DNA of 64,000 bases from Nitrospiraceae bacterium (GCA_002726235.1 PBSN01000008.1:561781-625780), one strand, 5' to 3'. Counted from the first letter of the stretch, positions 1 through 64,000 are shown. The notes: generated by a model not told the origin, from the letters alone. Translations and numbers: made by a program.

Positions 1-2
1 TG

Positions 3-578
3 TTCGGATCGAATGGCTCAGGAAAGTCAACTATCCTGAAGACTTTGGTTGGCATTCTTCCCCTTATCACAGGGAACATTCATTACCATAATAGCGCTGA
101 GAGTTCACGGTTCAATTGTGGGTATGTTCCACAAGGCGAAACACTCGATGCCGCCTATCCCCTCTCTGCCAAAGACGTTGTGCTCATGGGAATACTCGCA
201 TACCGTTCGCCTCTGCAACGTACTCATCGCACCCACCATCTCGCAGCAATTGGGCACCTTGCTCAAGTCGGATTGATAGAACACAGCGATCGACTATTCG
301 CCACCTTATCGGTAGGGCAAAAACGGCGAGTGTTGATTGCACGTGCATTGGCAACTCAACCAAACTGCTTGGTCATGGACGAACCAACGAGTGGTGTTGA
401 CCGCGAAAGTGCAAGAACAATATTTAAACTGTTGGAGAATCTGAAACGCATTAGGAACCTCAGTATCCTTGTCGTCAGCCATAGAGCAGAAGAAATTGTT
501 CATATGGCCGACACCGTAATTAGGATTGAGCAAGGCCGGTTAGTAATTGAATCACCGCCAAAACTCGACGAGATATGA
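3..578 (+). CDS. Metal (Zn/Mn) ABC transporter ATP-binding protein, 5'-truncated by the window edge
   Basis: The frame is open from base 3 and contains Walker A GSNGSGKS upstream of the listed ORF start, plus GYVPQ, signature LSVGQKRR, Walker B LVMDEP and H-loop VVSH. Overlaps the permease (ATGA). Confidence 0.9.
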   Translation, partial: FGSNGSGKSTILKTLVGILPLITGNIHYHNSAESSRFNCGYVPQGETLDAAYPLSAKDVVLMGILAYRSPLQRTHRTHHLAAIGHLAQVGLIEHSDRLFATLSVGQKRRVLIARALATQPNCLVMDEPTSGVDRESARTIFKLLENLKRIRNLSILVVSHRAEEIVHMADTVIRIEQGRLVIESPPKLDEI

Positions 579-1453
579 GCACTCTTCTTGAAATGTTCAG
601 TTCAGGCTTCCTTCTGCAAGAAGCGCTCTATGGAAGTCTCTTGCTTGGCATGGTGTGTCCACTCGCCGGAATATATCTTGTACTGAGGAGAATGGTCTTG
701 TTCGGTATCGCCCTGCCTCAGATATCATCTGCGGGCATTGCGTTTGCGTATCTTCTTCACACGGTCGGTATTCATATCTTCCCGCATGAGGATCTCGAGC
801 GCACAACGGCAATGATAGGTTCTCTGACATTTACTTTCGTAGCCATTATCGCCTTAGTATTGGTGGACCAACGAGGATTTACGCTCAATGACGCACACAT
901 CGGTTCTGCATATGCCGTGGCTGCGGCATTAAGCATTCTCTTCGTCTCTGCAAACCCATTTGGAGAGCGAGAAATCCTTTCGCTGCTGAAAGGCGAGGTT
1001 CTCGGAATGCTCCCGAACGACCTCCCACTTCTTATCATAACGGCCTCAGCTGTCACTCTCTGCCTCGTGATTTTTCAACGGTTCTTTACGCTGGTGTCGT
1101 TTGATCCCGCCATGGCGATGACAATGGGAAAAAATGTGTCAGGCTGGAATCTCTTTCTCTTCGGACTGATCGGCATACTCGTTGCTCATGGTGTGATATT
1201 GGTTGGCCCCTTGATGATCTTTGGATTTCTCGTTCTTCCGGCAGTCGCCGCACATCAAGTCGCGATGCTCTATGCGTGGGATATCTCAAAATGCTCACTA
1301 CTCGCGGCAATATTAGGTGGAATTTCAAGTCTAATTGGCTTTTACCTGTCGCTGCGCTTTGATCTCCCCTTAGGACCCACCGATGTTACCACCGCATTTA
1401 TAGTTCTTCTCTGCACGACCCTGTGGACCAAATCCATGCGGGTAAAAACTTAA
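575..1453 (+). CDS. Metal ABC transporter permease (ZnuB/MntB, ABC-3 family)
   Basis: Multi-TM protein with GIYLVLRRM, SFDPAMA and DLPLGPT motifs typical of ABC-3 permeases; coupled to the ATPase. Confidence 0.88.
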   Translation: MSTLLEMFSSGFLLQEALYGSLLLGMVCPLAGIYLVLRRMVLFGIALPQISSAGIAFAYLLHTVGIHIFPHEDLERTTAMIGSLTFTFVAIIALVLVDQRGFTLNDAHIGSAYAVAAALSILFVSANPFGEREILSLLKGEVLGMLPNDLPLLIITASAVTLCLVIFQRFFTLVSFDPAMAMTMGKNVSGWNLFLFGLIGILVAHGVILVGPLMIFGFLVLPAVAAHQVAMLYAWDISKCSLLAAILGGISSLIGFYLSLRFDLPLGPTDVTTAFIVLLCTTLWTKSMRVKT

Positions 1454-1536
1454 ATTCACGAATGTTATCAACAGCTTGAGTATGTTACAGTATTTCCATT
1501 CACTAGCCTACTGCTCCGCAAAGCGAGGAGAAGCCG

Positions 1537-2757
1537 TTGCCCGCATTCACATACCGCGCGACAGATCTCAATGGGGTTGTCACCGAAGGAAAAATGGAAG
1601 TCCGTGACGAACAGGCTGTTGTCTCACGGCTTCAAGACGATGGGAAAATCCCGATTCGGGTGGTCGAAGAACGCGGTCCAGAACCGTCATCGATTAATAT
1701 CTCGATTGCCTCACTCTTTTCGCGAGTATCGAAACGCGAAATTTTGACCCTCACTCAAGAAATGGCGACACTGCTTGAAGCTGGGTTGCCTCTCGATCGT
1801 AGCTTAAGCATTCTATCTGGACTGACACCAAACCAAGCCCTACGAAAGATAATCGACCAAGTACTCACCGATGTGCAGGGAGGAAACTCCTTAGCCACTG
1901 CCCTGTCGAAATACCCACATATTTTCTCACGACTGTACGTGAACCTTGTTCGCGCCGGTGAAACAGGCGGGGTGCTCAATGCTGTGTTGCGCCGTATCGC
2001 AGAGTTCCTCGAACGCGCGCAAGATCTCAAAGATTATCTGAGCTCTGCCATGGCCTATCCGATCGTATTATTCGTCGCAAGCGGCGCATCCATTGTGCTG
2101 CTTCTTGCGTTTGTCGTTCCGCGCTTTGCAACGATTTTCAGCGATGCGGCGGTCTCTCTCCCACTCCCGTTGCAATTCTTGTTAACCGTGAGCGAGATCT
2201 TAAGCACCTACTGGTGGGGGGTTACGATCGTATGCATTAGCCTGATCGTAGCATGGCGCCTCTATACCTACACGCCCACCGGCCTCCTCATTTGGGATCA
2301 GCTAAAACTCAATCTCCCCTTTCTTGGAGCCGTGCTGCAAAAAGCGGAAGTGGCGGGATTGGCTCGAACCCTTGGAACACTACTTCACAACGGTGTTCCA
2401 ATTTTGCAGGCGATGGAAATCGTCAAAGAAACGGTTGACAACCGTGTGTTTTCGCTGGCCATCGACGAGGCACGGCAAAACTTAAAGAGAGGGGTTGGAA
2501 TTGGCGATGCACTCAAACAGATTAAAGTCTTTCCCTCTCTCGCAACCCAAATGACTATCGTGGGAGATGAAACTGGTCGCCTTGATGCGATGCTACTGAC
2601 CGTCGCAGACACATACGACCAACAAGTACGAACATCAATTAAACGCTTGACCGCTCTGTTGGAGCCAATCATGATTCTTGGGATGGCGCTCATCGTCGGC
2701 GGCATTGTTATTTCGATGCTTGTCGGCATCTTTAGCATTAACGACCTTCCATTCTAA
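1537..2757 (+). CDS. gspF: Type II secretion inner-membrane platform protein F
   Basis: Two T2SSF repeats (LLEAGLPL...GETGGVL; LLHNGVPIL...GDETGRLD), ALLEP motif; RBS gagga upstream of the TTG start. Confidence 0.93.
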   Translation: MPAFTYRATDLNGVVTEGKMEVRDEQAVVSRLQDDGKIPIRVVEERGPEPSSINISIASLFSRVSKREILTLTQEMATLLEAGLPLDRSLSILSGLTPNQALRKIIDQVLTDVQGGNSLATALSKYPHIFSRLYVNLVRAGETGGVLNAVLRRIAEFLERAQDLKDYLSSAMAYPIVLFVASGASIVLLLAFVVPRFATIFSDAAVSLPLPLQFLLTVSEILSTYWWGVTIVCISLIVAWRLYTYTPTGLLIWDQLKLNLPFLGAVLQKAEVAGLARTLGTLLHNGVPILQAMEIVKETVDNRVFSLAIDEARQNLKRGVGIGDALKQIKVFPSLATQMTIVGDETGRLDAMLLTVADTYDQQVRTSIKRLTALLEPIMILGMALIVGGIVISMLVGIFSINDLPF

Positions 2758-2768
2758 AGGGCAAACAT

Positions 2769-3209
2769 ATGTCAAAACTCAAACGAAATAGACGAGGGTT
2801 TACTCTCATCGAACTCTTGGTAGTCATGATTATCATCGGCTTGCTTGCCGCCCTAGTTGGCCCCAGACTCTTCAGCAAAGTTGGAAGTTCGAAAACCAAA
2901 GCAGCACAGGCGCAGATTGAAATGCTGGGAACCGCACTGGACATGTTCCGCCTCGATGTCGGTCGATACCCGGAGTCCTCCGAAGGATTAGAAGCCCTCC
3001 GTGAGGAACCATCGGGGGTTGAAAAATGGGAAGGACCCTACCTTCCCAAGCCTGTCCCTCTCGACCCGTGGAGCAGGGAATATGAATACTCCTCACCTGG
3101 CGAACACGGTGACTACGACCTGAGCTCAACCGGAGCCGATGGAACGCCTGGCGGTGAAGGCGAAAGCGCCGATATCGTGAATTGGGGTAACGGGACGGGC
3201 GATGAGTAA
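2769..3209 (+). CDS. gspG: Type II secretion major pseudopilin G
   Basis: Prepilin site RG|FTLIELLVV; ALDMFRLDVGRYP, WEGPYL, DPW and GADG motifs of GspG. Confidence 0.96.
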   Translation: MSKLKRNRRGFTLIELLVVMIIIGLLAALVGPRLFSKVGSSKTKAAQAQIEMLGTALDMFRLDVGRYPESSEGLEALREEPSGVEKWEGPYLPKPVPLDPWSREYEYSSPGEHGDYDLSSTGADGTPGGEGESADIVNWGNGTGDE

Positions 3210-3687
3210 GACCCATGACGGGTTTACACTTATCGAGCTGGTTGTCGTTCTTATTCTGATCGGTATCTCAGTCGCGCTGGTTGCACCAACCATTGCTCAC
3301 AGTCTCGGGCAGGCACAGTTTAGAAAAGATATTCGGTCAGTCTCTGCCATGCTCACACTCGCGCGAAGCCAAGCAATCACACACAAAATTCCATACGCAT
3401 TTTCGATCGACATTAATGAACGCATGATCTGGATCAACCCATATCAGCAAGAACGTGGGGAACCACCAAAACGCATCACACAATCCCCCCTCTCCCACAC
3501 TGACACACTGCGAGTGACAGCGCAGACTCGGGAGAATACCAGCGGAACCCACACATTGATGTTCTACCCCAATGGAAGTTCGGGTGGCGGGACCATTCAG
3601 ATGGCTCGCAGCGGCCAGGAGGAAACGGTCGAGATCAAACTCAATATTGTCACAGGACTTGCAACTTCAACACGCTCGTTAAATTAG
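3202..3687 (+). CDS. gspH: Minor pseudopilin H (GspH/FimT)
   Basis: G|FTLIELVVV leader, ARSQAI, FYPNGSSGGG. Confidence 0.85.
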   Translation: MSKTHDGFTLIELVVVLILIGISVALVAPTIAHSLGQAQFRKDIRSVSAMLTLARSQAITHKIPYAFSIDINERMIWINPYQQERGEPPKRITQSPLSHTDTLRVTAQTRENTSGTHTLMFYPNGSSGGGTIQMARSGQEETVEIKLNIVTGLATSTRSLN

Positions 3688-3690
3688 CTG

Positions 3691-4182
3691 ATGAACCGCG
3701 TTCGATCCACCCTGGGGTTTACTCTTTTTGAAACTCTTATTGCCGTGATGATTCTCGCCATCGCGTTCCCCATCCTGTTCCAATTGTTTTCTGGAACGCT
3801 TCGCGCGGTTAAAAAATCAAGAGATTACACTCAAGCCACAGCCTTTGCTCAGCACAAACTGGAAGAACTTACCATCATGAAATCCCCACCGATGGAATTG
3901 GAATCCGGAAAGGGGCCCGAAGGGATTTTTTGGGAGCGGATCGTCGTCCCAGCCGACCCCATCCCCGAGTTGCCTCCCATCGACGAGGATAGCGGTGGTG
4001 AAGCTCCCATCACACCTCCTGCGTCTCTCTACAAAGCCACAGTCTCAGTCAGGTGGGATGCCGACCCGTCTGCTCCATCAACCAGCTTTCACACACTCGC
4101 CGCATTTGCTCCGACATCATCTGCAGAAATTGACCCAGATGATCCAGACCTTGAGGAATCAAGTGACAACGCTCTCCCCTAA
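3691..4182 (+). CDS. gspI: Minor pseudopilin I
   Basis: G|FTLFETLIA leader, operon position, acidic C-terminal tail. Confidence 0.8.
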   Translation: MNRVRSTLGFTLFETLIAVMILAIAFPILFQLFSGTLRAVKKSRDYTQATAFAQHKLEELTIMKSPPMELESGKGPEGIFWERIVVPADPIPELPPIDEDSGGEAPITPPASLYKATVSVRWDADPSAPSTSFHTLAAFAPTSSAEIDPDDPDLEESSDNALP

Positions 4183-4954
4183 CCTAACCTGCCGGAGAGG
4201 ATTTACTCTTCTTGAGCTTCTGATCACCATCACGCTCCTTGGAGTAGTGATGGTAATCTTGGCTCAAGCCACAACGTTAAGCATTCAGACCTGGGAGAAA
4301 GGAACCGCATCACAACTCGCAAATCAGCAGACATCTGTTGTCACCGATATGTTGTCGCAACAACTCCGCTCCGCTTACCCACTGCAAATTCCTATCACGA
4401 AAGAAGATGGAAGCAAGAATCCATCAAAGAAAATCCTTGTCTTTGATGGAGGACCAGAATCTGTCGCGTTTGTCACAACCAAACCCCTTGGCAATGAAAG
4501 CCAAGCGGGTTTGCATCTTGTTGTGTACTACCTCGAACGTAAAAAAAACGCACCAACGAGTCACCTTATCGCCGCCTATCGCTCCGTCTATCATAGGCAA
4601 TTTTATGAGACCCCTTTTACTGACGAGGAAAAAACTCGACTCCTCTCAGAAGTCACCACCATGAAAATAGAGTATTACGATGGCGAATCCGGAACGTGGT
4701 TTCCTGAGTGGATAATTAAAGATCCAACGCAACCACTTCCACCTGAAGATCCTAATGAGCTTCTTGCTCCCTTGCCGAAAACAACACTTCCCTCTGCCGT
4801 CAAACTCCATCTGGAACATGGACCACAAAGCTCACCCACCCTCTCTGAACTACTGATTCCCATCATCGCCCAAGGAAAAGACGATAAGACGGCGGCATCC
4901 CAACAGAAAGCCGGCGATGACGATGATGACGATGATGACGATGATGACGATTAA
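4163..4954 (+). CDS. gspJ: Minor pseudopilin J with C-terminal poly-Asp
   Basis: RRG|FTLLELLI leader just after a GTG at 4163 with RBS gagg (the ORF track's 3995 start is too long); LPSAVKL C-terminal motif; ends in 12 Asp. Confidence 0.82.
   Translation: MTTLSPNLTCRRGFTLLELLITITLLGVVMVILAQATTLSIQTWEKGTASQLANQQTSVVTDMLSQQLRSAYPLQIPITKEDGSKNPSKKILVFDGGPESVAFVTTKPLGNESQAGLHLVVYYLERKKNAPTSHLIAAYRSVYHRQFYETPFTDEEKTRLLSEVTTMKIEYYDGESGTWFPEWIIKDPTQPLPPEDPNELLAPLPKTTLPSAVKLHLEHGPQSSPTLSELLIPIIAQGKDDKTAASQQKAGDDDDDDDDDDDD
4916..4951 (+). repeat. GAY codon microsatellite (9-bp unit gatgatgac) encoding 12 Asp
   Basis: Read directly: gat gac gat gat gac gat gat gac gat gat gac gat taa. Confidence 0.9.
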
Positions 4955-4970
4955 GAAGCGTGTGAAGTAG

Positions 4971-6086
4971 ATGAACCTTACTATGGAAGGTCCTTTACAG
5001 CATGTGCGACAACAGGAAGGCATGGCCCTCGTGCTCGTCCTATGGATCCTAATGCTTCTGACCGTGCTCGCATTTGAATTTTCAGTCATGACGCGAACCG
5101 AAGCAAAAGTCACCCTCAATCAGCGAGAGTCAACAGAAGCGTACTATCTTGCACGAGCCGGAATATATAAGGCCATTGCTGAACTAAGCCAGCCCGTGAG
5201 TAGCGAACCGGATGATGACGAGGAAGATCTCACGCCATTTAATCCTCCTCCTGACGCTGATCCTCTTGAAGCTCCATGGATGACAGATGGACGCCCCTAT
5301 CAGGTTACATTGGACAACGGCACTGCTGAGGTTCGAATATATGACGAGGGAGGAAAGATCAACCTAAATGAAGCGAATGGATCTACGTTACGAGAACTAT
5401 TGAGCACGCTTCGCCTTGAGCAAAGTATCTCCGGAATCGTGGATCCTATTCTTGACTGGCGAGATCCGGACAACAACTATCATCGGAACGGCGCTGAAGA
5501 TACCTACTACCTATCACTGCCTGAACCTTATCATGCAAAAAACGGTCCCTTTGATACCATGGATGAACTGCTCTGGGTCAAAGGCATTACCCCGGATATT
5601 TTCTATGGAAAACAACCAGAACCAGGGAGGCTTGGACGCATTGGGCTTATCGATGTACTCACCGCCTCCCTTGATGCGAAACCCGCGGTGGTAGGATCAT
5701 CTACTGATGACGATGAAGAGGAGGAAGAGGAGGAGGAATCAATTCAATTCAAAGTGAACGTCAATACTGCTCCTCCGGAGGTCCTGATGTCGATCCCAGG
5801 CATCTCTGAATCCCACACTCGCCTTATTGTCGCCGAACGGGAATTCTTTACATTTCTTACCACTGAAGACCTCGATCCATTCGTAGGTGATATCGACGAC
5901 GCAAGTCCATTTATCAGTTTTCAACCAAGTAATACGTACACCATCGACGCCCGTGGGAGCATCGCATCAAGTCCAGGTTATCACCACATACGTGCCATCG
6001 TCTCCATCTCTCCCAAAGGGCATAGAATCCTCCAATGGAATGATAGTATATACGCGCAATACCAACAGGCCCCGTATGGAAGCTAA
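4971..6086 (+). CDS. gspK: Minor pseudopilin K
   Basis: G|MALVLVLW leader (no E5, typical of GspK); DEGGKINLN, DWRDPD, ELLWVKG and VNVNTA motifs. Confidence 0.92.
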   Translation: MNLTMEGPLQHVRQQEGMALVLVLWILMLLTVLAFEFSVMTRTEAKVTLNQRESTEAYYLARAGIYKAIAELSQPVSSEPDDDEEDLTPFNPPPDADPLEAPWMTDGRPYQVTLDNGTAEVRIYDEGGKINLNEANGSTLRELLSTLRLEQSISGIVDPILDWRDPDNNYHRNGAEDTYYLSLPEPYHAKNGPFDTMDELLWVKGITPDIFYGKQPEPGRLGRIGLIDVLTASLDAKPAVVGSSTDDDEEEEEEEESIQFKVNVNTAPPEVLMSIPGISESHTRLIVAEREFFTFLTTEDLDPFVGDIDDASPFISFQPSNTYTIDARGSIASSPGYHHIRAIVSISPKGHRILQWNDSIYAQYQQAPYGS

Positions 6087-6104
6087 AGAAGGACTCACAA
6101 TATA

Positions 6105-7508
6105 ATGGCGCGAAGCCTCGCTATTCGACTCACAGACTTTCACGCTGAGTTTCTCTGCTTGCAGCGTTTAAGAGGCCGCACGAAGGTGACCGGACGACTC
6201 ACAATTCCCTTGGTATCTCCTGTACAAGAGGATGACAACGAGACCGTTCTTCTCACAAAAAGAGTCACAACATTCCTGAAAAACAACAAGATTCGAAATG
6301 GGCAAGTCTTCGCCTCAATCCCGCGTGAGGAAGTCGTACTGCGAGAGATTCAACTCCCGCTGGCAGTTGAAGAAAACCTCCAACAAGTATTGACCTATGA
6401 ACTTGACCGCTATACGCCATTTTCAAAGGACGAGGCCCATTTCGCATTTGAAATTGTGAATCGCAACTTGGATGCGAATACGTTGACACTCCTGCTCGCA
6501 GCCGTTGATAAGGCCCGCCTCCAAGGATACATCAAACGCCTAACACTCCTTGGGGTCACACCAAGCGCAATCGAAATCACGTCGACGGCCATGCTTAATA
6601 CTTTACGCCAAATACGCAAGCTCAAGGATACGACACCGTCACTCCCTATGCCTCTTCTGGCGATGATCGACATTCACGAAACAGGCTACGAGTTAATCAT
6701 CACGGAAGGCCCGTATCTGCGCTATACGCGATCGATACCGAAAAGCAACAATCTCATGTTGCATATCGGGGTAGAACTGGACAAAGGCATCGCAGCAATC
6801 AAGCGCGAAAAACAAGACGTGCAGGAGGTGATACTCGGATCATCAACCGGCGTACAACGTGAGCATCTCACTCCCGACAGTTTGGCAACCCACACAGGGC
6901 TGCACGTTGTATCGGCAGAGCCGTTTGCGTCTGAATCAATGGTGTTGATGGGCCTTGGGTTTCGTGGTCTCCACAACGGTACACCCACCATCAACCTCCT
7001 CCCTCAACAGACCCAGCTGCAATCGCCACGACGGCGGTATGCACCCACACTTGCCCTCATCGCGTTGCTGGGATGCCTGATGATCGGATATATCGCCATC
7101 GAAGTCGCCAACAACCGCGCCACGCTCAAAAACATCAATGATCAACTGAGCGCGCTCTCGCCGCAAATCTCTTCCATGACGGCACTGCAAGATCAATCCA
7201 CCACGGTCGAACAACGCCTCCAGACGATTGATTCGCTTGCACCAGGTCACCTTGGTGCCTTGGATGTTCTAAAGGAGTTAACAACTATCGTTCCAGACCA
7301 GAGTTGGTTGACAAATCTTACCTATAAAGCCCACAGTGTTACGTTAACTGGAAAGGCAAAATCGTCACCAGCACACTTAATTTCAGTACTCGAACACTCG
7401 GCACTCTTTTACGATGTCAACTTTAGTGAGCCTGTGAGTGGTCAAGAGTTTCGAATTCAGGCAAAAGTGCGGACAAACGCCATCGACATCAACACGGATA
7501 CCCCATGA
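6105..7508 (+). CDS. gspL: T2SS protein L (PilM-like cytoplasmic domain, TM, PilN-like periplasmic domain)
   Basis: Actin-like N-terminus (LPLAVEENLQQVLTYELDRYTPF), INLLP motif before a single TM, LKELTTIVPDQSWL. Confidence 0.8.
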   Translation: MARSLAIRLTDFHAEFLCLQRLRGRTKVTGRLTIPLVSPVQEDDNETVLLTKRVTTFLKNNKIRNGQVFASIPREEVVLREIQLPLAVEENLQQVLTYELDRYTPFSKDEAHFAFEIVNRNLDANTLTLLLAAVDKARLQGYIKRLTLLGVTPSAIEITSTAMLNTLRQIRKLKDTTPSLPMPLLAMIDIHETGYELIITEGPYLRYTRSIPKSNNLMLHIGVELDKGIAAIKREKQDVQEVILGSSTGVQREHLTPDSLATHTGLHVVSAEPFASESMVLMGLGFRGLHNGTPTINLLPQQTQLQSPRRRYAPTLALIALLGCLMIGYIAIEVANNRATLKNINDQLSALSPQISSMTALQDQSTTVEQRLQTIDSLAPGHLGALDVLKELTTIVPDQSWLTNLTYKAHSVTLTGKAKSSPAHLISVLEHSALFYDVNFSEPVSGQEFRIQAKVRTNAIDINTDTP

Positions 7509-8119
7509 CACTGTCCTCACGAGAACGTAATTCTGTCATCATCGGACTAGGTGCCGTATTGTTGTTTCTTGGTCTCCAGTATCTCGCCTTGCCTCTCATC
7601 GACCAGCGCAAAGCCATGAGTAACCAAATCGAAGTCAAAGCCTCGATCCTTCAACAATACCAAGCACGGTTGCATATGCTTCCCTCCCTTCAGCAAGAAC
7701 TGGCGGAACGCCAAGCCCGTCTCGAGGAAACAGAACAGCGTCTGATTAAAGGCTTAACTCCAGCACTCGGTGCCGCACGTGTTCAGCTCATTCTTGATGA
7801 CCTCTCCAAGCGACAGAAAGGAATTGCGATCAAAAGCACACGTGTCCTCGATTCCGAAGCACAGGGCAACTACACGAAAATCGCAATGCGTATCGCGCTA
7901 ACCGCTCAAACAAAGCTCCTCACAGACTTCCTATACGATATCGAACACCAGCCAGCTCGCCTGTCGGTCTCCGAGCTGACAATCCGGGTTCCCAATCCAA
8001 AGAAACCACGTGACTTGCGCGCAGATATTGTCATTGAAGCATTGATGAGACAACCCTCTGAGAAAGACGCGAAACCCGAACAAGATCCCAAGGTACAACC
8101 GAGGAGCGCAACTGCATGA
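7505..8119 (+). CDS. gspM: T2SS protein M (GspM/PilO-like)
   Basis: LSSRER N-terminus, TM, coiled coil, FLYDIE ferredoxin-like domain; ATGA-coupled to gspL. Confidence 0.8.
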   Translation: MTLSSRERNSVIIGLGAVLLFLGLQYLALPLIDQRKAMSNQIEVKASILQQYQARLHMLPSLQQELAERQARLEETEQRLIKGLTPALGAARVQLILDDLSKRQKGIAIKSTRVLDSEAQGNYTKIAMRIALTAQTKLLTDFLYDIEHQPARLSVSELTIRVPNPKKPRDLRADIVIEALMRQPSEKDAKPEQDPKVQPRSATA

Positions 8120-8835
8120 TCCGTTTGCTCAATTTCAGCCTTTTTGGAGGCATACTCGTACTGGGCACTAATATGATCGTCGCCGCGGGCCTTTGGATTC
8201 CAGACGATGACTTTCCTCTCTTCTTTGCCAAAACAACGCACATCCAACCCTTCCAGGCAATATCACCACGATCTCCTGCTATTGTGCGTGTTGGAACGAC
8301 AAAAGATGACATGACAGTCGTAGGCTCCCCATCAAAGGACTCATATTCCGTTATTGTCGAAAAAGATCTCTTTCACCCGACTCGGAAAAAACATATCGTT
8401 CAGAAAGCTGCACCGCGTCCACTCCCGAAGAACTCCGATCAAATACAAGCGCCCAAACCTAAAGATCAGCTTCCGAGACGAAGTCCTACGCACCCTAAGC
8501 GAGATTCGAAAAAGAAGCGCTCAGACCGTTTATCCCTCCAAGGGATCGTGCTATTTGGTGACTACCAGCGTGCACTCATTGCTGACCTCCTCCGAAAACC
8601 ACGGAATCCAATGGATGTCGGGATCGGAGATACCGTTGGTCGGTATACGGTGAAGGAAATATTGGAAGATCACGTCATTCTAACGGCCGGAGAAACCGAG
8701 ACGCGAACACTGGAAATGATGGAGGAAGATAAGTTGAACCGACGGAGCCATCTTGTCACCCCGACTTCTGGAACCCCTCCTAGCGGATCGAGAAATGGAA
8801 AAGCCAAGAAACGGGACCAGAAAGCCAAAAAATAG
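8116..8835 (+). CDS. GspC-like T2SS protein
   Basis: N-terminal TM, KDLFHPTR, Pro/Lys-rich linker and an HR-domain-like segment LSLQGIVLFG..ALI...VGIGDTVGRYTVKEI; lies between gspM and gspD. Confidence 0.6.
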   Translation: MIRLLNFSLFGGILVLGTNMIVAAGLWIPDDDFPLFFAKTTHIQPFQAISPRSPAIVRVGTTKDDMTVVGSPSKDSYSVIVEKDLFHPTRKKHIVQKAAPRPLPKNSDQIQAPKPKDQLPRRSPTHPKRDSKKKRSDRLSLQGIVLFGDYQRALIADLLRKPRNPMDVGIGDTVGRYTVKEILEDHVILTAGETETRTLEMMEEDKLNRRSHLVTPTSGTPPSGSRNGKAKKRDQKAKK

Positions 8836-8885
8836 TTACCCAAGTCGCCCAATTGTGTCACGTATTCATCAAGCTAGATAGACCC

Positions 8886-10946
8886 ATGCAGACATTGAAT
8901 CACGTCTCATGGAGCATGCTCCAAGCACTGCTGATCGTAAGCTTCACTCTTCTTACCGCATTGGGTCCTTATGGCGGCAACGCAAACGCCCAACCTCGCC
9001 AGGAACAGCAACCAAACCAACACCCGCAACCAGAGATGCTCCCACAAAATTCCTCTGAACCGGGATTGGAGACCTCACTTCCAAGTGCTGTTATTCCTCG
9101 ACCCGAGTTGGCTAACCGAACCCCACAGGAAATCGTTCTCAATTTTGACAACGCCGATTTGTATAAGGTCATTAAAATCATCGCAGACATTCTTGAGGTG
9201 AATTATATTATCGATCCGAAAATTAAAGGCACCGTCAATATCCACGCAACTGGAGCGATTTCACGAGATGACCTCATGGTCATTTTTACAGATATCCTCC
9301 GAATCAATCGGGCTGCTATCGTTAAGAACAAAGCCGTCTACCATATCGTTCCAATGGGTGCCATACGAACAAAAGCACTTAAGCTGCGACACCCCCCTAG
9401 TGAATCGCCAGAAAACATTGGCGATCCATCAAACACTGTGACTATACAGATCATTCCACTCCGCTATATCGCGCCATCAGAAATCGAAAAAATCGTGAAA
9501 CCCTTTCTCTCGTCTGGCAGCCATGTAATCGGATATGAAAAAAGTCGTCTGCTTCTCATTACCGATTTTCCAGACAATATTGAAAAGGTCCTATCAATAG
9601 TTGAACTCCTTGATATCAATGTCTTCGAACAGGTCAAGGTTCGACTCTTTCCGATCAAAAACGCGGATGTTACTGACATCGCGCAGGAACTCGAAAAACT
9701 CTTTGCAGCGTTCGAGTTGCCAAGCAAAAGTGGTCGTGGCACAGGGATCACGTTCGTACCTATCACCCGCATTAATTCACTCCTTGTCATCAGCTCTCTT
9801 TCAGAAGCGCTACACGTCGCAGAGCGATGGTTGAAAGAAATGGATACTCAAGAGGGAGAGATTGACGTTCGAACCTTTATCTACCACGTCAGAAACGGCA
9901 TTGCGACCGAGTTGGCCGATATCCTCAACAGCATTTTTGTGCAAAACAAGGAATCCATTCCGGGACAACCACGGACCGCAACTGTCACTGCCAATGACCA
10001 ACAAACCACAAACGCAACTCAATCTTCTGACACCAAAAGCGCCGCTGGAATAACCGGAGAAGTCGAAGTCATCTCCTATGCTACGACTAACACCCTCATC
10101 ATTAAATCAAATCCAAGAGATTACGAGATCGTAGAAGGCATCCTTGAAGAACTGGACATCGTTCCACGCCAAGTATTGATTGAAGTTGCTATTGCTGAGG
10201 TTACATTGACAGAAAACACCGAATTTGGAATCGAGTATGCATTCCAGGACAATGCCACAGATATTACTCCACTTGAGGGCTCCGGGGCCCTGGGATTCAC
10301 AGGTAGGTTTATGAAAGTTCGATCTGGGGACCAAAGAACCCTTTTGGCAACGTTATCGGCCTTTGCAGGCGAAACCGAGCTTCGAGTACTCGCATCCCCA
10401 CACATCATTGCCACCGATGGGAAGGAAGCATCAATTCGTGTGGGAGATGAAGTAGCAATTCGAACCAGTGAAGCGCGACCAACAGGTGCAGACGCCGGGA
10501 GCCCGGTTGACGTGACCATTCAAAGACGGGATACCGGGACGATTCTTCGTGTCACACCTCATATCAATGCGACAGGGCTCGTCACCCTTGAGGTTGACCT
10601 TGAAAAGAGCAACGTGACCCCTCCATCGGAAGGAGCATCGGATGTTGGCATTAACAAAAGAACCACATCGACCACAATGGTCGTTCAAGATGGGGAAACA
10701 ATCTTAGTCGGAGGACTGATTGACGATACCGTGACCGATACCATCAGCAAGGTCCCAGTATTGGGAGATATTCCATATCTTGGAATCCTCTTCAGAAACA
10801 CGACAACAACAGTTAACCGCATTGAACTGATTCTGTTGATCACACCACACGTTATCCGCAATATCAACGAAGCCATCGAGGCGACAGACGGCTTCACAAC
10901 TAGAGTTCCTGCAGCTCAGGAACAACTTACAAGCTATGACCGTTAA
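8886..10946 (+). CDS. gspD: T2SS secretin D, copy 1
   Basis: Signal peptide ending ANA|Q, N0 (IVLNFDNAD), N1-N3 repeats, LDIVPRQVLIEV, ETILVGGLI, KVPVLGDIPYLGILF, ELILLITPHVI. Start uncertain (8853/8886). Confidence 0.93.
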   Translation: MQTLNHVSWSMLQALLIVSFTLLTALGPYGGNANAQPRQEQQPNQHPQPEMLPQNSSEPGLETSLPSAVIPRPELANRTPQEIVLNFDNADLYKVIKIIADILEVNYIIDPKIKGTVNIHATGAISRDDLMVIFTDILRINRAAIVKNKAVYHIVPMGAIRTKALKLRHPPSESPENIGDPSNTVTIQIIPLRYIAPSEIEKIVKPFLSSGSHVIGYEKSRLLLITDFPDNIEKVLSIVELLDINVFEQVKVRLFPIKNADVTDIAQELEKLFAAFELPSKSGRGTGITFVPITRINSLLVISSLSEALHVAERWLKEMDTQEGEIDVRTFIYHVRNGIATELADILNSIFVQNKESIPGQPRTATVTANDQQTTNATQSSDTKSAAGITGEVEVISYATTNTLIIKSNPRDYEIVEGILEELDIVPRQVLIEVAIAEVTLTENTEFGIEYAFQDNATDITPLEGSGALGFTGRFMKVRSGDQRTLLATLSAFAGETELRVLASPHIIATDGKEASIRVGDEVAIRTSEARPTGADAGSPVDVTIQRRDTGTILRVTPHINATGLVTLEVDLEKSNVTPPSEGASDVGINKRTTSTTMVVQDGETILVGGLIDDTVTDTISKVPVLGDIPYLGILFRNTTTTVNRIELILLITPHVIRNINEAIEATDGFTTRVPAAQEQLTSYDR

Positions 10947-13095
10947 CGTATGTCATGGACTCTCTCCCATTTTCTCATGGGGACGGTGGAGAACTGTTTT
11001 GTATTACCCCCTCCTGATCTTCCTCGGTAGTACCCTCTGGGTCGGATGCGCTGGGCTTTACGGACTCACTGCGCAAGACGATTCCCCTCATACCACCTTG
11101 CCGAAGCAACCCCCTCTAAGCTCCACATCACCCACTCACGACCTCCCCAATTCAAACAAAGAACTCGTGCAATCGCACATGGAGACTTTTGATGCCGAGT
11201 CTATCGCGCAGGATGAACAACCTCAACACGCTCTTCAAGAAACTGAAGCGCCACGCTCACCAATTCAACAACCATTGGCGCAGACATCTTCCGAAAACCC
11301 AGAGAATATTGTCCTCAATTTTGACAACGCAGAACTCCACAAAGTCGTCAAAGTTCTCGCTGACGTCTTAGAGATTAATTACCTAATCGACCCTAAAGTG
11401 AAAGGCACGGTAAATCTCCACATAAGGGGAGAGATCGCGAAAACTGACCTCCTGGCACTTTTTGATGACATTATGCGCATCAACCGCGCTGCGATCATTA
11501 AGATCGGTCCAATCCATCACATCGTCCCCATGGCGGCAACAACAAATACCAAGTTGCCAATTGTTAGTCACCCCTACAACACAGAGGGGTCGACCATGCG
11601 GCATTCACGCGTAGCAGTCCATCTTGTTCCACTCAGGTATATCGCACCAACCGAAGTCGCGAAAGTCATCAAGCCATTTCTCTCGCCAGGAAGCCATATT
11701 GCGACCTATGATAAAAGTCAGCTGTTGCTCTTTACTGAGTTCACCAACAATGTCAAGACGATTCGATCGTTGATTGAACTTTTTGACACTAATGTCTTCG
11801 AGCAAGCCACCGTCAGGCTCTACCCTATTCGCCTCGCCCAAGTCAACGACATCGCGCAGGAACTTGAGAAGATTTTTGAAGCGTTTGAACTTCCAACAAA
11901 AAGTGGCGTCGGTATCGGAGTGAATCTCGTCCCGATCCCTCGAACGAATATTCTCCTCGTCATTAGTACAATTCAAGAATCCTTTGATCTCGTGGAGCAT
12001 TGGTTAGAGCAGTTGGACAAGGAAACGGGTGGCACCGAAATTAAAACCTACATCTATCATGTCAAAAACGGCATCGCCGAGGAGCTGTCAGAAATCCTCA
12101 GTAGCATCTTTGCCCAACAAAAATCTGATGACCGCCCCGCAAGAACCGCCGCCCTTACCACACAGCCTCAATCATCACGCGCATCAGGATCTCAAGATGA
12201 GCTTACGGGTGAGGTAACGATCATTCCGTATGCAACCACAAATACACTTATCATCAAAGCCAATCCTCGCGACTTTGACGTTGTGCAAGGCATCCTGGAA
12301 GAACTAGATATCATACCGCGGCAGGTATTGATTGAGGTCATGGTCGCCGAAGTAACGTTGAACGAGAACCTGGAATATGGCGTTGCCTACTCTTTTTTGA
12401 ACAAAGGCAATCCCACCGTACCTCGACTGATGGGAAGCGCAACTGGAACGCTCAGCGCAGACGTGCTGAAGATCGATGCCGGGGAACGCGTCAACCTTCT
12501 CGCGCAACTACGTGCACATGCTGATGAGTCTAGCGTCCACGTCTTGGCCTCCCCTCATCTTCTCGTAACCAACGGAAAAGAGGCCTCTCTTGAGATCGGC
12601 GATGAAATTGCAATCCGTACAGCAGTTTCTGAAGGGCCTGGCGTTGACCCCGGCGCCGCCGAAGCAACGGTCAGAAAAGATACCGGCACGATTCTTAAGA
12701 TTACACCGATTATAAACTCTACCGGCCTAGTCACCATGGACCTCGATCTGGAAAAGAGCAATGTTGCCCCCCCTGCAGTCGGAAGTAGCGATGTGTCAAT
12801 CTCCAAACGCCAAGCCGTCACTTCAATGGTCGTTCAGGACGGGGAAACTATTCTTGTCGGAGGACTGATTGATGAAACGGAACGTGAAGCCATCGTGAAA
12901 GTTCCAGGACTAGGAGATATTCCATACATCGGATCCCTCTTTCAGACCACGACGTTGAATAAGAGCCGTATCGAACTCGTCCTTCTCATCACACCCCATG
13001 TCATTCGTGATATTCCAGACGCCTCAGAAGCCACTGCCCGCTTTGTCGCCAAAGTTCATGCAATCAGAAACCTTATGACTGATCGTGGATATTAA
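10936..13095 (+). CDS. gspD: T2SS secretin D, copy 2 (possible lipoprotein)
   Basis: Same N0-N3 plus secretin architecture (LDIIPRQVLIEV, KVPGLGDIPYIGSLF); the hydrophobic N-region ends in lipobox-like LWVG|C. Confidence 0.93.
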   Translation: MTVNVCHGLSPIFSWGRWRTVLYYPLLIFLGSTLWVGCAGLYGLTAQDDSPHTTLPKQPPLSSTSPTHDLPNSNKELVQSHMETFDAESIAQDEQPQHALQETEAPRSPIQQPLAQTSSENPENIVLNFDNAELHKVVKVLADVLEINYLIDPKVKGTVNLHIRGEIAKTDLLALFDDIMRINRAAIIKIGPIHHIVPMAATTNTKLPIVSHPYNTEGSTMRHSRVAVHLVPLRYIAPTEVAKVIKPFLSPGSHIATYDKSQLLLFTEFTNNVKTIRSLIELFDTNVFEQATVRLYPIRLAQVNDIAQELEKIFEAFELPTKSGVGIGVNLVPIPRTNILLVISTIQESFDLVEHWLEQLDKETGGTEIKTYIYHVKNGIAEELSEILSSIFAQQKSDDRPARTAALTTQPQSSRASGSQDELTGEVTIIPYATTNTLIIKANPRDFDVVQGILEELDIIPRQVLIEVMVAEVTLNENLEYGVAYSFLNKGNPTVPRLMGSATGTLSADVLKIDAGERVNLLAQLRAHADESSVHVLASPHLLVTNGKEASLEIGDEIAIRTAVSEGPGVDPGAAEATVRKDTGTILKITPIINSTGLVTMDLDLEKSNVAPPAVGSSDVSISKRQAVTSMVVQDGETILVGGLIDETEREAIVKVPGLGDIPYIGSLFQTTTLNKSRIELVLLITPHVIRDIPDASEATARFVAKVHAIRNLMTDRGY

Positions 13096-13096
13096 T

Positions 13097-14632
13097 ATGT
13101 CCGAGACACTTCTCCATCTCAACGATTACCCACCAAACCCTCATTTCTGTGAAACCCTTCCTCTCAAGTTTCTGAAAGAACAACACATTTTCCCACTCAC
13201 CCTCGATGGAAATCGCCTTTCGGTAGCCATGGCAGATCCAACAAATATGACCACTGTTGACGCCATTCAACTGGCGACCGGATACGAAGTCATCGGACAT
13301 CCAAGCTCTCCCGAAGATATTCTCCAGGCCATCACTAAGTTGTATCAGCAACATTCTGCGATGGGAGAAATCATCGGAGATATGCAGCCAGAGAATCAGG
13401 AACTCGCTCAGGTTTTGGCGGATGACCACGGAGAAGACGATATCAAACATCTCCAGGATGTCGCGTCAGAAGCCCCCGTGATTCGTCTTGTTAACCTCAT
13501 CATTACACGAGCGCTCGATGCAAGAGCGAGTGATATTCATTTTGAACCATTTGAACGGCAATTTCAGGTTCGATACCGAGTTGACGGCGTTCTCCATGAC
13601 GCAGAAGCACCTCCCGCACACCTTCAAGCAGCCATTACCTCCCGCATAAAGATTATGGCAAAACTCAATATTGCCGAGCGCCGCCTCCCTCAAGATGGCC
13701 GAATCAAACTAAAAATTGGAGGCAAACATATCGATTTTCGCATCTCCACCCTCCCCACCATGCACGGTGAGAGCGTCGTCATGCGTATTTTGGACCGAGG
13801 AAATCTTACCTTGGATCTCATCAGTCTTGGGTTCCCAGATGATATTCGATCAAAGCTCGAAAAAATGATTACTCGACCCTACGGGATGATTCTTGTAACA
13901 GGGCCAACAGGAAGCGGAAAAACAACGACGCTCTATACTACCCTTGCAAAAATCAACTCGCCGGAGAAAAAAATCATTACCATCGAAGATCCGATCGAAT
14001 ACCAGCTCCGTGGGGTTAATCAGATTCAAACGAAACCGGAGATCGGACTCTCATTTGCCAACGGGTTACGTAGTATCGTACGGCAAGATCCTGACGTGAT
14101 CATGGTTGGTGAAATTCGTGATCGAGAAACGGCAGAAATTGCGATCCAATCTGCCCTCACCGGACATCTTGTCTTTTCCACGTTACACACCAACGACGCA
14201 CCTGGAGCCATTACCCGCCTTCTTGAGATGGGCATCGAAGACTATCTGCTTGCGTCATCAATTATCGGCGTTCTTGCCCAACGACTTGTGCGATTAATCT
14301 GCAGCGAATGCAAAGTCCCGTTTGAACCTGATCCAGGATTCTTAAAAGAGTATCATGCCATAGCGAAGCATTTATCCACGCCGACGTTCCAGCATGGCAA
14401 AGGATGCCGCCGTTGTAGTGACACCGGATATTACGGTCGTTCGGGAATCTACGAACTCCTTCCCTGCACCGATGACATCCGGAAACTCATTATTCAGCGG
14501 CCAGAAGCTAAAGTCCTACGCGATATCGCCCTACAAGAAGGCATGCGAACTCTGCGAGAAGATGGATGGAGAAAAATTGCCGATGGCCTGACCACCATTG
14601 ATGAGGTCAGGCGGGTTACTCAGGAGGACTAA
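13097..14632 (+). CDS. gspE: T2SS ATPase E
   Basis: ASDIHFEP, ERRLPQDG, Walker A GPTGSGKT, RQDPDVIMVGEIRD, GHLVFSTLH, tetra-Cys (CSEC...CRRC). Confidence 0.96.
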   Translation: MSETLLHLNDYPPNPHFCETLPLKFLKEQHIFPLTLDGNRLSVAMADPTNMTTVDAIQLATGYEVIGHPSSPEDILQAITKLYQQHSAMGEIIGDMQPENQELAQVLADDHGEDDIKHLQDVASEAPVIRLVNLIITRALDARASDIHFEPFERQFQVRYRVDGVLHDAEAPPAHLQAAITSRIKIMAKLNIAERRLPQDGRIKLKIGGKHIDFRISTLPTMHGESVVMRILDRGNLTLDLISLGFPDDIRSKLEKMITRPYGMILVTGPTGSGKTTTLYTTLAKINSPEKKIITIEDPIEYQLRGVNQIQTKPEIGLSFANGLRSIVRQDPDVIMVGEIRDRETAEIAIQSALTGHLVFSTLHTNDAPGAITRLLEMGIEDYLLASSIIGVLAQRLVRLICSECKVPFEPDPGFLKEYHAIAKHLSTPTFQHGKGCRRCSDTGYYGRSGIYELLPCTDDIRKLIIQRPEAKVLRDIALQEGMRTLREDGWRKIADGLTTIDEVRRVTQED

Positions 14633-14730
14633 CTTCCAACTCTTCGCTCCAAGACTCGAAGTGCCACAGTACGATTCCCCTCTTCACTTACTGTAGCTAT
14701 GTTGATGCACGACCACTTCACCACTACTCG

Positions 14731-17091
14731 CTAACATTCATTTGCCGCCTTCTTATCAAACTTCATTAGAATTCCCGGCAAACAGAAAAAGTCGAATGCG
14801 ATCGCAAATGCAATGGAAAGACTAATCATCGCGCCCATACTTGAGTTAAGTCGGAACCCGGACAACAAAAACAGCCCAAATCCAACCACAAGAATGATGG
14901 ATGTGAAAAGCAAGGCATGGCCAACATCGTGAAGAGCATACTGAAACGCCTGCCCACGTTCCTTCCCATTTTCCAGACTTCGCTGATACCGCACCAATAG
15001 GTGAATCGTGTCGTCAATAATTACCCCAAGCGCCGCGGTTGCAACGATTGATACCGCAAAGTCGATATGATCCCCTAGCATTCCCCATACACCAAACGTC
15101 AGGACAATAGGAAGCGCATTTGGAACAAGACTAATCAGCCCAAGACGCAATGATCGAAACGTGATCACGCACACAATCGTGATCAAAACCAGTGCTAACA
15201 TGAGACTCTTGATCATCCCGTGGATAACTCGCTGACTCAGGTAGGTAAACATGACCCAAGTCCCCACGCCTTGCGTGTTAACTTCCTGCATGTTTGCTGC
15301 AACCCATCTCTCGATCTGATCGAGAATCTCCATATGCCTCTTTCCACTAACCTTATGCATGGTAACGGTTACACGAGTACTGGAATAATCCACATTAATC
15401 TGGTTGGTAAGATCCAATCCAAACGGAAGAGACATGGTGTAGAGCAATAAATACTGGGCCAAGAGTTCCTGCGTTTCAGGCAGTTGATAATACGCCGGAT
15501 CATCCGCATGCAAATTCTTATTCAATCTTTTCATGATCGGAACAATCGAATTCACATGTGCTACTTCTGGAATGGTGTCGACATACCGAGTAAACGCTTC
15601 AACCTTTGCCAAAAATGCTGGATCGGTAATTCCATTAGGCTGTCCACTCTGAAGTGAATAATCTGTAAACGACACACCCGTAAGATTAGCATCGACGAAC
15701 TCGGTGGCATCGCGATGCCATGTCCCAACTTTAAAATAATCCAGCGGATTGTTATCGAGTTCGAGGCGAGCAATGAAAATACTGCTTCCGGCGACGATGA
15801 ATAACAACCCATAGAATAGAGGGCGATAGTGTTCTACAACAAACCGCCCGAGAGAATCTGTCCATTCTTGTTTAGGCAGACCATGAGGTGGGACAGACGT
15901 AGACCTAACAGCACAGGGACACACTGCCAGCAAGGCAGGCAAAAATGTCACGGAAAGTATGAAGATAAAGAGAACCCCTATCCCAACTAGAATTCCCAGG
16001 TGCTGCACTGGCGGCACCTCATTAAATATCATGGAAAGAAACCCAATTGCTGTCGTGACCGCAGTCAAAAAAATGGGTGTCAGATTCTTGAGAATTGTCA
16101 CACGAACTGCATCGTCCTGCTTCAAACCTTCACGCCGAAGTCGCGTGTAGCTCACGACAATATGCACGGAATATGCAATCGCAATGGCAAACAATATCTG
16201 AGGAAACGCAAATGAAACGGCTGTAAGAAAAATTCCAAGGTGTCCAGACATTCCTAGCGTAAACATAATCGATAATAAAACAACAAGAAGCGGAAGGATC
16301 ACACCCCACGTTGACCTGACAAGCAACACCAGAGCGATGATCGTTAGCCCAAGCATCAGCGGAAGTATCTTGCTCATCTCCTCCTCAGGTGTTTTGGCAA
16401 AGGCATGATTCGTCGCTACAATCCCGACAATGCGATATTCAATATCTGGATGCACCACCTGCTCATGCGTGATAAGTTTCTCGACAGCGGCATAAATATC
16501 ACTAGCTGAAGTTGGGTTTTCTTCGAGAGAAGGAAAGAGCACTCGGGCGTTCACCTGCGTCACACGACCATCAGCGGAAAGGAGCAATCCATTGAGCAAC
16601 GGTTCCACAAGGGCAATCTGTTGTTTCTCATCCAGCTCTTCCTGTGTAAGTGGCAACGCAGAGACAAGATCATCGACAAGAAGGTCATCCTCTCTGACTT
16701 CGGTGTGTTGAAAGTTAGTCACAGAATCAACCCTGGTGACATATTGAGCCTTCCAAAGTGCAGCAGTCAGACTACGGACAGTTTCAAGGACTTCGTTCGA
16801 GAAAACCCGTTGATCTGGATGCTGGATGACAACAGCCACATTGTCGTCTTGAACATATACGGCTTGAAAATCGTCAAACGCCCGCAGCTGCGGATTATCC
16901 TGCCCAAAAAACACGCGATAGCTTGAGTTGAATCCGGTATTGGGAACGCCCGCAGCTCCTAGCGCGAACAAAAGGAGGGGTCCGATGATGAAAAACCATC
17001 GGTATTGCAGAAGGATCCGGGCATACCATTCGGCAATAACTTGGTCCAAGCGCTTATGAGTCACACGCTCATCCGGTACCACAGCATTCAT
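14731..17091 (-). CDS. MMPL/RND-family transporter
   Basis: Two TM bundles with periplasmic domains; TAVTTAIGFLS, GVIIDDTIH and LPFGLDL motifs. Confidence 0.88.
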   Translation of the reverse strand: MNAVVPDERVTHKRLDQVIAEWYARILLQYRWFFIIGPLLLFALGAAGVPNTGFNSSYRVFFGQDNPQLRAFDDFQAVYVQDDNVAVVIQHPDQRVFSNEVLETVRSLTAALWKAQYVTRVDSVTNFQHTEVREDDLLVDDLVSALPLTQEELDEKQQIALVEPLLNGLLLSADGRVTQVNARVLFPSLEENPTSASDIYAAVEKLITHEQVVHPDIEYRIVGIVATNHAFAKTPEEEMSKILPLMLGLTIIALVLLVRSTWGVILPLLVVLLSIMFTLGMSGHLGIFLTAVSFAFPQILFAIAIAYSVHIVVSYTRLRREGLKQDDAVRVTILKNLTPIFLTAVTTAIGFLSMIFNEVPPVQHLGILVGIGVLFIFILSVTFLPALLAVCPCAVRSTSVPPHGLPKQEWTDSLGRFVVEHYRPLFYGLLFIVAGSSIFIARLELDNNPLDYFKVGTWHRDATEFVDANLTGVSFTDYSLQSGQPNGITDPAFLAKVEAFTRYVDTIPEVAHVNSIVPIMKRLNKNLHADDPAYYQLPETQELLAQYLLLYTMSLPFGLDLTNQINVDYSSTRVTVTMHKVSGKRHMEILDQIERWVAANMQEVNTQGVGTWVMFTYLSQRVIHGMIKSLMLALVLITIVCVITFRSLRLGLISLVPNALPIVLTFGVWGMLGDHIDFAVSIVATAALGVIIDDTIHLLVRYQRSLENGKERGQAFQYALHDVGHALLFTSIILVVGFGLFLLSGFRLNSSMGAMISLSIAFAIAFDFFCLPGILMKFDKKAANEC

Positions 17092-17124
17092 ATTTTGTAT
17101 ACGAGTTGTTGCTGTGGGAGCAAT

Positions 17125-17739
17125 TCAGGAAGGAAACAACCAAGGCACATCCGTCTTTCGCTTTGCTTCGTAGACGGCAATATCACCCTCATACTCTAGG
17201 GTGAGACCAATCGTATCTAATCCGCTGAGAAGACAGGACTTACGAAAGGGATCGATGACAAATTGAATCAACTGACCTTCAGGACGGGTAATAGTTTGAG
17301 CATCAAGATTCACCGTGAGCTGATATCCCTCGGTTGCATCGACAGAACAAAATAATTCATTGATAGCATCCTCAGGAAGTACAATCGGCAACATGCCATT
17401 CTGAAAACAATTATTGTAAAAAATATCTGCGAAGCTCGGAGCAATTACACATCGAATCCCATAATCAAGTAAGGCCCACGGCGCATGCTCACGAGATGAT
17501 CCACAGCCAAAATTATCTCTCCCAAGCAGAATTGCCACACCGGAAAAACGCGCCTGGTTCATGAAAAATGTCGGATCGGGAGTACCATCTGGCATACACC
17601 GCCAATCATAGAACAGACCGTCTTTCAGCCCAGTACGCTGGACTGTTTTAAGATATTGCTTGGGAATGATCTGATCGGTATCGACATTTAACCGATCAAG
17701 AGGAGCCACAAGCCCTGTTAGGGTTGTGAATGGATCCAT
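17125..17739 (-). CDS. leuD: 3-isopropylmalate dehydratase small subunit
   Basis: [32 protein letters not shown]. Confidence 0.97.
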
Positions 17740-19136
17740 GAGCGAATATCCACAAAGTGTCCTTCAATCGCAGCCACAACCGCCATTGCTGGAGAGACCA
17801 GATGGGTCCGTCCACCTTTCCCCTGTCGTCCCTCAAAGTTTCGGTTACTCGTAGATGCACAGCGATCACCAAACTTGAGTACATCGGGATTCATGGCCAA
17901 GCACATCGAACATCCCGCCTCTCGCCATTCAAACCCCGCCTCTTGAAATACCTGATCCAAACCCTCATCTTCAGCCTGTCGCTTTACCAGACCTGAGCCA
18001 GGCACAACCATAGCGTGAACACGTTGATGAACCTTTTTCCCTTTAGCGTATTTCGCCGCAAGTCTGAGGTCCTCAATTCTCCCATTTGTGCATGAGCCAA
18101 TAAATACCTTATCAATCGAAATATCGGTGATCGGAGTTCCCGACGTCAGTCCCATATAATCCAATGCTTGCTCTGTCGCAACACGTAACCTGTCATCCGT
18201 GATGGTTTTCGGATCGGGCACATACTGATCAACGGCTGTCCCCATCCCTGGACTTGTTCCCCAAGTGACTTGAGGCGCAATACTCTCAGCCCGCAATTCA
18301 AGAACCCTGTCAAACGTCGCATCTGAATCCGTGCTGAGTTGTCTCCAGGCCTCAGCGGCAGCGTCAAATGCCTTTCCCGCAGGAGCAAGCGGCCGACCGC
18401 GAATATAATCAATCGTACACTCATCTGGAGCGACCATCCCTGCTCGTGCTCCAGCTTCAATCGACATATTACACAACGTCATCCGGCCCTCCATTGAGAG
18501 CGCTCGTATAGCCGAACCGGCGTACTCGATGATATACCCTGTTGCTCCCGCTGTTCCAATTTTTTCGATAATGGCAAGAATGATATCTTTTGCTGAGCAA
18601 TAGTGAGAGAGCGTTCCATCCACCTGAATCAATATCGTTTTGGGCTTCGTCTGTAGCAGACACTGGGTTGCGAGAACGTGTTCAACTTCACTTGTACCGA
18701 TACCAAACGCCAATGTGCCAAAGGCTCCATGAGTTGACGTGTGGGAATCCCCACACACAATCGTCATTCCAGGTAGAGTGAAACCCTGTTCGGGGCCAAT
18801 CACATGAACAATCCCTTGTCGGTGATCATCAAGAGCAAAGAAAGGAATGTCCCATTCTCTACAATTCTTTTCCAGAGCATCTATTTGCTTTGCACTACTC
18901 GGATCTGCAATACCATGACTACGATCGGTAGTCGGGACATTGTGATCAGGCACTGCTAAGGTAAATTCGGGATGTCGCACCGTCCTTCCCGCAAGTTTTA
19001 ATCCCTCAAACGCCTGCGGCGACGTCACTTCGTGCACGAGATGACGATCAACATAGAGTAATGTAGTCCCGGCCTCATTCTCGCGAACAACATGACCACC
19101 CCATATTTTCTCGAACATCGTCCTCCCTGACATCAC
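17718..19136 (-). CDS. leuC: 3-isopropylmalate dehydratase large subunit
   Basis: [51 protein letters not shown]. Confidence 0.98.
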
Positions 19137-19369
19137 CGCCCCTCTTCAGAATCCACAGATTTACCAGGCGGACGAAAACGTTGTCGGTCTCGTTCAGGAA
19201 TGATCACTGTCGTGACAAACACAAGCAACATGCCGAGTCCCATAAACCACCCTAAACGGCGTTTCGTCGTTTCTCGGCGAATGCGCTTTTTAGCTTGGAA
19301 TCGTACTTTCTCTTCAAGATAAATCCTATACTTTTCCTCTGGGGTCAGTTCCATTTGATATCGACCCAT
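19133..19369 (-). CDS. Small single-TM hypothetical protein
   Basis: [21 protein letters not shown]...TM. Fills the gap between grxD and leuC, and its stop overlaps the leuC start (GTGA). ATG at 19369 chosen over the ORF-track start. Confidence 0.6.
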
Positions 19370-19379
19370 ATTCGTACCT

Positions 19380-19706
19380 TTACGTTCCTTCAAACGCTTG
19401 CTTGAGAAGAGGTTCAATTTCACCTTTGGCTTCCATAGGGTCGAGAACGTCCGTATCACCATAGAAGGTCCCATTAATAAAGACCTTGGGAAGCGTAGGC
19501 CAGTTCGTCATCTTTGTCAGCGCCTCACGTTTTAGCGGATTTTCAAGAACGTCTAGCAATGCGTACTCATACCCATATTTATCAAAAAACTCCATTGTCT
19601 CCGCAGTAAACCCACATCGTGGTTCTGTTTTCGTCCCTTTCCCATAAATCAGAATCTTATGTTTTTCTATTTCTCGATCAATTTCTTCCTGAATATGATC
19701 TGACAT
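19380..19706 (-). CDS. grxD: Monothiol glutaredoxin (Grx4/GrxD family)
   Basis: KGT..PRCGFT, WPTLPKVFING, GDTD. Confidence 0.9.
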   Translation of the reverse strand: MSDHIQEEIDREIEKHKILIYGKGTKTEPRCGFTAETMEFFDKYGYEYALLDVLENPLKREALTKMTNWPTLPKVFINGTFYGDTDVLDPMEAKGEIEPLLKQAFEGT

Positions 19707-19732
19707 GATACGCTCCTCCCTACATAGAAGCT

Positions 19733-19972
19733 TTACGATCCGTCTGTGGCTTCGGCTGTGATCTCAAGCGCATGAATACGGCCATCTTTCATCGGCTCAT
19801 CCAATGCTTGATAAATCATACGGTGTCGATCCATTATCGGTTTTCCGACGAACGCGACGGAAACCACCTTCAGTTTAAAATGGTCCATTGTGCCTTTCAG
19901 GTCGATCACCGAAACAACCGCATCCGGCATTACACATTGAATATATGAGGTCACAACATCATTCGTAATCAT
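19733..19972 (-). CDS. BolA family protein
   Basis: DHFKLKVVSVAFVGK..RHRMIY..IHALEI; adjacent to the monothiol glutaredoxin. Confidence 0.92.
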   Translation of the reverse strand: MITNDVVTSYIQCVMPDAVVSVIDLKGTMDHFKLKVVSVAFVGKPIMDRHRMIYQALDEPMKDGRIHALEITAEATDGS

Positions 19973-20058
19973 TTATCTCTTTCTCCTAGAAATATGAACG
20001 GGCATGCGCATCATACCAACGCGCTCAACCCGAACGCAATTCACGGCACGGCCTCACA

Positions 20059-21084
20059 ATGAAAACCGACGACTTTGAATATACTCTCGATCCATCCAGG
20101 ATTGCACAAACCCCTACTACTCCACGAGATCATTCTAAACTCATGGTGTTGTCGAGACATACCCGCCAAATCCAGCATCGGAAATTTAGAGACCTCCCTA
20201 CGCTGTTAGCCCCAGGCGACACGCTGGTAATTAACGACACCGCCGTGATACCCGTTCGACTCATTGGTCGAAAGCGCCAAAGTGGGGGACGTATTGACTG
20301 TTGCCTCATTAAGGAAACAGGTCTCAATACTTGGGATGCCTTTATTCGCGGCAAGGTGCATGTCGGACAAGAGATCGAGTTTCCGAACACCATCACGGCA
20401 ACGGTCACCACCGCGAATTCGGAGACGACACGAAAACGCATCACATTCCATAGCTCGCACAACCTTCGCAATCAACTCTTTGAAATAGGACTCCCTCCAC
20501 TCCCACCATATATCAAGCGCACGCCAGACCCGAAAGATATGCAACAGTACCAAACGGTATACGCCACTGTTCCTGGCGCTATTGCCGCGCCAACTGCAGG
20601 ACTACATTTCACACCAGAGTTACTCCAGCGTCTTCGTGACCGTGAGGTTACCATCCTGAACATTACCCTCCATACTGGCCTTGGGACATTTCTTCCGGTG
20701 CATGCACTCAACATCAGTGATCACCAAATAGAGCCAGAATGGTTCCAAGTCTCTAGTACGACATTGCGTGAGATACAGAAAACGAAAGCGCGAGGCAGTC
20801 GCGTGATCGCAGTCGGAACAACTACAGTCAAAACCCTTGAGACTGTTGCGCAATGTGATGCATCAGAAAAACCTCAAGAAGGAGAAACAGCTTTATTTAT
20901 CTATCCAGGATTTCAGTTCCATACCGTGGATGCGATGATCACAAATTTTCACCTTCCGAAAACCACGCTATTAATGCTTGTGTGTGCGTTTGCAAAAAAA
21001 AGCCTCGTACTTGAAGCATATAAAGAAGCAATCGACAACGACTATCGCTTTTATTCCTATGGAGATGCAATGTTAATACTGTGA
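20059..21084 (+). CDS. queA: S-adenosylmethionine:tRNA ribosyltransferase-isomerase
   Basis: IAQTP, LPPYIKR, YQTVYA, AAPTAGLHF, TNFHLP, YRFYSYGDAMLI. Confidence 0.97.
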   Translation: MKTDDFEYTLDPSRIAQTPTTPRDHSKLMVLSRHTRQIQHRKFRDLPTLLAPGDTLVINDTAVIPVRLIGRKRQSGGRIDCCLIKETGLNTWDAFIRGKVHVGQEIEFPNTITATVTTANSETTRKRITFHSSHNLRNQLFEIGLPPLPPYIKRTPDPKDMQQYQTVYATVPGAIAAPTAGLHFTPELLQRLRDREVTILNITLHTGLGTFLPVHALNISDHQIEPEWFQVSSTTLREIQKTKARGSRVIAVGTTTVKTLETVAQCDASEKPQEGETALFIYPGFQFHTVDAMITNFHLPKTTLLMLVCAFAKKSLVLEAYKEAIDNDYRFYSYGDAMLIL

Positions 21085-21114
21085 CGAAACCGTGCAGAAG
21101 ACAGGTAAATCACG

Positions 21115-21384
21115 TTAACGCGCCTTCCTAGAACGTCCAAGGAAGGCGAGGCAAATGCGGATGATGACGTAAAGAGGAAGACTGATGATAAGAACCTTGA
21201 AAAATTCTACGCCGCTTGCATAGAACGTTTCTTCAACTGAAAACATTGAGGGGTAAAACGACTTTAGATAGTGAATCTCTTCAAGTGAATGCAGACAGAC
21301 AACCCCAATGATAAGCACACAGAGGACAATCGTGACCACACGTGCAACTTTCCCCCAATTCGCAATGTACAATGATGCCTTCAC
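21115..21384 (-). CDS. Small 2-TM hypothetical membrane protein
   Basis: Two hydrophobic segments; converges on queA; GTGA overlap with the upstream 21381..21587 ORF. Confidence 0.5.
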   Translation of the reverse strand: MKASLYIANWGKVARVVTIVLCVLIIGVVCLHSLEEIHYLKSFYPSMFSVEETFYASGVEFFKVLIISLPLYVIIRICLAFLGRSRKAR

Positions 21385-21587
21385 GCAATCAACGACACTT
21401 GAATACTATTGGTGTTTACCATCAAGTGACCGGGCTTTGTTTGAAGCAATTTCTTGGTGACTTTTTTTAGGTCCTGAGCACTCTCAAGCGAGCTTACTTT
21501 CCCCTTGTAAATCGCTTCTGGCGTAGGCTCTATCGCCAACTTTCCTCCTTCGCTCTTCCTGCACCCATTCCGAGAATGAGAAAACAT
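21381..21587 (-). CDS. Hypothetical small protein
   Basis: 68-aa ORF whose stop overlaps the next start; no motif recognised. Confidence 0.3.
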   Translation of the reverse strand: MFSHSRNGCRKSEGGKLAIEPTPEAIYKGKVSSLESAQDLKKVTKKLLQTKPGHLMVNTNSIQVSLIA

Positions 21588-21810
21588 ACAAAGAGCAGGC
21601 TACGGTATATTTCATCCCTCTCCACTTACATGCACACGATCAATAATGAGGACAACCATTACCTATCACTCTCTTCTACTTATTGAAAAAATATATTACC
21701 ATTCACATCCATTGAGAAATAGGTGCTCACTGGCAACAGAACACTAAACGATGATCACACCTGCATACATTGCTGTTCTCCAACACATCTGTGGCGAGTA
21801 GCTATACAAT

Positions 21811-22605
21811 ATGAACCAACTACACACATTACTCAACTCGTGGTGGACAGATTTTCGAAGCGAAAACCCAAGCGCCGCTACGGTCCATCGGTTACTATCC
21901 GCCAAAGAAAGTACCGTTGTACATGATCATATCGCACTACGAACATTCGACGATCAGAAAGTGCAAATCGACACCTTGATGGCGCCGTTGGTCGCTGCAG
22001 GATATGTCTGCAAAGAAAAGTATGCGTTTCCAAAGACGCACATCTTTGCACAACACTATGAACATTACGATGCGACACTTCCAAAGGTATTCATAAGCCA
22101 CCTAGAAAGTCGCCAATTTTCAGAGGAATTTCAATCTACCCTTGGATATCTCCTGAGCCAAATACCCAAGAGTCTACCAGGGCAGTGGGATTTCTTTGTG
22201 ACGGCACGTCCTTGGAAAATACCATTTTCCATCTATGAAACCCTGAAAAAGGAAAGTGCGTACGCTGCCTGGGTCTCTGCTTTCGGTTTCCGGCCTACAC
22301 ATTTCGCAATCCGAACAAATTCATTCGAACAGTATAGTGAACTCACAACTCTGAATTCATTTTTGAAGGCACAAGGATTTGAACTCAATCATACAGGGGG
22401 AGAAATCCAAGGATCTCCTGAAGTCTTCCTCGAACAATCATCGATGAAGGCGACTGAAACCCTAGTCCAATTTTCTGACAGGATGTATCCTATTACTGGC
22501 ACCTACTACGAATTTGCCAAACGATACTCCATGCCAAATGGAACCTTATTCAACGGCTTTATCACTGAATCCGCCGAGAACCTCTTTCGAAGCACACATT
22601 CGTAA
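21811..22605 (+). CDS. DUF1338 (HglS/YdcJ-like) Fe(II)-dependent 2-oxoadipate dioxygenase/decarboxylase family
   Basis: HDHIALRTF, PKVFISHL, ESAYAAW, HFA, LEQSS and YEFAKRY (His-His-Glu metal triad). Confidence 0.85.
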   Translation: MNQLHTLLNSWWTDFRSENPSAATVHRLLSAKESTVVHDHIALRTFDDQKVQIDTLMAPLVAAGYVCKEKYAFPKTHIFAQHYEHYDATLPKVFISHLESRQFSEEFQSTLGYLLSQIPKSLPGQWDFFVTARPWKIPFSIYETLKKESAYAAWVSAFGFRPTHFAIRTNSFEQYSELTTLNSFLKAQGFELNHTGGEIQGSPEVFLEQSSMKATETLVQFSDRMYPITGTYYEFAKRYSMPNGTLFNGFITESAENLFRSTHS

Positions 22606-22615
22606 GCATTCACTC

Positions 22616-22645
22616 TTGACAGTAGGGATGCCACGTGAGTAGCCT
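22616..22645 (+). promoter_or_regulatory. Putative sigma70 promoter
   Basis: TTGACA (22616-22621), 18-bp spacer, TAGCCT (22640-22645). Confidence 0.4.
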
Positions 22646-22784
22646 GACCTCCGTGGAAAAGATCAGACGACTGGACGAATTGCTGAAATCGTCTGCCATA
22701 GGACGGGTCCAAGCTACGGGATACATACAACTTAACATACGCGAAGTTATCTGGAGCTAGGAAAGAATAGCCGAAACAAGAATC

Positions 22785-23222
22785 ATGGAAAACGAACAAA
22801 TGCCGACTTTAAAGCGAAATTTGATTCCGGTCGCAATTGCAATCACAATGACTATTGCTCTCGGTGTGGCAGGATATGTCTTCCTCTACCACCCCGCACT
22901 CGCCTGGCAAAAACACTTCGAAGTGTTTGAGGACAAATGGGGAATCGCCGATCCATCTTACAGAAGTTGGGCAGGGAAGGTAAAAAACATCGGCCCTTAC
23001 TCTATTCGTTCAGCAGAACTGGTTATTGAACTCAAAGATCCGTCTGGAAATGTGACTTACACCGGAAGCAAGCAACTTGTTGATCTCTCCGATCCTCCGA
23101 TGCATTCCGGGAACGTTAAACGATTCAGTATTCTTCTAAAATACACCAAAGCCGAAAAGATTGACGATGAACAGACTACCTACCGCATCGACATTCATAA
23201 GTACCAAAAACCGTGGTTTTAG
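22785..23222 (+). CDS. Membrane-anchored hypothetical protein (FxLYD-like Ig fold possible)
   Basis: N-terminal TM followed by GKVKNIG...VIELKDPSGNV...KRFSI pattern. Confidence 0.6.
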   Translation: MENEQMPTLKRNLIPVAIAITMTIALGVAGYVFLYHPALAWQKHFEVFEDKWGIADPSYRSWAGKVKNIGPYSIRSAELVIELKDPSGNVTYTGSKQLVDLSDPPMHSGNVKRFSILLKYTKAEKIDDEQTTYRIDIHKYQKPWF

Positions 23223-23232
23223 TGAAGACGAC

Positions 23233-24375
23233 TCAGCCATCCATAGCACAACGGAAACCGATGTTCGATCGCCTCCCTGAGGGCTCTACCTTAATTCGTG
23301 CCGTAGTACGAAGCCGATTGCGGGGATCCATGTATGAGCCACCACGCGCAACTTTGTGCACTCCATTCGGCGGACCAACCGGATTTTTGGTTTGAGGTGT
23401 GACCCTCATGTATGCATCTTCGGCAAACCAATCTCTCCCCCACTCCCATACATTTCCAGACATATCATACACACCGTAGGGACTCACTCCACTCTCGAAG
23501 TTTCCCACTGTAGTTTGGAGTGCAGCAAGGCCTTCTTTCTCCTGCCGTACAACCCCCTCTCGCAACCACCAACGTTGCCACCACTCTAACCGCACAAGTT
23601 CACGATCTGCTTGATAGCTTCCATTGTTGCTACGGTTTCGATCCCATTCATCACCCCACGGATACAACCGCGCATCATCTCCTCTCGCAGCCTTCTCCCA
23701 TTCTGCTTCTGTCGGAAGTCGCCGCCCCGCCCATTCACAATAGGCGAGTGCATCGTTCCAACTCACATGTACAACCGGAAGATCTGCTGCCGTTTCCGGG
23801 ACTTGATCTCCATCCCAAACACTCAGATCCCGGTTGAATAGAAGCTCCTCCTCCTCCTTATCCTTTATCGCATCTGGGATACGAAGCTGTTGAAGACCGT
23901 CACGCGTTTCAAGCTCTTCCGGCAGTGGTTTTTTTCGAACTTCTTGAAGAGGAACGCGATGCCCTGTTACTTTGACGAATTCCAGATATCGCGCGTTGGT
24001 CACCTCATATTGATCAATATAATAGGCGTCGAGCTGTACTTCATGCTGCGGCCACTCCCGTTTCATCCACTCTAACTGGCACAATGGCCCACAGTCCTTA
24101 ACGGCTACCTCAATATGCTCCTGTGTACTTCCCATCATAAATGACCCTGCGGGAATCAGCACCATGGGAGCACCATCATTTCCAATCTCTATTTTCGGCT
24201 CCCCTTGCCACAGCACAAACCAGACGACAGCAGTGGTAGTGATGCCTAGAAGAGCAAGCCCGAACGCAATCGCCATCATTTTTTTTGCTCTCACACGCTG
24301 AACAAGAGTGTGCGGTTCACCCATAGCACCACTTGGTTGAGAATCTAATTTATCGTGTGAGGGTGTCTTCAACAT
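23233..24375 (-). CDS. Formylglycine-generating enzyme (SUMF1/FGE-sulfatase) family protein, membrane-anchored
   Basis: MVLIPAGSFMMGS, YEVTN, PVVHVSW, RLPTEAEWEKAARG, DMSGNVWEW, RGGS, IGFRC. Start may be 24324. Confidence 0.92.
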   Translation of the reverse strand: MLKTPSHDKLDSQPSGAMGEPHTLVQRVRAKKMMAIAFGLALLGITTTAVVWFVLWQGEPKIEIGNDGAPMVLIPAGSFMMGSTQEHIEVAVKDCGPLCQLEWMKREWPQHEVQLDAYYIDQYEVTNARYLEFVKVTGHRVPLQEVRKKPLPEELETRDGLQQLRIPDAIKDKEEEELLFNRDLSVWDGDQVPETAADLPVVHVSWNDALAYCEWAGRRLPTEAEWEKAARGDDARLYPWGDEWDRNRSNNGSYQADRELVRLEWWQRWWLREGVVRQEKEGLAALQTTVGNFESGVSPYGVYDMSGNVWEWGRDWFAEDAYMRVTPQTKNPVGPPNGVHKVARGGSYMDPRNRLRTTARIKVEPSGRRSNIGFRCAMDG

Positions 24376-25810
24376 TGGGATGTGTGGCCCTAATTTGATC
24401 TCCGAGAAAGGGATAACGCTCGGCCAATCGCTCTTTCATCAGCCATCCGATCCGGCGATAGGAGGCATGCCCTTTCACGCCTGTACGCAGTCGTGAAATA
24501 TATTCGGCTTCAGCGAAATCCATCTTGAAAAGACACCGCATTCGAGTAGCAAACGGAAGCAAATAGGATTTTACCGTGACAGAGGCACCTTGAAGTTCGT
24601 CGATGTCCTTCAACACCGCATTAAAGATTTCTCGTACGGGCGTGTCAAGTCCTGCTTGTTCAAACTCTTTTGGAACTTCATACCCATGCACAGTAGTGAA
24701 TTCTTGGGGAATCTGTTGACAGCGACGATGGCGGTGAAGATCTCGCCACCCTCCAACGTCCATCAGGATATCAAAGACAAATGCATATCCTGAATGAAAT
24801 TCCCGCAACAACTCATCGTACGGTCCACGCCGACGAAGGCTCAGTTCGACAATTTCATTTTTTTCATGCTCCAGCCATGATTCAACGGTTCGGAGAATCT
24901 GACGATAGGAATACTGGCTCACTCGATATAACAACGTCACGACAAGTTCGTCTAAGGGATGGTGAGGTTCAAAAAGTTCAACGGAATCTGCTGGCTCAAT
25001 GTGCTTGAACCGCAGACGTTCACGAACAACCTGTGTAAGGTCGACCATCGTCTCGTGATAATAGGGTCGTGCTTTTGCATGCCGCGCTAATGTTGGTGCG
25101 AGCGGCTCATTGAATACGTGATTCCCTCCCACAAGCTCATTCCAAATATTCACAGGCGACGACCGGCACGCCGAAAGCAATTCCTTGCCAATGGCAACAA
25201 GTTCCGGAATATGGGAGGCAAGTAAGCGAGATATCTGCTTTTCAAGTGTCCGTATGCTCACCACCTGTCCAACATTCGTATAGCTTGCCAACGGAAGAAA
25301 ATAACGCGTCACATCCAAGGTTCTAGCTTTCATCGTACGCTCATAGGTTGCAACTTGCATCGATTCCGGACGAGGCGTGCATTGAAGAAGATATGCGTTG
25401 ACAGATTCATAGAATGAAGCGTACGCCGATGTCAGTTGTTCTGCAATGCTCAAAAATGGTGCCTCGGTCATAGAACCTTTGATCTCTGGAGGAATAAACA
25501 CGCCGGTTTTCGTAAAGTCCTGATAACGACTTGATTTTGCCTGACCATCCCACAACGGCTCATCTTCGATGTGAATGGCAGCGAGTTCAGTGATGTTTTC
25601 AAAACAGATCGTCACATGCCCAAGATCTGCAATTGATCCATGGCCATATGCGAAATAAAATTGTTCCCAGAAACGTTCAGATGAGTGTTCGTGAACCCAT
25701 CGAAGACTCTCTTCGATACTATCCGGAGAGCGACTATATCGTGCCAGCGCATACGCGGATTTCTCCGGCGGCATTGGTGCCAGTGCAATGACTTTTCGCG
25801 ATGTATTCAC
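24350..25810 (-). CDS. thyX: FAD-dependent thymidylate synthase, long two-domain type
   Basis: ARYSRS, YGHGSIADL, KSSRYQ, DVTRYFLPLA, RDLHRHR, LRTGVKGHASYR. Confidence 0.82.
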   Translation of the reverse strand: MNTSRKVIALAPMPPEKSAYALARYSRSPDSIEESLRWVHEHSSERFWEQFYFAYGHGSIADLGHVTICFENITELAAIHIEDEPLWDGQAKSSRYQDFTKTGVFIPPEIKGSMTEAPFLSIAEQLTSAYASFYESVNAYLLQCTPRPESMQVATYERTMKARTLDVTRYFLPLASYTNVGQVVSIRTLEKQISRLLASHIPELVAIGKELLSACRSSPVNIWNELVGGNHVFNEPLAPTLARHAKARPYYHETMVDLTQVVRERLRFKHIEPADSVELFEPHHPLDELVVTLLYRVSQYSYRQILRTVESWLEHEKNEIVELSLRRRGPYDELLREFHSGYAFVFDILMDVGGWRDLHRHRRCQQIPQEFTTVHGYEVPKEFEQAGLDTPVREIFNAVLKDIDELQGASVTVKSYLLPFATRMRCLFKMDFAEAEYISRLRTGVKGHASYRRIGWLMKERLAERYPFLGDQIRATHPNVEDTLTR

Positions 25811-26751
25811 TTAGCCCCGATTGTTTCGATGAGTGCTGCAGCCAACAACGGAAACATAATCTCGTGGTGTCCTGTCAAAGCATATCCTCGGCCATCAGGC
25901 TTGGTGGGTCGACTGACGACATTGACACGCGATCGATAATGTTGAATGAAGTCCATATTAACTGTAGTAATATCATTGAGTGGATGTCCGAGATTTCGCG
26001 CCAACGTCACTGCCTTCAGAAACACTTCCGGGAGGATCACAGCCGAACCAAGATTGAGATAGACCCCCCCGTTCATTCGAGCAACTAGCGAAGTAAGGGT
26101 TTGAAAATCTCGTAACGATCCTGCCCCAATTGCCGCACCATCCACCATAGGATGCATGTGGATAATATCCGTCCCTACTGCGACATGGACAGTTACGGGG
26201 ATGTGAGCCTCAACAGCAGCGACAAGAAGACTTATCGCGCGATGTGGAAAATCATGCGTAGCCATAAACTGTCCAACCGATGCCCCTATCCCAAGGCCAC
26301 GCACATGTCCCTCAGAAATCGCCTCATTTAGCATCCGTCCCGTTTCCTCTGCCATACCAAATGTTCCAGTCAAAATTTCACTGTCCACATCTTCTGAAGT
26401 ATGGCCGACGAGGGCAAGTTCAAAATCATGAATGATGCCTGCACCATTCATGGCCAATCCATTGATAATTCCACGTCGCATCAAATCAATAACAACGGGA
26501 TTCAAGCCAACTTTAATCGGATGTGCCCCCATCCCCATGAGCACAACCCTGCCTGTTAAATGTGCATCTACGATTGCCCGAATGACCTCCCGCAAATCTC
26601 TTGCCCCAAGAATCCCGGGAAGACCAGACAAAAATGCCTGAAGCGTTCCCCCACGCACCCAAGGAGTTGCAGATTCAGAGAGCGATACCTTACTCGGACG
26701 TGTGTCCAGCGAAACCGTTTTTGCCTTGGAGAAATCGAGCAGATCAACCAC
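25807..26751 (-). CDS. Deoxyhypusine-synthase-like protein (GSU2086-like)
   Basis: MGAHPIKVG, NGAGIIHDFE, PVTVHVAVGTDI, GSAVILPEVFLKA, GHHEIMFPL; coupled to thyX. Confidence 0.75.
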   Translation of the reverse strand: MVDLLDFSKAKTVSLDTRPSKVSLSESATPWVRGGTLQAFLSGLPGILGARDLREVIRAIVDAHLTGRVVLMGMGAHPIKVGLNPVVIDLMRRGIINGLAMNGAGIIHDFELALVGHTSEDVDSEILTGTFGMAEETGRMLNEAISEGHVRGLGIGASVGQFMATHDFPHRAISLLVAAVEAHIPVTVHVAVGTDIIHMHPMVDGAAIGAGSLRDFQTLTSLVARMNGGVYLNLGSAVILPEVFLKAVTLARNLGHPLNDITTVNMDFIQHYRSRVNVVSRPTKPDGRGYALTGHHEIMFPLLAAALIETIGAK

Positions 26752-27078
26752 GAGATGACATCAGCAACTGCGGTGTAAGCAAAAGATTATCACGCGAAAA
26801 AGCATGCGGAGGCAGCCGTCCAAACAACACTCAAACAATTACTCCCGCAAAACGTCGGACACCTCAACATATTCCGGAGTGTACACGAACAAACAAGGGA
26901 TTGTAAGACAAAGGTTAACATCGAGGGAAACAGTGGATACGCTATGAGCCAGAGGAAAAGAATAATTAGTATCTGCCAGTCAGATCAACTGACGATCGCA
27001 GGCGGAGGGGAAAAACAGCAACGCAAGACTCAGCGAATCCTACCCAAACCAGAAATAACCACGAATCACTTACTTGGC

Positions 27079-27130
27079 GTTGTACAATGGTTCCCTAGTT
27101 GTACAATAGTTCCTTGCTTGTACCATCAAC
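27079..27130. repeat. 19-bp-period direct repeat with palindromic TTGTACAA core
   Basis: gttgtacaatggttcccta / gttgtacaatagttccttg / cttgtaccat starting at 27079, 27098 and 27117. Confidence 0.7.
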
Positions 27131-27484
27131 CTTCAGCTAAATACCTAAGTTGTAAATCTTTTTCACCGTCTTTCCAGTCGCCCCACAAATCCTGAAATGC
27201 TCTTAATGCTTCATGATGGCACACGAATCCCACGTAATGTATCCGTCGTCTGAGTTGTCAACACAATATCATTACGGTTCAAGGCCGTGGCTGGGAAGTC
27301 ACACCAGTGGCCACTGCTTGACAGTTAACACAAGATCCTCCGGCTGAAAAAAGCAAAGAGGCAAGCTATAAACCGCTAAGATACGTCAACCCGCGCAATG
27401 TCAACCCAAAAGATGCCAAAAACGACGATCATTGCGGTGGAAAAGCGAGGAATGGTATGCTCCGGATCCTACTGGGAGTAAACC

Positions 27485-27616
27485 ATGAGTGGAACCTACA
27501 TGGCAATTTCAGCCGTCGGTGTCAGTTTTATCATCCTGATATATCTCTTGATCGCTCCCCCTCCCGACACGAAAAAACCACCTCAGCCACAGCAAAAAAA
27601 TAAGAAAAAAAAGTAA
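27485..27616 (+). CDS. 43-aa single-TM small protein (below the ORF-track cutoff)
   Basis: RBS gggag, then MSGTYMAISAVGVSFIILIYLLIAPPPDTKKPPQPQQKNKKKK*; extended -10 TGgTATGCT at 27453-27461. Confidence 0.65.
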   Translation: MSGTYMAISAVGVSFIILIYLLIAPPPDTKKPPQPQQKNKKKK

Positions 27617-27622
27617 CCGCGC

Positions 27623-28909
27623 CTACGCAAGCATCCGAAATACGGAACGCGCAACCCTGATCGTCCGTTCAATCATCTGTGGTGTATGCGCAAGCGAAAG
27701 AAACATCGCCTCGAACTGAGAAGGCGCGGTGTAGATACCTCGATTCAACAAGCCGTGAAAATATCGCGCAAACATAGTCGTATCTGAAGTCTTTGCCGTC
27801 GCAAAATCAACCACCGAGCGTCGTGTAAAAAACATACCAAGCATTGCGCCAACACGAGTTGAAAATACAGGTACCCCAGCACGGTTTGCCTCTGCCTCTA
27901 GTCCATCCCCCAACTGTTTTGCACGCATTTCTAACTGTCGATACACGCCTGGAGCACGTAGCAACGTAAGCGTTTCAATGCCCGCAGTCATTGCCAGAGG
28001 ATTTCCAGACAGCGTTCCCGCCTGATACACAGGCCCGAGCGGAGCAATACGCTCCATGATCTCCCGCCGCCCCCCATAGGCACCAACCGGCAACCCACCA
28101 CCAAGAATTTTTCCGAGACAGGTGAGATCAGGAATAACCTTGAATAACCCCTGTGCCCCACCGCGATGCACTCGAAATCCAGTTATCACCTCATCAAATA
28201 CTAAGAGGGTATCGTATTGCTTCGTGAGGGATCGAAGCCCTGCAAGAAAACGTGGTCGTGGCGGAACAACCCCCATATTTCCCGCAATAGGTTCAACAAT
28301 GACACACGCGATGTTTTTCCCTTCACGTTCAAAGATCTGTCTGACGGTTTTAAGGTCATTATACGGTGCAGTAATAGTGTGCCGCGCCGTCATAGGCGGA
28401 ACGCCTAGACTATCTGGAACGCCCAAGGTCGCAGCTCCCGAGCCTGCACGCACGAGCAGATGATCAGCATGACCGTGATAGCAACCCTCAAACTTGAGAA
28501 TCTTCTCTCGCTTGGTAAATCCTCTTGCCACACGAATAGCACTCATCACCGCTTCCGTACCAGAGTTGACCATACGAACAAGTTCGATAGAAGGGAAGGC
28601 TGACTTGACGAGTTTGGCAAGCTTGATTTCGGGTTCCGTCGGTGCACCGAAACTCATACCGTCTGCCGCGGTACGAGTAACCGCACGAACAACCCTAGGA
28701 TGGGCATGACCTAAAATCATCGGCCCCCACGAAAGCACATAATCAATGTAGGTTAGGCCGTCGGCATCGTAAATCTTGGCACCTTTGGCACGCTGGATAA
28801 ACGGTGGATACCCCCCAACAGATTGAAACGCCCGAACGGGGCTATTCACGCCACCGGGAAAATGCCGCTGGGCCTCCTTGAACAAACGAATTGATTGCGA
28901 ATTACTCAA
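27623..28909 (-). CDS. hemL: Glutamate-1-semialdehyde 2,1-aminomutase
   Basis: [55 protein letters not shown]. Confidence 0.98.
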
Positions 28910-29569
28910 TGTATTCTCCTTTCAAATAACTCTATACTGAAGTGAGCAACCTTGCGAGTAATGTAAAACAGCACGACTTAAAACGCAGAACATCGTATCA
29001 AAGCAATGCATTAACTTTCGCAATACAAGTTGTTATTTTAAGCCTTATTAAGCCGAATAATATCGCTCGTTGCCGATGATGGTCCCCCCCAAGATTATTG
29101 ATCGCACAAATAAGCTTAGGCCATCAACCCATGAACCCCGCGAAGCATTGTTCGCTCTCAAATTATTAGTCCCATCGGATTCACATCCGGATTGTGCATA
29201 CATAATAGTCTTCCACATACCAATCCACTACCCCCCCATACATTTCCTGAGAAATTTAAATACTGCCTAGCCATTGCCATCCCCATCGCTCCCGACACAT
29301 GAAGACATCCCTACAATCACGTGTTGAAACTTAAACCACAGGCGTCAGACATCTCATCACTCCAGGAGATATATGCTCCTCATCGTTTCCTCATGCCATC
29401 TTCTCTCATTCCGCTTCGGTTGGCAGACGTTTCCCCGCCCAATACGAACTTCCATGGAAAAGCACCACGCAGGAAGCACGTTGTAGATCTACCAAGCGGT
29501 TGTTACAATACGCCACGATTGACGAATCCCTTAACTTAATAGTCAGTGACAGTCAGGGAGATCAAAACA

Positions 29570-29980
29570 ATGGCATTGCCGACAAGGAGATTACTCACAA
29601 CAATCGTCTTGCTACTGATTGTCTGTCAGCTCTCCATGATACCCTCCGTCCATGCAGAGTCCACAATCGCTACAACTCCTCCGGAGGGCGCTGAAATCGG
29701 CGCTTTTTTTGCCAATATTCCTTATTTAACAGCAAAAGTAGCATACGCGGGTCTTGGTGGATTTGCCGGAGGACTTGCCTATGTCCTCACGGGTGGAGAT
29801 GAGCTTGCTGCTTGTCGCATCTGGACTCCATCAATGCGCGGAACATACATTTTGACACCCGAACACCTTCGTGGCAAAAAACCTATCCGCTTCGCAGGAC
29901 TTCCCCTTAAAACCGAAGAGGCACTCCAGAAGGAACTGCGAGAAACAGACGACTCGGAGCAAGATCCAACGAAACAATGA
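29570..29980 (+). CDS. Exported/membrane hypothetical protein
   Basis: RBS gggag, signal peptide VHA|E, Gly-rich hydrophobic segment, GTYILTPEHLRG; ATGA-coupled to the next gene. Confidence 0.7.
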   Translation: MALPTRRLLTTIVLLLIVCQLSMIPSVHAESTIATTPPEGAEIGAFFANIPYLTAKVAYAGLGGFAGGLAYVLTGGDELAACRIWTPSMRGTYILTPEHLRGKKPIRFAGLPLKTEEALQKELRETDDSEQDPTKQ

Positions 29981-30729
29981 AACCTGTTATCGGCATCAGC
30001 CCAGACTTCCATTCTGGAGAGCAGGACGGTGCCATTGGTAGCCCCAGCCCAACCTATTACGTTCCCGAGCGATATATGAAGGCTGTAGAGCAGGCAGGTG
30101 CCATTCCCCTCATACTACCCTACGCCCACATAAACACTCTCCGGCCATTGTTCGCCAAACAATTGCATGGAGTGATGATGATTGGGAGTGGATCCGATCT
30201 CAATCCTCACTGCTATGGAGAACCCCCGCTTTATTCCTATCCCATCATGAGCAAGGCTCGATCAGAGTTTGATATCGCGCTCACCAAAGCCGCATGGAAA
30301 GCCAACCTGCCCTTACTCAGCATTTGCGGTGGGATGCAAACCGTCAATGTGGCACTTGGGGGCAGCCTCATCCAAGATATCGCCACCCAACTGCCTCGAG
30401 CCAAGAACCATAAGCCAGATGGACCCGTTGCTCGCACAACACATTCCATCGCTATTGTTCCAAAAAGCCATCTTTCAAAAATTGTTGGTCGCCGTCGCTT
30501 CCGTGTCAACAGTTGCCACCATCAGGCATTGAAGACGGTGGCTCCACAACTCACGGTGAGTGCGGTCGCTCCAGATGGAATTATCGAGGCAATCGAGGCC
30601 CCGATGTGCACATTTTTTGTTGGGATCCAATGGCACCCAGAGCACTTGTACGAGTGCTCAGAACCAAATCAGCTAATCTTTAGTGCGTTTGTGCGTGCCT
30701 CCCGTCGCCATGCTGCCACTACGCATTAA
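29977..30729 (+). CDS. Class I glutamine amidotransferase, peptidase C26 (PuuD-like gamma-glutamyl hydrolase)
   Basis: KPVIGI, ICGGMQ nucleophile elbow, [15 protein letters not shown]. Confidence 0.9.
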
Positions 30730-30785
30730 ACTCCCACACACATGAGTTGTTTATTCTCATACCTCCACCACGCCGATCGTACACA

Positions 30786-31610
30786 ATGACAGTGTCTTCA
30801 GGGACAGCACACTCAGCAATCACCTCATATTCGCTGGACAAGGAACCATACTATGCTGAAGTTGGCAAAGAGGTTGAGCTATTCACCACCGCAGCAAAGC
30901 TTCGCATGCCGATCCTCCTCAAAGGACCTACCGGGTGCGGGAAATCACGATTTGTACAATCAATGGCCTACCGCCTTGAACGCCCTCTTGTCACCGTTGC
31001 CTGCCACGAGGACCTCACCGCCTCTGATCTCGTCGGACGATATTTGCTGAAGGATGACGAGACCGTATGGATGGATGGCCCACTGAGCCTCGCCGTGAAG
31101 CACGGAGCAATCTGCTACCTAGACGAAATCGTCGAAGCAAGAAAAGATACGACGGTGCTCATTCATCCACTCACGGATGATCGACGGATCCTCCCAGTTG
31201 AAAAACGCGGAGAAACTCTCAAAGCCGCTGACAATTTCATGTTGGTGATGTCATACAACCCCGGGTACCAAAGTGCCATCAAAGATCTCAAACAGAGCAC
31301 TCGACAGCGGTTTCTTGCCGTCGAATTCGACTATCCTCCTCGTGACCTCGAATGCCAGATTATCATTCACGAAACAGGAATTGATCCAATCATGGCAGCA
31401 AGTGTGGTCAAACTTGGAGAAAAGGTGCGAAATTTAAAACACCATGGCCTCGATGAGGGAGTGAGCACAAGATTGCTGATTTATGCCGCAAGCCTCATTC
31501 ATCAGGGCATTTCTCCGCAACAAGCGTGCGACGCAGCCATCGTCCGGCCGATGAGCGATGATGCTGAAACCCAACGTGGGCTGCATGACCTCATCGCCAC
31601 TATTTTCTGA
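30786..31610 (+). CDS. CbbQ/NirQ/NorQ family AAA+ ATPase
   Basis: [58 protein letters not shown]. Confidence 0.93.
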
Positions 31611-32601
31611 CCCACCCCAGTACATCGCCGGGATTGACCTCGGCACAAACACACTACGACTCCTAATCGCGCAAACTAAATCTGACGGACGCCTGGTCGC
31701 TGTGTATTCCGATCAGGTCATTGCTCGGCTTGGCGAAGGATTACAGCACAACGGAACATTACAGGATTCGGCCATAGACCGCACGATCCAAACGCTTCAA
31801 CGTTGGCATCCAATTCTCCTACAGCACGACATCAATCAACCAATTACAGTAGCCACGAGTGCCGTGCGGGATGCCGCAAATCGCGATAAATTCCTTCAGC
31901 GCGTGCAGACAGACGTAGGATTTACGGTCGAAGTCCTTTCCGGCCACGAAGAGGCGCGACGAACGCTCATCGGTATTGCTACAGGACTCACGCCTCCTAT
32001 CACCAACATACTCGCCATAGACATCGGTGGAGGAAGTACGGAGCTTATCTTCGCAAACAACGGACAATCCGATAAACTTTATTCGACTGATCTGGGTGTT
32101 GTGCGATTGACTGAGCAATTTCTCACATCCGACCCAATCCTTGATGATGAAATCAGTGCGGCGAGTTATTTTATCTTGGACCGCTTACAAATGCTTAAAA
32201 CCAAGCTCGGCAACATCGGTGATACGACGTTGCTCGGAACCGCTGGAACGATTACAACATTAGCAGCCATGGATCAAGAGCTGGCAAGCTATGACCCAAA
32301 AAAAGTTCATCAATACTGCTTGCCCCTCAAGACCATCCAGCAAATCAGAGAGACATGCGTTGATAAAACAATTGCAGAACGTCGAATGATGCCAGGGTTA
32401 GAGGCTGGACGAGCGGATGTGATCGTCGCCGGGATCCTCATCCTCCAACTCACCATGGAAAACTTAGGATTTTCAAACCTTTTTGTTAGCGAATTCGGAT
32501 TACGAGAAGGTATACTAGTCGATCAGATACAAAAGATTACTGGGAACCCAAGTTCCTTAGAATTGTTCGGAACCCCCCATCGAAGCGAGGGACAACCATG
32601 A
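31585..32601 (+). CDS. Ppx/GppA exopolyphosphatase family protein
   Basis: [42 protein letters not shown]. Confidence 0.92.
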
Positions 32602-32984
32602 TACGCGTATTCTACAGACCTTCGACTCAGCTTTTGATTCTTTTCTCCATCATCGTAATATTTTTCTTTGCTGAAAGTGCATCATCCCAAAACTCTCATG
32701 AGGAGTTTACCGTTGTTACGACGGTGAATGGCTTTACCCCCGATGTCATCGAAGTTCCACGTGGAAGCGAGGTTCGATTAATTTTCACGACACCCGATAC
32801 GGAACATTCGGTTACACCATCCGCATTTGGCGTGGAAAAAACCATGATCCTGCCAGGCGGCAAAACAGTCATTGAATTCACAGCAAAAGAATCCGGCACA
32901 TTTAAACTCGGCTGCACAACACTCTGCTCCTATCGCCACTTCCTCTTCATGCGGCCGGTGCTGTTTGTTGTGGTAGCACCCTAA
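32598..32984 (+). CDS. Exported cupredoxin-domain protein
   Basis: Signal peptide, FTPDVIEV..G..VRL, EHS, GTF..GCTTLCSYRH..M. Confidence 0.8.
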   Translation: MIRVFYRPSTQLLILFSIIVIFFFAESASSQNSHEEFTVVTTVNGFTPDVIEVPRGSEVRLIFTTPDTEHSVTPSAFGVEKTMILPGGKTVIEFTAKESGTFKLGCTTLCSYRHFLFMRPVLFVVVAP

Positions 32985-33316
32985 CCCAGACTAACCCAAT
33001 CGCCATCTGCGTACTTGTCGGCATAGATATGTCGCTGAGGCCGATACCCTCACAGCCTCTGATTCCGCGACGCCTCGCCGGCGATAGATAGGTGCCGCCT
33101 CAGCATCGCAACAATCCCATTCCGACGATGTCCGGCTTTCTTCAGGCTGTTCAATCTGGTATCGTCCCTCTCAAGTGCGTTGCGTGTCCCCTCTCATATG
33201 AGTTGAATTCGTGAGGTTGTCACAGAATACCCAGCTTAATGAGAGAGGTGAGACGTGTTGAAAAAACTGGCCAGGTTGCTTGACGGGAGTCATTGGTCGT
33301 ACAGAAGAGGTGATAC

Positions 33317-34882
33317 ATGGCTTTGAAAGTAATGTTCATATATCCGAACCATAAAGGAATGAATATGCTTCCTCCAGGCATCGCTCTTTTGTCAGCGTGT
33401 CTGAAGATGGAGGGTTTTAACGTCGAACTTTTTGACACTACATATTACGATACAATTGATGGATCAGCGGTTGACTCAGACAAGTCAAAATCTGATCGGC
33501 TGATGGCTCGATCCTATACTATGCCTTCACCTGTAGCTCAACTCACCACGACACTTAAATGTTCGGATGTGTACGAAGACTTCCTAAAGGCAGTAACAAC
33601 ATTTGAGCCTGATCTTTTGGCTTTATCCGCAACAGAGGACATGTTTTTGCTAGGCATGCGCCTTTTAACGAAAGTCCAACACTTAAAGATTCTAACAATC
33701 GCGGGTGGAGTATTTCCAACATTTGCTCCGGAAGTAGTATTGAGTTATCCCGAAATTAGTATTGTTTGTAAGGGAGAAGGAGAAGATGCGCTGATAGAAT
33801 TGTGCCGGCGACTTGAGACGGGAAAAGAGTATGACGATATAAACAATCTCTGGGTTCGGAAAAGGGATGGCAGCATTAGGAAAAATCCCACTAAAATGAC
33901 TGACATGGACAAGAATCCCCTTATTGACATGACCATTTTTGAGGAAGCTCGTTTCTATCGCCCTATGGGAGGAAAAGTCTATAGGATGTTTCCAGTAGAA
34001 ACGCACCGCGGGTGTCCTTATCCATGTACATTCTGTAATTCTCCAACTCAAATGGAGCTGTATCGAGCTGAAGAAGGAAAGTCTTATTTGCGTCGAAAAA
34101 GTTTCGATAATATGAAACGCGAGTTACTCTTTTATAAAAATGAAATGAAAGCAGAGTATTTATATTTTTGGGCGGATACATTTTTTTCATGGAAACAGGG
34201 GGAATTTGAAGAATTTGCGGAGCTTTACAAAGAAATTGGTCTTCCTTTCTGGTGCCAGACGAGAGTAGAAACAGTGAATAAGCGCCGACTACAAGTACTA
34301 CGGGATATTGGGTGTGCCAGAATCTCGTTCGGTCTTGAACATGGAAATGATGAATTTAGAAAAAAGCATATACGAAGGCATATGTCGAACGATGTTGTCA
34401 TTCGATCATTTGAACTTACCAAAGAAGTAGGAATTCCATTTAGCGTTAACAATATTATTGGGTTTCCTCATGAGACTTACGAACTGGCATTTGACACAGT
34501 CCGGCTTAATCGTCAATTTGATGCCGATGATAGAAATGCTTACCCTTATACTCCATTTACCGGGACACCAATGAGAGATGATTGTGAAAAACTTGGTTTT
34601 CTGAAAAAGGGAGACATAGTAAATTCTTTGGTAGCCGGAAGTTCTATTTTAGATATGCCGCAGTTTCCTGCGAAGCAAGTGCAGGGGCTTATTAAGACAT
34701 TTAATATGTATGTGAAGTTTCCAGAATCAAGATGGCCTGAGATCAAGAGAGCAGAAGAGGATTCTTCCACAGGAGAGAAATTATATTCAGAACTTAAAAA
34801 AGAATTCATGGAAACATTTTGGAATGAAGACAATACTAGTTTTGAGGAATCGAGTGCAAATCATCCAATGAACACTACGTAG
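33317..34882 (+). CDS. B12-binding radical SAM protein (class B-like), AT-rich
   Basis: N-terminal B12-binding domain (PPGIALLSACL, IAGGVFPT, GEGE), RGCPYPCTFC (CxxxCxxC), ADTF, GLEHG, IIGFPHET. Confidence 0.9.
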   Translation: MALKVMFIYPNHKGMNMLPPGIALLSACLKMEGFNVELFDTTYYDTIDGSAVDSDKSKSDRLMARSYTMPSPVAQLTTTLKCSDVYEDFLKAVTTFEPDLLALSATEDMFLLGMRLLTKVQHLKILTIAGGVFPTFAPEVVLSYPEISIVCKGEGEDALIELCRRLETGKEYDDINNLWVRKRDGSIRKNPTKMTDMDKNPLIDMTIFEEARFYRPMGGKVYRMFPVETHRGCPYPCTFCNSPTQMELYRAEEGKSYLRRKSFDNMKRELLFYKNEMKAEYLYFWADTFFSWKQGEFEEFAELYKEIGLPFWCQTRVETVNKRRLQVLRDIGCARISFGLEHGNDEFRKKHIRRHMSNDVVIRSFELTKEVGIPFSVNNIIGFPHETYELAFDTVRLNRQFDADDRNAYPYTPFTGTPMRDDCEKLGFLKKGDIVNSLVAGSSILDMPQFPAKQVQGLIKTFNMYVKFPESRWPEIKRAEEDSSTGEKLYSELKKEFMETFWNEDNTSFEESSANHPMNTT

Positions 34883-34938
34883 CAAGTAGAAGCTTTTGGT
34901 CTGATATACGTGATGTAGCATCGGATATCGCGGCGAGC

Positions 34939-37900
34939 TTATGTCTCGTAGGCGATGATAGGGGAAAGCCACCGTTCCAGTTCTGAAACCTTCATTCCTT
35001 TTCTTATTGCCAAATCTTCTACTTGATCCCGACCAATTTTTCCCGTGCCGAAATACCTGGCTTCGGGATGAGAGAAATAAAACCCGCTGACAGATGCCGC
35101 GGGGAGCATGGCAAAACTCTCAGTCAGGCGAATCCCAGTGTGTTTCTCAGTCTCCAATAGTTTCCAGAGGAGTGCCTTTTCGCTGTGGTCTGGGCAAGCG
35201 GGATAGCCAGGTGCTGGTCGAATTCCCCGATACTCCTCTCCGATCAACTTTTCATTTGACAGGTTCTCATCGTGAACATACCCCCAAAATTCTTTTCTGA
35301 CACGCTCATGCATATGTTCAGCAAAGGCCTCGGCCAAGCGATCTGCAATGGCTTTGATCAGGATGACACTGTAGTCATCATGCGCTTGCTCAAATTTTGT
35401 GACAATGGAATCGATACCAATACCTGTGGTGACGGCAAACGCCCCAATATAATCTTCTGTGCCGCTACTTCTCGGAGCAATAAGGTCCGCTAAACACTGG
35501 TTTGGACTATCTTTGAGTCGTGTCATCTGCTGGCGAATGTGATGCAGGGTTACCAAAACCGTCGAGCGGTTCTCGTCGGTGTAAACCTCGATATCATCGT
35601 CCCCACACAGGTTTGCCGGGAAGAATCCCAGCACTGCACGAGCAATGAGCCATTTCTCGCCAACGATGCGATCCAGCATGGTTTGCGCGTCTTCATAGAG
35701 TTTCTTGGCCACTTTTCCTACAGTGGGATCTTCAAGAATTGCAGGAAACCGCCCTGGAAGTTCCCAGGTCTGGAAGAATGGTGTCCAATCGATTCTCCCT
35801 AGTAAATCCTTTAGCGGGTAATCCTTAAATGGTTTTACGCCAAGAATGTTTGGTTTTGGAGGCTGATAGATCTTCCAATCTGTTTTCAGTCTATTGGCTC
35901 GTGCTGCTTTGATGGAGACAAGCCTGACCTTTTGCGTACGATTCGCATGCTGTTCTCGCTTAGCCTCATATTCTTCTTTCACTTTTGCGACAAAGTCATT
36001 TTGTGCGTTCGTAGATAATAATTGGTGTACGACACCCACCGTGCGAGAGGCATCTTTCACGTATACGGCTGGACCGTGATATTGGGGATCAATTTTTACC
36101 GCGGTATGTGCGATGGACGTTGTTGCTCCACCAATGAGCAATGGGATTTTAAATCCGATCCGATCCATTTCGCTTGCGACATGGATCATTTCATCTAATG
36201 ACGGTGTAATGAGTCCGGATAGTCCGATAATGTCAGCGTTCTCTTTCCAAGCGGTGTCGAGAATTCGCTCGCATGGAACCATTACACCAAGGTCGATCAC
36301 CTCATAGTTGTTGCATTGCAAAACAACACCAACAATATTCTTTCCAATATCGTGTACATCCCCTTTGACGGTCGCGAGAAGCACCTTCCCTTTTGATCGA
36401 TTTTCGGCTAATTGATCGGCTTTAATAAAGGGATCAAGATAGTTCACCGCTTTTTTCATGACTCGGGCAGATTTAACTACCTGAGGAAGAAACATCTTTC
36501 CAGATCCAAAGAGATCACCGACAACGTTCATCCCATCCATAAGCGGTCCCTCGATGACCTGAATAGGGCGGTCTGCCTCTTGACGTGCCTGTTCCGTATC
36601 TTCTTCAATATAATCCGTAATGCCCTTGACCAAAGCATGTTCAAGGCGTTTTTCGGTTGGCCACTGGCGCCATAATGGGTCTTCTTGTTTCTGCGCTTGA
36701 TCCCCGGAGTCTTTATATCGGTCCGCAATTTCCAGAAGACGTTCAGTAGCATCAGGGCGGCGGTTCAATACAACATCCTCGATACGCTCACGTAACTCGT
36801 CTTCGATGTCTTCATAAACTGTGAGTTGTCCTGGGTTTACAATGCCCATAGTCATACCAGCATCAATCGCATGATACAGAAACACGGAATGCATGGCCTC
36901 TCGTAAAAGATTGTTCCCGCGGAACGAGAAGGAAAAATTTGACACTCCACCGCTAACCATCGCATGGGGTAAGGTGGCCTTAATTTCCCGTGTGGCCTCG
37001 ATAAAGTCCACACCATAATTATTGTGTTCCTCAATCCCCGTCGCAACCGCAAAGATATTCGGATCAAAAATAATATCCTCTGCAGGAAACCCAACCTGCT
37101 CCGTAAGAATCTTATAGGCTCGACAACAGATCTGAATTTTGTGTTCTTTCGTTGCGGCTTGCCCATGCTCATCAAAGGCCATGACGATGGCTGCCGCCCC
37201 ATAATGGCGAATCTTCTTTGCTCGCTCAATGAAGAACTCTTCCCCATCTTTGAGGCTGATGGAGTTGACCACTGATTTTCCTTGAACGCATTTCAATCCC
37301 TCCTCAATAACCTCCCATTTCGAAGAGTCGATCATGATCGGGACACGCGCAATGTCAGGCTCGGACGCAATTAGGCGAAGAAATGTCCCCATGGCCTGTT
37401 TCGAATCCAGCATGCCTTCATCCATGTTGACATCGGTGAGTTGCGCGCCGGCTACGACTTGGTCACGTGCGACATTTAAGGCAATTTCATACTGATCGGC
37501 TTTGATCAATTTACGAAATTTGGCAGAGCCTGTGACATTTGTTCGTTCTCCGACATTCACAAACAATGAGTCCGGGGAAATGGCCAGAGGTTCTAAACCA
37601 CTTAACCGGCAAGCGTTCGGCAATTTTGGAATGACGCGTGGTGGTATACCTTTGATAGCTTCGGCAATGGCCGTAATATATTCTGGTCGTGTGCCACAAC
37701 AGCCACCGACAATATTCAACAGACCCGTTTGAGCGAATTCTTTTATGAAGGAAGCCATCTCGTCTGGCGTTTGGTCGTATTCACCAAATTCATTGGGAAG
37801 GCCAGCATTCGGATGGGCACTTACATGGGTATCGGCGATATGAGCAAGTTCTTGCATATATGGCCTAAGTTGTGCTGCTCCTAGCGCGCAATTTAGACCG

Positions 37901-38625
37901 ACAGAAATTGGATTGACGTGACGCACTGAATTCCAGAACGCTTCGGTGGTTTGGCCGGAGAGAGTGCGTCCCGAAGCATCGGTAATGGTTCCAGAAATCA
38001 TGATGGGTAGCGGATCATTTCTCCCATCATTAAATTGAGCCATGGCATAGAGAGCCGCCTTAGCATTCAGGGTATCAAAAATCGTTTCGACGAGAATAAG
38101 GTCGACTCCTCCTGCAACAAGTGCGCGGATCGCTTCAGCATATGTGGCAACAAGTTCGTCAAAAGAAACGTTTCGAAAACCTGGATTATTTACATCAGGC
38201 GACATCGTCGCGGTCCGGTTGGTAGGCCCGAGTACACCGGCAACAAAACGCATCTGCCCAGTGTGGTTGGCCACCTCATCAGCTGTGTTCCTCGCTAACG
38301 TTGCCGCTTCAAAATTCAACTCGTACACAAGATGTTCCATCTGATAGTCAGCCATCGAAATAGAATTGGAGTTGAAGGTATTCGTCTCGATGATATCGGC
38401 TCCCGCCTCATAATAGGCACGGTGAATTGCCGCAATGATCTTTGGCTGGGTAAGCACCAAGAGATCATTGTTTCCCTTAAGATCACAGGGATGCTTTGCG
38501 AACCGCTGACCACGAAAGTCCTGTTCCTCAAGGATGTGACCTTGAATCATAGTGCCCATGGCACCATCAAGAATGACGATGCGCTGACTAAGGAGATGTA
38601 TGAGTTGTTCCATGCGGTTGTTCAT
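34939..38625 (-). CDS. metH: Cobalamin-dependent methionine synthase
   Basis: [59 protein letters not shown] at 38625 preferred over the TTG at 38661. Confidence 0.98.
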
Positions 38626-38882
38626 ATTGCTACTAGCTACTTCCTGTCTACCTATAATCAATTAGCATATTCTTCATCAAGGTGTTGTGATGCAACGTTG
38701 GTTGCCATCGCCGATACTCCCCCTTGGCTGGAGGTAAGCGACACCAGCCCAAGCTTGGCGAAATCGCTAACCTGATTCTTATCTTTGTACTGTACTGTGT
38801 GAATGAATTCAGTTTTCACGCCACAACGATCGCGTTTCACCGGGTTGTGTCATAGCGGCATTACTACTCCTGTTCGCCAGCA

Positions 38883-39305
38883 TCATGGGTATTCTACGAC
38901 TCGTCTATCTTTCCCATCAAACGGCGGGGTAAAGATTGCATAAGCTTGAGTTGGATCTTGGCCAATATTTTTAGCCCAATGCAAAACACCTCGTGGAATC
39001 TTGATAAGATCGCCTGGACCCATCGATATCGCATGATCCTTAAAATTGACAGTGCTCGTTCCCGAAAGAATGAAGACCGTTAAATCGTGGCGATCGTGAA
39101 TATGGGGTGACTCGGCTCCCTTGAGACGGACCAAATGGAAACTGGCTTCCGCCGTCGCTCTAAGATTTTTCACCGCAACATCGCTGGTGAGCTCATCTTG
39201 GCTCCATTGCACATTTGGGCTAGTTTTATTACTCTCTGCCACACTTGCATGGGGCAGGAGAAAAATAACAGCAGTCACAGGAAGCAGTAAAAATCTTGTT
39301 TTCAT
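38883..39305 (-). CDS. Exported cupin-domain protein
   Basis: Signal peptide from the ATG at 39305; cupin motifs PHIHDRHD..FILSG and GDLIKIPRGVLH. Confidence 0.8.
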   Translation of the reverse strand: MKTRFLLLPVTAVIFLLPHASVAESNKTSPNVQWSQDELTSDVAVKNLRATAEASFHLVRLKGAESPHIHDRHDLTVFILSGTSTVNFKDHAISMGPGDLIKIPRGVLHWAKNIGQDPTQAYAIFTPPFDGKDRRVVEYP

Positions 39306-39406
39306 AACTAGTTGCAAACTAACAACAAATAATAACTTTAGGTTAATCCTCCTCATCCCAAGTTCTGTGGTGTTCGAGGGTAGCCCCTCCAGATATAACA
39401 CAAACC

Positions 39407-40702
39407 ATGCTGAAGTTGCAGGCAACAAGTACTGTTTATGCCCAGTTTTGGAAATGTTTTGGGCCTGGGTTACTGTTTGCGGGATCCTCAATCGGAGTCT
39501 CTCATCTGATCCAATCGACCAGGGCGGGTGCGATGGCGGGATTAGCCCTCTCTGGAGTCATTCTTTGTGCCATCGTCCTTAAATACCCCTTCTTCGAATT
39601 TGCGCCTCGCTATACCGCTGCAACCGGTCGCAGTCTCATCGAGGGCTATCGACGCATCGGACGCTGGGCTCTCTGGACCTATGTCTTGTTCACCGTATTT
39701 TCATCTATCATCATCCAAACGGCGGTGATATTGTTTACCAGTTATCTCTTGCAGTTTGTCTTTGGATTGAGCTTCTCCCTATCAATGATTGGGGGAATGT
39801 TGTGTCTCGTGTGTGGCCTACTTCTCTGGATTGGTCGTTTTCAGATTCTGGACAAGAGCATCAAGGTCATCCTGTTGCTGCTTGCCTGTTCCACACTAGC
39901 CGCCGCTGTGATGATAGTGCCACGAGTCGACTTCTCGACCGCTGGACTCTGGGTATTCGACGGTGCCGAGTTGATTGTTCCTCTCGGATTCCTTCTCGCA
40001 CTGATCGGATGGATGCCGACAGCGATCGATCTGTCGGTATGGAGTTCCCTGTGGACACTGGCAAAAAACAGGGCATCAGGAGTCACAACTAATGTGGCCA
40101 CGGCGCGACTTGATTTCCAGATTGGCTATTTTGGAACCGGTATTGCTGCATTCGCATTTGTCATCATCGGAGCAGGTGTCATGCATAGCACTGGCGAAAC
40201 CTTGAGCGCAAAAGGAACCGTGTTTTCAACTCAACTAATCAACCTGTATACCATAGCACTTGGCGAGTGGATTCAACCGATTGTGATCGTCGCCGTACTC
40301 ACGACCATGCTCTCAACGTCATTGACCGTTGTGGATGGATTTCCGCGGGCACTCGACCATGCTATTCGAAACCTTAAGTTCCCAAACAGGCAAGATCAAC
40401 TGTACGGCCAGATTGGACCATTGTACTGGATTATTCTGGTGATCCTTGCCGTACTCACTGTTGTGGCACTTGAGATTTTCAGCGGCAACATGACCACAAT
40501 GGTTGACTTTGCGACTATCATGTCGTTTCTGACGGCTCCGATACTAGGCTATCTGAACTTGCGGGCAGTATGTTCGGACGATGTTCCACCGGAGCACCAG
40601 CCTGGACCTGCCATGCGAATGTTATCATACGCGGGATTACTGTTTATGGGTGTACTCGCATTAACCTACATCGGGTTTCGGGTATACGGTAGCAGCGTCT
40701 AA
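39407..40702 (+). CDS. Nramp-like divalent metal cation transporter
   Basis: GPGLLFAGSSIGVSHLIQSTRAGA, KYPFFEF, GWMPTAID, multiple TM segments. Confidence 0.82.
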   Translation: MLKLQATSTVYAQFWKCFGPGLLFAGSSIGVSHLIQSTRAGAMAGLALSGVILCAIVLKYPFFEFAPRYTAATGRSLIEGYRRIGRWALWTYVLFTVFSSIIIQTAVILFTSYLLQFVFGLSFSLSMIGGMLCLVCGLLLWIGRFQILDKSIKVILLLLACSTLAAAVMIVPRVDFSTAGLWVFDGAELIVPLGFLLALIGWMPTAIDLSVWSSLWTLAKNRASGVTTNVATARLDFQIGYFGTGIAAFAFVIIGAGVMHSTGETLSAKGTVFSTQLINLYTIALGEWIQPIVIVAVLTTMLSTSLTVVDGFPRALDHAIRNLKFPNRQDQLYGQIGPLYWIILVILAVLTVVALEIFSGNMTTMVDFATIMSFLTAPILGYLNLRAVCSDDVPPEHQPGPAMRMLSYAGLLFMGVLALTYIGFRVYGSSV

Positions 40703-40949
40703 ATAGACCGCCGAACCTTATCAGAGGAAATTAACAACATTGGGTTTCGTGATAAAATTCACAGCGAGGCTGAAACCCTGATCCGCCATACACACGATTT
40801 GCCTATAACGTCCGATAACGTGGAGTAAGGTGGTGACATATAGCCTTGCCTTTGTAGACATAATATTGCAGGATACGAGACCGTTTATGACGTTTTAAGA
40901 TGAGAAATATATGTTCGTTTAGGTCCGTAATTAAGGAGGAATAAGTGTA

Positions 40950-41822
40950 ATGCTGAGCAACAGAATGCAGTGGACAGTCGGGATATGTGGAATGATTTTC
41001 GTCATGATGATTGCGGGAAATGCGCAAGCTGAGATCGTGGCGAAAGTTAATGGAATTGGGGTTTCATCAGACCGCATCGATGAGTGGATACGGACACTTC
41101 CCGATCAGGAACGACAACGCGCGAGAACCCCAGAAGGGATGCAAATTGTCTTGCAACAGGTAATCGCCGAAGAAGTTATGTATCATGAGGCACAGCGAAA
41201 CCACATTGATCGCTTAACCTCCGTGCTCGATCGGATCGAACAAACTCGTAGACAAACCATGGTTGGCGAGTTGGCCAACCAGATGCTGCGAGAGCAGGGA
41301 GGGATTGAAGCCGTTCGCACGCATTACAATGCACATAAACAGGCCTACAAGAGAGTTCGAGCAAGTCATATCCTGACCGAAACTATCGAAGACCTTGAAG
41401 AAGCGCGAGCGATGTTGGATCAGGGAATGGACTTTGCAGCACTCGCGAAAAAAGTGTCCAAAGATCCATCAGCAGCGACAAATGGTGGAGACCTAGGGCT
41501 ATTTACTCACCAAATGATGGTGCCAGAATTTGCAGACGCGGCTTTCGCTATGAAGATTAACGAATTGAAGGGACCAGTAAAAACACGGTATGGATATCAC
41601 TTGATTAAGTTAGTCGATATTCAATTGCCAGGGGATTTCGATGCCTTGGAGGAAAAAGAGCGTCAATTAATTCGACGGGAATTGTTTCAGAAGCGGCTCG
41701 ATGAACTCCACACCCAAGCTGACATTGAGGTTTTTGACGATGCAGTGAGCAAATATATAGACGGGCCAAAGCAATCTGGGGCCAATGAAATGGATTTTGA
41801 GGATACGAGCCACAACGAATAG
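40950..41822 (+). CDS. Parvulin-type peptidyl-prolyl isomerase (PrsA/SurA-like)
   Basis: RBS aaggagg, signal peptide, VRASHIL, FAALAKKVSKDP..NGGDLG, PVKTRYGYHLI. Confidence 0.92.
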   Translation: MLSNRMQWTVGICGMIFVMMIAGNAQAEIVAKVNGIGVSSDRIDEWIRTLPDQERQRARTPEGMQIVLQQVIAEEVMYHEAQRNHIDRLTSVLDRIEQTRRQTMVGELANQMLREQGGIEAVRTHYNAHKQAYKRVRASHILTETIEDLEEARAMLDQGMDFAALAKKVSKDPSAATNGGDLGLFTHQMMVPEFADAAFAMKINELKGPVKTRYGYHLIKLVDIQLPGDFDALEEKERQLIRRELFQKRLDELHTQADIEVFDDAVSKYIDGPKQSGANEMDFEDTSHNE

Positions 41823-41931
41823 GCTTGTGTCCTATAAAGCCTATGTGAAATGCAGAATATTATGTCGTGTGCTTTGTTGCCATTTTTGAGGATGCACTAA
41901 GTTTTTGGCCGCTGAAACACTGTGTGTGTAG

Positions 41932-43209
41932 ATGTTTGATATTCGTGTTATCAGAGAGTCAGGGGATAAGATTCAAAGTCGACTTGGCGATCGAGGGAAG
42001 GGGATTGACTGGGATCTTCTCCTGAAACTTGATGTTGAGCGACGAGACCTTCTCACACAGGTTGAAAAAAAACGACATCGACGAAAGACCGTTCTTAGCG
42101 AGATTGGGAAACTGAAATGTCAGGGAAAGCCTGACGACACGAAACTGCTTCAAGAAGTTGAAAAGCTTGCCGAGGAGATTAGAGCAGAAGAGGCTGGGAT
42201 CAAACCAATTGAGGATCAATTGAACGATCTCTTACTCCGGATCCCCAATATTCCCCACGAGACAGTACCATCCGGAGAGAATGAGTCCCACAATGAAGAG
42301 TTTAGGCGATGGGGCACACCACCTCAGCTTACATTTTCTCCAGTACCACACGTCGAACTTGGTGAGTCGCTTGATATTTTGGACTTCAAGCGTGCTACAC
42401 GAATGTCGGGAAGCAGATTTACCATTTATAAGGGGGCGGGTGCACAACTGGAGCGGGCGTTAATGAACTATATGCTGGACTTGCATACTCAGAATCATGG
42501 CTATCTTGAAGTGATTCCTCCCTATCTGGTGAACCGGGCGGGAATGACAGGAACGGGACAACTGCCAAAGTTTGAGTCCGACCTGTTTTATATCGCAAGC
42601 GATGATTTCTTTCTCATTCCGACAGCAGAAGTGTCAGTAACCAATATTCATCGTGAGGAGATTCTTGATTCTGCTGATCTCCCACTACGATATGTTGCAG
42701 GAACTCCATGCTTCCGACGTGAAGCGGGGTCATATGGGAAAGATACGCGCGGATTGATTCGGCAACATCAATTTAATAAAGTGGAACTGGTGAGTTTCAC
42801 CAACCCGGAGGAGTCGTATGATGAGCTCGATCGTCTGCTCATCGACGTAGAAACGGTGCTACAACAGTTGGGGCTTCATTATCGTGTGGTCACACTGTGT
42901 TCTGGCGACATGGGGTTTTCAGCTGCAAAAACCTATGATGTCGAGGTGTGGATGCCAGTGCAAGGCGTGTTTCGCGAAATTTCGTCCTGTTCGAATTTTG
43001 AAGCGTTTCAAGCAAGGCGTGCTCGGATTAAATTCCGAGGAACGGATGGGAAAACAGACTTTGTTCATACGCTCAATGGATCAGGTGTGGCCATCGGACG
43101 TACCGTCGTGGCAATTCTCGAAACATTTCAGCAAAAAGATGGATCGGTCCTTATTCCAAAGGCGCTTCATCCCTACATGGGAGGCATAGACAAGATTGAA
43201 AAACGTTAG
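41932..43209 (+). CDS. serS: Serine--tRNA ligase
   Basis: IPNIPH, TGQLPKF, PTAEV, FRREAGSYG, RQHQFNKVE, EISSCSN, LNGSGVAIGR. Confidence 0.98.
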   Translation: MFDIRVIRESGDKIQSRLGDRGKGIDWDLLLKLDVERRDLLTQVEKKRHRRKTVLSEIGKLKCQGKPDDTKLLQEVEKLAEEIRAEEAGIKPIEDQLNDLLLRIPNIPHETVPSGENESHNEEFRRWGTPPQLTFSPVPHVELGESLDILDFKRATRMSGSRFTIYKGAGAQLERALMNYMLDLHTQNHGYLEVIPPYLVNRAGMTGTGQLPKFESDLFYIASDDFFLIPTAEVSVTNIHREEILDSADLPLRYVAGTPCFRREAGSYGKDTRGLIRQHQFNKVELVSFTNPEESYDELDRLLIDVETVLQQLGLHYRVVTLCSGDMGFSAAKTYDVEVWMPVQGVFREISSCSNFEAFQARRARIKFRGTDGKTDFVHTLNGSGVAIGRTVVAILETFQQKDGSVLIPKALHPYMGGIDKIEKR

Positions 43210-43211
43210 GG

Positions 43212-43299
<88 letters not shown>

Positions 43300-43366
43300 T
43301 CTATCATGTAGACAACCCTAGCAATGTTCATCATAAACGCGTAAAGCATTTAGCCTTTTTTCAAAC

Positions 43367-43458
<92 letters not shown>

Positions 43459-43739
43459 TATTCCAGCGCAAAAGCTGGTGGCATTTAAAAACATTTCTCT
43501 TCGACTCTTCTTTCACCACTACGAACACATTTTTTGTCCTAGGTGATGGTGTTTCCAACTCACTCTATTACCTTCACCAATTGATCTTCCCGTGTGCACC
43601 CAGAGTGTCCATGGCACTCTGTATTCACGCTGCGAACGAAAGGGCGTTTTTCACTGTCACTCTCCCCACTTCATACATGACATTCTTGGAACATTAAATC
43701 TCCATTCCAGTAGGCGTGTCCTTCTCCATCAAATTAAAT

Positions 43740-43961
43740 TCAGCTGGGAGGTGTAGGCAACTCGGCGTACGTCCGTCCATATCTCCATTGATTCGTATTC
43801 CACATGAATGGAGAGGTATTCCGATCCTCCTCTTGGACCGAAGACACTTCTATTGCGGGCTCTGATACCGTCCGTCGTAGATAAACCTCTTGAACCCGTT
43901 TTTGATATTCCAGCAAAGCACGTAACAGGTTGCGGCACTGTTGATTGGCTTTCATTGCCAT
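43740..43961 (-). CDS. Small hypothetical protein (73 aa)
   Basis: RBS ggtgaggag; start overlaps the stop of the upstream ORF. Confidence 0.55.
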   Translation of the reverse strand: MAMKANQQCRNLLRALLEYQKRVQEVYLRRTVSEPAIEVSSVQEEDRNTSPFMWNTNQWRYGRTYAELPTPPS

Positions 43962-44134
43962 CGCTCCTCACCTTCATCTCTATCTAATGGAATGCTCCGA
44001 GGATTTTCCACTAACACTGTCAAGTGAATATTTCTTCCCATCAAGTAAATCGCTTGTGGGGACGGTCCAATAAAAGTTGTGCCGTAGTAGCGGCAAAGCC
44101 AGCCAAACTCTGCATTTTCAGATGGTTCAATCAC
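43952..44134 (-). CDS. Small hypothetical protein (60 aa)
   Basis: RBS ggagg and GTG start in a GTGA overlap with the upstream stop at 44131. Confidence 0.55.
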   Translation of the reverse strand: MIEPSENAEFGWLCRYYGTTFIGPSPQAIYLMGRNIHLTVLVENPRSIPLDRDEGEERWQ

Positions 44135-44364
44135 GATTTGTTTCCTCCATCTGCTATCCAAGTGATTGGAATAAACTGCTTGTTCTCAATCGGACTGTCA
44201 TAACGTTGTGTCCCGTATAGGTTGGAAAGCATCACAAACCCAAAGATGATGACAGCCCCACCCACAATGGCAAACCAAAGACCCGTCCATACATCATGAG
44301 CAAATGTGTCGTCGGTAGCATTCTTGTCCACTTTCCTTGGGTTCCCCCGCAATAATGATGCCAT
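44131..44364 (-). CDS. Small single-TM hypothetical protein (~77 aa)
   Basis: Clear TM segment VWTGLWFAIVGGAVIIFGFVML; first of three coupled ORFs. Confidence 0.55.
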   Translation of the reverse strand: MASLLRGNPRKVDKNATDDTFAHDVWTGLWFAIVGGAVIIFGFVMLSNLYGTQRYDSPIENKQFIPITWIADGGNKS

Positions 44365-44902
44365 AACACTCGAACGATGCATTCAAAGATAAGGTTCACC
44401 TCAACATTCGATAATGATTGGAGTTTCTTCATGTGTAAGTAAAACGCAATGAAGAAACCGTGTTGAGTGGGTGCGAGAGTTTCAAGTCCACGTTGTATCT
44501 CAACTGATACAGCTGTATCAATTCGGATACGCCGGAGGCACTCAGTGACTGTGATGTTCGCGAAGAAAAGATCTCACCCAATGAAATTATCGATTCCATT
44601 GGATTCTCTTTTCGTTAGGCGACCCACCTCATTGCCGATTGGAACCACATGCTCACATGGCTTAAAGCGGTTAATGTACTCAAGGATATGCATCGTATCG
44701 GGTCAAGAGACTGCAAAATCCATCAGTACGATGGAATCCTTCCGCTTCCCTGTAATCCCTCTTAGTTTTTGGTCAAATAGAATTCAAGGTGGCCTTGAGG
44801 AAATTACATCCTATGCGCTTGCCATTCCACAGCGACAAGCTTAATGTTTTCAATGGCAATTCACCTATCGATTTCATACGGTACCGAGACGGAGGGAGTA
44901 CG

Positions 44903-45157
44903 ATGAGCTGGATCACTGTCATGGGTTTTGTCGCTGGGACTTGTACAACCGCCGCGTTTCTTCCTCAAGTTGCAAAAATGTTTTTAACGAAAAAAACGCA
45001 AGATATCTCCCTGTTTATGTACATCATTCTGGCAACGGGTGTACTGTTGTGGACGATTTACGGGTTCATTAATGAGGACATCCCGCTACTGCTCGCGAAT
45101 GGCATCACGTTGGTCTTTGTTTGCAGTATCCTTGTTCTGAAGCTACGGCATGGGTAA
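44903..45157 (+). CDS. SemiSWEET (MtN3/PQ-loop) sugar transporter
   Basis: RBS ggaggga; GFVAGTCTTAAFLPQ, TQDISL.MY, LWTIYG, PLLLAN; three TMs. Confidence 0.93.
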   Translation: MSWITVMGFVAGTCTTAAFLPQVAKMFLTKKTQDISLFMYIILATGVLLWTIYGFINEDIPLLLANGITLVFVCSILVLKLRHG

Positions 45158-45468
45158 AAAAGAAGGTACAGAAAAACACACGGCAAACCGCCAAATGTTC
45201 TCACTGCAGGCAATATGCCTCGTCATACAATGCCGGTCACCACACTGATCATTGATGGACACTCAAATGATAGGTGGATCGCAACGGCTAACCAACGAAT
45301 GGATGGCAAATCACTAACACCCATCACACAGCACACACCAATCACATCACCGCGTTCTAATCCTGTAATACTCACAACCCATTCTTGTTAAACGTTGAAT
45401 CGTCTTCCAAGAAGATGTATCCTTCTTTAGTGATGATGCGAGTAAACCCTGATGGAGGAGGTAAAGGC

Positions 45469-46263
45469 GTGATGACACCCCTCCTGTTCGCCCTGCTCCT
45501 GCTGTTCAACGTGAGCCAGATTGCACTTGCTGGTGACTATGAAGATGGCGTGGATGCACTTGCTCGTGGAGACTATACGACAGCCGCCCAGAAGTTCAGG
45601 CAAGCCGCGGAGGCCGCTCATACCGAAGCCCAATTCTCCCTTGGCGCAATGTACTTCAACGGAGAAGGGGTGTTGCAAGACGATAAGGAAGCGGCACGCT
45701 GGTACGCCAAATCAGCGGAAGCTGGTTTTGCGTTCGCCCAAGTCCAGCTTGCCTGGATGTACGCTAATGGGCTAGGGGTACCAAAAGACGATCACGAAGC
45801 CGTACGCTGGTACCGCCAAGCCGCGGAAGCTGGCCATACGAAAGCACAAAACCAGCTTGGGTGGATGTACGAGAAAGGCCAAGGTGTGCCGCAAGACGAT
45901 CACGAAGCCGTACGCTGGTACCGCCAAGCCGCGGAAGCTGGTCATGCAAAGGCACAAAACCAGCTTGGGTGGATGTACGAGAAAGGCCGAGGTGTACCGC
46001 AAGACGATCACGAAGCCGCACGCTGGTATCGCCAAGCTGCGGAAGCTGGTTTTGCGTTTGCCAAAGTCAATCTTAGCCTGATGTACACTAGCGGGCGTGG
46101 CGTACCAGAAGACTACGTGCAAGCCCTCAGGTGGGCTGACCTTGCCGCAGCGACTGCGCCTAACAAAGAACTCAGAGATCTTGCAGTCAAAATACGTAGT
46201 GATATTGCAGGAATGATGTCACAAGAGCAAATCGAGGAAGCGCAACGTCTAACCAGCGAGTGA
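45469..46263 (+). CDS. Secreted Sel1-repeat protein
   Basis: RBS ggaggagg, signal peptide ALA|G, 36-aa Sel1 units (AQxxLGxMYxxGxGVPQD..EAxxWY..AAEAG). Confidence 0.92.
   Translation: MMTPLLFALLLLFNVSQIALAGDYEDGVDALARGDYTTAAQKFRQAAEAAHTEAQFSLGAMYFNGEGVLQDDKEAARWYAKSAEAGFAFAQVQLAWMYANGLGVPKDDHEAVRWYRQAAEAGHTKAQNQLGWMYEKGQGVPQDDHEAVRWYRQAAEAGHAKAQNQLGWMYEKGRGVPQDDHEAARWYRQAAEAGFAFAKVNLSLMYTSGRGVPEDYVQALRWADLAAATAPNKELRDLAVKIRSDIAGMMSQEQIEEAQRLTSE
45787..46050 (+). repeat. Near-identical 108-bp tandem repeats inside the Sel1 gene
   Basis: gacgatcacgaagccg(t/c)acgctggta.cgccaagc.gcggaagctgg begins at 45787, 45895 and 46003. Confidence 0.9.
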
Positions 46264-46413
46264 ATGGCAACTCACTAGCACCATATCACGCGCCCCCTGT
46301 CTCTGCCGCCTTGCACATCATAGCCTCTGTGAGCATCATACCTATTCATTTACAACACAGGTGAGAATGCTGCGTGTATTGAAAATTGATCCATTGAAAC
46401 TTCTCAATATTCC

Positions 46414-47742
46414 ATGAAACAACGTGCCTCTCTGCACACGGTTGGGTGTCGTCTTAACCAATCTGAAACCGCTATTTTTTTTCACCAACTCCAAGCGTCA
46501 GGTTTTCAGTTAGTGCCTTTTGGGGAACCAACTGATCTCTTCATTCTTAATACCTGTTCAGTGACCCATAGCGCGGAAGCTGATTGCCGCCGTGCAATAC
46601 GGCGAACCATGCAGCATTCCCCCAATGCATTTATTGCCGTAACGGGGTGCTATGCACAGACTGGAGCTAGCTCACTTGGAATGATTCATGGAGTGGATTT
46701 GATCGTTGGAAGCCAACACAAAATGACTGTCCTTGACTTGATTCCTTCCCTCAAGAAACAAAATACTCCTGAAATTGTTCGTGGACACCCCACTCGCGAC
46801 AATTTTATCATCGACGGAGTTGGGTACTTTGAATCAACTCGAGCAACACTGAAAGTACAGGATGGTTGCGACTTTATGTGTTCGTTTTGCAACATTCCTT
46901 TTGCCAGGGGGCGAGAGCGCAGTCGCACGATGGACGATCTGTTGCGTGAAGGACAAGCACTTATTGACCGTGGCCACAAAGAGATAATCATTTCTGGGGT
47001 CAACGTTGGGAAGTATGAGTCGGCTGGGTATTCGCTTCTCGATGTCATTCGAAGATTGGAAAAACTCCCTGGAATTATTCGTATCAGAATTTCCTCGATC
47101 GAACCAACGACCATTCCAGACGCCTTACTGGAACACATGGCTCATTCTTCTATCCTTTGTCACTATCTCCATGTACCTATTCAAAGCGGTGATGATGACA
47201 TTTTACGCCGTATGCATCGACGCTATTCGGTTTGTGAATACAAGGAATGTATTGAAAAAGCTGCCCGCATGATTCCTGGAGCATGTTTTGGAACTGACGT
47301 GATGGTAGGATTTCCTGGAGAAGGTGAAAATGAATTCGCCCATACCATCGATGTCATCAATGCACTGCCACTCTCCTATTTCCACGTGTTTAGTTACTCT
47401 GAACGACCAGGAACAGCGGCAGGAAAATTTGAGGAAAAGGTTCATCCACACATCATTAAGGCGCGAAGTAAGCAATTAAGAACTATTTCTAAAACTAAAC
47501 GGCTTGCGAGCTACCACCGGTATATCGGAGAATGTGTTTCTGTCTTGTTTGAACAGCGCGATACTGCTGGCTATTGGACTGGACTCACGGATACATATGT
47601 CCGTGTGAGCGTTAGAACGGATGAGGATCTAGCAAACAAGCTACGACTAGTTCACGTTGCCGGTATTATGGGTGATAAAGCGGTGGGAGAGTTAGTTGGG
47701 AAAAACACGAAACCGGAAAAGCGCTTGGTGATGGTGTCATGA
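46414..47742 (+). CDS. mtaB: tRNA t6A37 methylthiotransferase
   Basis: TVGCRLNQSE, NTCSVT, VTGCYAQ, LKVQDGCDFMCSFC, RISSIEP, HVFSYSERPGT. Confidence 0.9.
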   Translation: MKQRASLHTVGCRLNQSETAIFFHQLQASGFQLVPFGEPTDLFILNTCSVTHSAEADCRRAIRRTMQHSPNAFIAVTGCYAQTGASSLGMIHGVDLIVGSQHKMTVLDLIPSLKKQNTPEIVRGHPTRDNFIIDGVGYFESTRATLKVQDGCDFMCSFCNIPFARGRERSRTMDDLLREGQALIDRGHKEIIISGVNVGKYESAGYSLLDVIRRLEKLPGIIRIRISSIEPTTIPDALLEHMAHSSILCHYLHVPIQSGDDDILRRMHRRYSVCEYKECIEKAARMIPGACFGTDVMVGFPGEGENEFAHTIDVINALPLSYFHVFSYSERPGTAAGKFEEKVHPHIIKARSKQLRTISKTKRLASYHRYIGECVSVLFEQRDTAGYWTGLTDTYVRVSVRTDEDLANKLRLVHVAGIMGDKAVGELVGKNTKPEKRLVMVS

Positions 47743-49061
47743 GTCACGCAGTTTATCTTGAGACATTCGGCTGTCAGATGAATGAGTATGACAGCGATAT
47801 CATACGCACCATCCTCAAACAACATGATTTTAAATTCACAAATCACCTTGATGATGCAGATGTTGTGCTGATGAACACGTGCGCAATTCGAGAATCTGCA
47901 CAGGACAGAATTCATGGACGACTTGCAGGATTAAAACGACTCAAGCATGAGCGTGGTCTCGTCGTGGGACTGCTTGGATGTATGGCTCAGAATCTCAAAA
48001 AAGACCTCATGAAGGCCGATTCGGTTATTGATGTGCTCGTCGGTCCAGATGGATATCGCAAACTTCCCAATCTCCTCACAAAAGCGCTTGACGCACATCA
48101 CCCTAGGATGGAAATAACTTTATCAGAGTCTGAGACCTATGCGGATATCGTCCCCGAGCAAATCGATAGCGTGACAGCTTTGGTCTCCATTATGCGTGGT
48201 TGCGACAATTTTTGTACTTTTTGTGTCGTACCCTACACTCGCGGACGCGAGCGTAGCCAAAACCCGGAAAGCATTATTTTTGAAGTGCGCCAATTGGCGA
48301 ACAACGGAATCAAGCAGGTCACCCTTCTTGGACAGAACGTAAACTCATATGCCGTGAATGGGACAGATTTTGTCGATCTAATTATTCGTGTAGCAGATAT
48401 TCCTGGAATTGAACGAGTTCGATTTACCTCACCACATCCAAAGGATTTTCCAGAAAAACTTATAGACGCCATTATTGACCATCCACGAATTTGCAAGCAC
48501 ATCCATCTTCCACTTCAGTCGGGAAGTGATAGAATTCTCGAACTCATGAATCGGACATACACCCAGCAAGCCTTTATCGATCTTGCCAATGATATGCGAA
48601 ATCGCTGCCCACAGCTCACATTAACTACCGATGTGATTGTCGGATTTTGTTCGGAAAGTGAGGAAGACTTCGCGGATACCTATCGCGTAATGGAGAAAAT
48701 TGGATTCAACGCGGCATTTACCTTTATGTACTCTGAGCGGAAAAATACGATTGCGGCGCGACACTATCCCGACAATGTCCCACAGACCGTGAAAGTCGAC
48801 CGAGTCTCACGCCTAGTCGAATTGCAAAACCGGATGTCGCGTCAATTAAATCGTGCCTTGATCGGGAAGAAACTTAAAGTTCTGGTTCAGGGAAACGCGA
48901 AGAAATCAGAAGACCAGTGGATGGGAAGGACCGATGGCAATACCATGGCCGTCTTTCCAAAAACAGGCAAAGAAGTATATCCAGGGAAGACAGCCACGAT
49001 AACCATTTCAGATGCGACGTCACATACCTTGATCGGAGAGACAATCCCATCGTTTCAATGA
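47739..49061 (+). CDS. miaB: tRNA i6A37 methylthiotransferase
   Basis: TFGCQMNEYDS, NTCAIRE, GCMAQ, MRGCDNFCTFCVVP, RFTSPHPKD, C-terminal TRAM domain. Confidence 0.95.
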   Translation: MSHAVYLETFGCQMNEYDSDIIRTILKQHDFKFTNHLDDADVVLMNTCAIRESAQDRIHGRLAGLKRLKHERGLVVGLLGCMAQNLKKDLMKADSVIDVLVGPDGYRKLPNLLTKALDAHHPRMEITLSESETYADIVPEQIDSVTALVSIMRGCDNFCTFCVVPYTRGRERSQNPESIIFEVRQLANNGIKQVTLLGQNVNSYAVNGTDFVDLIIRVADIPGIERVRFTSPHPKDFPEKLIDAIIDHPRICKHIHLPLQSGSDRILELMNRTYTQQAFIDLANDMRNRCPQLTLTTDVIVGFCSESEEDFADTYRVMEKIGFNAAFTFMYSERKNTIAARHYPDNVPQTVKVDRVSRLVELQNRMSRQLNRALIGKKLKVLVQGNAKKSEDQWMGRTDGNTMAVFPKTGKEVYPGKTATITISDATSHTLIGETIPSFQ

Positions 49062-49343
49062 AATTGTCGCAATGCTTCCCTACTAAGCTTCCTGTTAGAT
49101 ACAATTATCCCAAACGTTAGATTTGCCCCATCTTGCACATCCCTTTTTGAGTTCTACAATGAGCGGATCCTTCTTGTCTTTGCTACTCACCAAAGTATCA
49201 ACAGACCAGCGAATCTAACCGATGCGGCTAGGAAAGATCAAAGCAAACGAGAAAGGCGAGGAAAAGAAGAACAGTATCTGACGGATCATGCAAAACTGGA
49301 CGCGTCGGGATGATCGTGGCATATGTATCGCGTAATGCAAGTG

Positions 49344-50540
49344 CTAGTGATTCGACATCCACTTACGGGCCATCAGTTCGGCTTCCACGAGTTGCTCTGC
49401 TGAGAGTCTGCTTGTCACAACATCACGGGACTTGCTTGCAAATGTTTTGAGTTCGTTGTCGGTTGAAGTCGCTGTAGCAAGGCTATACCACTTGTGCGCT
49501 TGTACCTCGTCTTGCAACACCCCTTGCCCATTGAAGTACCTCACAGCAAGACTATTTTGGGCCTCTGGAACTCCAGCCTCCGCGGCTTGACTCCACCAAC
49601 GCACAGCTTCCACATCGTCTTGCGGAACCCCTTTCCCTTTGTCGTACATCACGCCAAGGTTGTATTGGGCATCTATGTCACCAGCCACCGCGGCTTTACG
49701 GTACCAGTGCACTGATTCCTTGTCATCTTGTGGCACACCCCATCCTCTAGCGTACATCACGCCAAGAGTGTTTTGGGCCTCTCTATCAGCAGCCTCAGCG
49801 GCTTTACGATACCAGCGCACCGCTTCTGTATCGTCTTTCGACACCCCTTTCCCTTCGCCATACATCAGACCAAGACTATATTGGGCCTCCACAACGCCAG
49901 CCTCTGCGGCCTGCCGATACCAGCGCACTGCTTCCACATTGTCCTGCAGCACCCCTTGCCCTTTATCGTACATCACGCCAAGATTGTATTTGGCCTTCGC
50001 ATCACCGGCTTCCGCGGCTTGGGTAAACCAATACGCCGTTTTCTCAAAATCTTTCGGAACCCCCTCCCCATTGAAATACATCGCGCCAAGATTGAGTTGG
50101 GCTAACGTATGACCTCCTTCTGCCGCATGGGTAAACCAGCGCACCGCTTCCACATTGTCCTGCAACACCCCTTTCCCTTTGTAATGCATCCAGCCAAGAT
50201 TGTGCTGCGCCTCTGTGAATCCAGCCTCCGCAGCTGGCCTCCACCAACGTACGGCTTTCACATTGTCTTGCGGTACCCCTTGCCCTAAAGCGTACATCCA
50301 TCCAAGATTGGTTTGGGCCTCCACATGACCACCCTCCGCGGCTGGCTGGAACTGCTCTAAGGCTATTGTGTAATCCTCACTCTCATATGCAGCTTTACCA
50401 TCTTGATAGGCAACTTCAGCTTGGCTGGATGAGAAGACTGCTGCAGGAAGAGACTCAGCAGAATCCATGGTCTCCTTGGATTCACACCCAAGACTGAACA
50501 GAGCGAGAATGATGAGAAGAGGCATTACGATCCAAGGCAT
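49344..50540 (-). CDS. Sel1-repeat lipoprotein
   Basis: Lipobox FSLG|C and about eight Sel1 units; start 50540 or 50576. Confidence 0.92.
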   Translation of the reverse strand: MPWIVMPLLIILALFSLGCESKETMDSAESLPAAVFSSSQAEVAYQDGKAAYESEDYTIALEQFQPAAEGGHVEAQTNLGWMYALGQGVPQDNVKAVRWWRPAAEAGFTEAQHNLGWMHYKGKGVLQDNVEAVRWFTHAAEGGHTLAQLNLGAMYFNGEGVPKDFEKTAYWFTQAAEAGDAKAKYNLGVMYDKGQGVLQDNVEAVRWYRQAAEAGVVEAQYSLGLMYGEGKGVSKDDTEAVRWYRKAAEAADREAQNTLGVMYARGWGVPQDDKESVHWYRKAAVAGDIDAQYNLGVMYDKGKGVPQDDVEAVRWWSQAAEAGVPEAQNSLAVRYFNGQGVLQDEVQAHKWYSLATATSTDNELKTFASKSRDVVTSRLSAEQLVEAELMARKWMSNH

Positions 50541-50625
50541 ACGGTTCTCCCCAGCATTGTTGAAGCAGGATTCCATCCCATCATCACTGACGAAATAAAG
50601 TCAAAAACTTACGAGACAGGATCGT

Positions 50626-50701
50626 TGGTGGAGCTGAGGGGGGTCGAACCCCTGACCTCGAGACTGCCAGTCTCGCGCGCTCCCAACTGCGCCACAGCCC
50701 C
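50626..50701 (-). tRNA. tRNA-Ala (anticodon GGC)
   Basis: Reverse complement reads GGGGCTG...cgaga-ctGGCag-tctcg...GGTTCGACCCC..CAGCTCC-A-CCA, 76 nt, with G3:U70. Confidence 0.96.
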
Positions 50702-50711
50702 ACACAAGGCG

Positions 50712-50740
50712 ATGATATCGACCCTCTTGAGTACTGTCAA
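50712..50740 (-). promoter_or_regulatory. Sigma70 promoter of tRNA-Ala
   Basis: Minus strand TTGACA (50740-50735), 17-bp spacer, TATCAT (50717-50712), 10 nt before the tRNA. Confidence 0.75.
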
Positions 50741-50882
50741 GAGAACTTCAGCAGGATATTTCTAACATTTCGAATGTGTGTTAGGCAACGATTATGATCT
50801 GCAGTCATCCACCTAGGATATGGGACATTTTACATATTCACCACCCTGCAAGAAGGGGTAGAATAACGTCCCTACATCACCA

Positions 50883-52100
50883 CTATGGAGAATACGTAAC
50901 GGTGGCAAACTTTCGTTTTCCGACACGAATCTTGTAGAGTTTTCCTTCGGAGAGTTCTATCTTGGCATGAGGATCGGTTGGGCGTTGACCATCAAGCTCA
51001 ACACTCCCCTGTTGCACAAGTCTCCTTGCCTCATTTCGGCTCGAGACCAATCCAGTTTTCTCGAGTAATGCAATGATCCAGATAGAGGGATTGTCAGGTA
51101 AATCAACATCACTCGCGCTCAACTGCACACTGGCATCAGGCTGATCTGGAAATTCTTTTTGGCCAAAGCGCTTCTGAAATTCTTCACGTGCATGTTTGGC
51201 GTTCTCAGCCCCGTGATAGCGCGCGGTAATTTCATGCGCAAGATCTTTCTTCGCTTCCATGGGATGCACGCTCTGCACATTTTCAATATCACGATCGGAA
51301 AGGAGTTCATAGTACCGCAACATTAACTCATCACTCACTGACATCAGCTTGCCAAACATTTCCGTCGGAGAATCATCTAACGCAACCACATTGCCAAAAC
51401 TCTTACTCATTTTCCGCACACCATCGATTCCCTCTAACAAGGGCATCGTCATCACAACCTGAGGGGGCTTCCCATAATCACGTTGTAATTCACGTCCCAT
51501 GAGCAGATTGAACTTCTGATCCGTTCCTCCAAGTTCAACATCCGCATCAAGCACGACCGAATCATATCCCTGAATAAGAGGATAGAGAAATTCATGGATG
51601 CTGATTGGCTTTCCTTCAGCATACCTCTTCTCAAAGTCATCGCGCTCAAGCATACGCGCCACTGTGTGACGGGCTGCAAGCTCAATGACCTTCTCCGCGG
51701 TCATCAGCTTCATCCATCGACTGTTGTAGTCAACAGTTGTGCGGTCTGGATCAAGAATCTTAAATATCTGACGTTCGTAGGCCATCGCATTATCCGTAAC
51801 CTGATCTTTCGTCATCGGCTTTCGTGTTTCGGACACCCCACTGGGATCTCCAATCATCCCGGTAAAGTCTCCAATGAGAAAAATGATGTCGTGTCCACAA
51901 TCCTGGAAATGTTTCAGTTTGTGAAGGAGCACGGTGTGACCAAGATGGAGATCTGGAGCGGTTGGATCAAATCCAGCTTTAATTTTCAATGGGCAGGCGT
52001 GTTGCTGTGACCATTCAAGTTTCTGTCGCAGTGCCTCCTTTGGAATTACCTCGATAGTCCCGCGGTTGAGAAGAGACAACTGCTGATCGATAGGAGTCAT
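50883..52100 (-). CDS. tyrS: Tyrosine--tRNA ligase
   Basis: [35 protein letters not shown]4 domain. Confidence 0.98.
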
Positions 52101-52203
52101 CGAGTGGAGAGACCAGAGGATGCTGAAAAAAGAGAGGCCAGTCGCAACATCCTATTGTACACCTAGAGTGAGAAAAGAACCTGAAGAAGTAGTAAGTTCA
52201 AGA

Positions 52204-53610
52204 TCATGGAGTTGCTACAGCAACCTTTTTTTTTGCAAGATGAATTGCCTCACCAGAGACATCTTCGGCGGCCTCCATCAAACCTTCTGCCCACGTTGGA
52301 TGGGCATGGATTGTGGTGGCCAATGTTTTAGCAGTAGCGCCAAGTCGCATACCCAACGCGGCCTCGTGGATTAGGTCAGCAGCATGCGAGCCAACAATAT
52401 GTACACCAAGAAGGCGATCACTTTCAGCATCCGCGATAACCTTGAATAATCCAGTTGTCTCGCCCTGCGCATGCGCTTTTCCCAATCCAATAGGTCGAAA
52501 TCGGCCAATGCGAGTTTGTATTCCTCTTGTTTTCGCTTCCTCTTCAGTGATGCCTACTCGACCAATTTCAGGAACAGTAAAAATTCCTACAGGGATCACA
52601 TCATCGTTAATCTCTATCAGGTTGCCCATCATGTTTTCGACAGCCACTTTTCCATGATATGAGGCAACATGAGCTAGCATGGACTTACCAGTCACATCTC
52701 CAATCGCGTAAATCCCTGGCGCTGTTGTTTCTAAATATTCATTCACCGTAATCTCACCGCAATTCCCAACAGCAACGCCAGCATTCTCCAGCCCTAAACC
52801 CTGAGGGTTAATATGGCGACCGACTGAAACAAGAACTTTGTCTGTTACAATTGTCGTCCCATCAGAACATGTGACTTGAACATTTTCATCAGATTTTTCA
52901 ACCTCCACTACCTGGGTTCCCAAGTAAAGATCAATCCCTTGTTTCTTGAATACAGATTGAATCTGGGCGGATACCTCGGTATCTTCCGACGGCAATATCT
53001 GAGGTGCCATTTCGACCAAGCTCACTCGGCTCCCCAACCCTGCAAAGAGAGATGCAAACTCACATCCTTCCACGCCAGCTCCGACAATCAGAAGCGTTTT
53101 TGGAATATCAGTTGTATCCAAAAGCTCCTTGCTGGTGACAATGAATTCTCCATCGACTGGCAAATTTGGCAACGTTGTTGGTTGTGAACCAGTAGCAATG
53201 ACAATAGCATCCGCAATAACGGTATGTTCTTTTCCTTCAATTTCCACGATGCGTATCGTTCGTTGATCAAGAAGTTCAGCCCGCCCCTCAATGAGCTGTA
53301 CACCCCAAGACTTAAAAAGGGAACGAACACCGCTTGCAAGTGTGCTAACTATCTTGTTTTTTCGGTTAACCATTGCCTGAAGGTCTACCGAAATAGGCCC
53401 GGCAATCTGTATCCCAAATTCAGAGGCCAAGCAAACTTTGGTGAACACATCCCTACACGCCAACAAAGCCTTACTGGGAATACAGCCCCAATGAAGACAT
53501 ACCCCTCCAACCCATCCCTGCTCGACAACGGTCACATTCGCTCCAACCTGAGCAGCACGAATCGCAGCGACATACCCTCCAGGACCAGCACCGATAATGA
53601 CGACATGCAT
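52204..53610 (-). CDS. lpdA: Dihydrolipoyl dehydrogenase
   Basis: GAGPGGYVAA, GGVCLHWGCIPSK, GDV..MLAHVA, HAHPT. Confidence 0.96.
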   Translation of the reverse strand: MHVVIIGAGPGGYVAAIRAAQVGANVTVVEQGWVGGVCLHWGCIPSKALLACRDVFTKVCLASEFGIQIAGPISVDLQAMVNRKNKIVSTLASGVRSLFKSWGVQLIEGRAELLDQRTIRIVEIEGKEHTVIADAIVIATGSQPTTLPNLPVDGEFIVTSKELLDTTDIPKTLLIVGAGVEGCEFASLFAGLGSRVSLVEMAPQILPSEDTEVSAQIQSVFKKQGIDLYLGTQVVEVEKSDENVQVTCSDGTTIVTDKVLVSVGRHINPQGLGLENAGVAVGNCGEITVNEYLETTAPGIYAIGDVTGKSMLAHVASYHGKVAVENMMGNLIEINDDVIPVGIFTVPEIGRVGITEEEAKTRGIQTRIGRFRPIGLGKAHAQGETTGLFKVIADAESDRLLGVHIVGSHAADLIHEAALGMRLGATAKTLATTIHAHPTWAEGLMEAAEDVSGEAIHLAKKKVAVATP

Positions 53611-53616
53611 ACTGTA

Positions 53617-54009
53617 TCAGTCGTCGCCTTCTCCACGCACAAACGCCTCATAGGCTTTCGCATCCATTAGCTGGTCCAACTCTTCCTGAGTTTCAAGCAT
53701 GATCGAGACAATCCATCCCTCTCCATACGGATCATTGTTGACGAGATCTGGACGAGCGATCAATTGATCGTTGATCCGGAGAATGGTCCCATTCACAGGA
53801 CTATATATTGGAGAGGTCGCCTTGGTTGACTCCAGTTCTCCAATCTCATCCCCTCGGTGTACCTTCGCCCCAACTGCAGGAAATTCCACATAAACAATAT
53901 CGCCTAAAGACTCCTGCGCAAACTGACTAACGCCAACAATGCACCCACCACCATCGTCAACATTAACCCATTCATGATCTTTGGTATACAGGAATGTATC
54001 AGGGAACAT
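53617..54009 (-). CDS. gcvH: Glycine cleavage system H protein
   Basis: YTKDHEW, FAQESLGDIVYV, ESTKA lipoyl-Lys, NNDPYGEGW. Confidence 0.95.
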   Translation of the reverse strand: MFPDTFLYTKDHEWVNVDDGGGCIVGVSQFAQESLGDIVYVEFPAVGAKVHRGDEIGELESTKATSPIYSPVNGTILRINDQLIARPDLVNNDPYGEGWIVSIMLETQEELDQLMDAKAYEAFVRGEGDD

Positions 54010-55144
54010 TATGACCTCTAAACCCTAACCCAACTCCTTGCTGAAGTCCGAGAGATGTTTTGATGTTGAGCGCTTCCTTTGCTGTTGACCACATTGGCTT
54101 GCGACCAGAAACAAGGACGAATACCATAGCCGGATCGTCAAGAAGCTCTGTCATTTTCATCGCTGCTTGTCCAATAAATGGACTCACCTCACCATGCACT
54201 CCAGGTTCGGATACCGCAACGATAAAGCGGTCAAATAAACGTTGCCGCGCCTCCAAAAAATCTTCTGTGTACCCAACAAGCGCTTGTCGTGGGTTGAGCA
54301 TCGTGTCGGTATGCAATTCAATGCCAAATCTCGCTCTAGGTTGTTTCTGTCTTACCGCAGCCATCACACTGTCGAGAACACTCAGATACTCCCGATTCTT
54401 CCATCCTGCCCAACGCCAAAATTCAGGCGAAAATTGTCCTCTATCCTGTGCTACAGGAAGGCTCCTAGGCGCATTTTGTGTCCGCTGTCGATCGGCCGAG
54501 GTGAAAAGTTTCCGTGGGGATAGGCTATAGTGGAAATCACGTTGGAACCCCTCAAGCCCATAGTGACTAAATCCATCAAATGGTCCGGAAGGTGGATCAA
54601 AGCGAAACACAATCAGGTCAACACCTGCAGTTGCAAGACCAAGAGATGTCCTCTTAATTGATTCCTGAAATTCTGGGTGAAGAAGATCGGGAGATCCTGA
54701 CGGCCGGAGAACTCCACTATCGGAATTAAGGCGTATATCACTCCACCCTCGATGAGAGTTCCCTTCAAAAAGCTTCTCCCTGAGGTTGACCACTGCGTAT
54801 ACCCTTACCTGCTGTCGATGAGCCTCCCTAACAAGATCATTCCATTGAAGGTTGCTTCCGCGCTCAAACAAAGACCGTTGCAGGAATAGCGTGTTCGTTC
54901 CTTGACCCTTAGTGGAAGCAATCCACGACTGAAGGCTTGCCTTGGACCTCATGGCATCTCTAGGCAAGGAAACTTCCCACCCGAGTAGAGACCCAAACTG
55001 CCATGGCTCTACTGTCATTGAGCGTTCGTGTATGGGGAGAGGAATGGCTGAGTTGGAAATCTCAGACCGAACCTGCTTCCCTCCGACGACACAACCGGAG
55101 ACCATCACGGCAGCCACCGTCATCACGACAAAGGGTGCAAGCAA
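53999..55144 (-). CDS. Lipoprotein with probable glycoside-hydrolase-like TIM barrel (PgaB C-terminal/GHL13-like)
   Basis: Lipobox VSG|C; NTLFLQ, AHRQQVRVYAVV, DLLHPE, FWRWAGWK pattern. Family assignment is tentative. Confidence 0.55.
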   Translation of the reverse strand: MLAPFVVMTVAAVMVSGCVVGGKQVRSEISNSAIPLPIHERSMTVEPWQFGSLLGWEVSLPRDAMRSKASLQSWIASTKGQGTNTLFLQRSLFERGSNLQWNDLVREAHRQQVRVYAVVNLREKLFEGNSHRGWSDIRLNSDSGVLRPSGSPDLLHPEFQESIKRTSLGLATAGVDLIVFRFDPPSGPFDGFSHYGLEGFQRDFHYSLSPRKLFTSADRQRTQNAPRSLPVAQDRGQFSPEFWRWAGWKNREYLSVLDSVMAAVRQKQPRARFGIELHTDTMLNPRQALVGYTEDFLEARQRLFDRFIVAVSEPGVHGEVSPFIGQAAMKMTELLDDPAMVFVLVSGRKPMWSTAKEALNIKTSLGLQQGVGLGFRGHNVP

Positions 55145-55305
55145 GAGGTAAACCCGTTACCAAACACTAAGGCACAAATGCTTCATTCAGGTCACTCTCT
55201 GTTTTAGGACAGCGCGTGGCACTTAAACCCTCACCTACGCCTATATATGCTCCGATTCTGTGCTCCTCACGCCTTATCCTGGCCACAATTGAAAAACCTA
55301 AGTGG

Positions 55306-55734
55306 TTACTCAGTTCGCGAATATAAGTCACTGTCAGTAAAAAAGAACTCAATTTCTTTACCTGCCGTCTCCGGAGCATCAGATCCATGCACAACATTGA
55401 AGTCAATACTTGCCCCAAATGCCTTGCGAATTGTACCCTCAGCTGCCTTGGAAGGATCCGTCGCACCCATCAGATCGCGATGTCGAAGAATTGCTCCCTC
55501 TCCTTCAAGAGCCAAAACTACGATCGGACCCGACGACATAAACGAAGTGAGATCATTAAAAAAAGGTTGATTGCAATGAACTTGGTAAAACGCCTTAGCT
55601 TGCTCCTTAGTAAGTTGTGTCAAACGAATCGCGATGGGAATCAGCCCGCTTTGTTCATACCGGCGAATAATTTCACCGATCACTAGGCTTCGTACTCCGT
55701 CCGGCTTAATAATTGCCAATGTGCGTTCAAACAT
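55306..55734 (-). CDS. ndk: Nucleoside diphosphate kinase
   Basis: ERTLAIIKPDG, FMSSGP, GATDP, GTIR, NVVHGSD. Confidence 0.97.
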   Translation of the reverse strand: MFERTLAIIKPDGVRSLVIGEIIRRYEQSGLIPIAIRLTQLTKEQAKAFYQVHCNQPFFNDLTSFMSSGPIVVLALEGEGAILRHRDLMGATDPSKAAEGTIRKAFGASIDFNVVHGSDAPETAGKEIEFFFTDSDLYSRTE

Positions 55735-55784
55735 TTTGTGTGCCTACCTCTAGAATATTAGCGTGGAATACATAAAATCGAATT

Positions 55785-56819
55785 CTAGCACTCTAGCATT
55801 CCTCTGGCCAGATCATTCGGACGGAATATCCCACGTTCCGTAATGATCCCAGTGATCAATTCTGCTGGTGTCATGTCAAACGCGGGATTGTATATTTCGG
55901 TATGCTCTGGAGTGATACGCGTCATCCCAAGAACATTGGCAACTTCACCTATGTCTCGCTCTTCAATCGGAATACCATCACCATCGGGCATTGCAGGATC
56001 AATGGTTGATCGTGGAGCCGCCACATAAAATGGCACTCCATGTGCTCGCGCTAACACCGCTAGGCTGTATGTGCCTATTTTGTTCACTACATCTCCATTT
56101 GTTGCAACCCGATCGGCCCCAACAACACATACCTGAATGCAGCCCTTCCGCATAAGCGCTCCCGCCATGTTGTCCGTAATCAGCGTCACTGGAATTTTAT
56201 CCTGCTGTAGTTCCCACACCGTAAGCCGCGCACCCTGAAGTACAGGTCTTGTTTCTCCAGCAATCACAGAGATCTTCTTCCCTTCATCCCAAGCAGCACG
56301 GACAACGCCCAGTGCCGTCCCATACCCTCCGGTCGCCAAGGATCCCGCATTACAGTGCGTCATCACGGTCTGGCCTTTCGCCAATAACGTCGCACCATGC
56401 CGTCCAATTGCTCGATTCATTGCAACATCCTCTTCTAAAATCCGACACGCTTCGGCAACCAAATAGGCCTTGAGGTCGACAACAGAAGAATCTCGATGCG
56501 CATTCAAGACTGCCTTCATTTGGTTAAGTGCCCAAAATAGGTTCACCGCCGTCGGTCGCGTTGCTGCAAGGTGATCGCAGATCTCAAGAACGCCATTTGA
56601 AAAAGCGTCAAAGGTTTTTTCCTTGATCGTTTGCGCCCCAAGAGCAACTCCCATTGCTGCCGTAATCCCGATTGCCGGAGCCCCACGCACGCGAAGATCT
56701 TTGATCGCCTGAGCGACCACTCGATAATCATCGCAATCAAGAAAGGTTACGGAATGAGGCAACGCCTGCTGATCCAGCAGGCGCACACATCCATCTTTCC
56801 ATTCAATAGGGGAAATCAT
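55785..56819 (-). CDS. mtnA: S-methyl-5-thioribose-1-phosphate isomerase
   Basis: VRGAPAIG, RPTAVNL, THCNAGSLAT, ETRPVLQGARLT, NKIGTY, NPAFD. Confidence 0.96.
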   Translation of the reverse strand: MISPIEWKDGCVRLLDQQALPHSVTFLDCDDYRVVAQAIKDLRVRGAPAIGITAAMGVALGAQTIKEKTFDAFSNGVLEICDHLAATRPTAVNLFWALNQMKAVLNAHRDSSVVDLKAYLVAEACRILEEDVAMNRAIGRHGATLLAKGQTVMTHCNAGSLATGGYGTALGVVRAAWDEGKKISVIAGETRPVLQGARLTVWELQQDKIPVTLITDNMAGALMRKGCIQVCVVGADRVATNGDVVNKIGTYSLAVLARAHGVPFYVAAPRSTIDPAMPDGDGIPIEERDIGEVANVLGMTRITPEHTEIYNPAFDMTPAELITGIITERGIFRPNDLARGMLEC

Positions 56820-57418
56820 TGCTTGATCATGACTTGTAAGATGACTTTTGCTTTTCGAAGTGCGATTGCTCTGTGACTCATCGAATTTTTCTCTTCAGCA
56901 CTCAATTGAGCCATGGTTTTCCCAAGCGAAGGAATAAAAAATATTGGATCGTACCCGAAGCCATTATCCCCCATTGGGCGTTCTGCAATCATCCCTTCCA
57001 GGGTACCATCAGCAACATGTACTTCGGACCCAGGTCGCGCAACCGCAGCAACAGTAATAAACAACGCCTGACGACATTCCCGCGGAACTCCTTCCATCTC
57101 GTGAAGCACTTTACGCCAGTTATCCTCGTAACTTGCTCCTAGGCCAGCATAGCGGGCCGCAAATACCCCGGGACGACCTCCAAGCGCCTTAACCTGCAAC
57201 CCCGTATCGTCCGCAAGAGACATGTGTCCCGTATACCGTGCAATCTCGGTCGCTTTTTTCACCGCATTCGCCTCACATGTCTCCCCATCCTCCACAACGT
57301 CAGGCGCACCAGGAAATTCCTCCAACGTCCGCAAGCAAATACCAAGCTCTGCGAGGAGAGATGATAACTCGTCTTTTTTATCTTGATTTCTAGTCGCGAG
57401 AACTAGGGAGCCAATCAT
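56816..57418 (-). CDS. rdgB: dITP/XTP pyrophosphatase (Ham1)
   Basis: ATRNQDK, ADDTGL, GRPGV, GFGYDPIF, SHRA. Confidence 0.93.
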   Translation of the reverse strand: MIGSLVLATRNQDKKDELSSLLAELGICLRTLEEFPGAPDVVEDGETCEANAVKKATEIARYTGHMSLADDTGLQVKALGGRPGVFAARYAGLGASYEDNWRKVLHEMEGVPRECRQALFITVAAVARPGSEVHVADGTLEGMIAERPMGDNGFGYDPIFFIPSLGKTMAQLSAEEKNSMSHRAIALRKAKVILQVMIKQ

Positions 57419-57485
57419 GCAAACACTGGTCGCATACCAGTGTCACCACTGTTCACTCGACAAAGGGCCGTAGCGTGTTGCACCG

Positions 57486-58271
57486 TCACGGATTCACCAT
57501 TGATTTATCAGGAGAATCCAAGTCTGAGACCGTCGAGTCAGGAGAGGGAGCCTCAAACGCGCCATCACCTCCGCCGAGAATACTAACCTTTGATGATGCT
57601 TCGCTCAAGTAGATCGAGTATGGATACCCTTTAAGGAGTTCCTGATATCGTGCCATAGCGGCCTCTGACTGGTTCTGCTGCTCCCCTAAACTCCCAAGCT
57701 CAAGTAACGCAAGATCCTTATTTGGCGCCTTATCAATTGTCAGAATCGTTTCGAAGACACGCTCCGCACTTTGAAAATCCCCTTGTTCAAGATGCGCATA
57801 TGCCAATCGTTGGCGCACAAGAGCATTCAATGGCCCTTGAGATGGATATTTTTCGAGGAACCGCTGATACGTCACAATGGCACCCTCATGATCACCAAGA
57901 ACCGCCAATGCATTGGCAAGGAGATGCATCGCTGGGGGTGCGCTTGAAGTTTCGGGGTAATCCTCAACTACGGATCGAAACAGCTCAACGGCTTGACGCA
58001 CATGTGACAGAGCTGCATCCGTATCGCTCAATGGGCGATTCATATACAACTGCGTGGCTTGCTGAAGTTGGTCTTGCGCCGTCTGTGCAGCCTGCACGTT
58101 CATAAAATAGATTCCACCGGCCACGGCCGCCACCACAATCACACTCCCAATAAACACCCACAACCCCTTCGCGTATACACCCATATCACGCCGCATACGC
58201 GCCATGGATTCCATCACATGACGTTCGTCTGGAACATTTATTGTTCTTATGGTTTTGATCTTAAACGCCAT
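57486..58271 (-). CDS. Membrane-anchored tetratricopeptide repeat protein (YfgM-like)
   Basis: N-terminal TM followed by TPR helices (FRSVVEDYP, YQRFLEKYP, YQELLKGYP). Confidence 0.8.
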   Translation of the reverse strand: MAFKIKTIRTINVPDERHVMESMARMRRDMGVYAKGLWVFIGSVIVVAAVAGGIYFMNVQAAQTAQDQLQQATQLYMNRPLSDTDAALSHVRQAVELFRSVVEDYPETSSAPPAMHLLANALAVLGDHEGAIVTYQRFLEKYPSQGPLNALVRQRLAYAHLEQGDFQSAERVFETILTIDKAPNKDLALLELGSLGEQQNQSEAAMARYQELLKGYPYSIYLSEASSKVSILGGGDGAFEAPSPDSTVSDLDSPDKSMVNP

Positions 58272-58374
58272 TAATCCCTCACCCTTGCAAAATCTGTAAA
58301 TTGCCTCTTCGAAGTAATCGTGGTATTACGTCATAGCGGCTGACACTTGTCAAGCATCTCCCATTCACGAAAAT

Positions 58375-59553
58375 ATGTTTACACAGTCCCTGACCAATCT
58401 TCAGGAAGCCTATCTGCTCCGAACACTCCACCGAACTGAGTCTGCCCAGGATGCTGAGATCACCATCAAAGGAAAGACTATCATCCTATTCTCATCCAAC
58501 AACTATCTTGGCCTCGCTAATCATCGAAAACTTAAAGAAGCCGCCATTACCGCCATTAAACAGTACGGATTTGGTTCCGGGGCGTCGCGATTGCTTTCTG
58601 GAACCATGAGTCTACACGAACAACTTGAAGCTCGCCTCGCATCCTTTGCAAAAACAGCCGCTGCTCTCACGTTTAACTCAGGATATCATGCGAACCTCGG
58701 TCTAATTCAAACGTTGGTCGAAGAACTCCAACCACATTGTCTCGTACTTGCAGACCGTGCATGCCATGCAAGTCTCATCGATGCTATTCGGCTTACAAAA
58801 GCCCGCCTCAAAGTGTACCAACACCAGAACACCGAACAACTTGAACGGCTTCTCTCAACACATGCCGTAACCGAAGCCAGAAACAGTCTTGTCGTCACCG
58901 AAGGAGTCTTCAGTATGGATGGAGATATCACTCCGCTACCGAAACTACTCACATGTATCGAGAAATCCTCAGCGATGTTGCTCGTTGATGATGCTCATGG
59001 AATTGGCGTTATGGGATCCACTGGACGTGGGACTATCGAACACTTTGATCTTGAAACAAAGATTCCTATTCGCATGGGAACACTCGGCAAAGCACTAGGA
59101 TGCGTGGGAGCCTTCGTAGCTGGACCGCATGATCTCATACAGCTCCTCATCAACCGTGCCCGGTCATTCATCTACACAACCGCTCCACCTCCAGCCTTTG
59201 CGGCAGCCGCACTTGCTGCCTTAACGATTCTAGAAACTGAGCCAGAACGCAGGGAAAAATTATGGTGGAACCGAGATTACATGCTCTCAAATCTAAAATC
59301 CCTTGGATACAACACCATGCACACCGAAAGCCCAATTCTCCCAGTACTGATTGGTGATCCCTCACGTACACTTCAATTCTCACAGCGACTCTTTGCACGC
59401 GGCATCTATGCCCCAGCCATTCGTCCACCAACAGTCCCTCGGGGAACAAGCCGGCTACGGATAAGTATGATGGCAACCCACCAACAATCCCAGCTGGATT
59501 ATGCCTTAGACGTCTTTAGAGACGTGGGTCGGTCGTTAGGAATTATTGCTTGA
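58375..59553 (+). CDS. bioF: 8-amino-7-oxononanoate synthase
   Basis: FSSNNYLGL, GSGASRLLSG, HASLIDA, EGVFSMDGD, DDAHG, GTLGKA, AIRPPTVP..TSRLR. Confidence 0.9.
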   Translation: MFTQSLTNLQEAYLLRTLHRTESAQDAEITIKGKTIILFSSNNYLGLANHRKLKEAAITAIKQYGFGSGASRLLSGTMSLHEQLEARLASFAKTAAALTFNSGYHANLGLIQTLVEELQPHCLVLADRACHASLIDAIRLTKARLKVYQHQNTEQLERLLSTHAVTEARNSLVVTEGVFSMDGDITPLPKLLTCIEKSSAMLLVDDAHGIGVMGSTGRGTIEHFDLETKIPIRMGTLGKALGCVGAFVAGPHDLIQLLINRARSFIYTTAPPPAFAAAALAALTILETEPERREKLWWNRDYMLSNLKSLGYNTMHTESPILPVLIGDPSRTLQFSQRLFARGIYAPAIRPPTVPRGTSRLRISMMATHQQSQLDYALDVFRDVGRSLGIIA

Positions 59554-60406
59554 CGGAAAAGTTTACGACTGGATCGAATATCGTGGGAGGGGAAATATGA
59601 GGTCCCATGCTAAATTCAGCAATTCTAAATTCCTCTAATTCCTCAGTGACCACTGTGGTATGCATGGTGACACCGCCTATCACCGGCATATTAACCGTTT
59701 CAATAGATTTAATCAGACCAACATGAGGAGCAAACCAACTGATCAACTTATCCTTCGTTACAATAACCTCACCATTCGATGACATTGTAACGGTCAGTTC
59801 CATCTTCCCGTTCAGCCTTAGTACATTCTGAAACGTCCCCGCTAACACCGAAAGGGTTTCCAACGACCCAACGGTTATTTCGGCAAACGCATCAACATGC
59901 TCGTTAATACCATCTCCATCTATGTCTTGAAACAAGTCACCATCTTTTAAGTTGAATTGTCGAAGGGTTTGTTGTTCAAGCAACGGAAATCTGACCACCG
60001 GATACGGGGTAAGTTGTTGTTCAAATAAATCATGAGGATGACTGCCATGATATATCACACCCTCATCCCCAACATGATAGTAGCTTTCCCTCTCACCCCT
60101 ATTGCTAGGATTGGTTTCGATAAAAACAATCACACGCTGACCATCCTTCTGCATCGTCTTGACCGCAGTTGCGCTGTTCATGTAAACGGCAATATTGGTA
60201 GCGGTGAGTTGTACTTCCCTCTTATGTTCTGTTCCCTGATAATGCCACACGCTTCCAATTGGAGCAGAAAAATATGACTCTGGGTTGGCAATAGGAGTTG
60301 GAGCCGTTGGGATCGGCACAAACCCGACATTGAACATGCCACACACCACTACCACTAGGCTATCCAGCATGCGGAACCTGACTTTCATTAGCTCCATCAA
60401 CAACAT
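59543..60406 (-). CDS. Exported hypothetical protein with DxDGDG Ca-binding-like loop
   Basis: N-terminal hydrophobic segment, GSVWHY, QDIDGDGINE, VLAGTF, WFAPHVGLIK. Start uncertain. Confidence 0.7.
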   Translation of the reverse strand: MLLMELMKVRFRMLDSLVVVVCGMFNVGFVPIPTAPTPIANPESYFSAPIGSVWHYQGTEHKREVQLTATNIAVYMNSATAVKTMQKDGQRVIVFIETNPSNRGERESYYHVGDEGVIYHGSHPHDLFEQQLTPYPVVRFPLLEQQTLRQFNLKDGDLFQDIDGDGINEHVDAFAEITVGSLETLSVLAGTFQNVLRLNGKMELTVTMSSNGEVIVTKDKLISWFAPHVGLIKSIETVNMPVIGGVTMHTTVVTEELEEFRIAEFSMGPHISPPTIFDPVVNFSVKQ

Positions 60407-60637
60407 CGCCTATCCCAGATCGGGCCAAAACCGTAGCATATCATCGTCCACCTCTCAAGCTCTTGCGCGACTCTTTTTCCAACAATAAGGTAGTATGTAG
60501 CCGTGATGCCACACACTACATCCACTCTACCACACGCTTTGATCAACCTCTATAGACCGTCTCAAAACTCAGAAGGTAGTTCCCAATCGCATCCACTCAC
60601 AACACAATGATATGCTGTGGTCAGATAAAACATACAC

Positions 60638-60897
60638 TAACAGACTGTTGAAAAACTCAAAACGTTTCGCATTTCACGTGTATGCCGGAAACCCTGACCG
60701 GCAATACACAATCTGCAGGATAGTCAAAAAACGTGTCTATCCCTGCCTGAGTATCTCAAAGGAAATGGCACAAGCCATTGTGCATCCACAACATACAGAG
60801 GCTATTGGAGAAGAGTACGTGAGGGGGCAATGGGAAAAGAACGCCGATGGCGGCCATTTCGAAAAGACTCAGGGCATGTTTTTTCAACATCCCGCTA
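60638..60897. mobile_element. MITE-like element with imperfect terminal inverted repeats and TA ends
   Basis: Left end taacagacTGTTGAAAAA; right end read on the minus strand tagcgggaTGTTGAAAAA (14/18 identical); no transposase inside. Confidence 0.55.
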
Positions 60898-60936
60898 ATG
60901 AAATGACAGCCACCCTCCCACATAGCATCGTACGCA

Positions 60937-62328
60937 TTGAGACACCTTAAACTACATCGCTGGTTTACAACAGGCCCACTCCAGCTAATCTTCAAGAACG
61001 CTGGAATCCTGCTCAGTGGAAGATCAGTCGCGGGATTATGCAACCTCGGTTCTCTCGCCCTCGCAGCGCGTACTCTTGGCCCTGAGGTTTTTGGCACCCT
61101 CGTTCTCATCCATACTGTCATTCGGTTGATCACAGGCATTGCAAAATTCCAGTCTTGGCAGGCTGTCATCCGGTACGGAGCAGTAAGTCTACAGGCCAAG
61201 AAACATCAGGATTTTCATAGGCTGATTATCTTCACAGTACTGCTCGATGCGGCAAGCGCACTGCTCGGAGCAATGATAGCAATCCTTGCAGCACCACTTA
61301 TTGCGCCATATCTCGGATGGAGTTATGACGTGACATCCATGGCAATGCTTTACGGCACTGTCATTCTGTTCAGCATCACTGCCACACCAACAGGAATTCT
61401 TCGTCTCTTTAACCGCTTCGACCTTCTGTCGATCCACGCAATCATCTCACCAGGAATCCGCTTAATCGGGGGAAGCATTCTCTACTTTTACAGTGTCGGT
61501 TTATGGGGATTCTTATCCATATGGTTCATCGCGAGTGTTGTCAGCGGAATCACACTTGTCGTCATGGGCTGGTGGGAACTACGCAAGCGTGAACTTATCC
61601 CTCCGAGAAGTCTTTCCTTCCATAACCTCACTCAACCGCACTCCGGACTGTGGCGATTCGTCTTTGCAACGAATATCCAAAGTTCATTGGATCTTACGAC
61701 CGGACATCTCACGACATTGATGGTCGGCTGGGTCCTTGGACCAACTGCTGCTGGGCTGTTCAGAATTGCGAAGGAACTGTCTACCGTGCTCTCCAGAGCC
61801 GGCGGACTCTTGGCGGAATCAACGTATCCAGAGTTGGCAAAGCTATCCACTCAAAAGCAAAACAAGACTTTCCGGCGCGTGGTCTTTCGGTCCGGACTTG
61901 TCGCAGGAAGCGGTGCAACCATGATTTTTTTCAGCATGATCCTTCTTGGCGAACTGCTTCTCCGATTGACCGTAGGAATTGAATTTGTTGCTGCCTATCC
62001 ACTCCTTCTTCTCCTCATCTTTGCCGAAACAATTGGAGCATTTGGATTTGGCCTCAATTCAGCTATGTATGCTATTGGCCGTCCTGGCATTCCATTGAAG
62101 GTCAATATCACCACAACCGCACTCTACCTTCCTTTACTTTTCTTTTTGGTGACACAGGTGAACATAATCGGCGCTGGAATTGCTTTCATCGTATTTCTAG
62201 CAGCGAGATTCGTCGCAATGGCAACGATCACGACACGGCTTCTTTCTCGAGTCGATACAACGCCACCCGTAAATACCCAAGGCTCCGCCACATTGCATGA
62301 CTCCACGCCAACTGGCAAAGGGATGTGA
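60937..62328 (+). CDS. Wzx/MOP-family flippase-like membrane protein
   Basis: ARTLGPEVFG, FQSWQAVIRYG, GILRLFNRFD, LGPTAAGLFRIA, YPELAKL; 12-14 TM segments. Confidence 0.82.
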   Translation: MRHLKLHRWFTTGPLQLIFKNAGILLSGRSVAGLCNLGSLALAARTLGPEVFGTLVLIHTVIRLITGIAKFQSWQAVIRYGAVSLQAKKHQDFHRLIIFTVLLDAASALLGAMIAILAAPLIAPYLGWSYDVTSMAMLYGTVILFSITATPTGILRLFNRFDLLSIHAIISPGIRLIGGSILYFYSVGLWGFLSIWFIASVVSGITLVVMGWWELRKRELIPPRSLSFHNLTQPHSGLWRFVFATNIQSSLDLTTGHLTTLMVGWVLGPTAAGLFRIAKELSTVLSRAGGLLAESTYPELAKLSTQKQNKTFRRVVFRSGLVAGSGATMIFFSMILLGELLLRLTVGIEFVAAYPLLLLLIFAETIGAFGFGLNSAMYAIGRPGIPLKVNITTTALYLPLLFFLVTQVNIIGAGIAFIVFLAARFVAMATITTRLLSRVDTTPPVNTQGSATLHDSTPTGKGM

Positions 62329-62340
62329 TGGTGGAAATTG

Positions 62341-63516
62341 TTAACTAAAGGACAAGAAGGCTTGGCAAATCTTTTCGATCTGCTCGTCGGTGTGACCTGC
62401 ACTTACACTACAACGCAACAAACACCCTCCATTTGGTGCGGCCGGAGGCAAAACCAGATTCACATACACACCGTGTTCCATCAGTTGACTCCATAACCCA
62501 ATCCCTCGCTCTTTCGTTTCCACCAGTGCAGCGATGACCGGACTAGGCTCCGGACCCAAGGTAAACCCCATATCCTGTAAGCTCTCATAGAGACATGTCG
62601 CATTTTCCCAGAGCCTCTGACGCAATTCTGGATGTGTCTCGATAATCCGAAGAGCGGCGCGTGTTGAGGCAACGACGGAAGGGGAAGGCGACGCTGTAAA
62701 AATGTAGGGACGGCTTGCATACCGTATCATCTCTACTTCAGGATGTCTGCTTACACAAAACCCCCCAGTGGCGCCGAGACTTTTGCTGAATGTTCCCACG
62801 ATCAAGTCCACGCTTTCCTCAACACCAGCCTCTTCAGCAAGCCCTCGACCATTCTTTCCAAGGACCCCAAGAGAATGAGCTTCATCAACCACAAGAAACG
62901 CCTGATATTTCGTCCTGATGGCTGCAATATCCTTAAGAGGAGCACGGTCGCCGAGCATGCTGTAAATACCCTCAACAATAATCAACACGCGTGAGGCGCG
63001 ATCACCAAGCCTCCGCAAGCGCTTCTCTAGATCACTGGCATCGTTGTGTCGGAATCGAATAACCTCGGCATCGCCCATACGACACCCATCGTAAATACTG
63101 GCATGACAGTCCGCATCGAGAAGAATGACATCATCTGACCCAGCCAAGGTTGAAAGCAGTCCAATGTTGGCGAGATAGCCTGTCGAAAATACAATTGCCG
63201 ACCCAACGTTAAAGAAGTCTGCAAGTTCCCTCTCTAACGCAATATGACCCGCAAAGGTTCCATTGGCCATCCTTGACCCTGTGGTACCCGTACCCTGTTC
63301 CTCCAACACTATACGTGCTGCGGCAATACAGTCGGGATGAAACGTCAGCCCAAGATAATTATTGGTGCCTGCAAGAATCGTTCGACGCCCATTCACTATC
63401 GCTTCAGTGGAAGAAATCACTTGATCGATGACGACATTGAAGGGATCTCTCTCCCCTTCCCCAAGAAGGCTTTTCCGGGCCTCCGCAAGTTGCTGAAACT
63501 TATCAAAAATGGGCAT
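62341..63516 (-). CDS. spt: Serine palmitoyltransferase (alpha-oxoamine synthase family)
   Basis: AGTNNYLGL, GTGTTGSRMANG, DADCHASIYDG, EGIYSMLGD, DEAHS, PLP-Lys motif GTFSKS, RPYIFTAS; coupled to an ACP. Confidence 0.85.
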   Translation of the reverse strand: MPIFDKFQQLAEARKSLLGEGERDPFNVVIDQVISSTEAIVNGRRTILAGTNNYLGLTFHPDCIAAARIVLEEQGTGTTGSRMANGTFAGHIALERELADFFNVGSAIVFSTGYLANIGLLSTLAGSDDVILLDADCHASIYDGCRMGDAEVIRFRHNDASDLEKRLRRLGDRASRVLIIVEGIYSMLGDRAPLKDIAAIRTKYQAFLVVDEAHSLGVLGKNGRGLAEEAGVEESVDLIVGTFSKSLGATGGFCVSRHPEVEMIRYASRPYIFTASPSPSVVASTRAALRIIETHPELRQRLWENATCLYESLQDMGFTLGPEPSPVIAALVETKERGIGLWSQLMEHGVYVNLVLPPAAPNGGCLLRCSVSAGHTDEQIEKICQAFLSFS

Positions 63517-63764
63517 TATGATTGACGCGTAAGATGTTCAAGTTGCAACACAAAATCTTTGATGGTTCGAACATCTGGAATAATATTCAGCGGGATCGAG
63601 ATATCAAAACGATCCTCAACCTCAAGTAAAATCTGCATTACTTGTAATGAATCCAAGCCGATATCGGAAACCAACTCTGTCCCCTCGTCAAGTATGAGGT
63701 TATTGTTCGCATAGGGTGCCAAAATCGCGCACAGCTCAATCAAAATGTCGTCGTAGCTTTTCAT
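63516..63764 (-). CDS. Acyl carrier protein (SPT-associated)
   Basis: GLDSL phosphopantetheine site, EVEDRFDISIPLN; stop overlaps the spt start. Confidence 0.92.
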   Translation of the reverse strand: MKSYDDILIELCAILAPYANNNLILDEGTELVSDIGLDSLQVMQILLEVEDRFDISIPLNIIPDVRTIKDFVLQLEHLTRQS

Positions 63765-63769
63765 ACGTG

Positions 63770-64000
63770 TTACGAATCTAGCCGGTACGGAACTGTCGTA
63801 TCTGATTGTGCTGAAGAATGCGCTTTACATCCCCAACCAAAAGTTTTTCGCAACCCCTCATCAAGCGCAATTTTTGGGACCCATCCAATCGCATCACGAA
63901 TAACCGCGTTATCACAGACCCAATTGTGATGCCGAAGCTCTCGAACCTTGCCTGGTGTAAACATCGGTGTGTAGCCCGTGAGACGCGATGCAGTGATGTT
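63770..64000 (-). CDS. C-terminus of an NAD(P)-dependent epimerase/reductase (candidate ceramide reductase), 5'-truncated
   Basis: The frame is open to base 64000: ...GYTPMFTPGKVRELRHHNWVCD...IGWVPKIALDEGLRKT, an extended-SDR C-terminus, directly upstream of acp-spt. Confidence 0.65.
   Translation of the reverse strand, partial: NITASRLTGYTPMFTPGKVRELRHHNWVCDNAVIRDAIGWVPKIALDEGLRKTFGWGCKAHSSAQSDTTVPYRLDS

Follow-up and report, generated by a model that had tools for sequence, protein, structure and literature searches.

Secretin channels are regarded as homo-oligomers, each built from the product of a single gene. Why, then, does a single type II secretion system (T2SS) operon carry two secretin genes, and do their products build one channel or two? 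The question arises from a stretch of 64,000 nucleotides, referred to here as the window, from a Nitrospiraceae bacterium (GCA_002726235.1, PBSN01000008.1:561781-625780). The host is uncultured and its genus consists of marine Nitrospirales with small genomes.

Two secretin genes inside one T2SS operon

Profile searches of the window gave the gene order gspF-G-H-I-J-K-L-M-C-D1-D2-E, with both secretin genes inside a single T2SS operon (Table 1). The start of the gspJ-like gene is approximate and was placed at the methionine ahead of the prepilin motif. The probable gspC, for which a Pfam search returned no matches, occupies the slot after gspM and ahead of gspD, which is also its place in the outgroup operons, and its product has an N-terminal membrane helix, a linker, an HR-like C-terminal domain and a Lys-rich tail, without a PDZ domain. 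The ATG of gspE lies 1 nt past the D2 stop; if translation began at the alternative GTG, position 13085, gspE would overlap D2. A reading made earlier from the sequence only had counted one copy of every other gsp gene. This holds within the operon but not genome-wide, since a second, separate T2SS-like locus, gspC-gspD(527 aa)-gspE-gspF, is found on another contig of the same genome.

Table 1. Features of the T2SS operon and of its two secretin genes, in positions of the window.
Feature	Position	Strand	Basis
gspF, inner-membrane platform protein	1537..2757	+	Pfam T2SSF, 2 stretches, E 2.6e-62
gspG, major pseudopilin	2769..3209	+	Pfam T2SSG E 5.7e-41 and N_methyl
gspH, minor pseudopilin	3202..3687	+	Pfam GspH E 3.7e-7 and N_methyl
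gspI-like minor pseudopilin	3691..4182	+	NCBIfam XpsI 6.3e-11 and gspI 7.1e-6, both under cut-off
gspJ-like minor pseudopilin	4139..4954	+	Pfam N_methyl, T2SSJ 7.8e-5; translation
gspK	4971..6086	+	Pfam T2SSK_1st 1.3e-16, T2SSK
gspL, PilM/PilN-like type	6105..7508	+	Pfam PilN, PilM_2, T2SSL
gspM, XpsM type	7505..8119	+	NCBIfam T2SS_GspM_XpsM 89.5 bits vs cut-off 60
probable gspC, single copy	8116..8835	+	weak NCBIfam GspC_delta match 8.9e-7, under cut-off
gspD1, non-lipidated secretin (leader type), 686 aa	8886..10946	+	Pfam, TIGR02517, BLASTP, dN/dS
D1 signal peptide, 35 aa, AXA site ANA/Q, no Cys	8886..8990	+	read from sequence
D1 central-gate hairpin, residues 521-552, nearly invariant in D1 clade	10446..10541	+	alignment
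gspD2, probable liposecretin, 719 aa	10936..13095	+	Pfam, TIGR02517, dN/dS, AlphaFold2 domain layout
D2 lipoprotein-type leader: n-region R17 and R19, h-region, LWVG-C38	10936..11049	+	PROSITE-like lipobox rule
D2 tether, lipid anchor to N0, about 85 aa, predicted disordered	11050..11301	+	AlphaFold2 pLDDT < 50, residues 37-121
D2 central-gate hairpin, residues 556-585	12601..12690	+	alignment; 11/50 fixed differences
gspE ATPase	13097..14632	+	Pfam T2SSE 6.1e-144, MshEN

The same reading had proposed two intact secretins with an 11-nt gene overlap, shared motifs, and domains N0 to N3 plus a secretin core in each. Both open frames, from ATG to TAA, and their overlap were confirmed, and the quoted motifs were found in D1 and D2. 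The two proteins alike match Pfam N0 (PF21305), three Secretin_N (PF03958) stretches and Secretin (PF00263), and their scores against the TIGR02517 GspD profile (426.4 bits for D1, 393.2 for D2) exceed the curated equivalog cut-off of 351.35. They are identical at 335 of 634 positions (53%, with 73% positives; BLASTP). The best solved-structure match of D1 is PulD (6hcg, E 8.4e-51). An AlphaFold2 model of D2 (mean pLDDT 65) places N0 at residues 128-198, N1 at 226-283, N2 at 292-360, N3 at 370-459 and the barrel at 463-690. The earlier view that both proteins end soon after the core, with no obvious S-domain, needs amendment: a short C-terminal helix follows the barrel in both (residues 693-716 in the D2 model). 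Each entry of the solved T2SS secretins matched (6hcg, 5wq7, 5wln and others) has 15 chains, that is, they are 15-mers, and by homology D1 and D2 are probably multimeric outer-membrane channels as well.

An assembly artefact, a possibility already raised from the sequence, is ruled out by the identity of only 53%, by the tandem in four other species genomes, and by an independent DNA run with a contig (10713-11153) that crosses the D1-D2 junction without a single difference. A role of the extra secretin in an orphan pilus or a third machine is rejected for the assembly examined. Against three secretins the genome has two GspE and two GspF genes, each set beside its own secretin gene or genes, so the extra pore is not for a third machine.

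A lineage-specific duplication under purifying selection

The sequence-only reading had suggested that the pair be looked for in relatives, placed in a phylogeny and examined for relaxed selection. The tandem is kept in all five species genomes of the genus (the copy of one, G003, is split across two contig ends), and the frames of both copies are intact in every genome examined. Full-length protein-database clusters number seven of the D1 type and seven of the D2 type; across the genus genomes and these clusters every lineage has both copies, in a strict 1:1 pairing. A D2-based metagenome scan gave two close loci in two further assemblies, probably from species already sampled, and seven distant loci; none of the loci matched represents a new lineage. 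At 72 related single-gspD loci of other lineages, 37 of them flanked on each side by 2.2 kb or more, no second full-length secretin was found, and the outgroup operons run F-G-H-I-J-K-L-M-C-D-(E) and have a single D. A PF00263 search of 251 Nitrospirota genomes returned about 700 matches.

The D1 and D2 clades are sisters (SH-aLRT 100), and their stems are long, at 0.44 and 0.92. The duplication is therefore lineage-specific, a tandem duplication of a "delta-type" GspD inside one T2SS operon. Gene conversion between D1 and D2 was considered and rejected: in each window of 40 codons their nucleotide identity within a genome equals that across genomes, the largest excess being 0.08, and it is far under the identity of orthologs. 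Estimated from three ortholog pairs per paralogue with unsaturated dS, dN/dS is 0.062-0.105 for D1 and 0.107-0.143 for D2, which indicates strong purifying selection on each and relaxed selection in neither.

The intact frames and the selection on both copies also count against decay of one of them. Taken with the junction contig and the two GspE/GspF sets, they make it extremely improbable that one copy is decaying, artefactual or in the service of another machine, and no supporting points for such a reading were found. An RNA-library run (X20), from a library that may hold DNA, gave eight contigs: five at 99% identity or more, only on 8000-9342, and three short ones at 90-95% identity on gspE around 13890-14199. 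No X20 contig fell on D2 and a second run (X21) gave no contigs overall; these libraries are uninformative for D2 expression.

Leaders, targeting and the places of difference

The two proteins differ at their N-termini. The leaders had been described before as ending in ANA/Q in D1 and as LWVG followed by a cysteine, a possible lipobox, in D2, and the pattern is consistent across orthologs. All eight D1-type N-termini lack cysteine and have an A-x-A-like end, while the lipobox cysteine (Cys38 in D2, codon 11047-11049) is kept in all six available D2-type N-termini, one of which has an atypical box, VNFGC. By the PROSITE-like rule used, D2 is predicted to be lipidated, with Cys38 slightly past the PROSITE position range. 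The genome encodes LspA (141.4 bits), Lgt (261 bits) and LolA (95.5 bits). By the same rule a lipobox is present in 45 of 104 members of the same secretin family, so that of D2 is by itself ordinary. The nearest outgroup clade holds members with and without a lipobox, and hence whether D1 lost it or D2 gained it is not decidable.

No pilotin gene had been recognised before. In agreement, a profile search of the 90.65%-complete assembly for PulS/OutS-type (PF09691) and AspS-type (PF16549) pilotins, with other or TPR-type pilotins outside the search, found none. Among known liposecretins, the work on HxcQ is reportedly that of Viarre et al. 2009. As HxcQ of the Pseudomonas aeruginosa Hxc T2SS is described in PMC3542185 and PMC3230066, D2 resembles it in the lipoprotein-type leader, the long tether ahead of N0, the lack of a recognised pilotin gene and the presence of the Lol pathway; HxcQ, however, is the sole secretin of its operon, whereas the predicted liposecretin D2 has a non-lipidated paralogue directly upstream. 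D1 can be compared with P. aeruginosa XcpQ, likewise a non-lipidated T2SS secretin without a known pilotin, which according to PMC3230066 gets to the outer membrane without Lol, Bam or pilotin and inserts into liposomes unaided. XcpQ is a single-copy gammaproteobacterial GspD, whereas D1 belongs to the "delta-type" family and has a linker of roughly 49 residues ahead of N0. This precedent and the frequency of single non-lipidated GspDs in the family weaken the earlier idea that D1 needs D2 as its pilot.

Fifty alignment columns are fixed within each clade yet different between D1 and D2. They concentrate in the central-gate hairpin, in the leaders and linkers, and in the C-terminal tail; 11 of the 50 fall in the 30-residue hairpin, which is 97-99% conserved inside each clade. 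The D1 hairpin aligns with the PulD segment VPVLTGSQTT..NTVERK, which we take to be the "central gate" of the secretin cryo-EM literature. Gates distinguished by N0 specificity, as suggested before, seem less plausible, since N0 (50-63% identical) is average for the protein and not its most divergent part.

These differences bear on a third possibility, that one copy is a redundant or condition-specific spare (for temperature, pressure or envelope stress) or a backup, with no mechanistic difference. D1 and D2 share their domain plan and operon, dN of D2 is about 1.4-1.7 times that of D1, and D1 is nearer than D2 to outgroup GspDs in 16 of the 17 outgroup loci examined, all of which count in favour of this possibility. 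However, plain redundancy is rarely so long-lived: dS between the paralogues is saturated and dN/dS stays at or below 0.14 for both. The 50 fixed differences and the unlike leaders also speak against a spare, and D1 and D2, co-transcribed from overlapping genes, could hardly be regulated separately. We consider this explanation quite improbable.

Separate rings or a mixed ring

Whether D1 and D2 build separate rings or a mixed one is beyond what computation can decide. Our best guess, a tentative one, is that they form separate homo-oligomeric rings sharing one platform. Both would be working outer-membrane secretins, co-produced through tight translational coupling. D2, by analogy with HxcQ, would be a lipoprotein processed by Lgt and LspA, carried by Lol and self-piloting, and D1 would be cleaved by signal peptidase I and would insert with no lipid attached. 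The different routes to the outer membrane may keep them apart and so yield two homo-oligomeric channels with different central gates, both docking on one shared GspC and inner-membrane platform, so that a single motor would serve two gates. PMC3230066 presents the targeting routes of related secretins as diverse, probably to prevent non-functional mixed multimers, and this favours separate rings.

A machine with two secretins has a parallel in the XphA/XqhA unit. It is said to come originally from Michel et al. 2007. PMC6567927 describes it as an additional GspCD unit that cooperates with the Xcp machine, so that one inner-membrane T2SS set can serve two different secretins. XqhA is encoded away from the xcp locus under separate regulation and is accompanied by a GspC of its own, XphA. 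The present operon has one GspC-like gene (8116-8835), and its secretin genes overlap inside it.

Tight 1:1 coupling suits two separate rings no better than it suits a hetero-complex. Further points counting against separate rings are that co-translated paralogues of ring homomers often remain competent to co-assemble, that secretin subunit contacts are mostly between beta-strand backbones, and that the pIV secretins of phages f1 and IKe reportedly form mixed multimers. In a single hetero-oligomer of D1 and D2, the lipid anchor of D2 would take the pre-pore through Lol and thereby pilot D1, and the gate would have two components. This arrangement, which we regard as rather unlikely, is consistent with the D1 stop and D2 start lying no more than 11 nt apart in four of four genomes and with the strict pairing. 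The parts that build the ring are similar (N2 67-70% identical, the end of N3 80%, the late barrel 67-77%), and the two gate hairpins have a common insertion of 4-5 residues relative to outgroups, later fixed in different forms. D1 has no lipid anchor, no PulS/OutS- or AspS-type pilotin was found, and its C-terminal helix contains a proline throughout the D1 clade. Full-length and truncated PulD chains, moreover, readily form mixed multimers in vitro, according to PMC4604470. However, 59 of the 104 family members lack a lipobox, so D1 has no obvious need of a pilot; in 15-mer rings a strict alternation of D1 and D2 is ruled out; and the view published in PMC3230066 is that mixed multimers are non-functional and avoided by distinct targeting.

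Outside bacteria, two secretin C-domain paralogues, GspD and GspDL, occur in one mitochondrial T2SS-derived system, for which the authors of PMC8134430 suggest an elaborated pore. In that eukaryotic system the N-domains exist as proteins of their own and GspDL has diverged strongly, whereas both bacterial copies are full-length and 53% identical. The literature searched, outside subscription journals, yielded no account of a T2SS operon with gspD genes in tandem. It is doubtful, though conceivable, that D1 and D2 make up the first natural hetero-oligomeric secretin, with the D2 lipid carrying D1 and a composite gate from two hairpins.

The locus is a natural test of mixing: two 53%-identical secretins from overlapping genes, produced together in time and space but carrying unlike targeting signals, and kept genus-wide under purifying selection. 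The fixed differences that gather in the gate hairpin single out residues relevant to gating. If separate rings are formed, the route of targeting is enough to keep paralogous pores apart, and one T2SS motor can have two gates. If the ring is mixed, it would be a new kind of secretin, and the subunits of secretin ring pores could become specialised in evolution, like those of proteasomes and chaperonins.

The T2SS operon and its two secretins

The genes gspD1 and gspD2 (D1 and D2) lie side by side in a single T2SS operon, and their products share 53% identity across 634 residues. The sequence-only reading had described them as two full-length, overlapping secretins, and this description held: the overlap is 11 nt, each protein has the full domain set (N0, three Secretin_N and Secretin), and both score above the TIGR02517 GspD cut-off. 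The closest solved structures were 15-mer T2SS secretins, PulD 6hcg (E 8.4e-51) followed by 5wq7 and 5wln. D1 and D2 are each ordinary GspD members. D2 was modelled as a monomer with AlphaFold2 (mean pLDDT 65, pTM 0.33). From the N-terminus, the model has a leader helix at residues 16-36 and a low-confidence tether at 37-121, followed by the domains N0 to N3, a barrel over 463-690 and a C-terminal helix over 693-716. Among the other operon genes, gspM is of the XpsM type and the gspC-like gene encodes 239 aa. The gspL gene is PilM/PilN-like, the PilM and PilN models outscoring T2SSL, which is consistent with a T2SS type closer to the type IV pilus machines. Tight translational coupling, different leader types and a single GspC-like partner are established. 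Contigs from one metatranscriptome library, where DNA carry-over is possible, matched gspM and the gspC-like gene, as well as gspD1 over its first ~450 nt, all with 0 differences; the same library gave no contig match to D2.

Coordinates of the features discussed (positions in the window unless another contig is named)
Feature	Position	Strand	Remarks
T2SS operon	1537-14632	+	F, G, H, I, J, K, L, M, gspC-like, D1, D2, E
gspL	6105-7508		
Metatranscriptome contigs	8000-9342		
gspD1	8886-10946	+	686 aa
D1 linker	8991-9137		
D1 gate hairpin window	10446-10541	+	by alignment
Contig over D1/D2 junction	10713-11153		
D1 C-terminal tail	10863-10946		
gspD2	10936-13095	+	719 aa; ATG 11 nt inside the D1 end
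D2 tether	11050-11301		
D2 gate hairpin window	12601-12690	+	by alignment
gspE	ATG 13097	+	1 nt after the D2 stop
FGE-sulfatase-family gene	23236-24375		
Thy1 ORF	24353-25810	-	486 aa
Sel1-repeat protein	45385-46260	+	4 repeats
Sel1-repeat protein	49347-50576	-	8 repeats
Second T2SS-like locus	76-3499 of L001, another contig of the same genome		gspC(PDZ)-gspD(527 aa)-gspE, gspF further on

The genome containing the window spans 1.87 Mb in 27 contigs and is 90.65% complete. Three genes with a secretin domain are encoded in it, namely D1, D2 and the 527-aa one on a separate contig. GspE and GspF are each encoded twice, one set being within the D1-D2 operon, and no third system of the PilB/PilT type was found in this genome. 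The PDZ-containing gspC of the second locus scored 124.6 bits with GspC_delta, below the cut-off, and the order's other families also gave matches to secretins sized like the GspD of that locus (about 520-550 aa). The two GspE/GspF sets imply that three secretins serve two machines, and that the additional secretin belongs to the D1-D2 operon. Elsewhere in the window, the Thy1 ORF has two Thy1 (ThyX) stretches, being about twice the usual ThyX length, and adjoins the FGE-sulfatase-family gene. A pair of radical-SAM methylthiotransferase-like genes is located between the two Sel1-repeat proteins.

Conservation and origin of the tandem

The sequence-only reading had allowed that the tandem might be absent from relatives or be an assembly artefact, and neither proved to be the case. 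Each of the other four species genomes in the focal genus, that of the window's genome, had a D2 ortholog (68-86% identity) with an ortholog of D1 (53-55% identical to D2) directly beside it in the same operon; in one of them (G003), contig ends interrupt the pair. The tandem was also found on two metagenome contigs, and the D1/D2 junction was bridged with 0 differences by a contig from an independent DNA run, distinct from the probable source. The protein database contained 7 clusters of D2 type, 7 full-length ones of D1 type and 2 fragments; relatives beyond these were at most 42% identical and were by name MAG proteins of Nitrospiria, Thermodesulfobacteriota or Nitrospinota. A sample of 36 genomes drawn from three further families in the order yielded only partial matches, of at most 39% identity.

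In a tree built on 67 members of the family, the D1 clade (7 rows) was sister to the D2 clade (7 rows) with an SH-aLRT of 100. Seventy-seven related genome loci were gathered and five from the focal genus, already counted, were set aside. None of the remaining 72 loci, with at least 2.2 kb of flank upstream in 58, downstream in 45 and on both sides in 37, carried a second full-length secretin. Four seeming double secretins were each one gene split by a frameshift, and one more was a 38-bit N0-like match. The outgroup operons have an unchanged gene order with a single D. The sister clades and the single D of the outgroup loci therefore place the duplication on the stem of the focal genus. The D2 stem of the tree is twice as long as that of D1 (0.92 and 0.44; joint stem, 0.92), and the outgroup single D was better matched by D1 than by D2 in 16 of the 17 examined. 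Of the two copies, D2 has evolved faster than D1.

Relaxed selection on one copy, which had also been considered, was seen in neither D1 nor D2. The dN/dS ratios, calculated by NG86 for the only three ortholog pairs per paralogue with unsaturated dS, were 0.062, 0.105 and 0.087 for D1 and 0.108, 0.143 and 0.107 for D2. The D1-D2 nucleotide identity within genomes equalled that between genomes in every 40-codon window, a comparison in which no concerted evolution was seen. Tandem duplication in the stem lineage and long co-retention under purifying selection are established.

Divergence between D1 and D2

An alignment of the D1 clade, the D2 clade and 11 outgroups had 625 columns ungapped in both clades, 209 of them invariant and identical in both and 50 invariant within each clade yet different between D1 and D2. 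Eleven of these 50 fixed differences lie inside one 30-residue window (D2 556-585, D1 521-552) that is the most conserved stretch within each clade (0.97 and 0.99). In PulD, the aligned segment is VPVLTGSQTT..NTVERK, which we take from the secretin cryo-EM literature to be the central-gate hairpin. The divergence between D1 and D2 is centred on the gate. Compared with the 11 outgroup GspDs, both copies have a 4-5 residue insertion within the gate hairpin and a 10-residue deletion in the barrel loop near D2 505, which indicates that remodelling of the pore preceded the duplication; both also lack the hydrophobic K-I-F-I-like hairpin motif. At the 38 fixed sites with a clear outgroup majority, the outgroup residue was kept by D1 in 19, by D2 in 10 and by neither in 9. 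The identity between the N0 domains is about average (50-63%), with 4 fixed differences, two of which are Tyr-to-His in D2. The last 14 residues share 21% identity. A Pro (V/L-P-A/G-A/V/I) is present in the C-terminal helix of every D1 sequence, at a place where D2 and the outgroups retain the amphipathic pattern F-x-x-K-L-x-x-L. In D1, the helix for subunit stapling or pilotin binding may be shorter.

Leaders, targeting and ring models

All eight D1-type N-termini consist of a hydrophobic core with an A-x-A-like end (ANA followed by Q in the window's D1) and no cysteine. In the six usable D2-type N-termini, two others being truncated, the h-region closes in G or S followed by Cys and then Ala, the box variants being LWVGC, LWLGC, LWIGC, LWMGC, LWTSC and the atypical VNFGC. 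D2 conforms to a PROSITE-like lipobox rule, and so do 45 of the 104 sampled 'delta-type' GspD family members (P0002-P0121) with a usable N-terminus. Liposecretins are therefore common in this family, and the D2 lipobox is not unusual by itself. D2 is an ordinary predicted liposecretin, and we infer its lipidation from the sequence. LspA, Lgt and LolA are all encoded in the genome, and no PulS/OutS-type or AspS-type pilotins were found in its 90.65% complete assembly. The D1 linker and the D2 tether, both predicted to be disordered, keep an LLPLN-like motif within the D1 clade and an acidic D-T/A-E-S-x-x-Q-D-E-Q-like motif within the D2 clade; these motifs hint at unrecognised binding partners.

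Both ring models of the sequence-only reading can be weighed on this basis. D1 and D2 may form separate rings, two gates on one platform, a reading that we favour tentatively. D2 would be a self-piloting liposecretin carried by Lol, as reported for HxcQ (PMC3542185), and D1 would insert without lipid like XcpQ (PMC3230066). These distinct routes would hold D1 and D2 apart, and one platform would be common to the two gates, to which XqhA with Xcp bears a loose likeness (PMC6567927). A mixed D1/D2 ring with piloting, which we consider somewhat less likely than separate rings, would accord with the overlapping genes, the strict 1:1 pairing of D1 and D2, the well-preserved ring-building regions and the free mixing of PulD variants in vitro (PMC4604470). 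Many single GspDs of the same family have no lipobox, which argues against an obligatory piloting role of D2.

No description of a tandem full-length gspD arrangement in one T2SS operon was found in the literature searched. The GspD1 and GspD2 genes of Shewanella vesiculosa reportedly lie at separate loci. The nearest items found were this pair (PMC6971210), the mitochondrial GspD/GspDL (PMC8134430) and three unlinked paralogues of Myxococcus (PMC12475490). The new element is the arrangement, in which two full-length paralogues, one predicted to be lipidated and one not, overlap in one T2SS operon with one GspC. Liposecretins seem to be far commoner outside Pseudomonas than the literature searched suggests.
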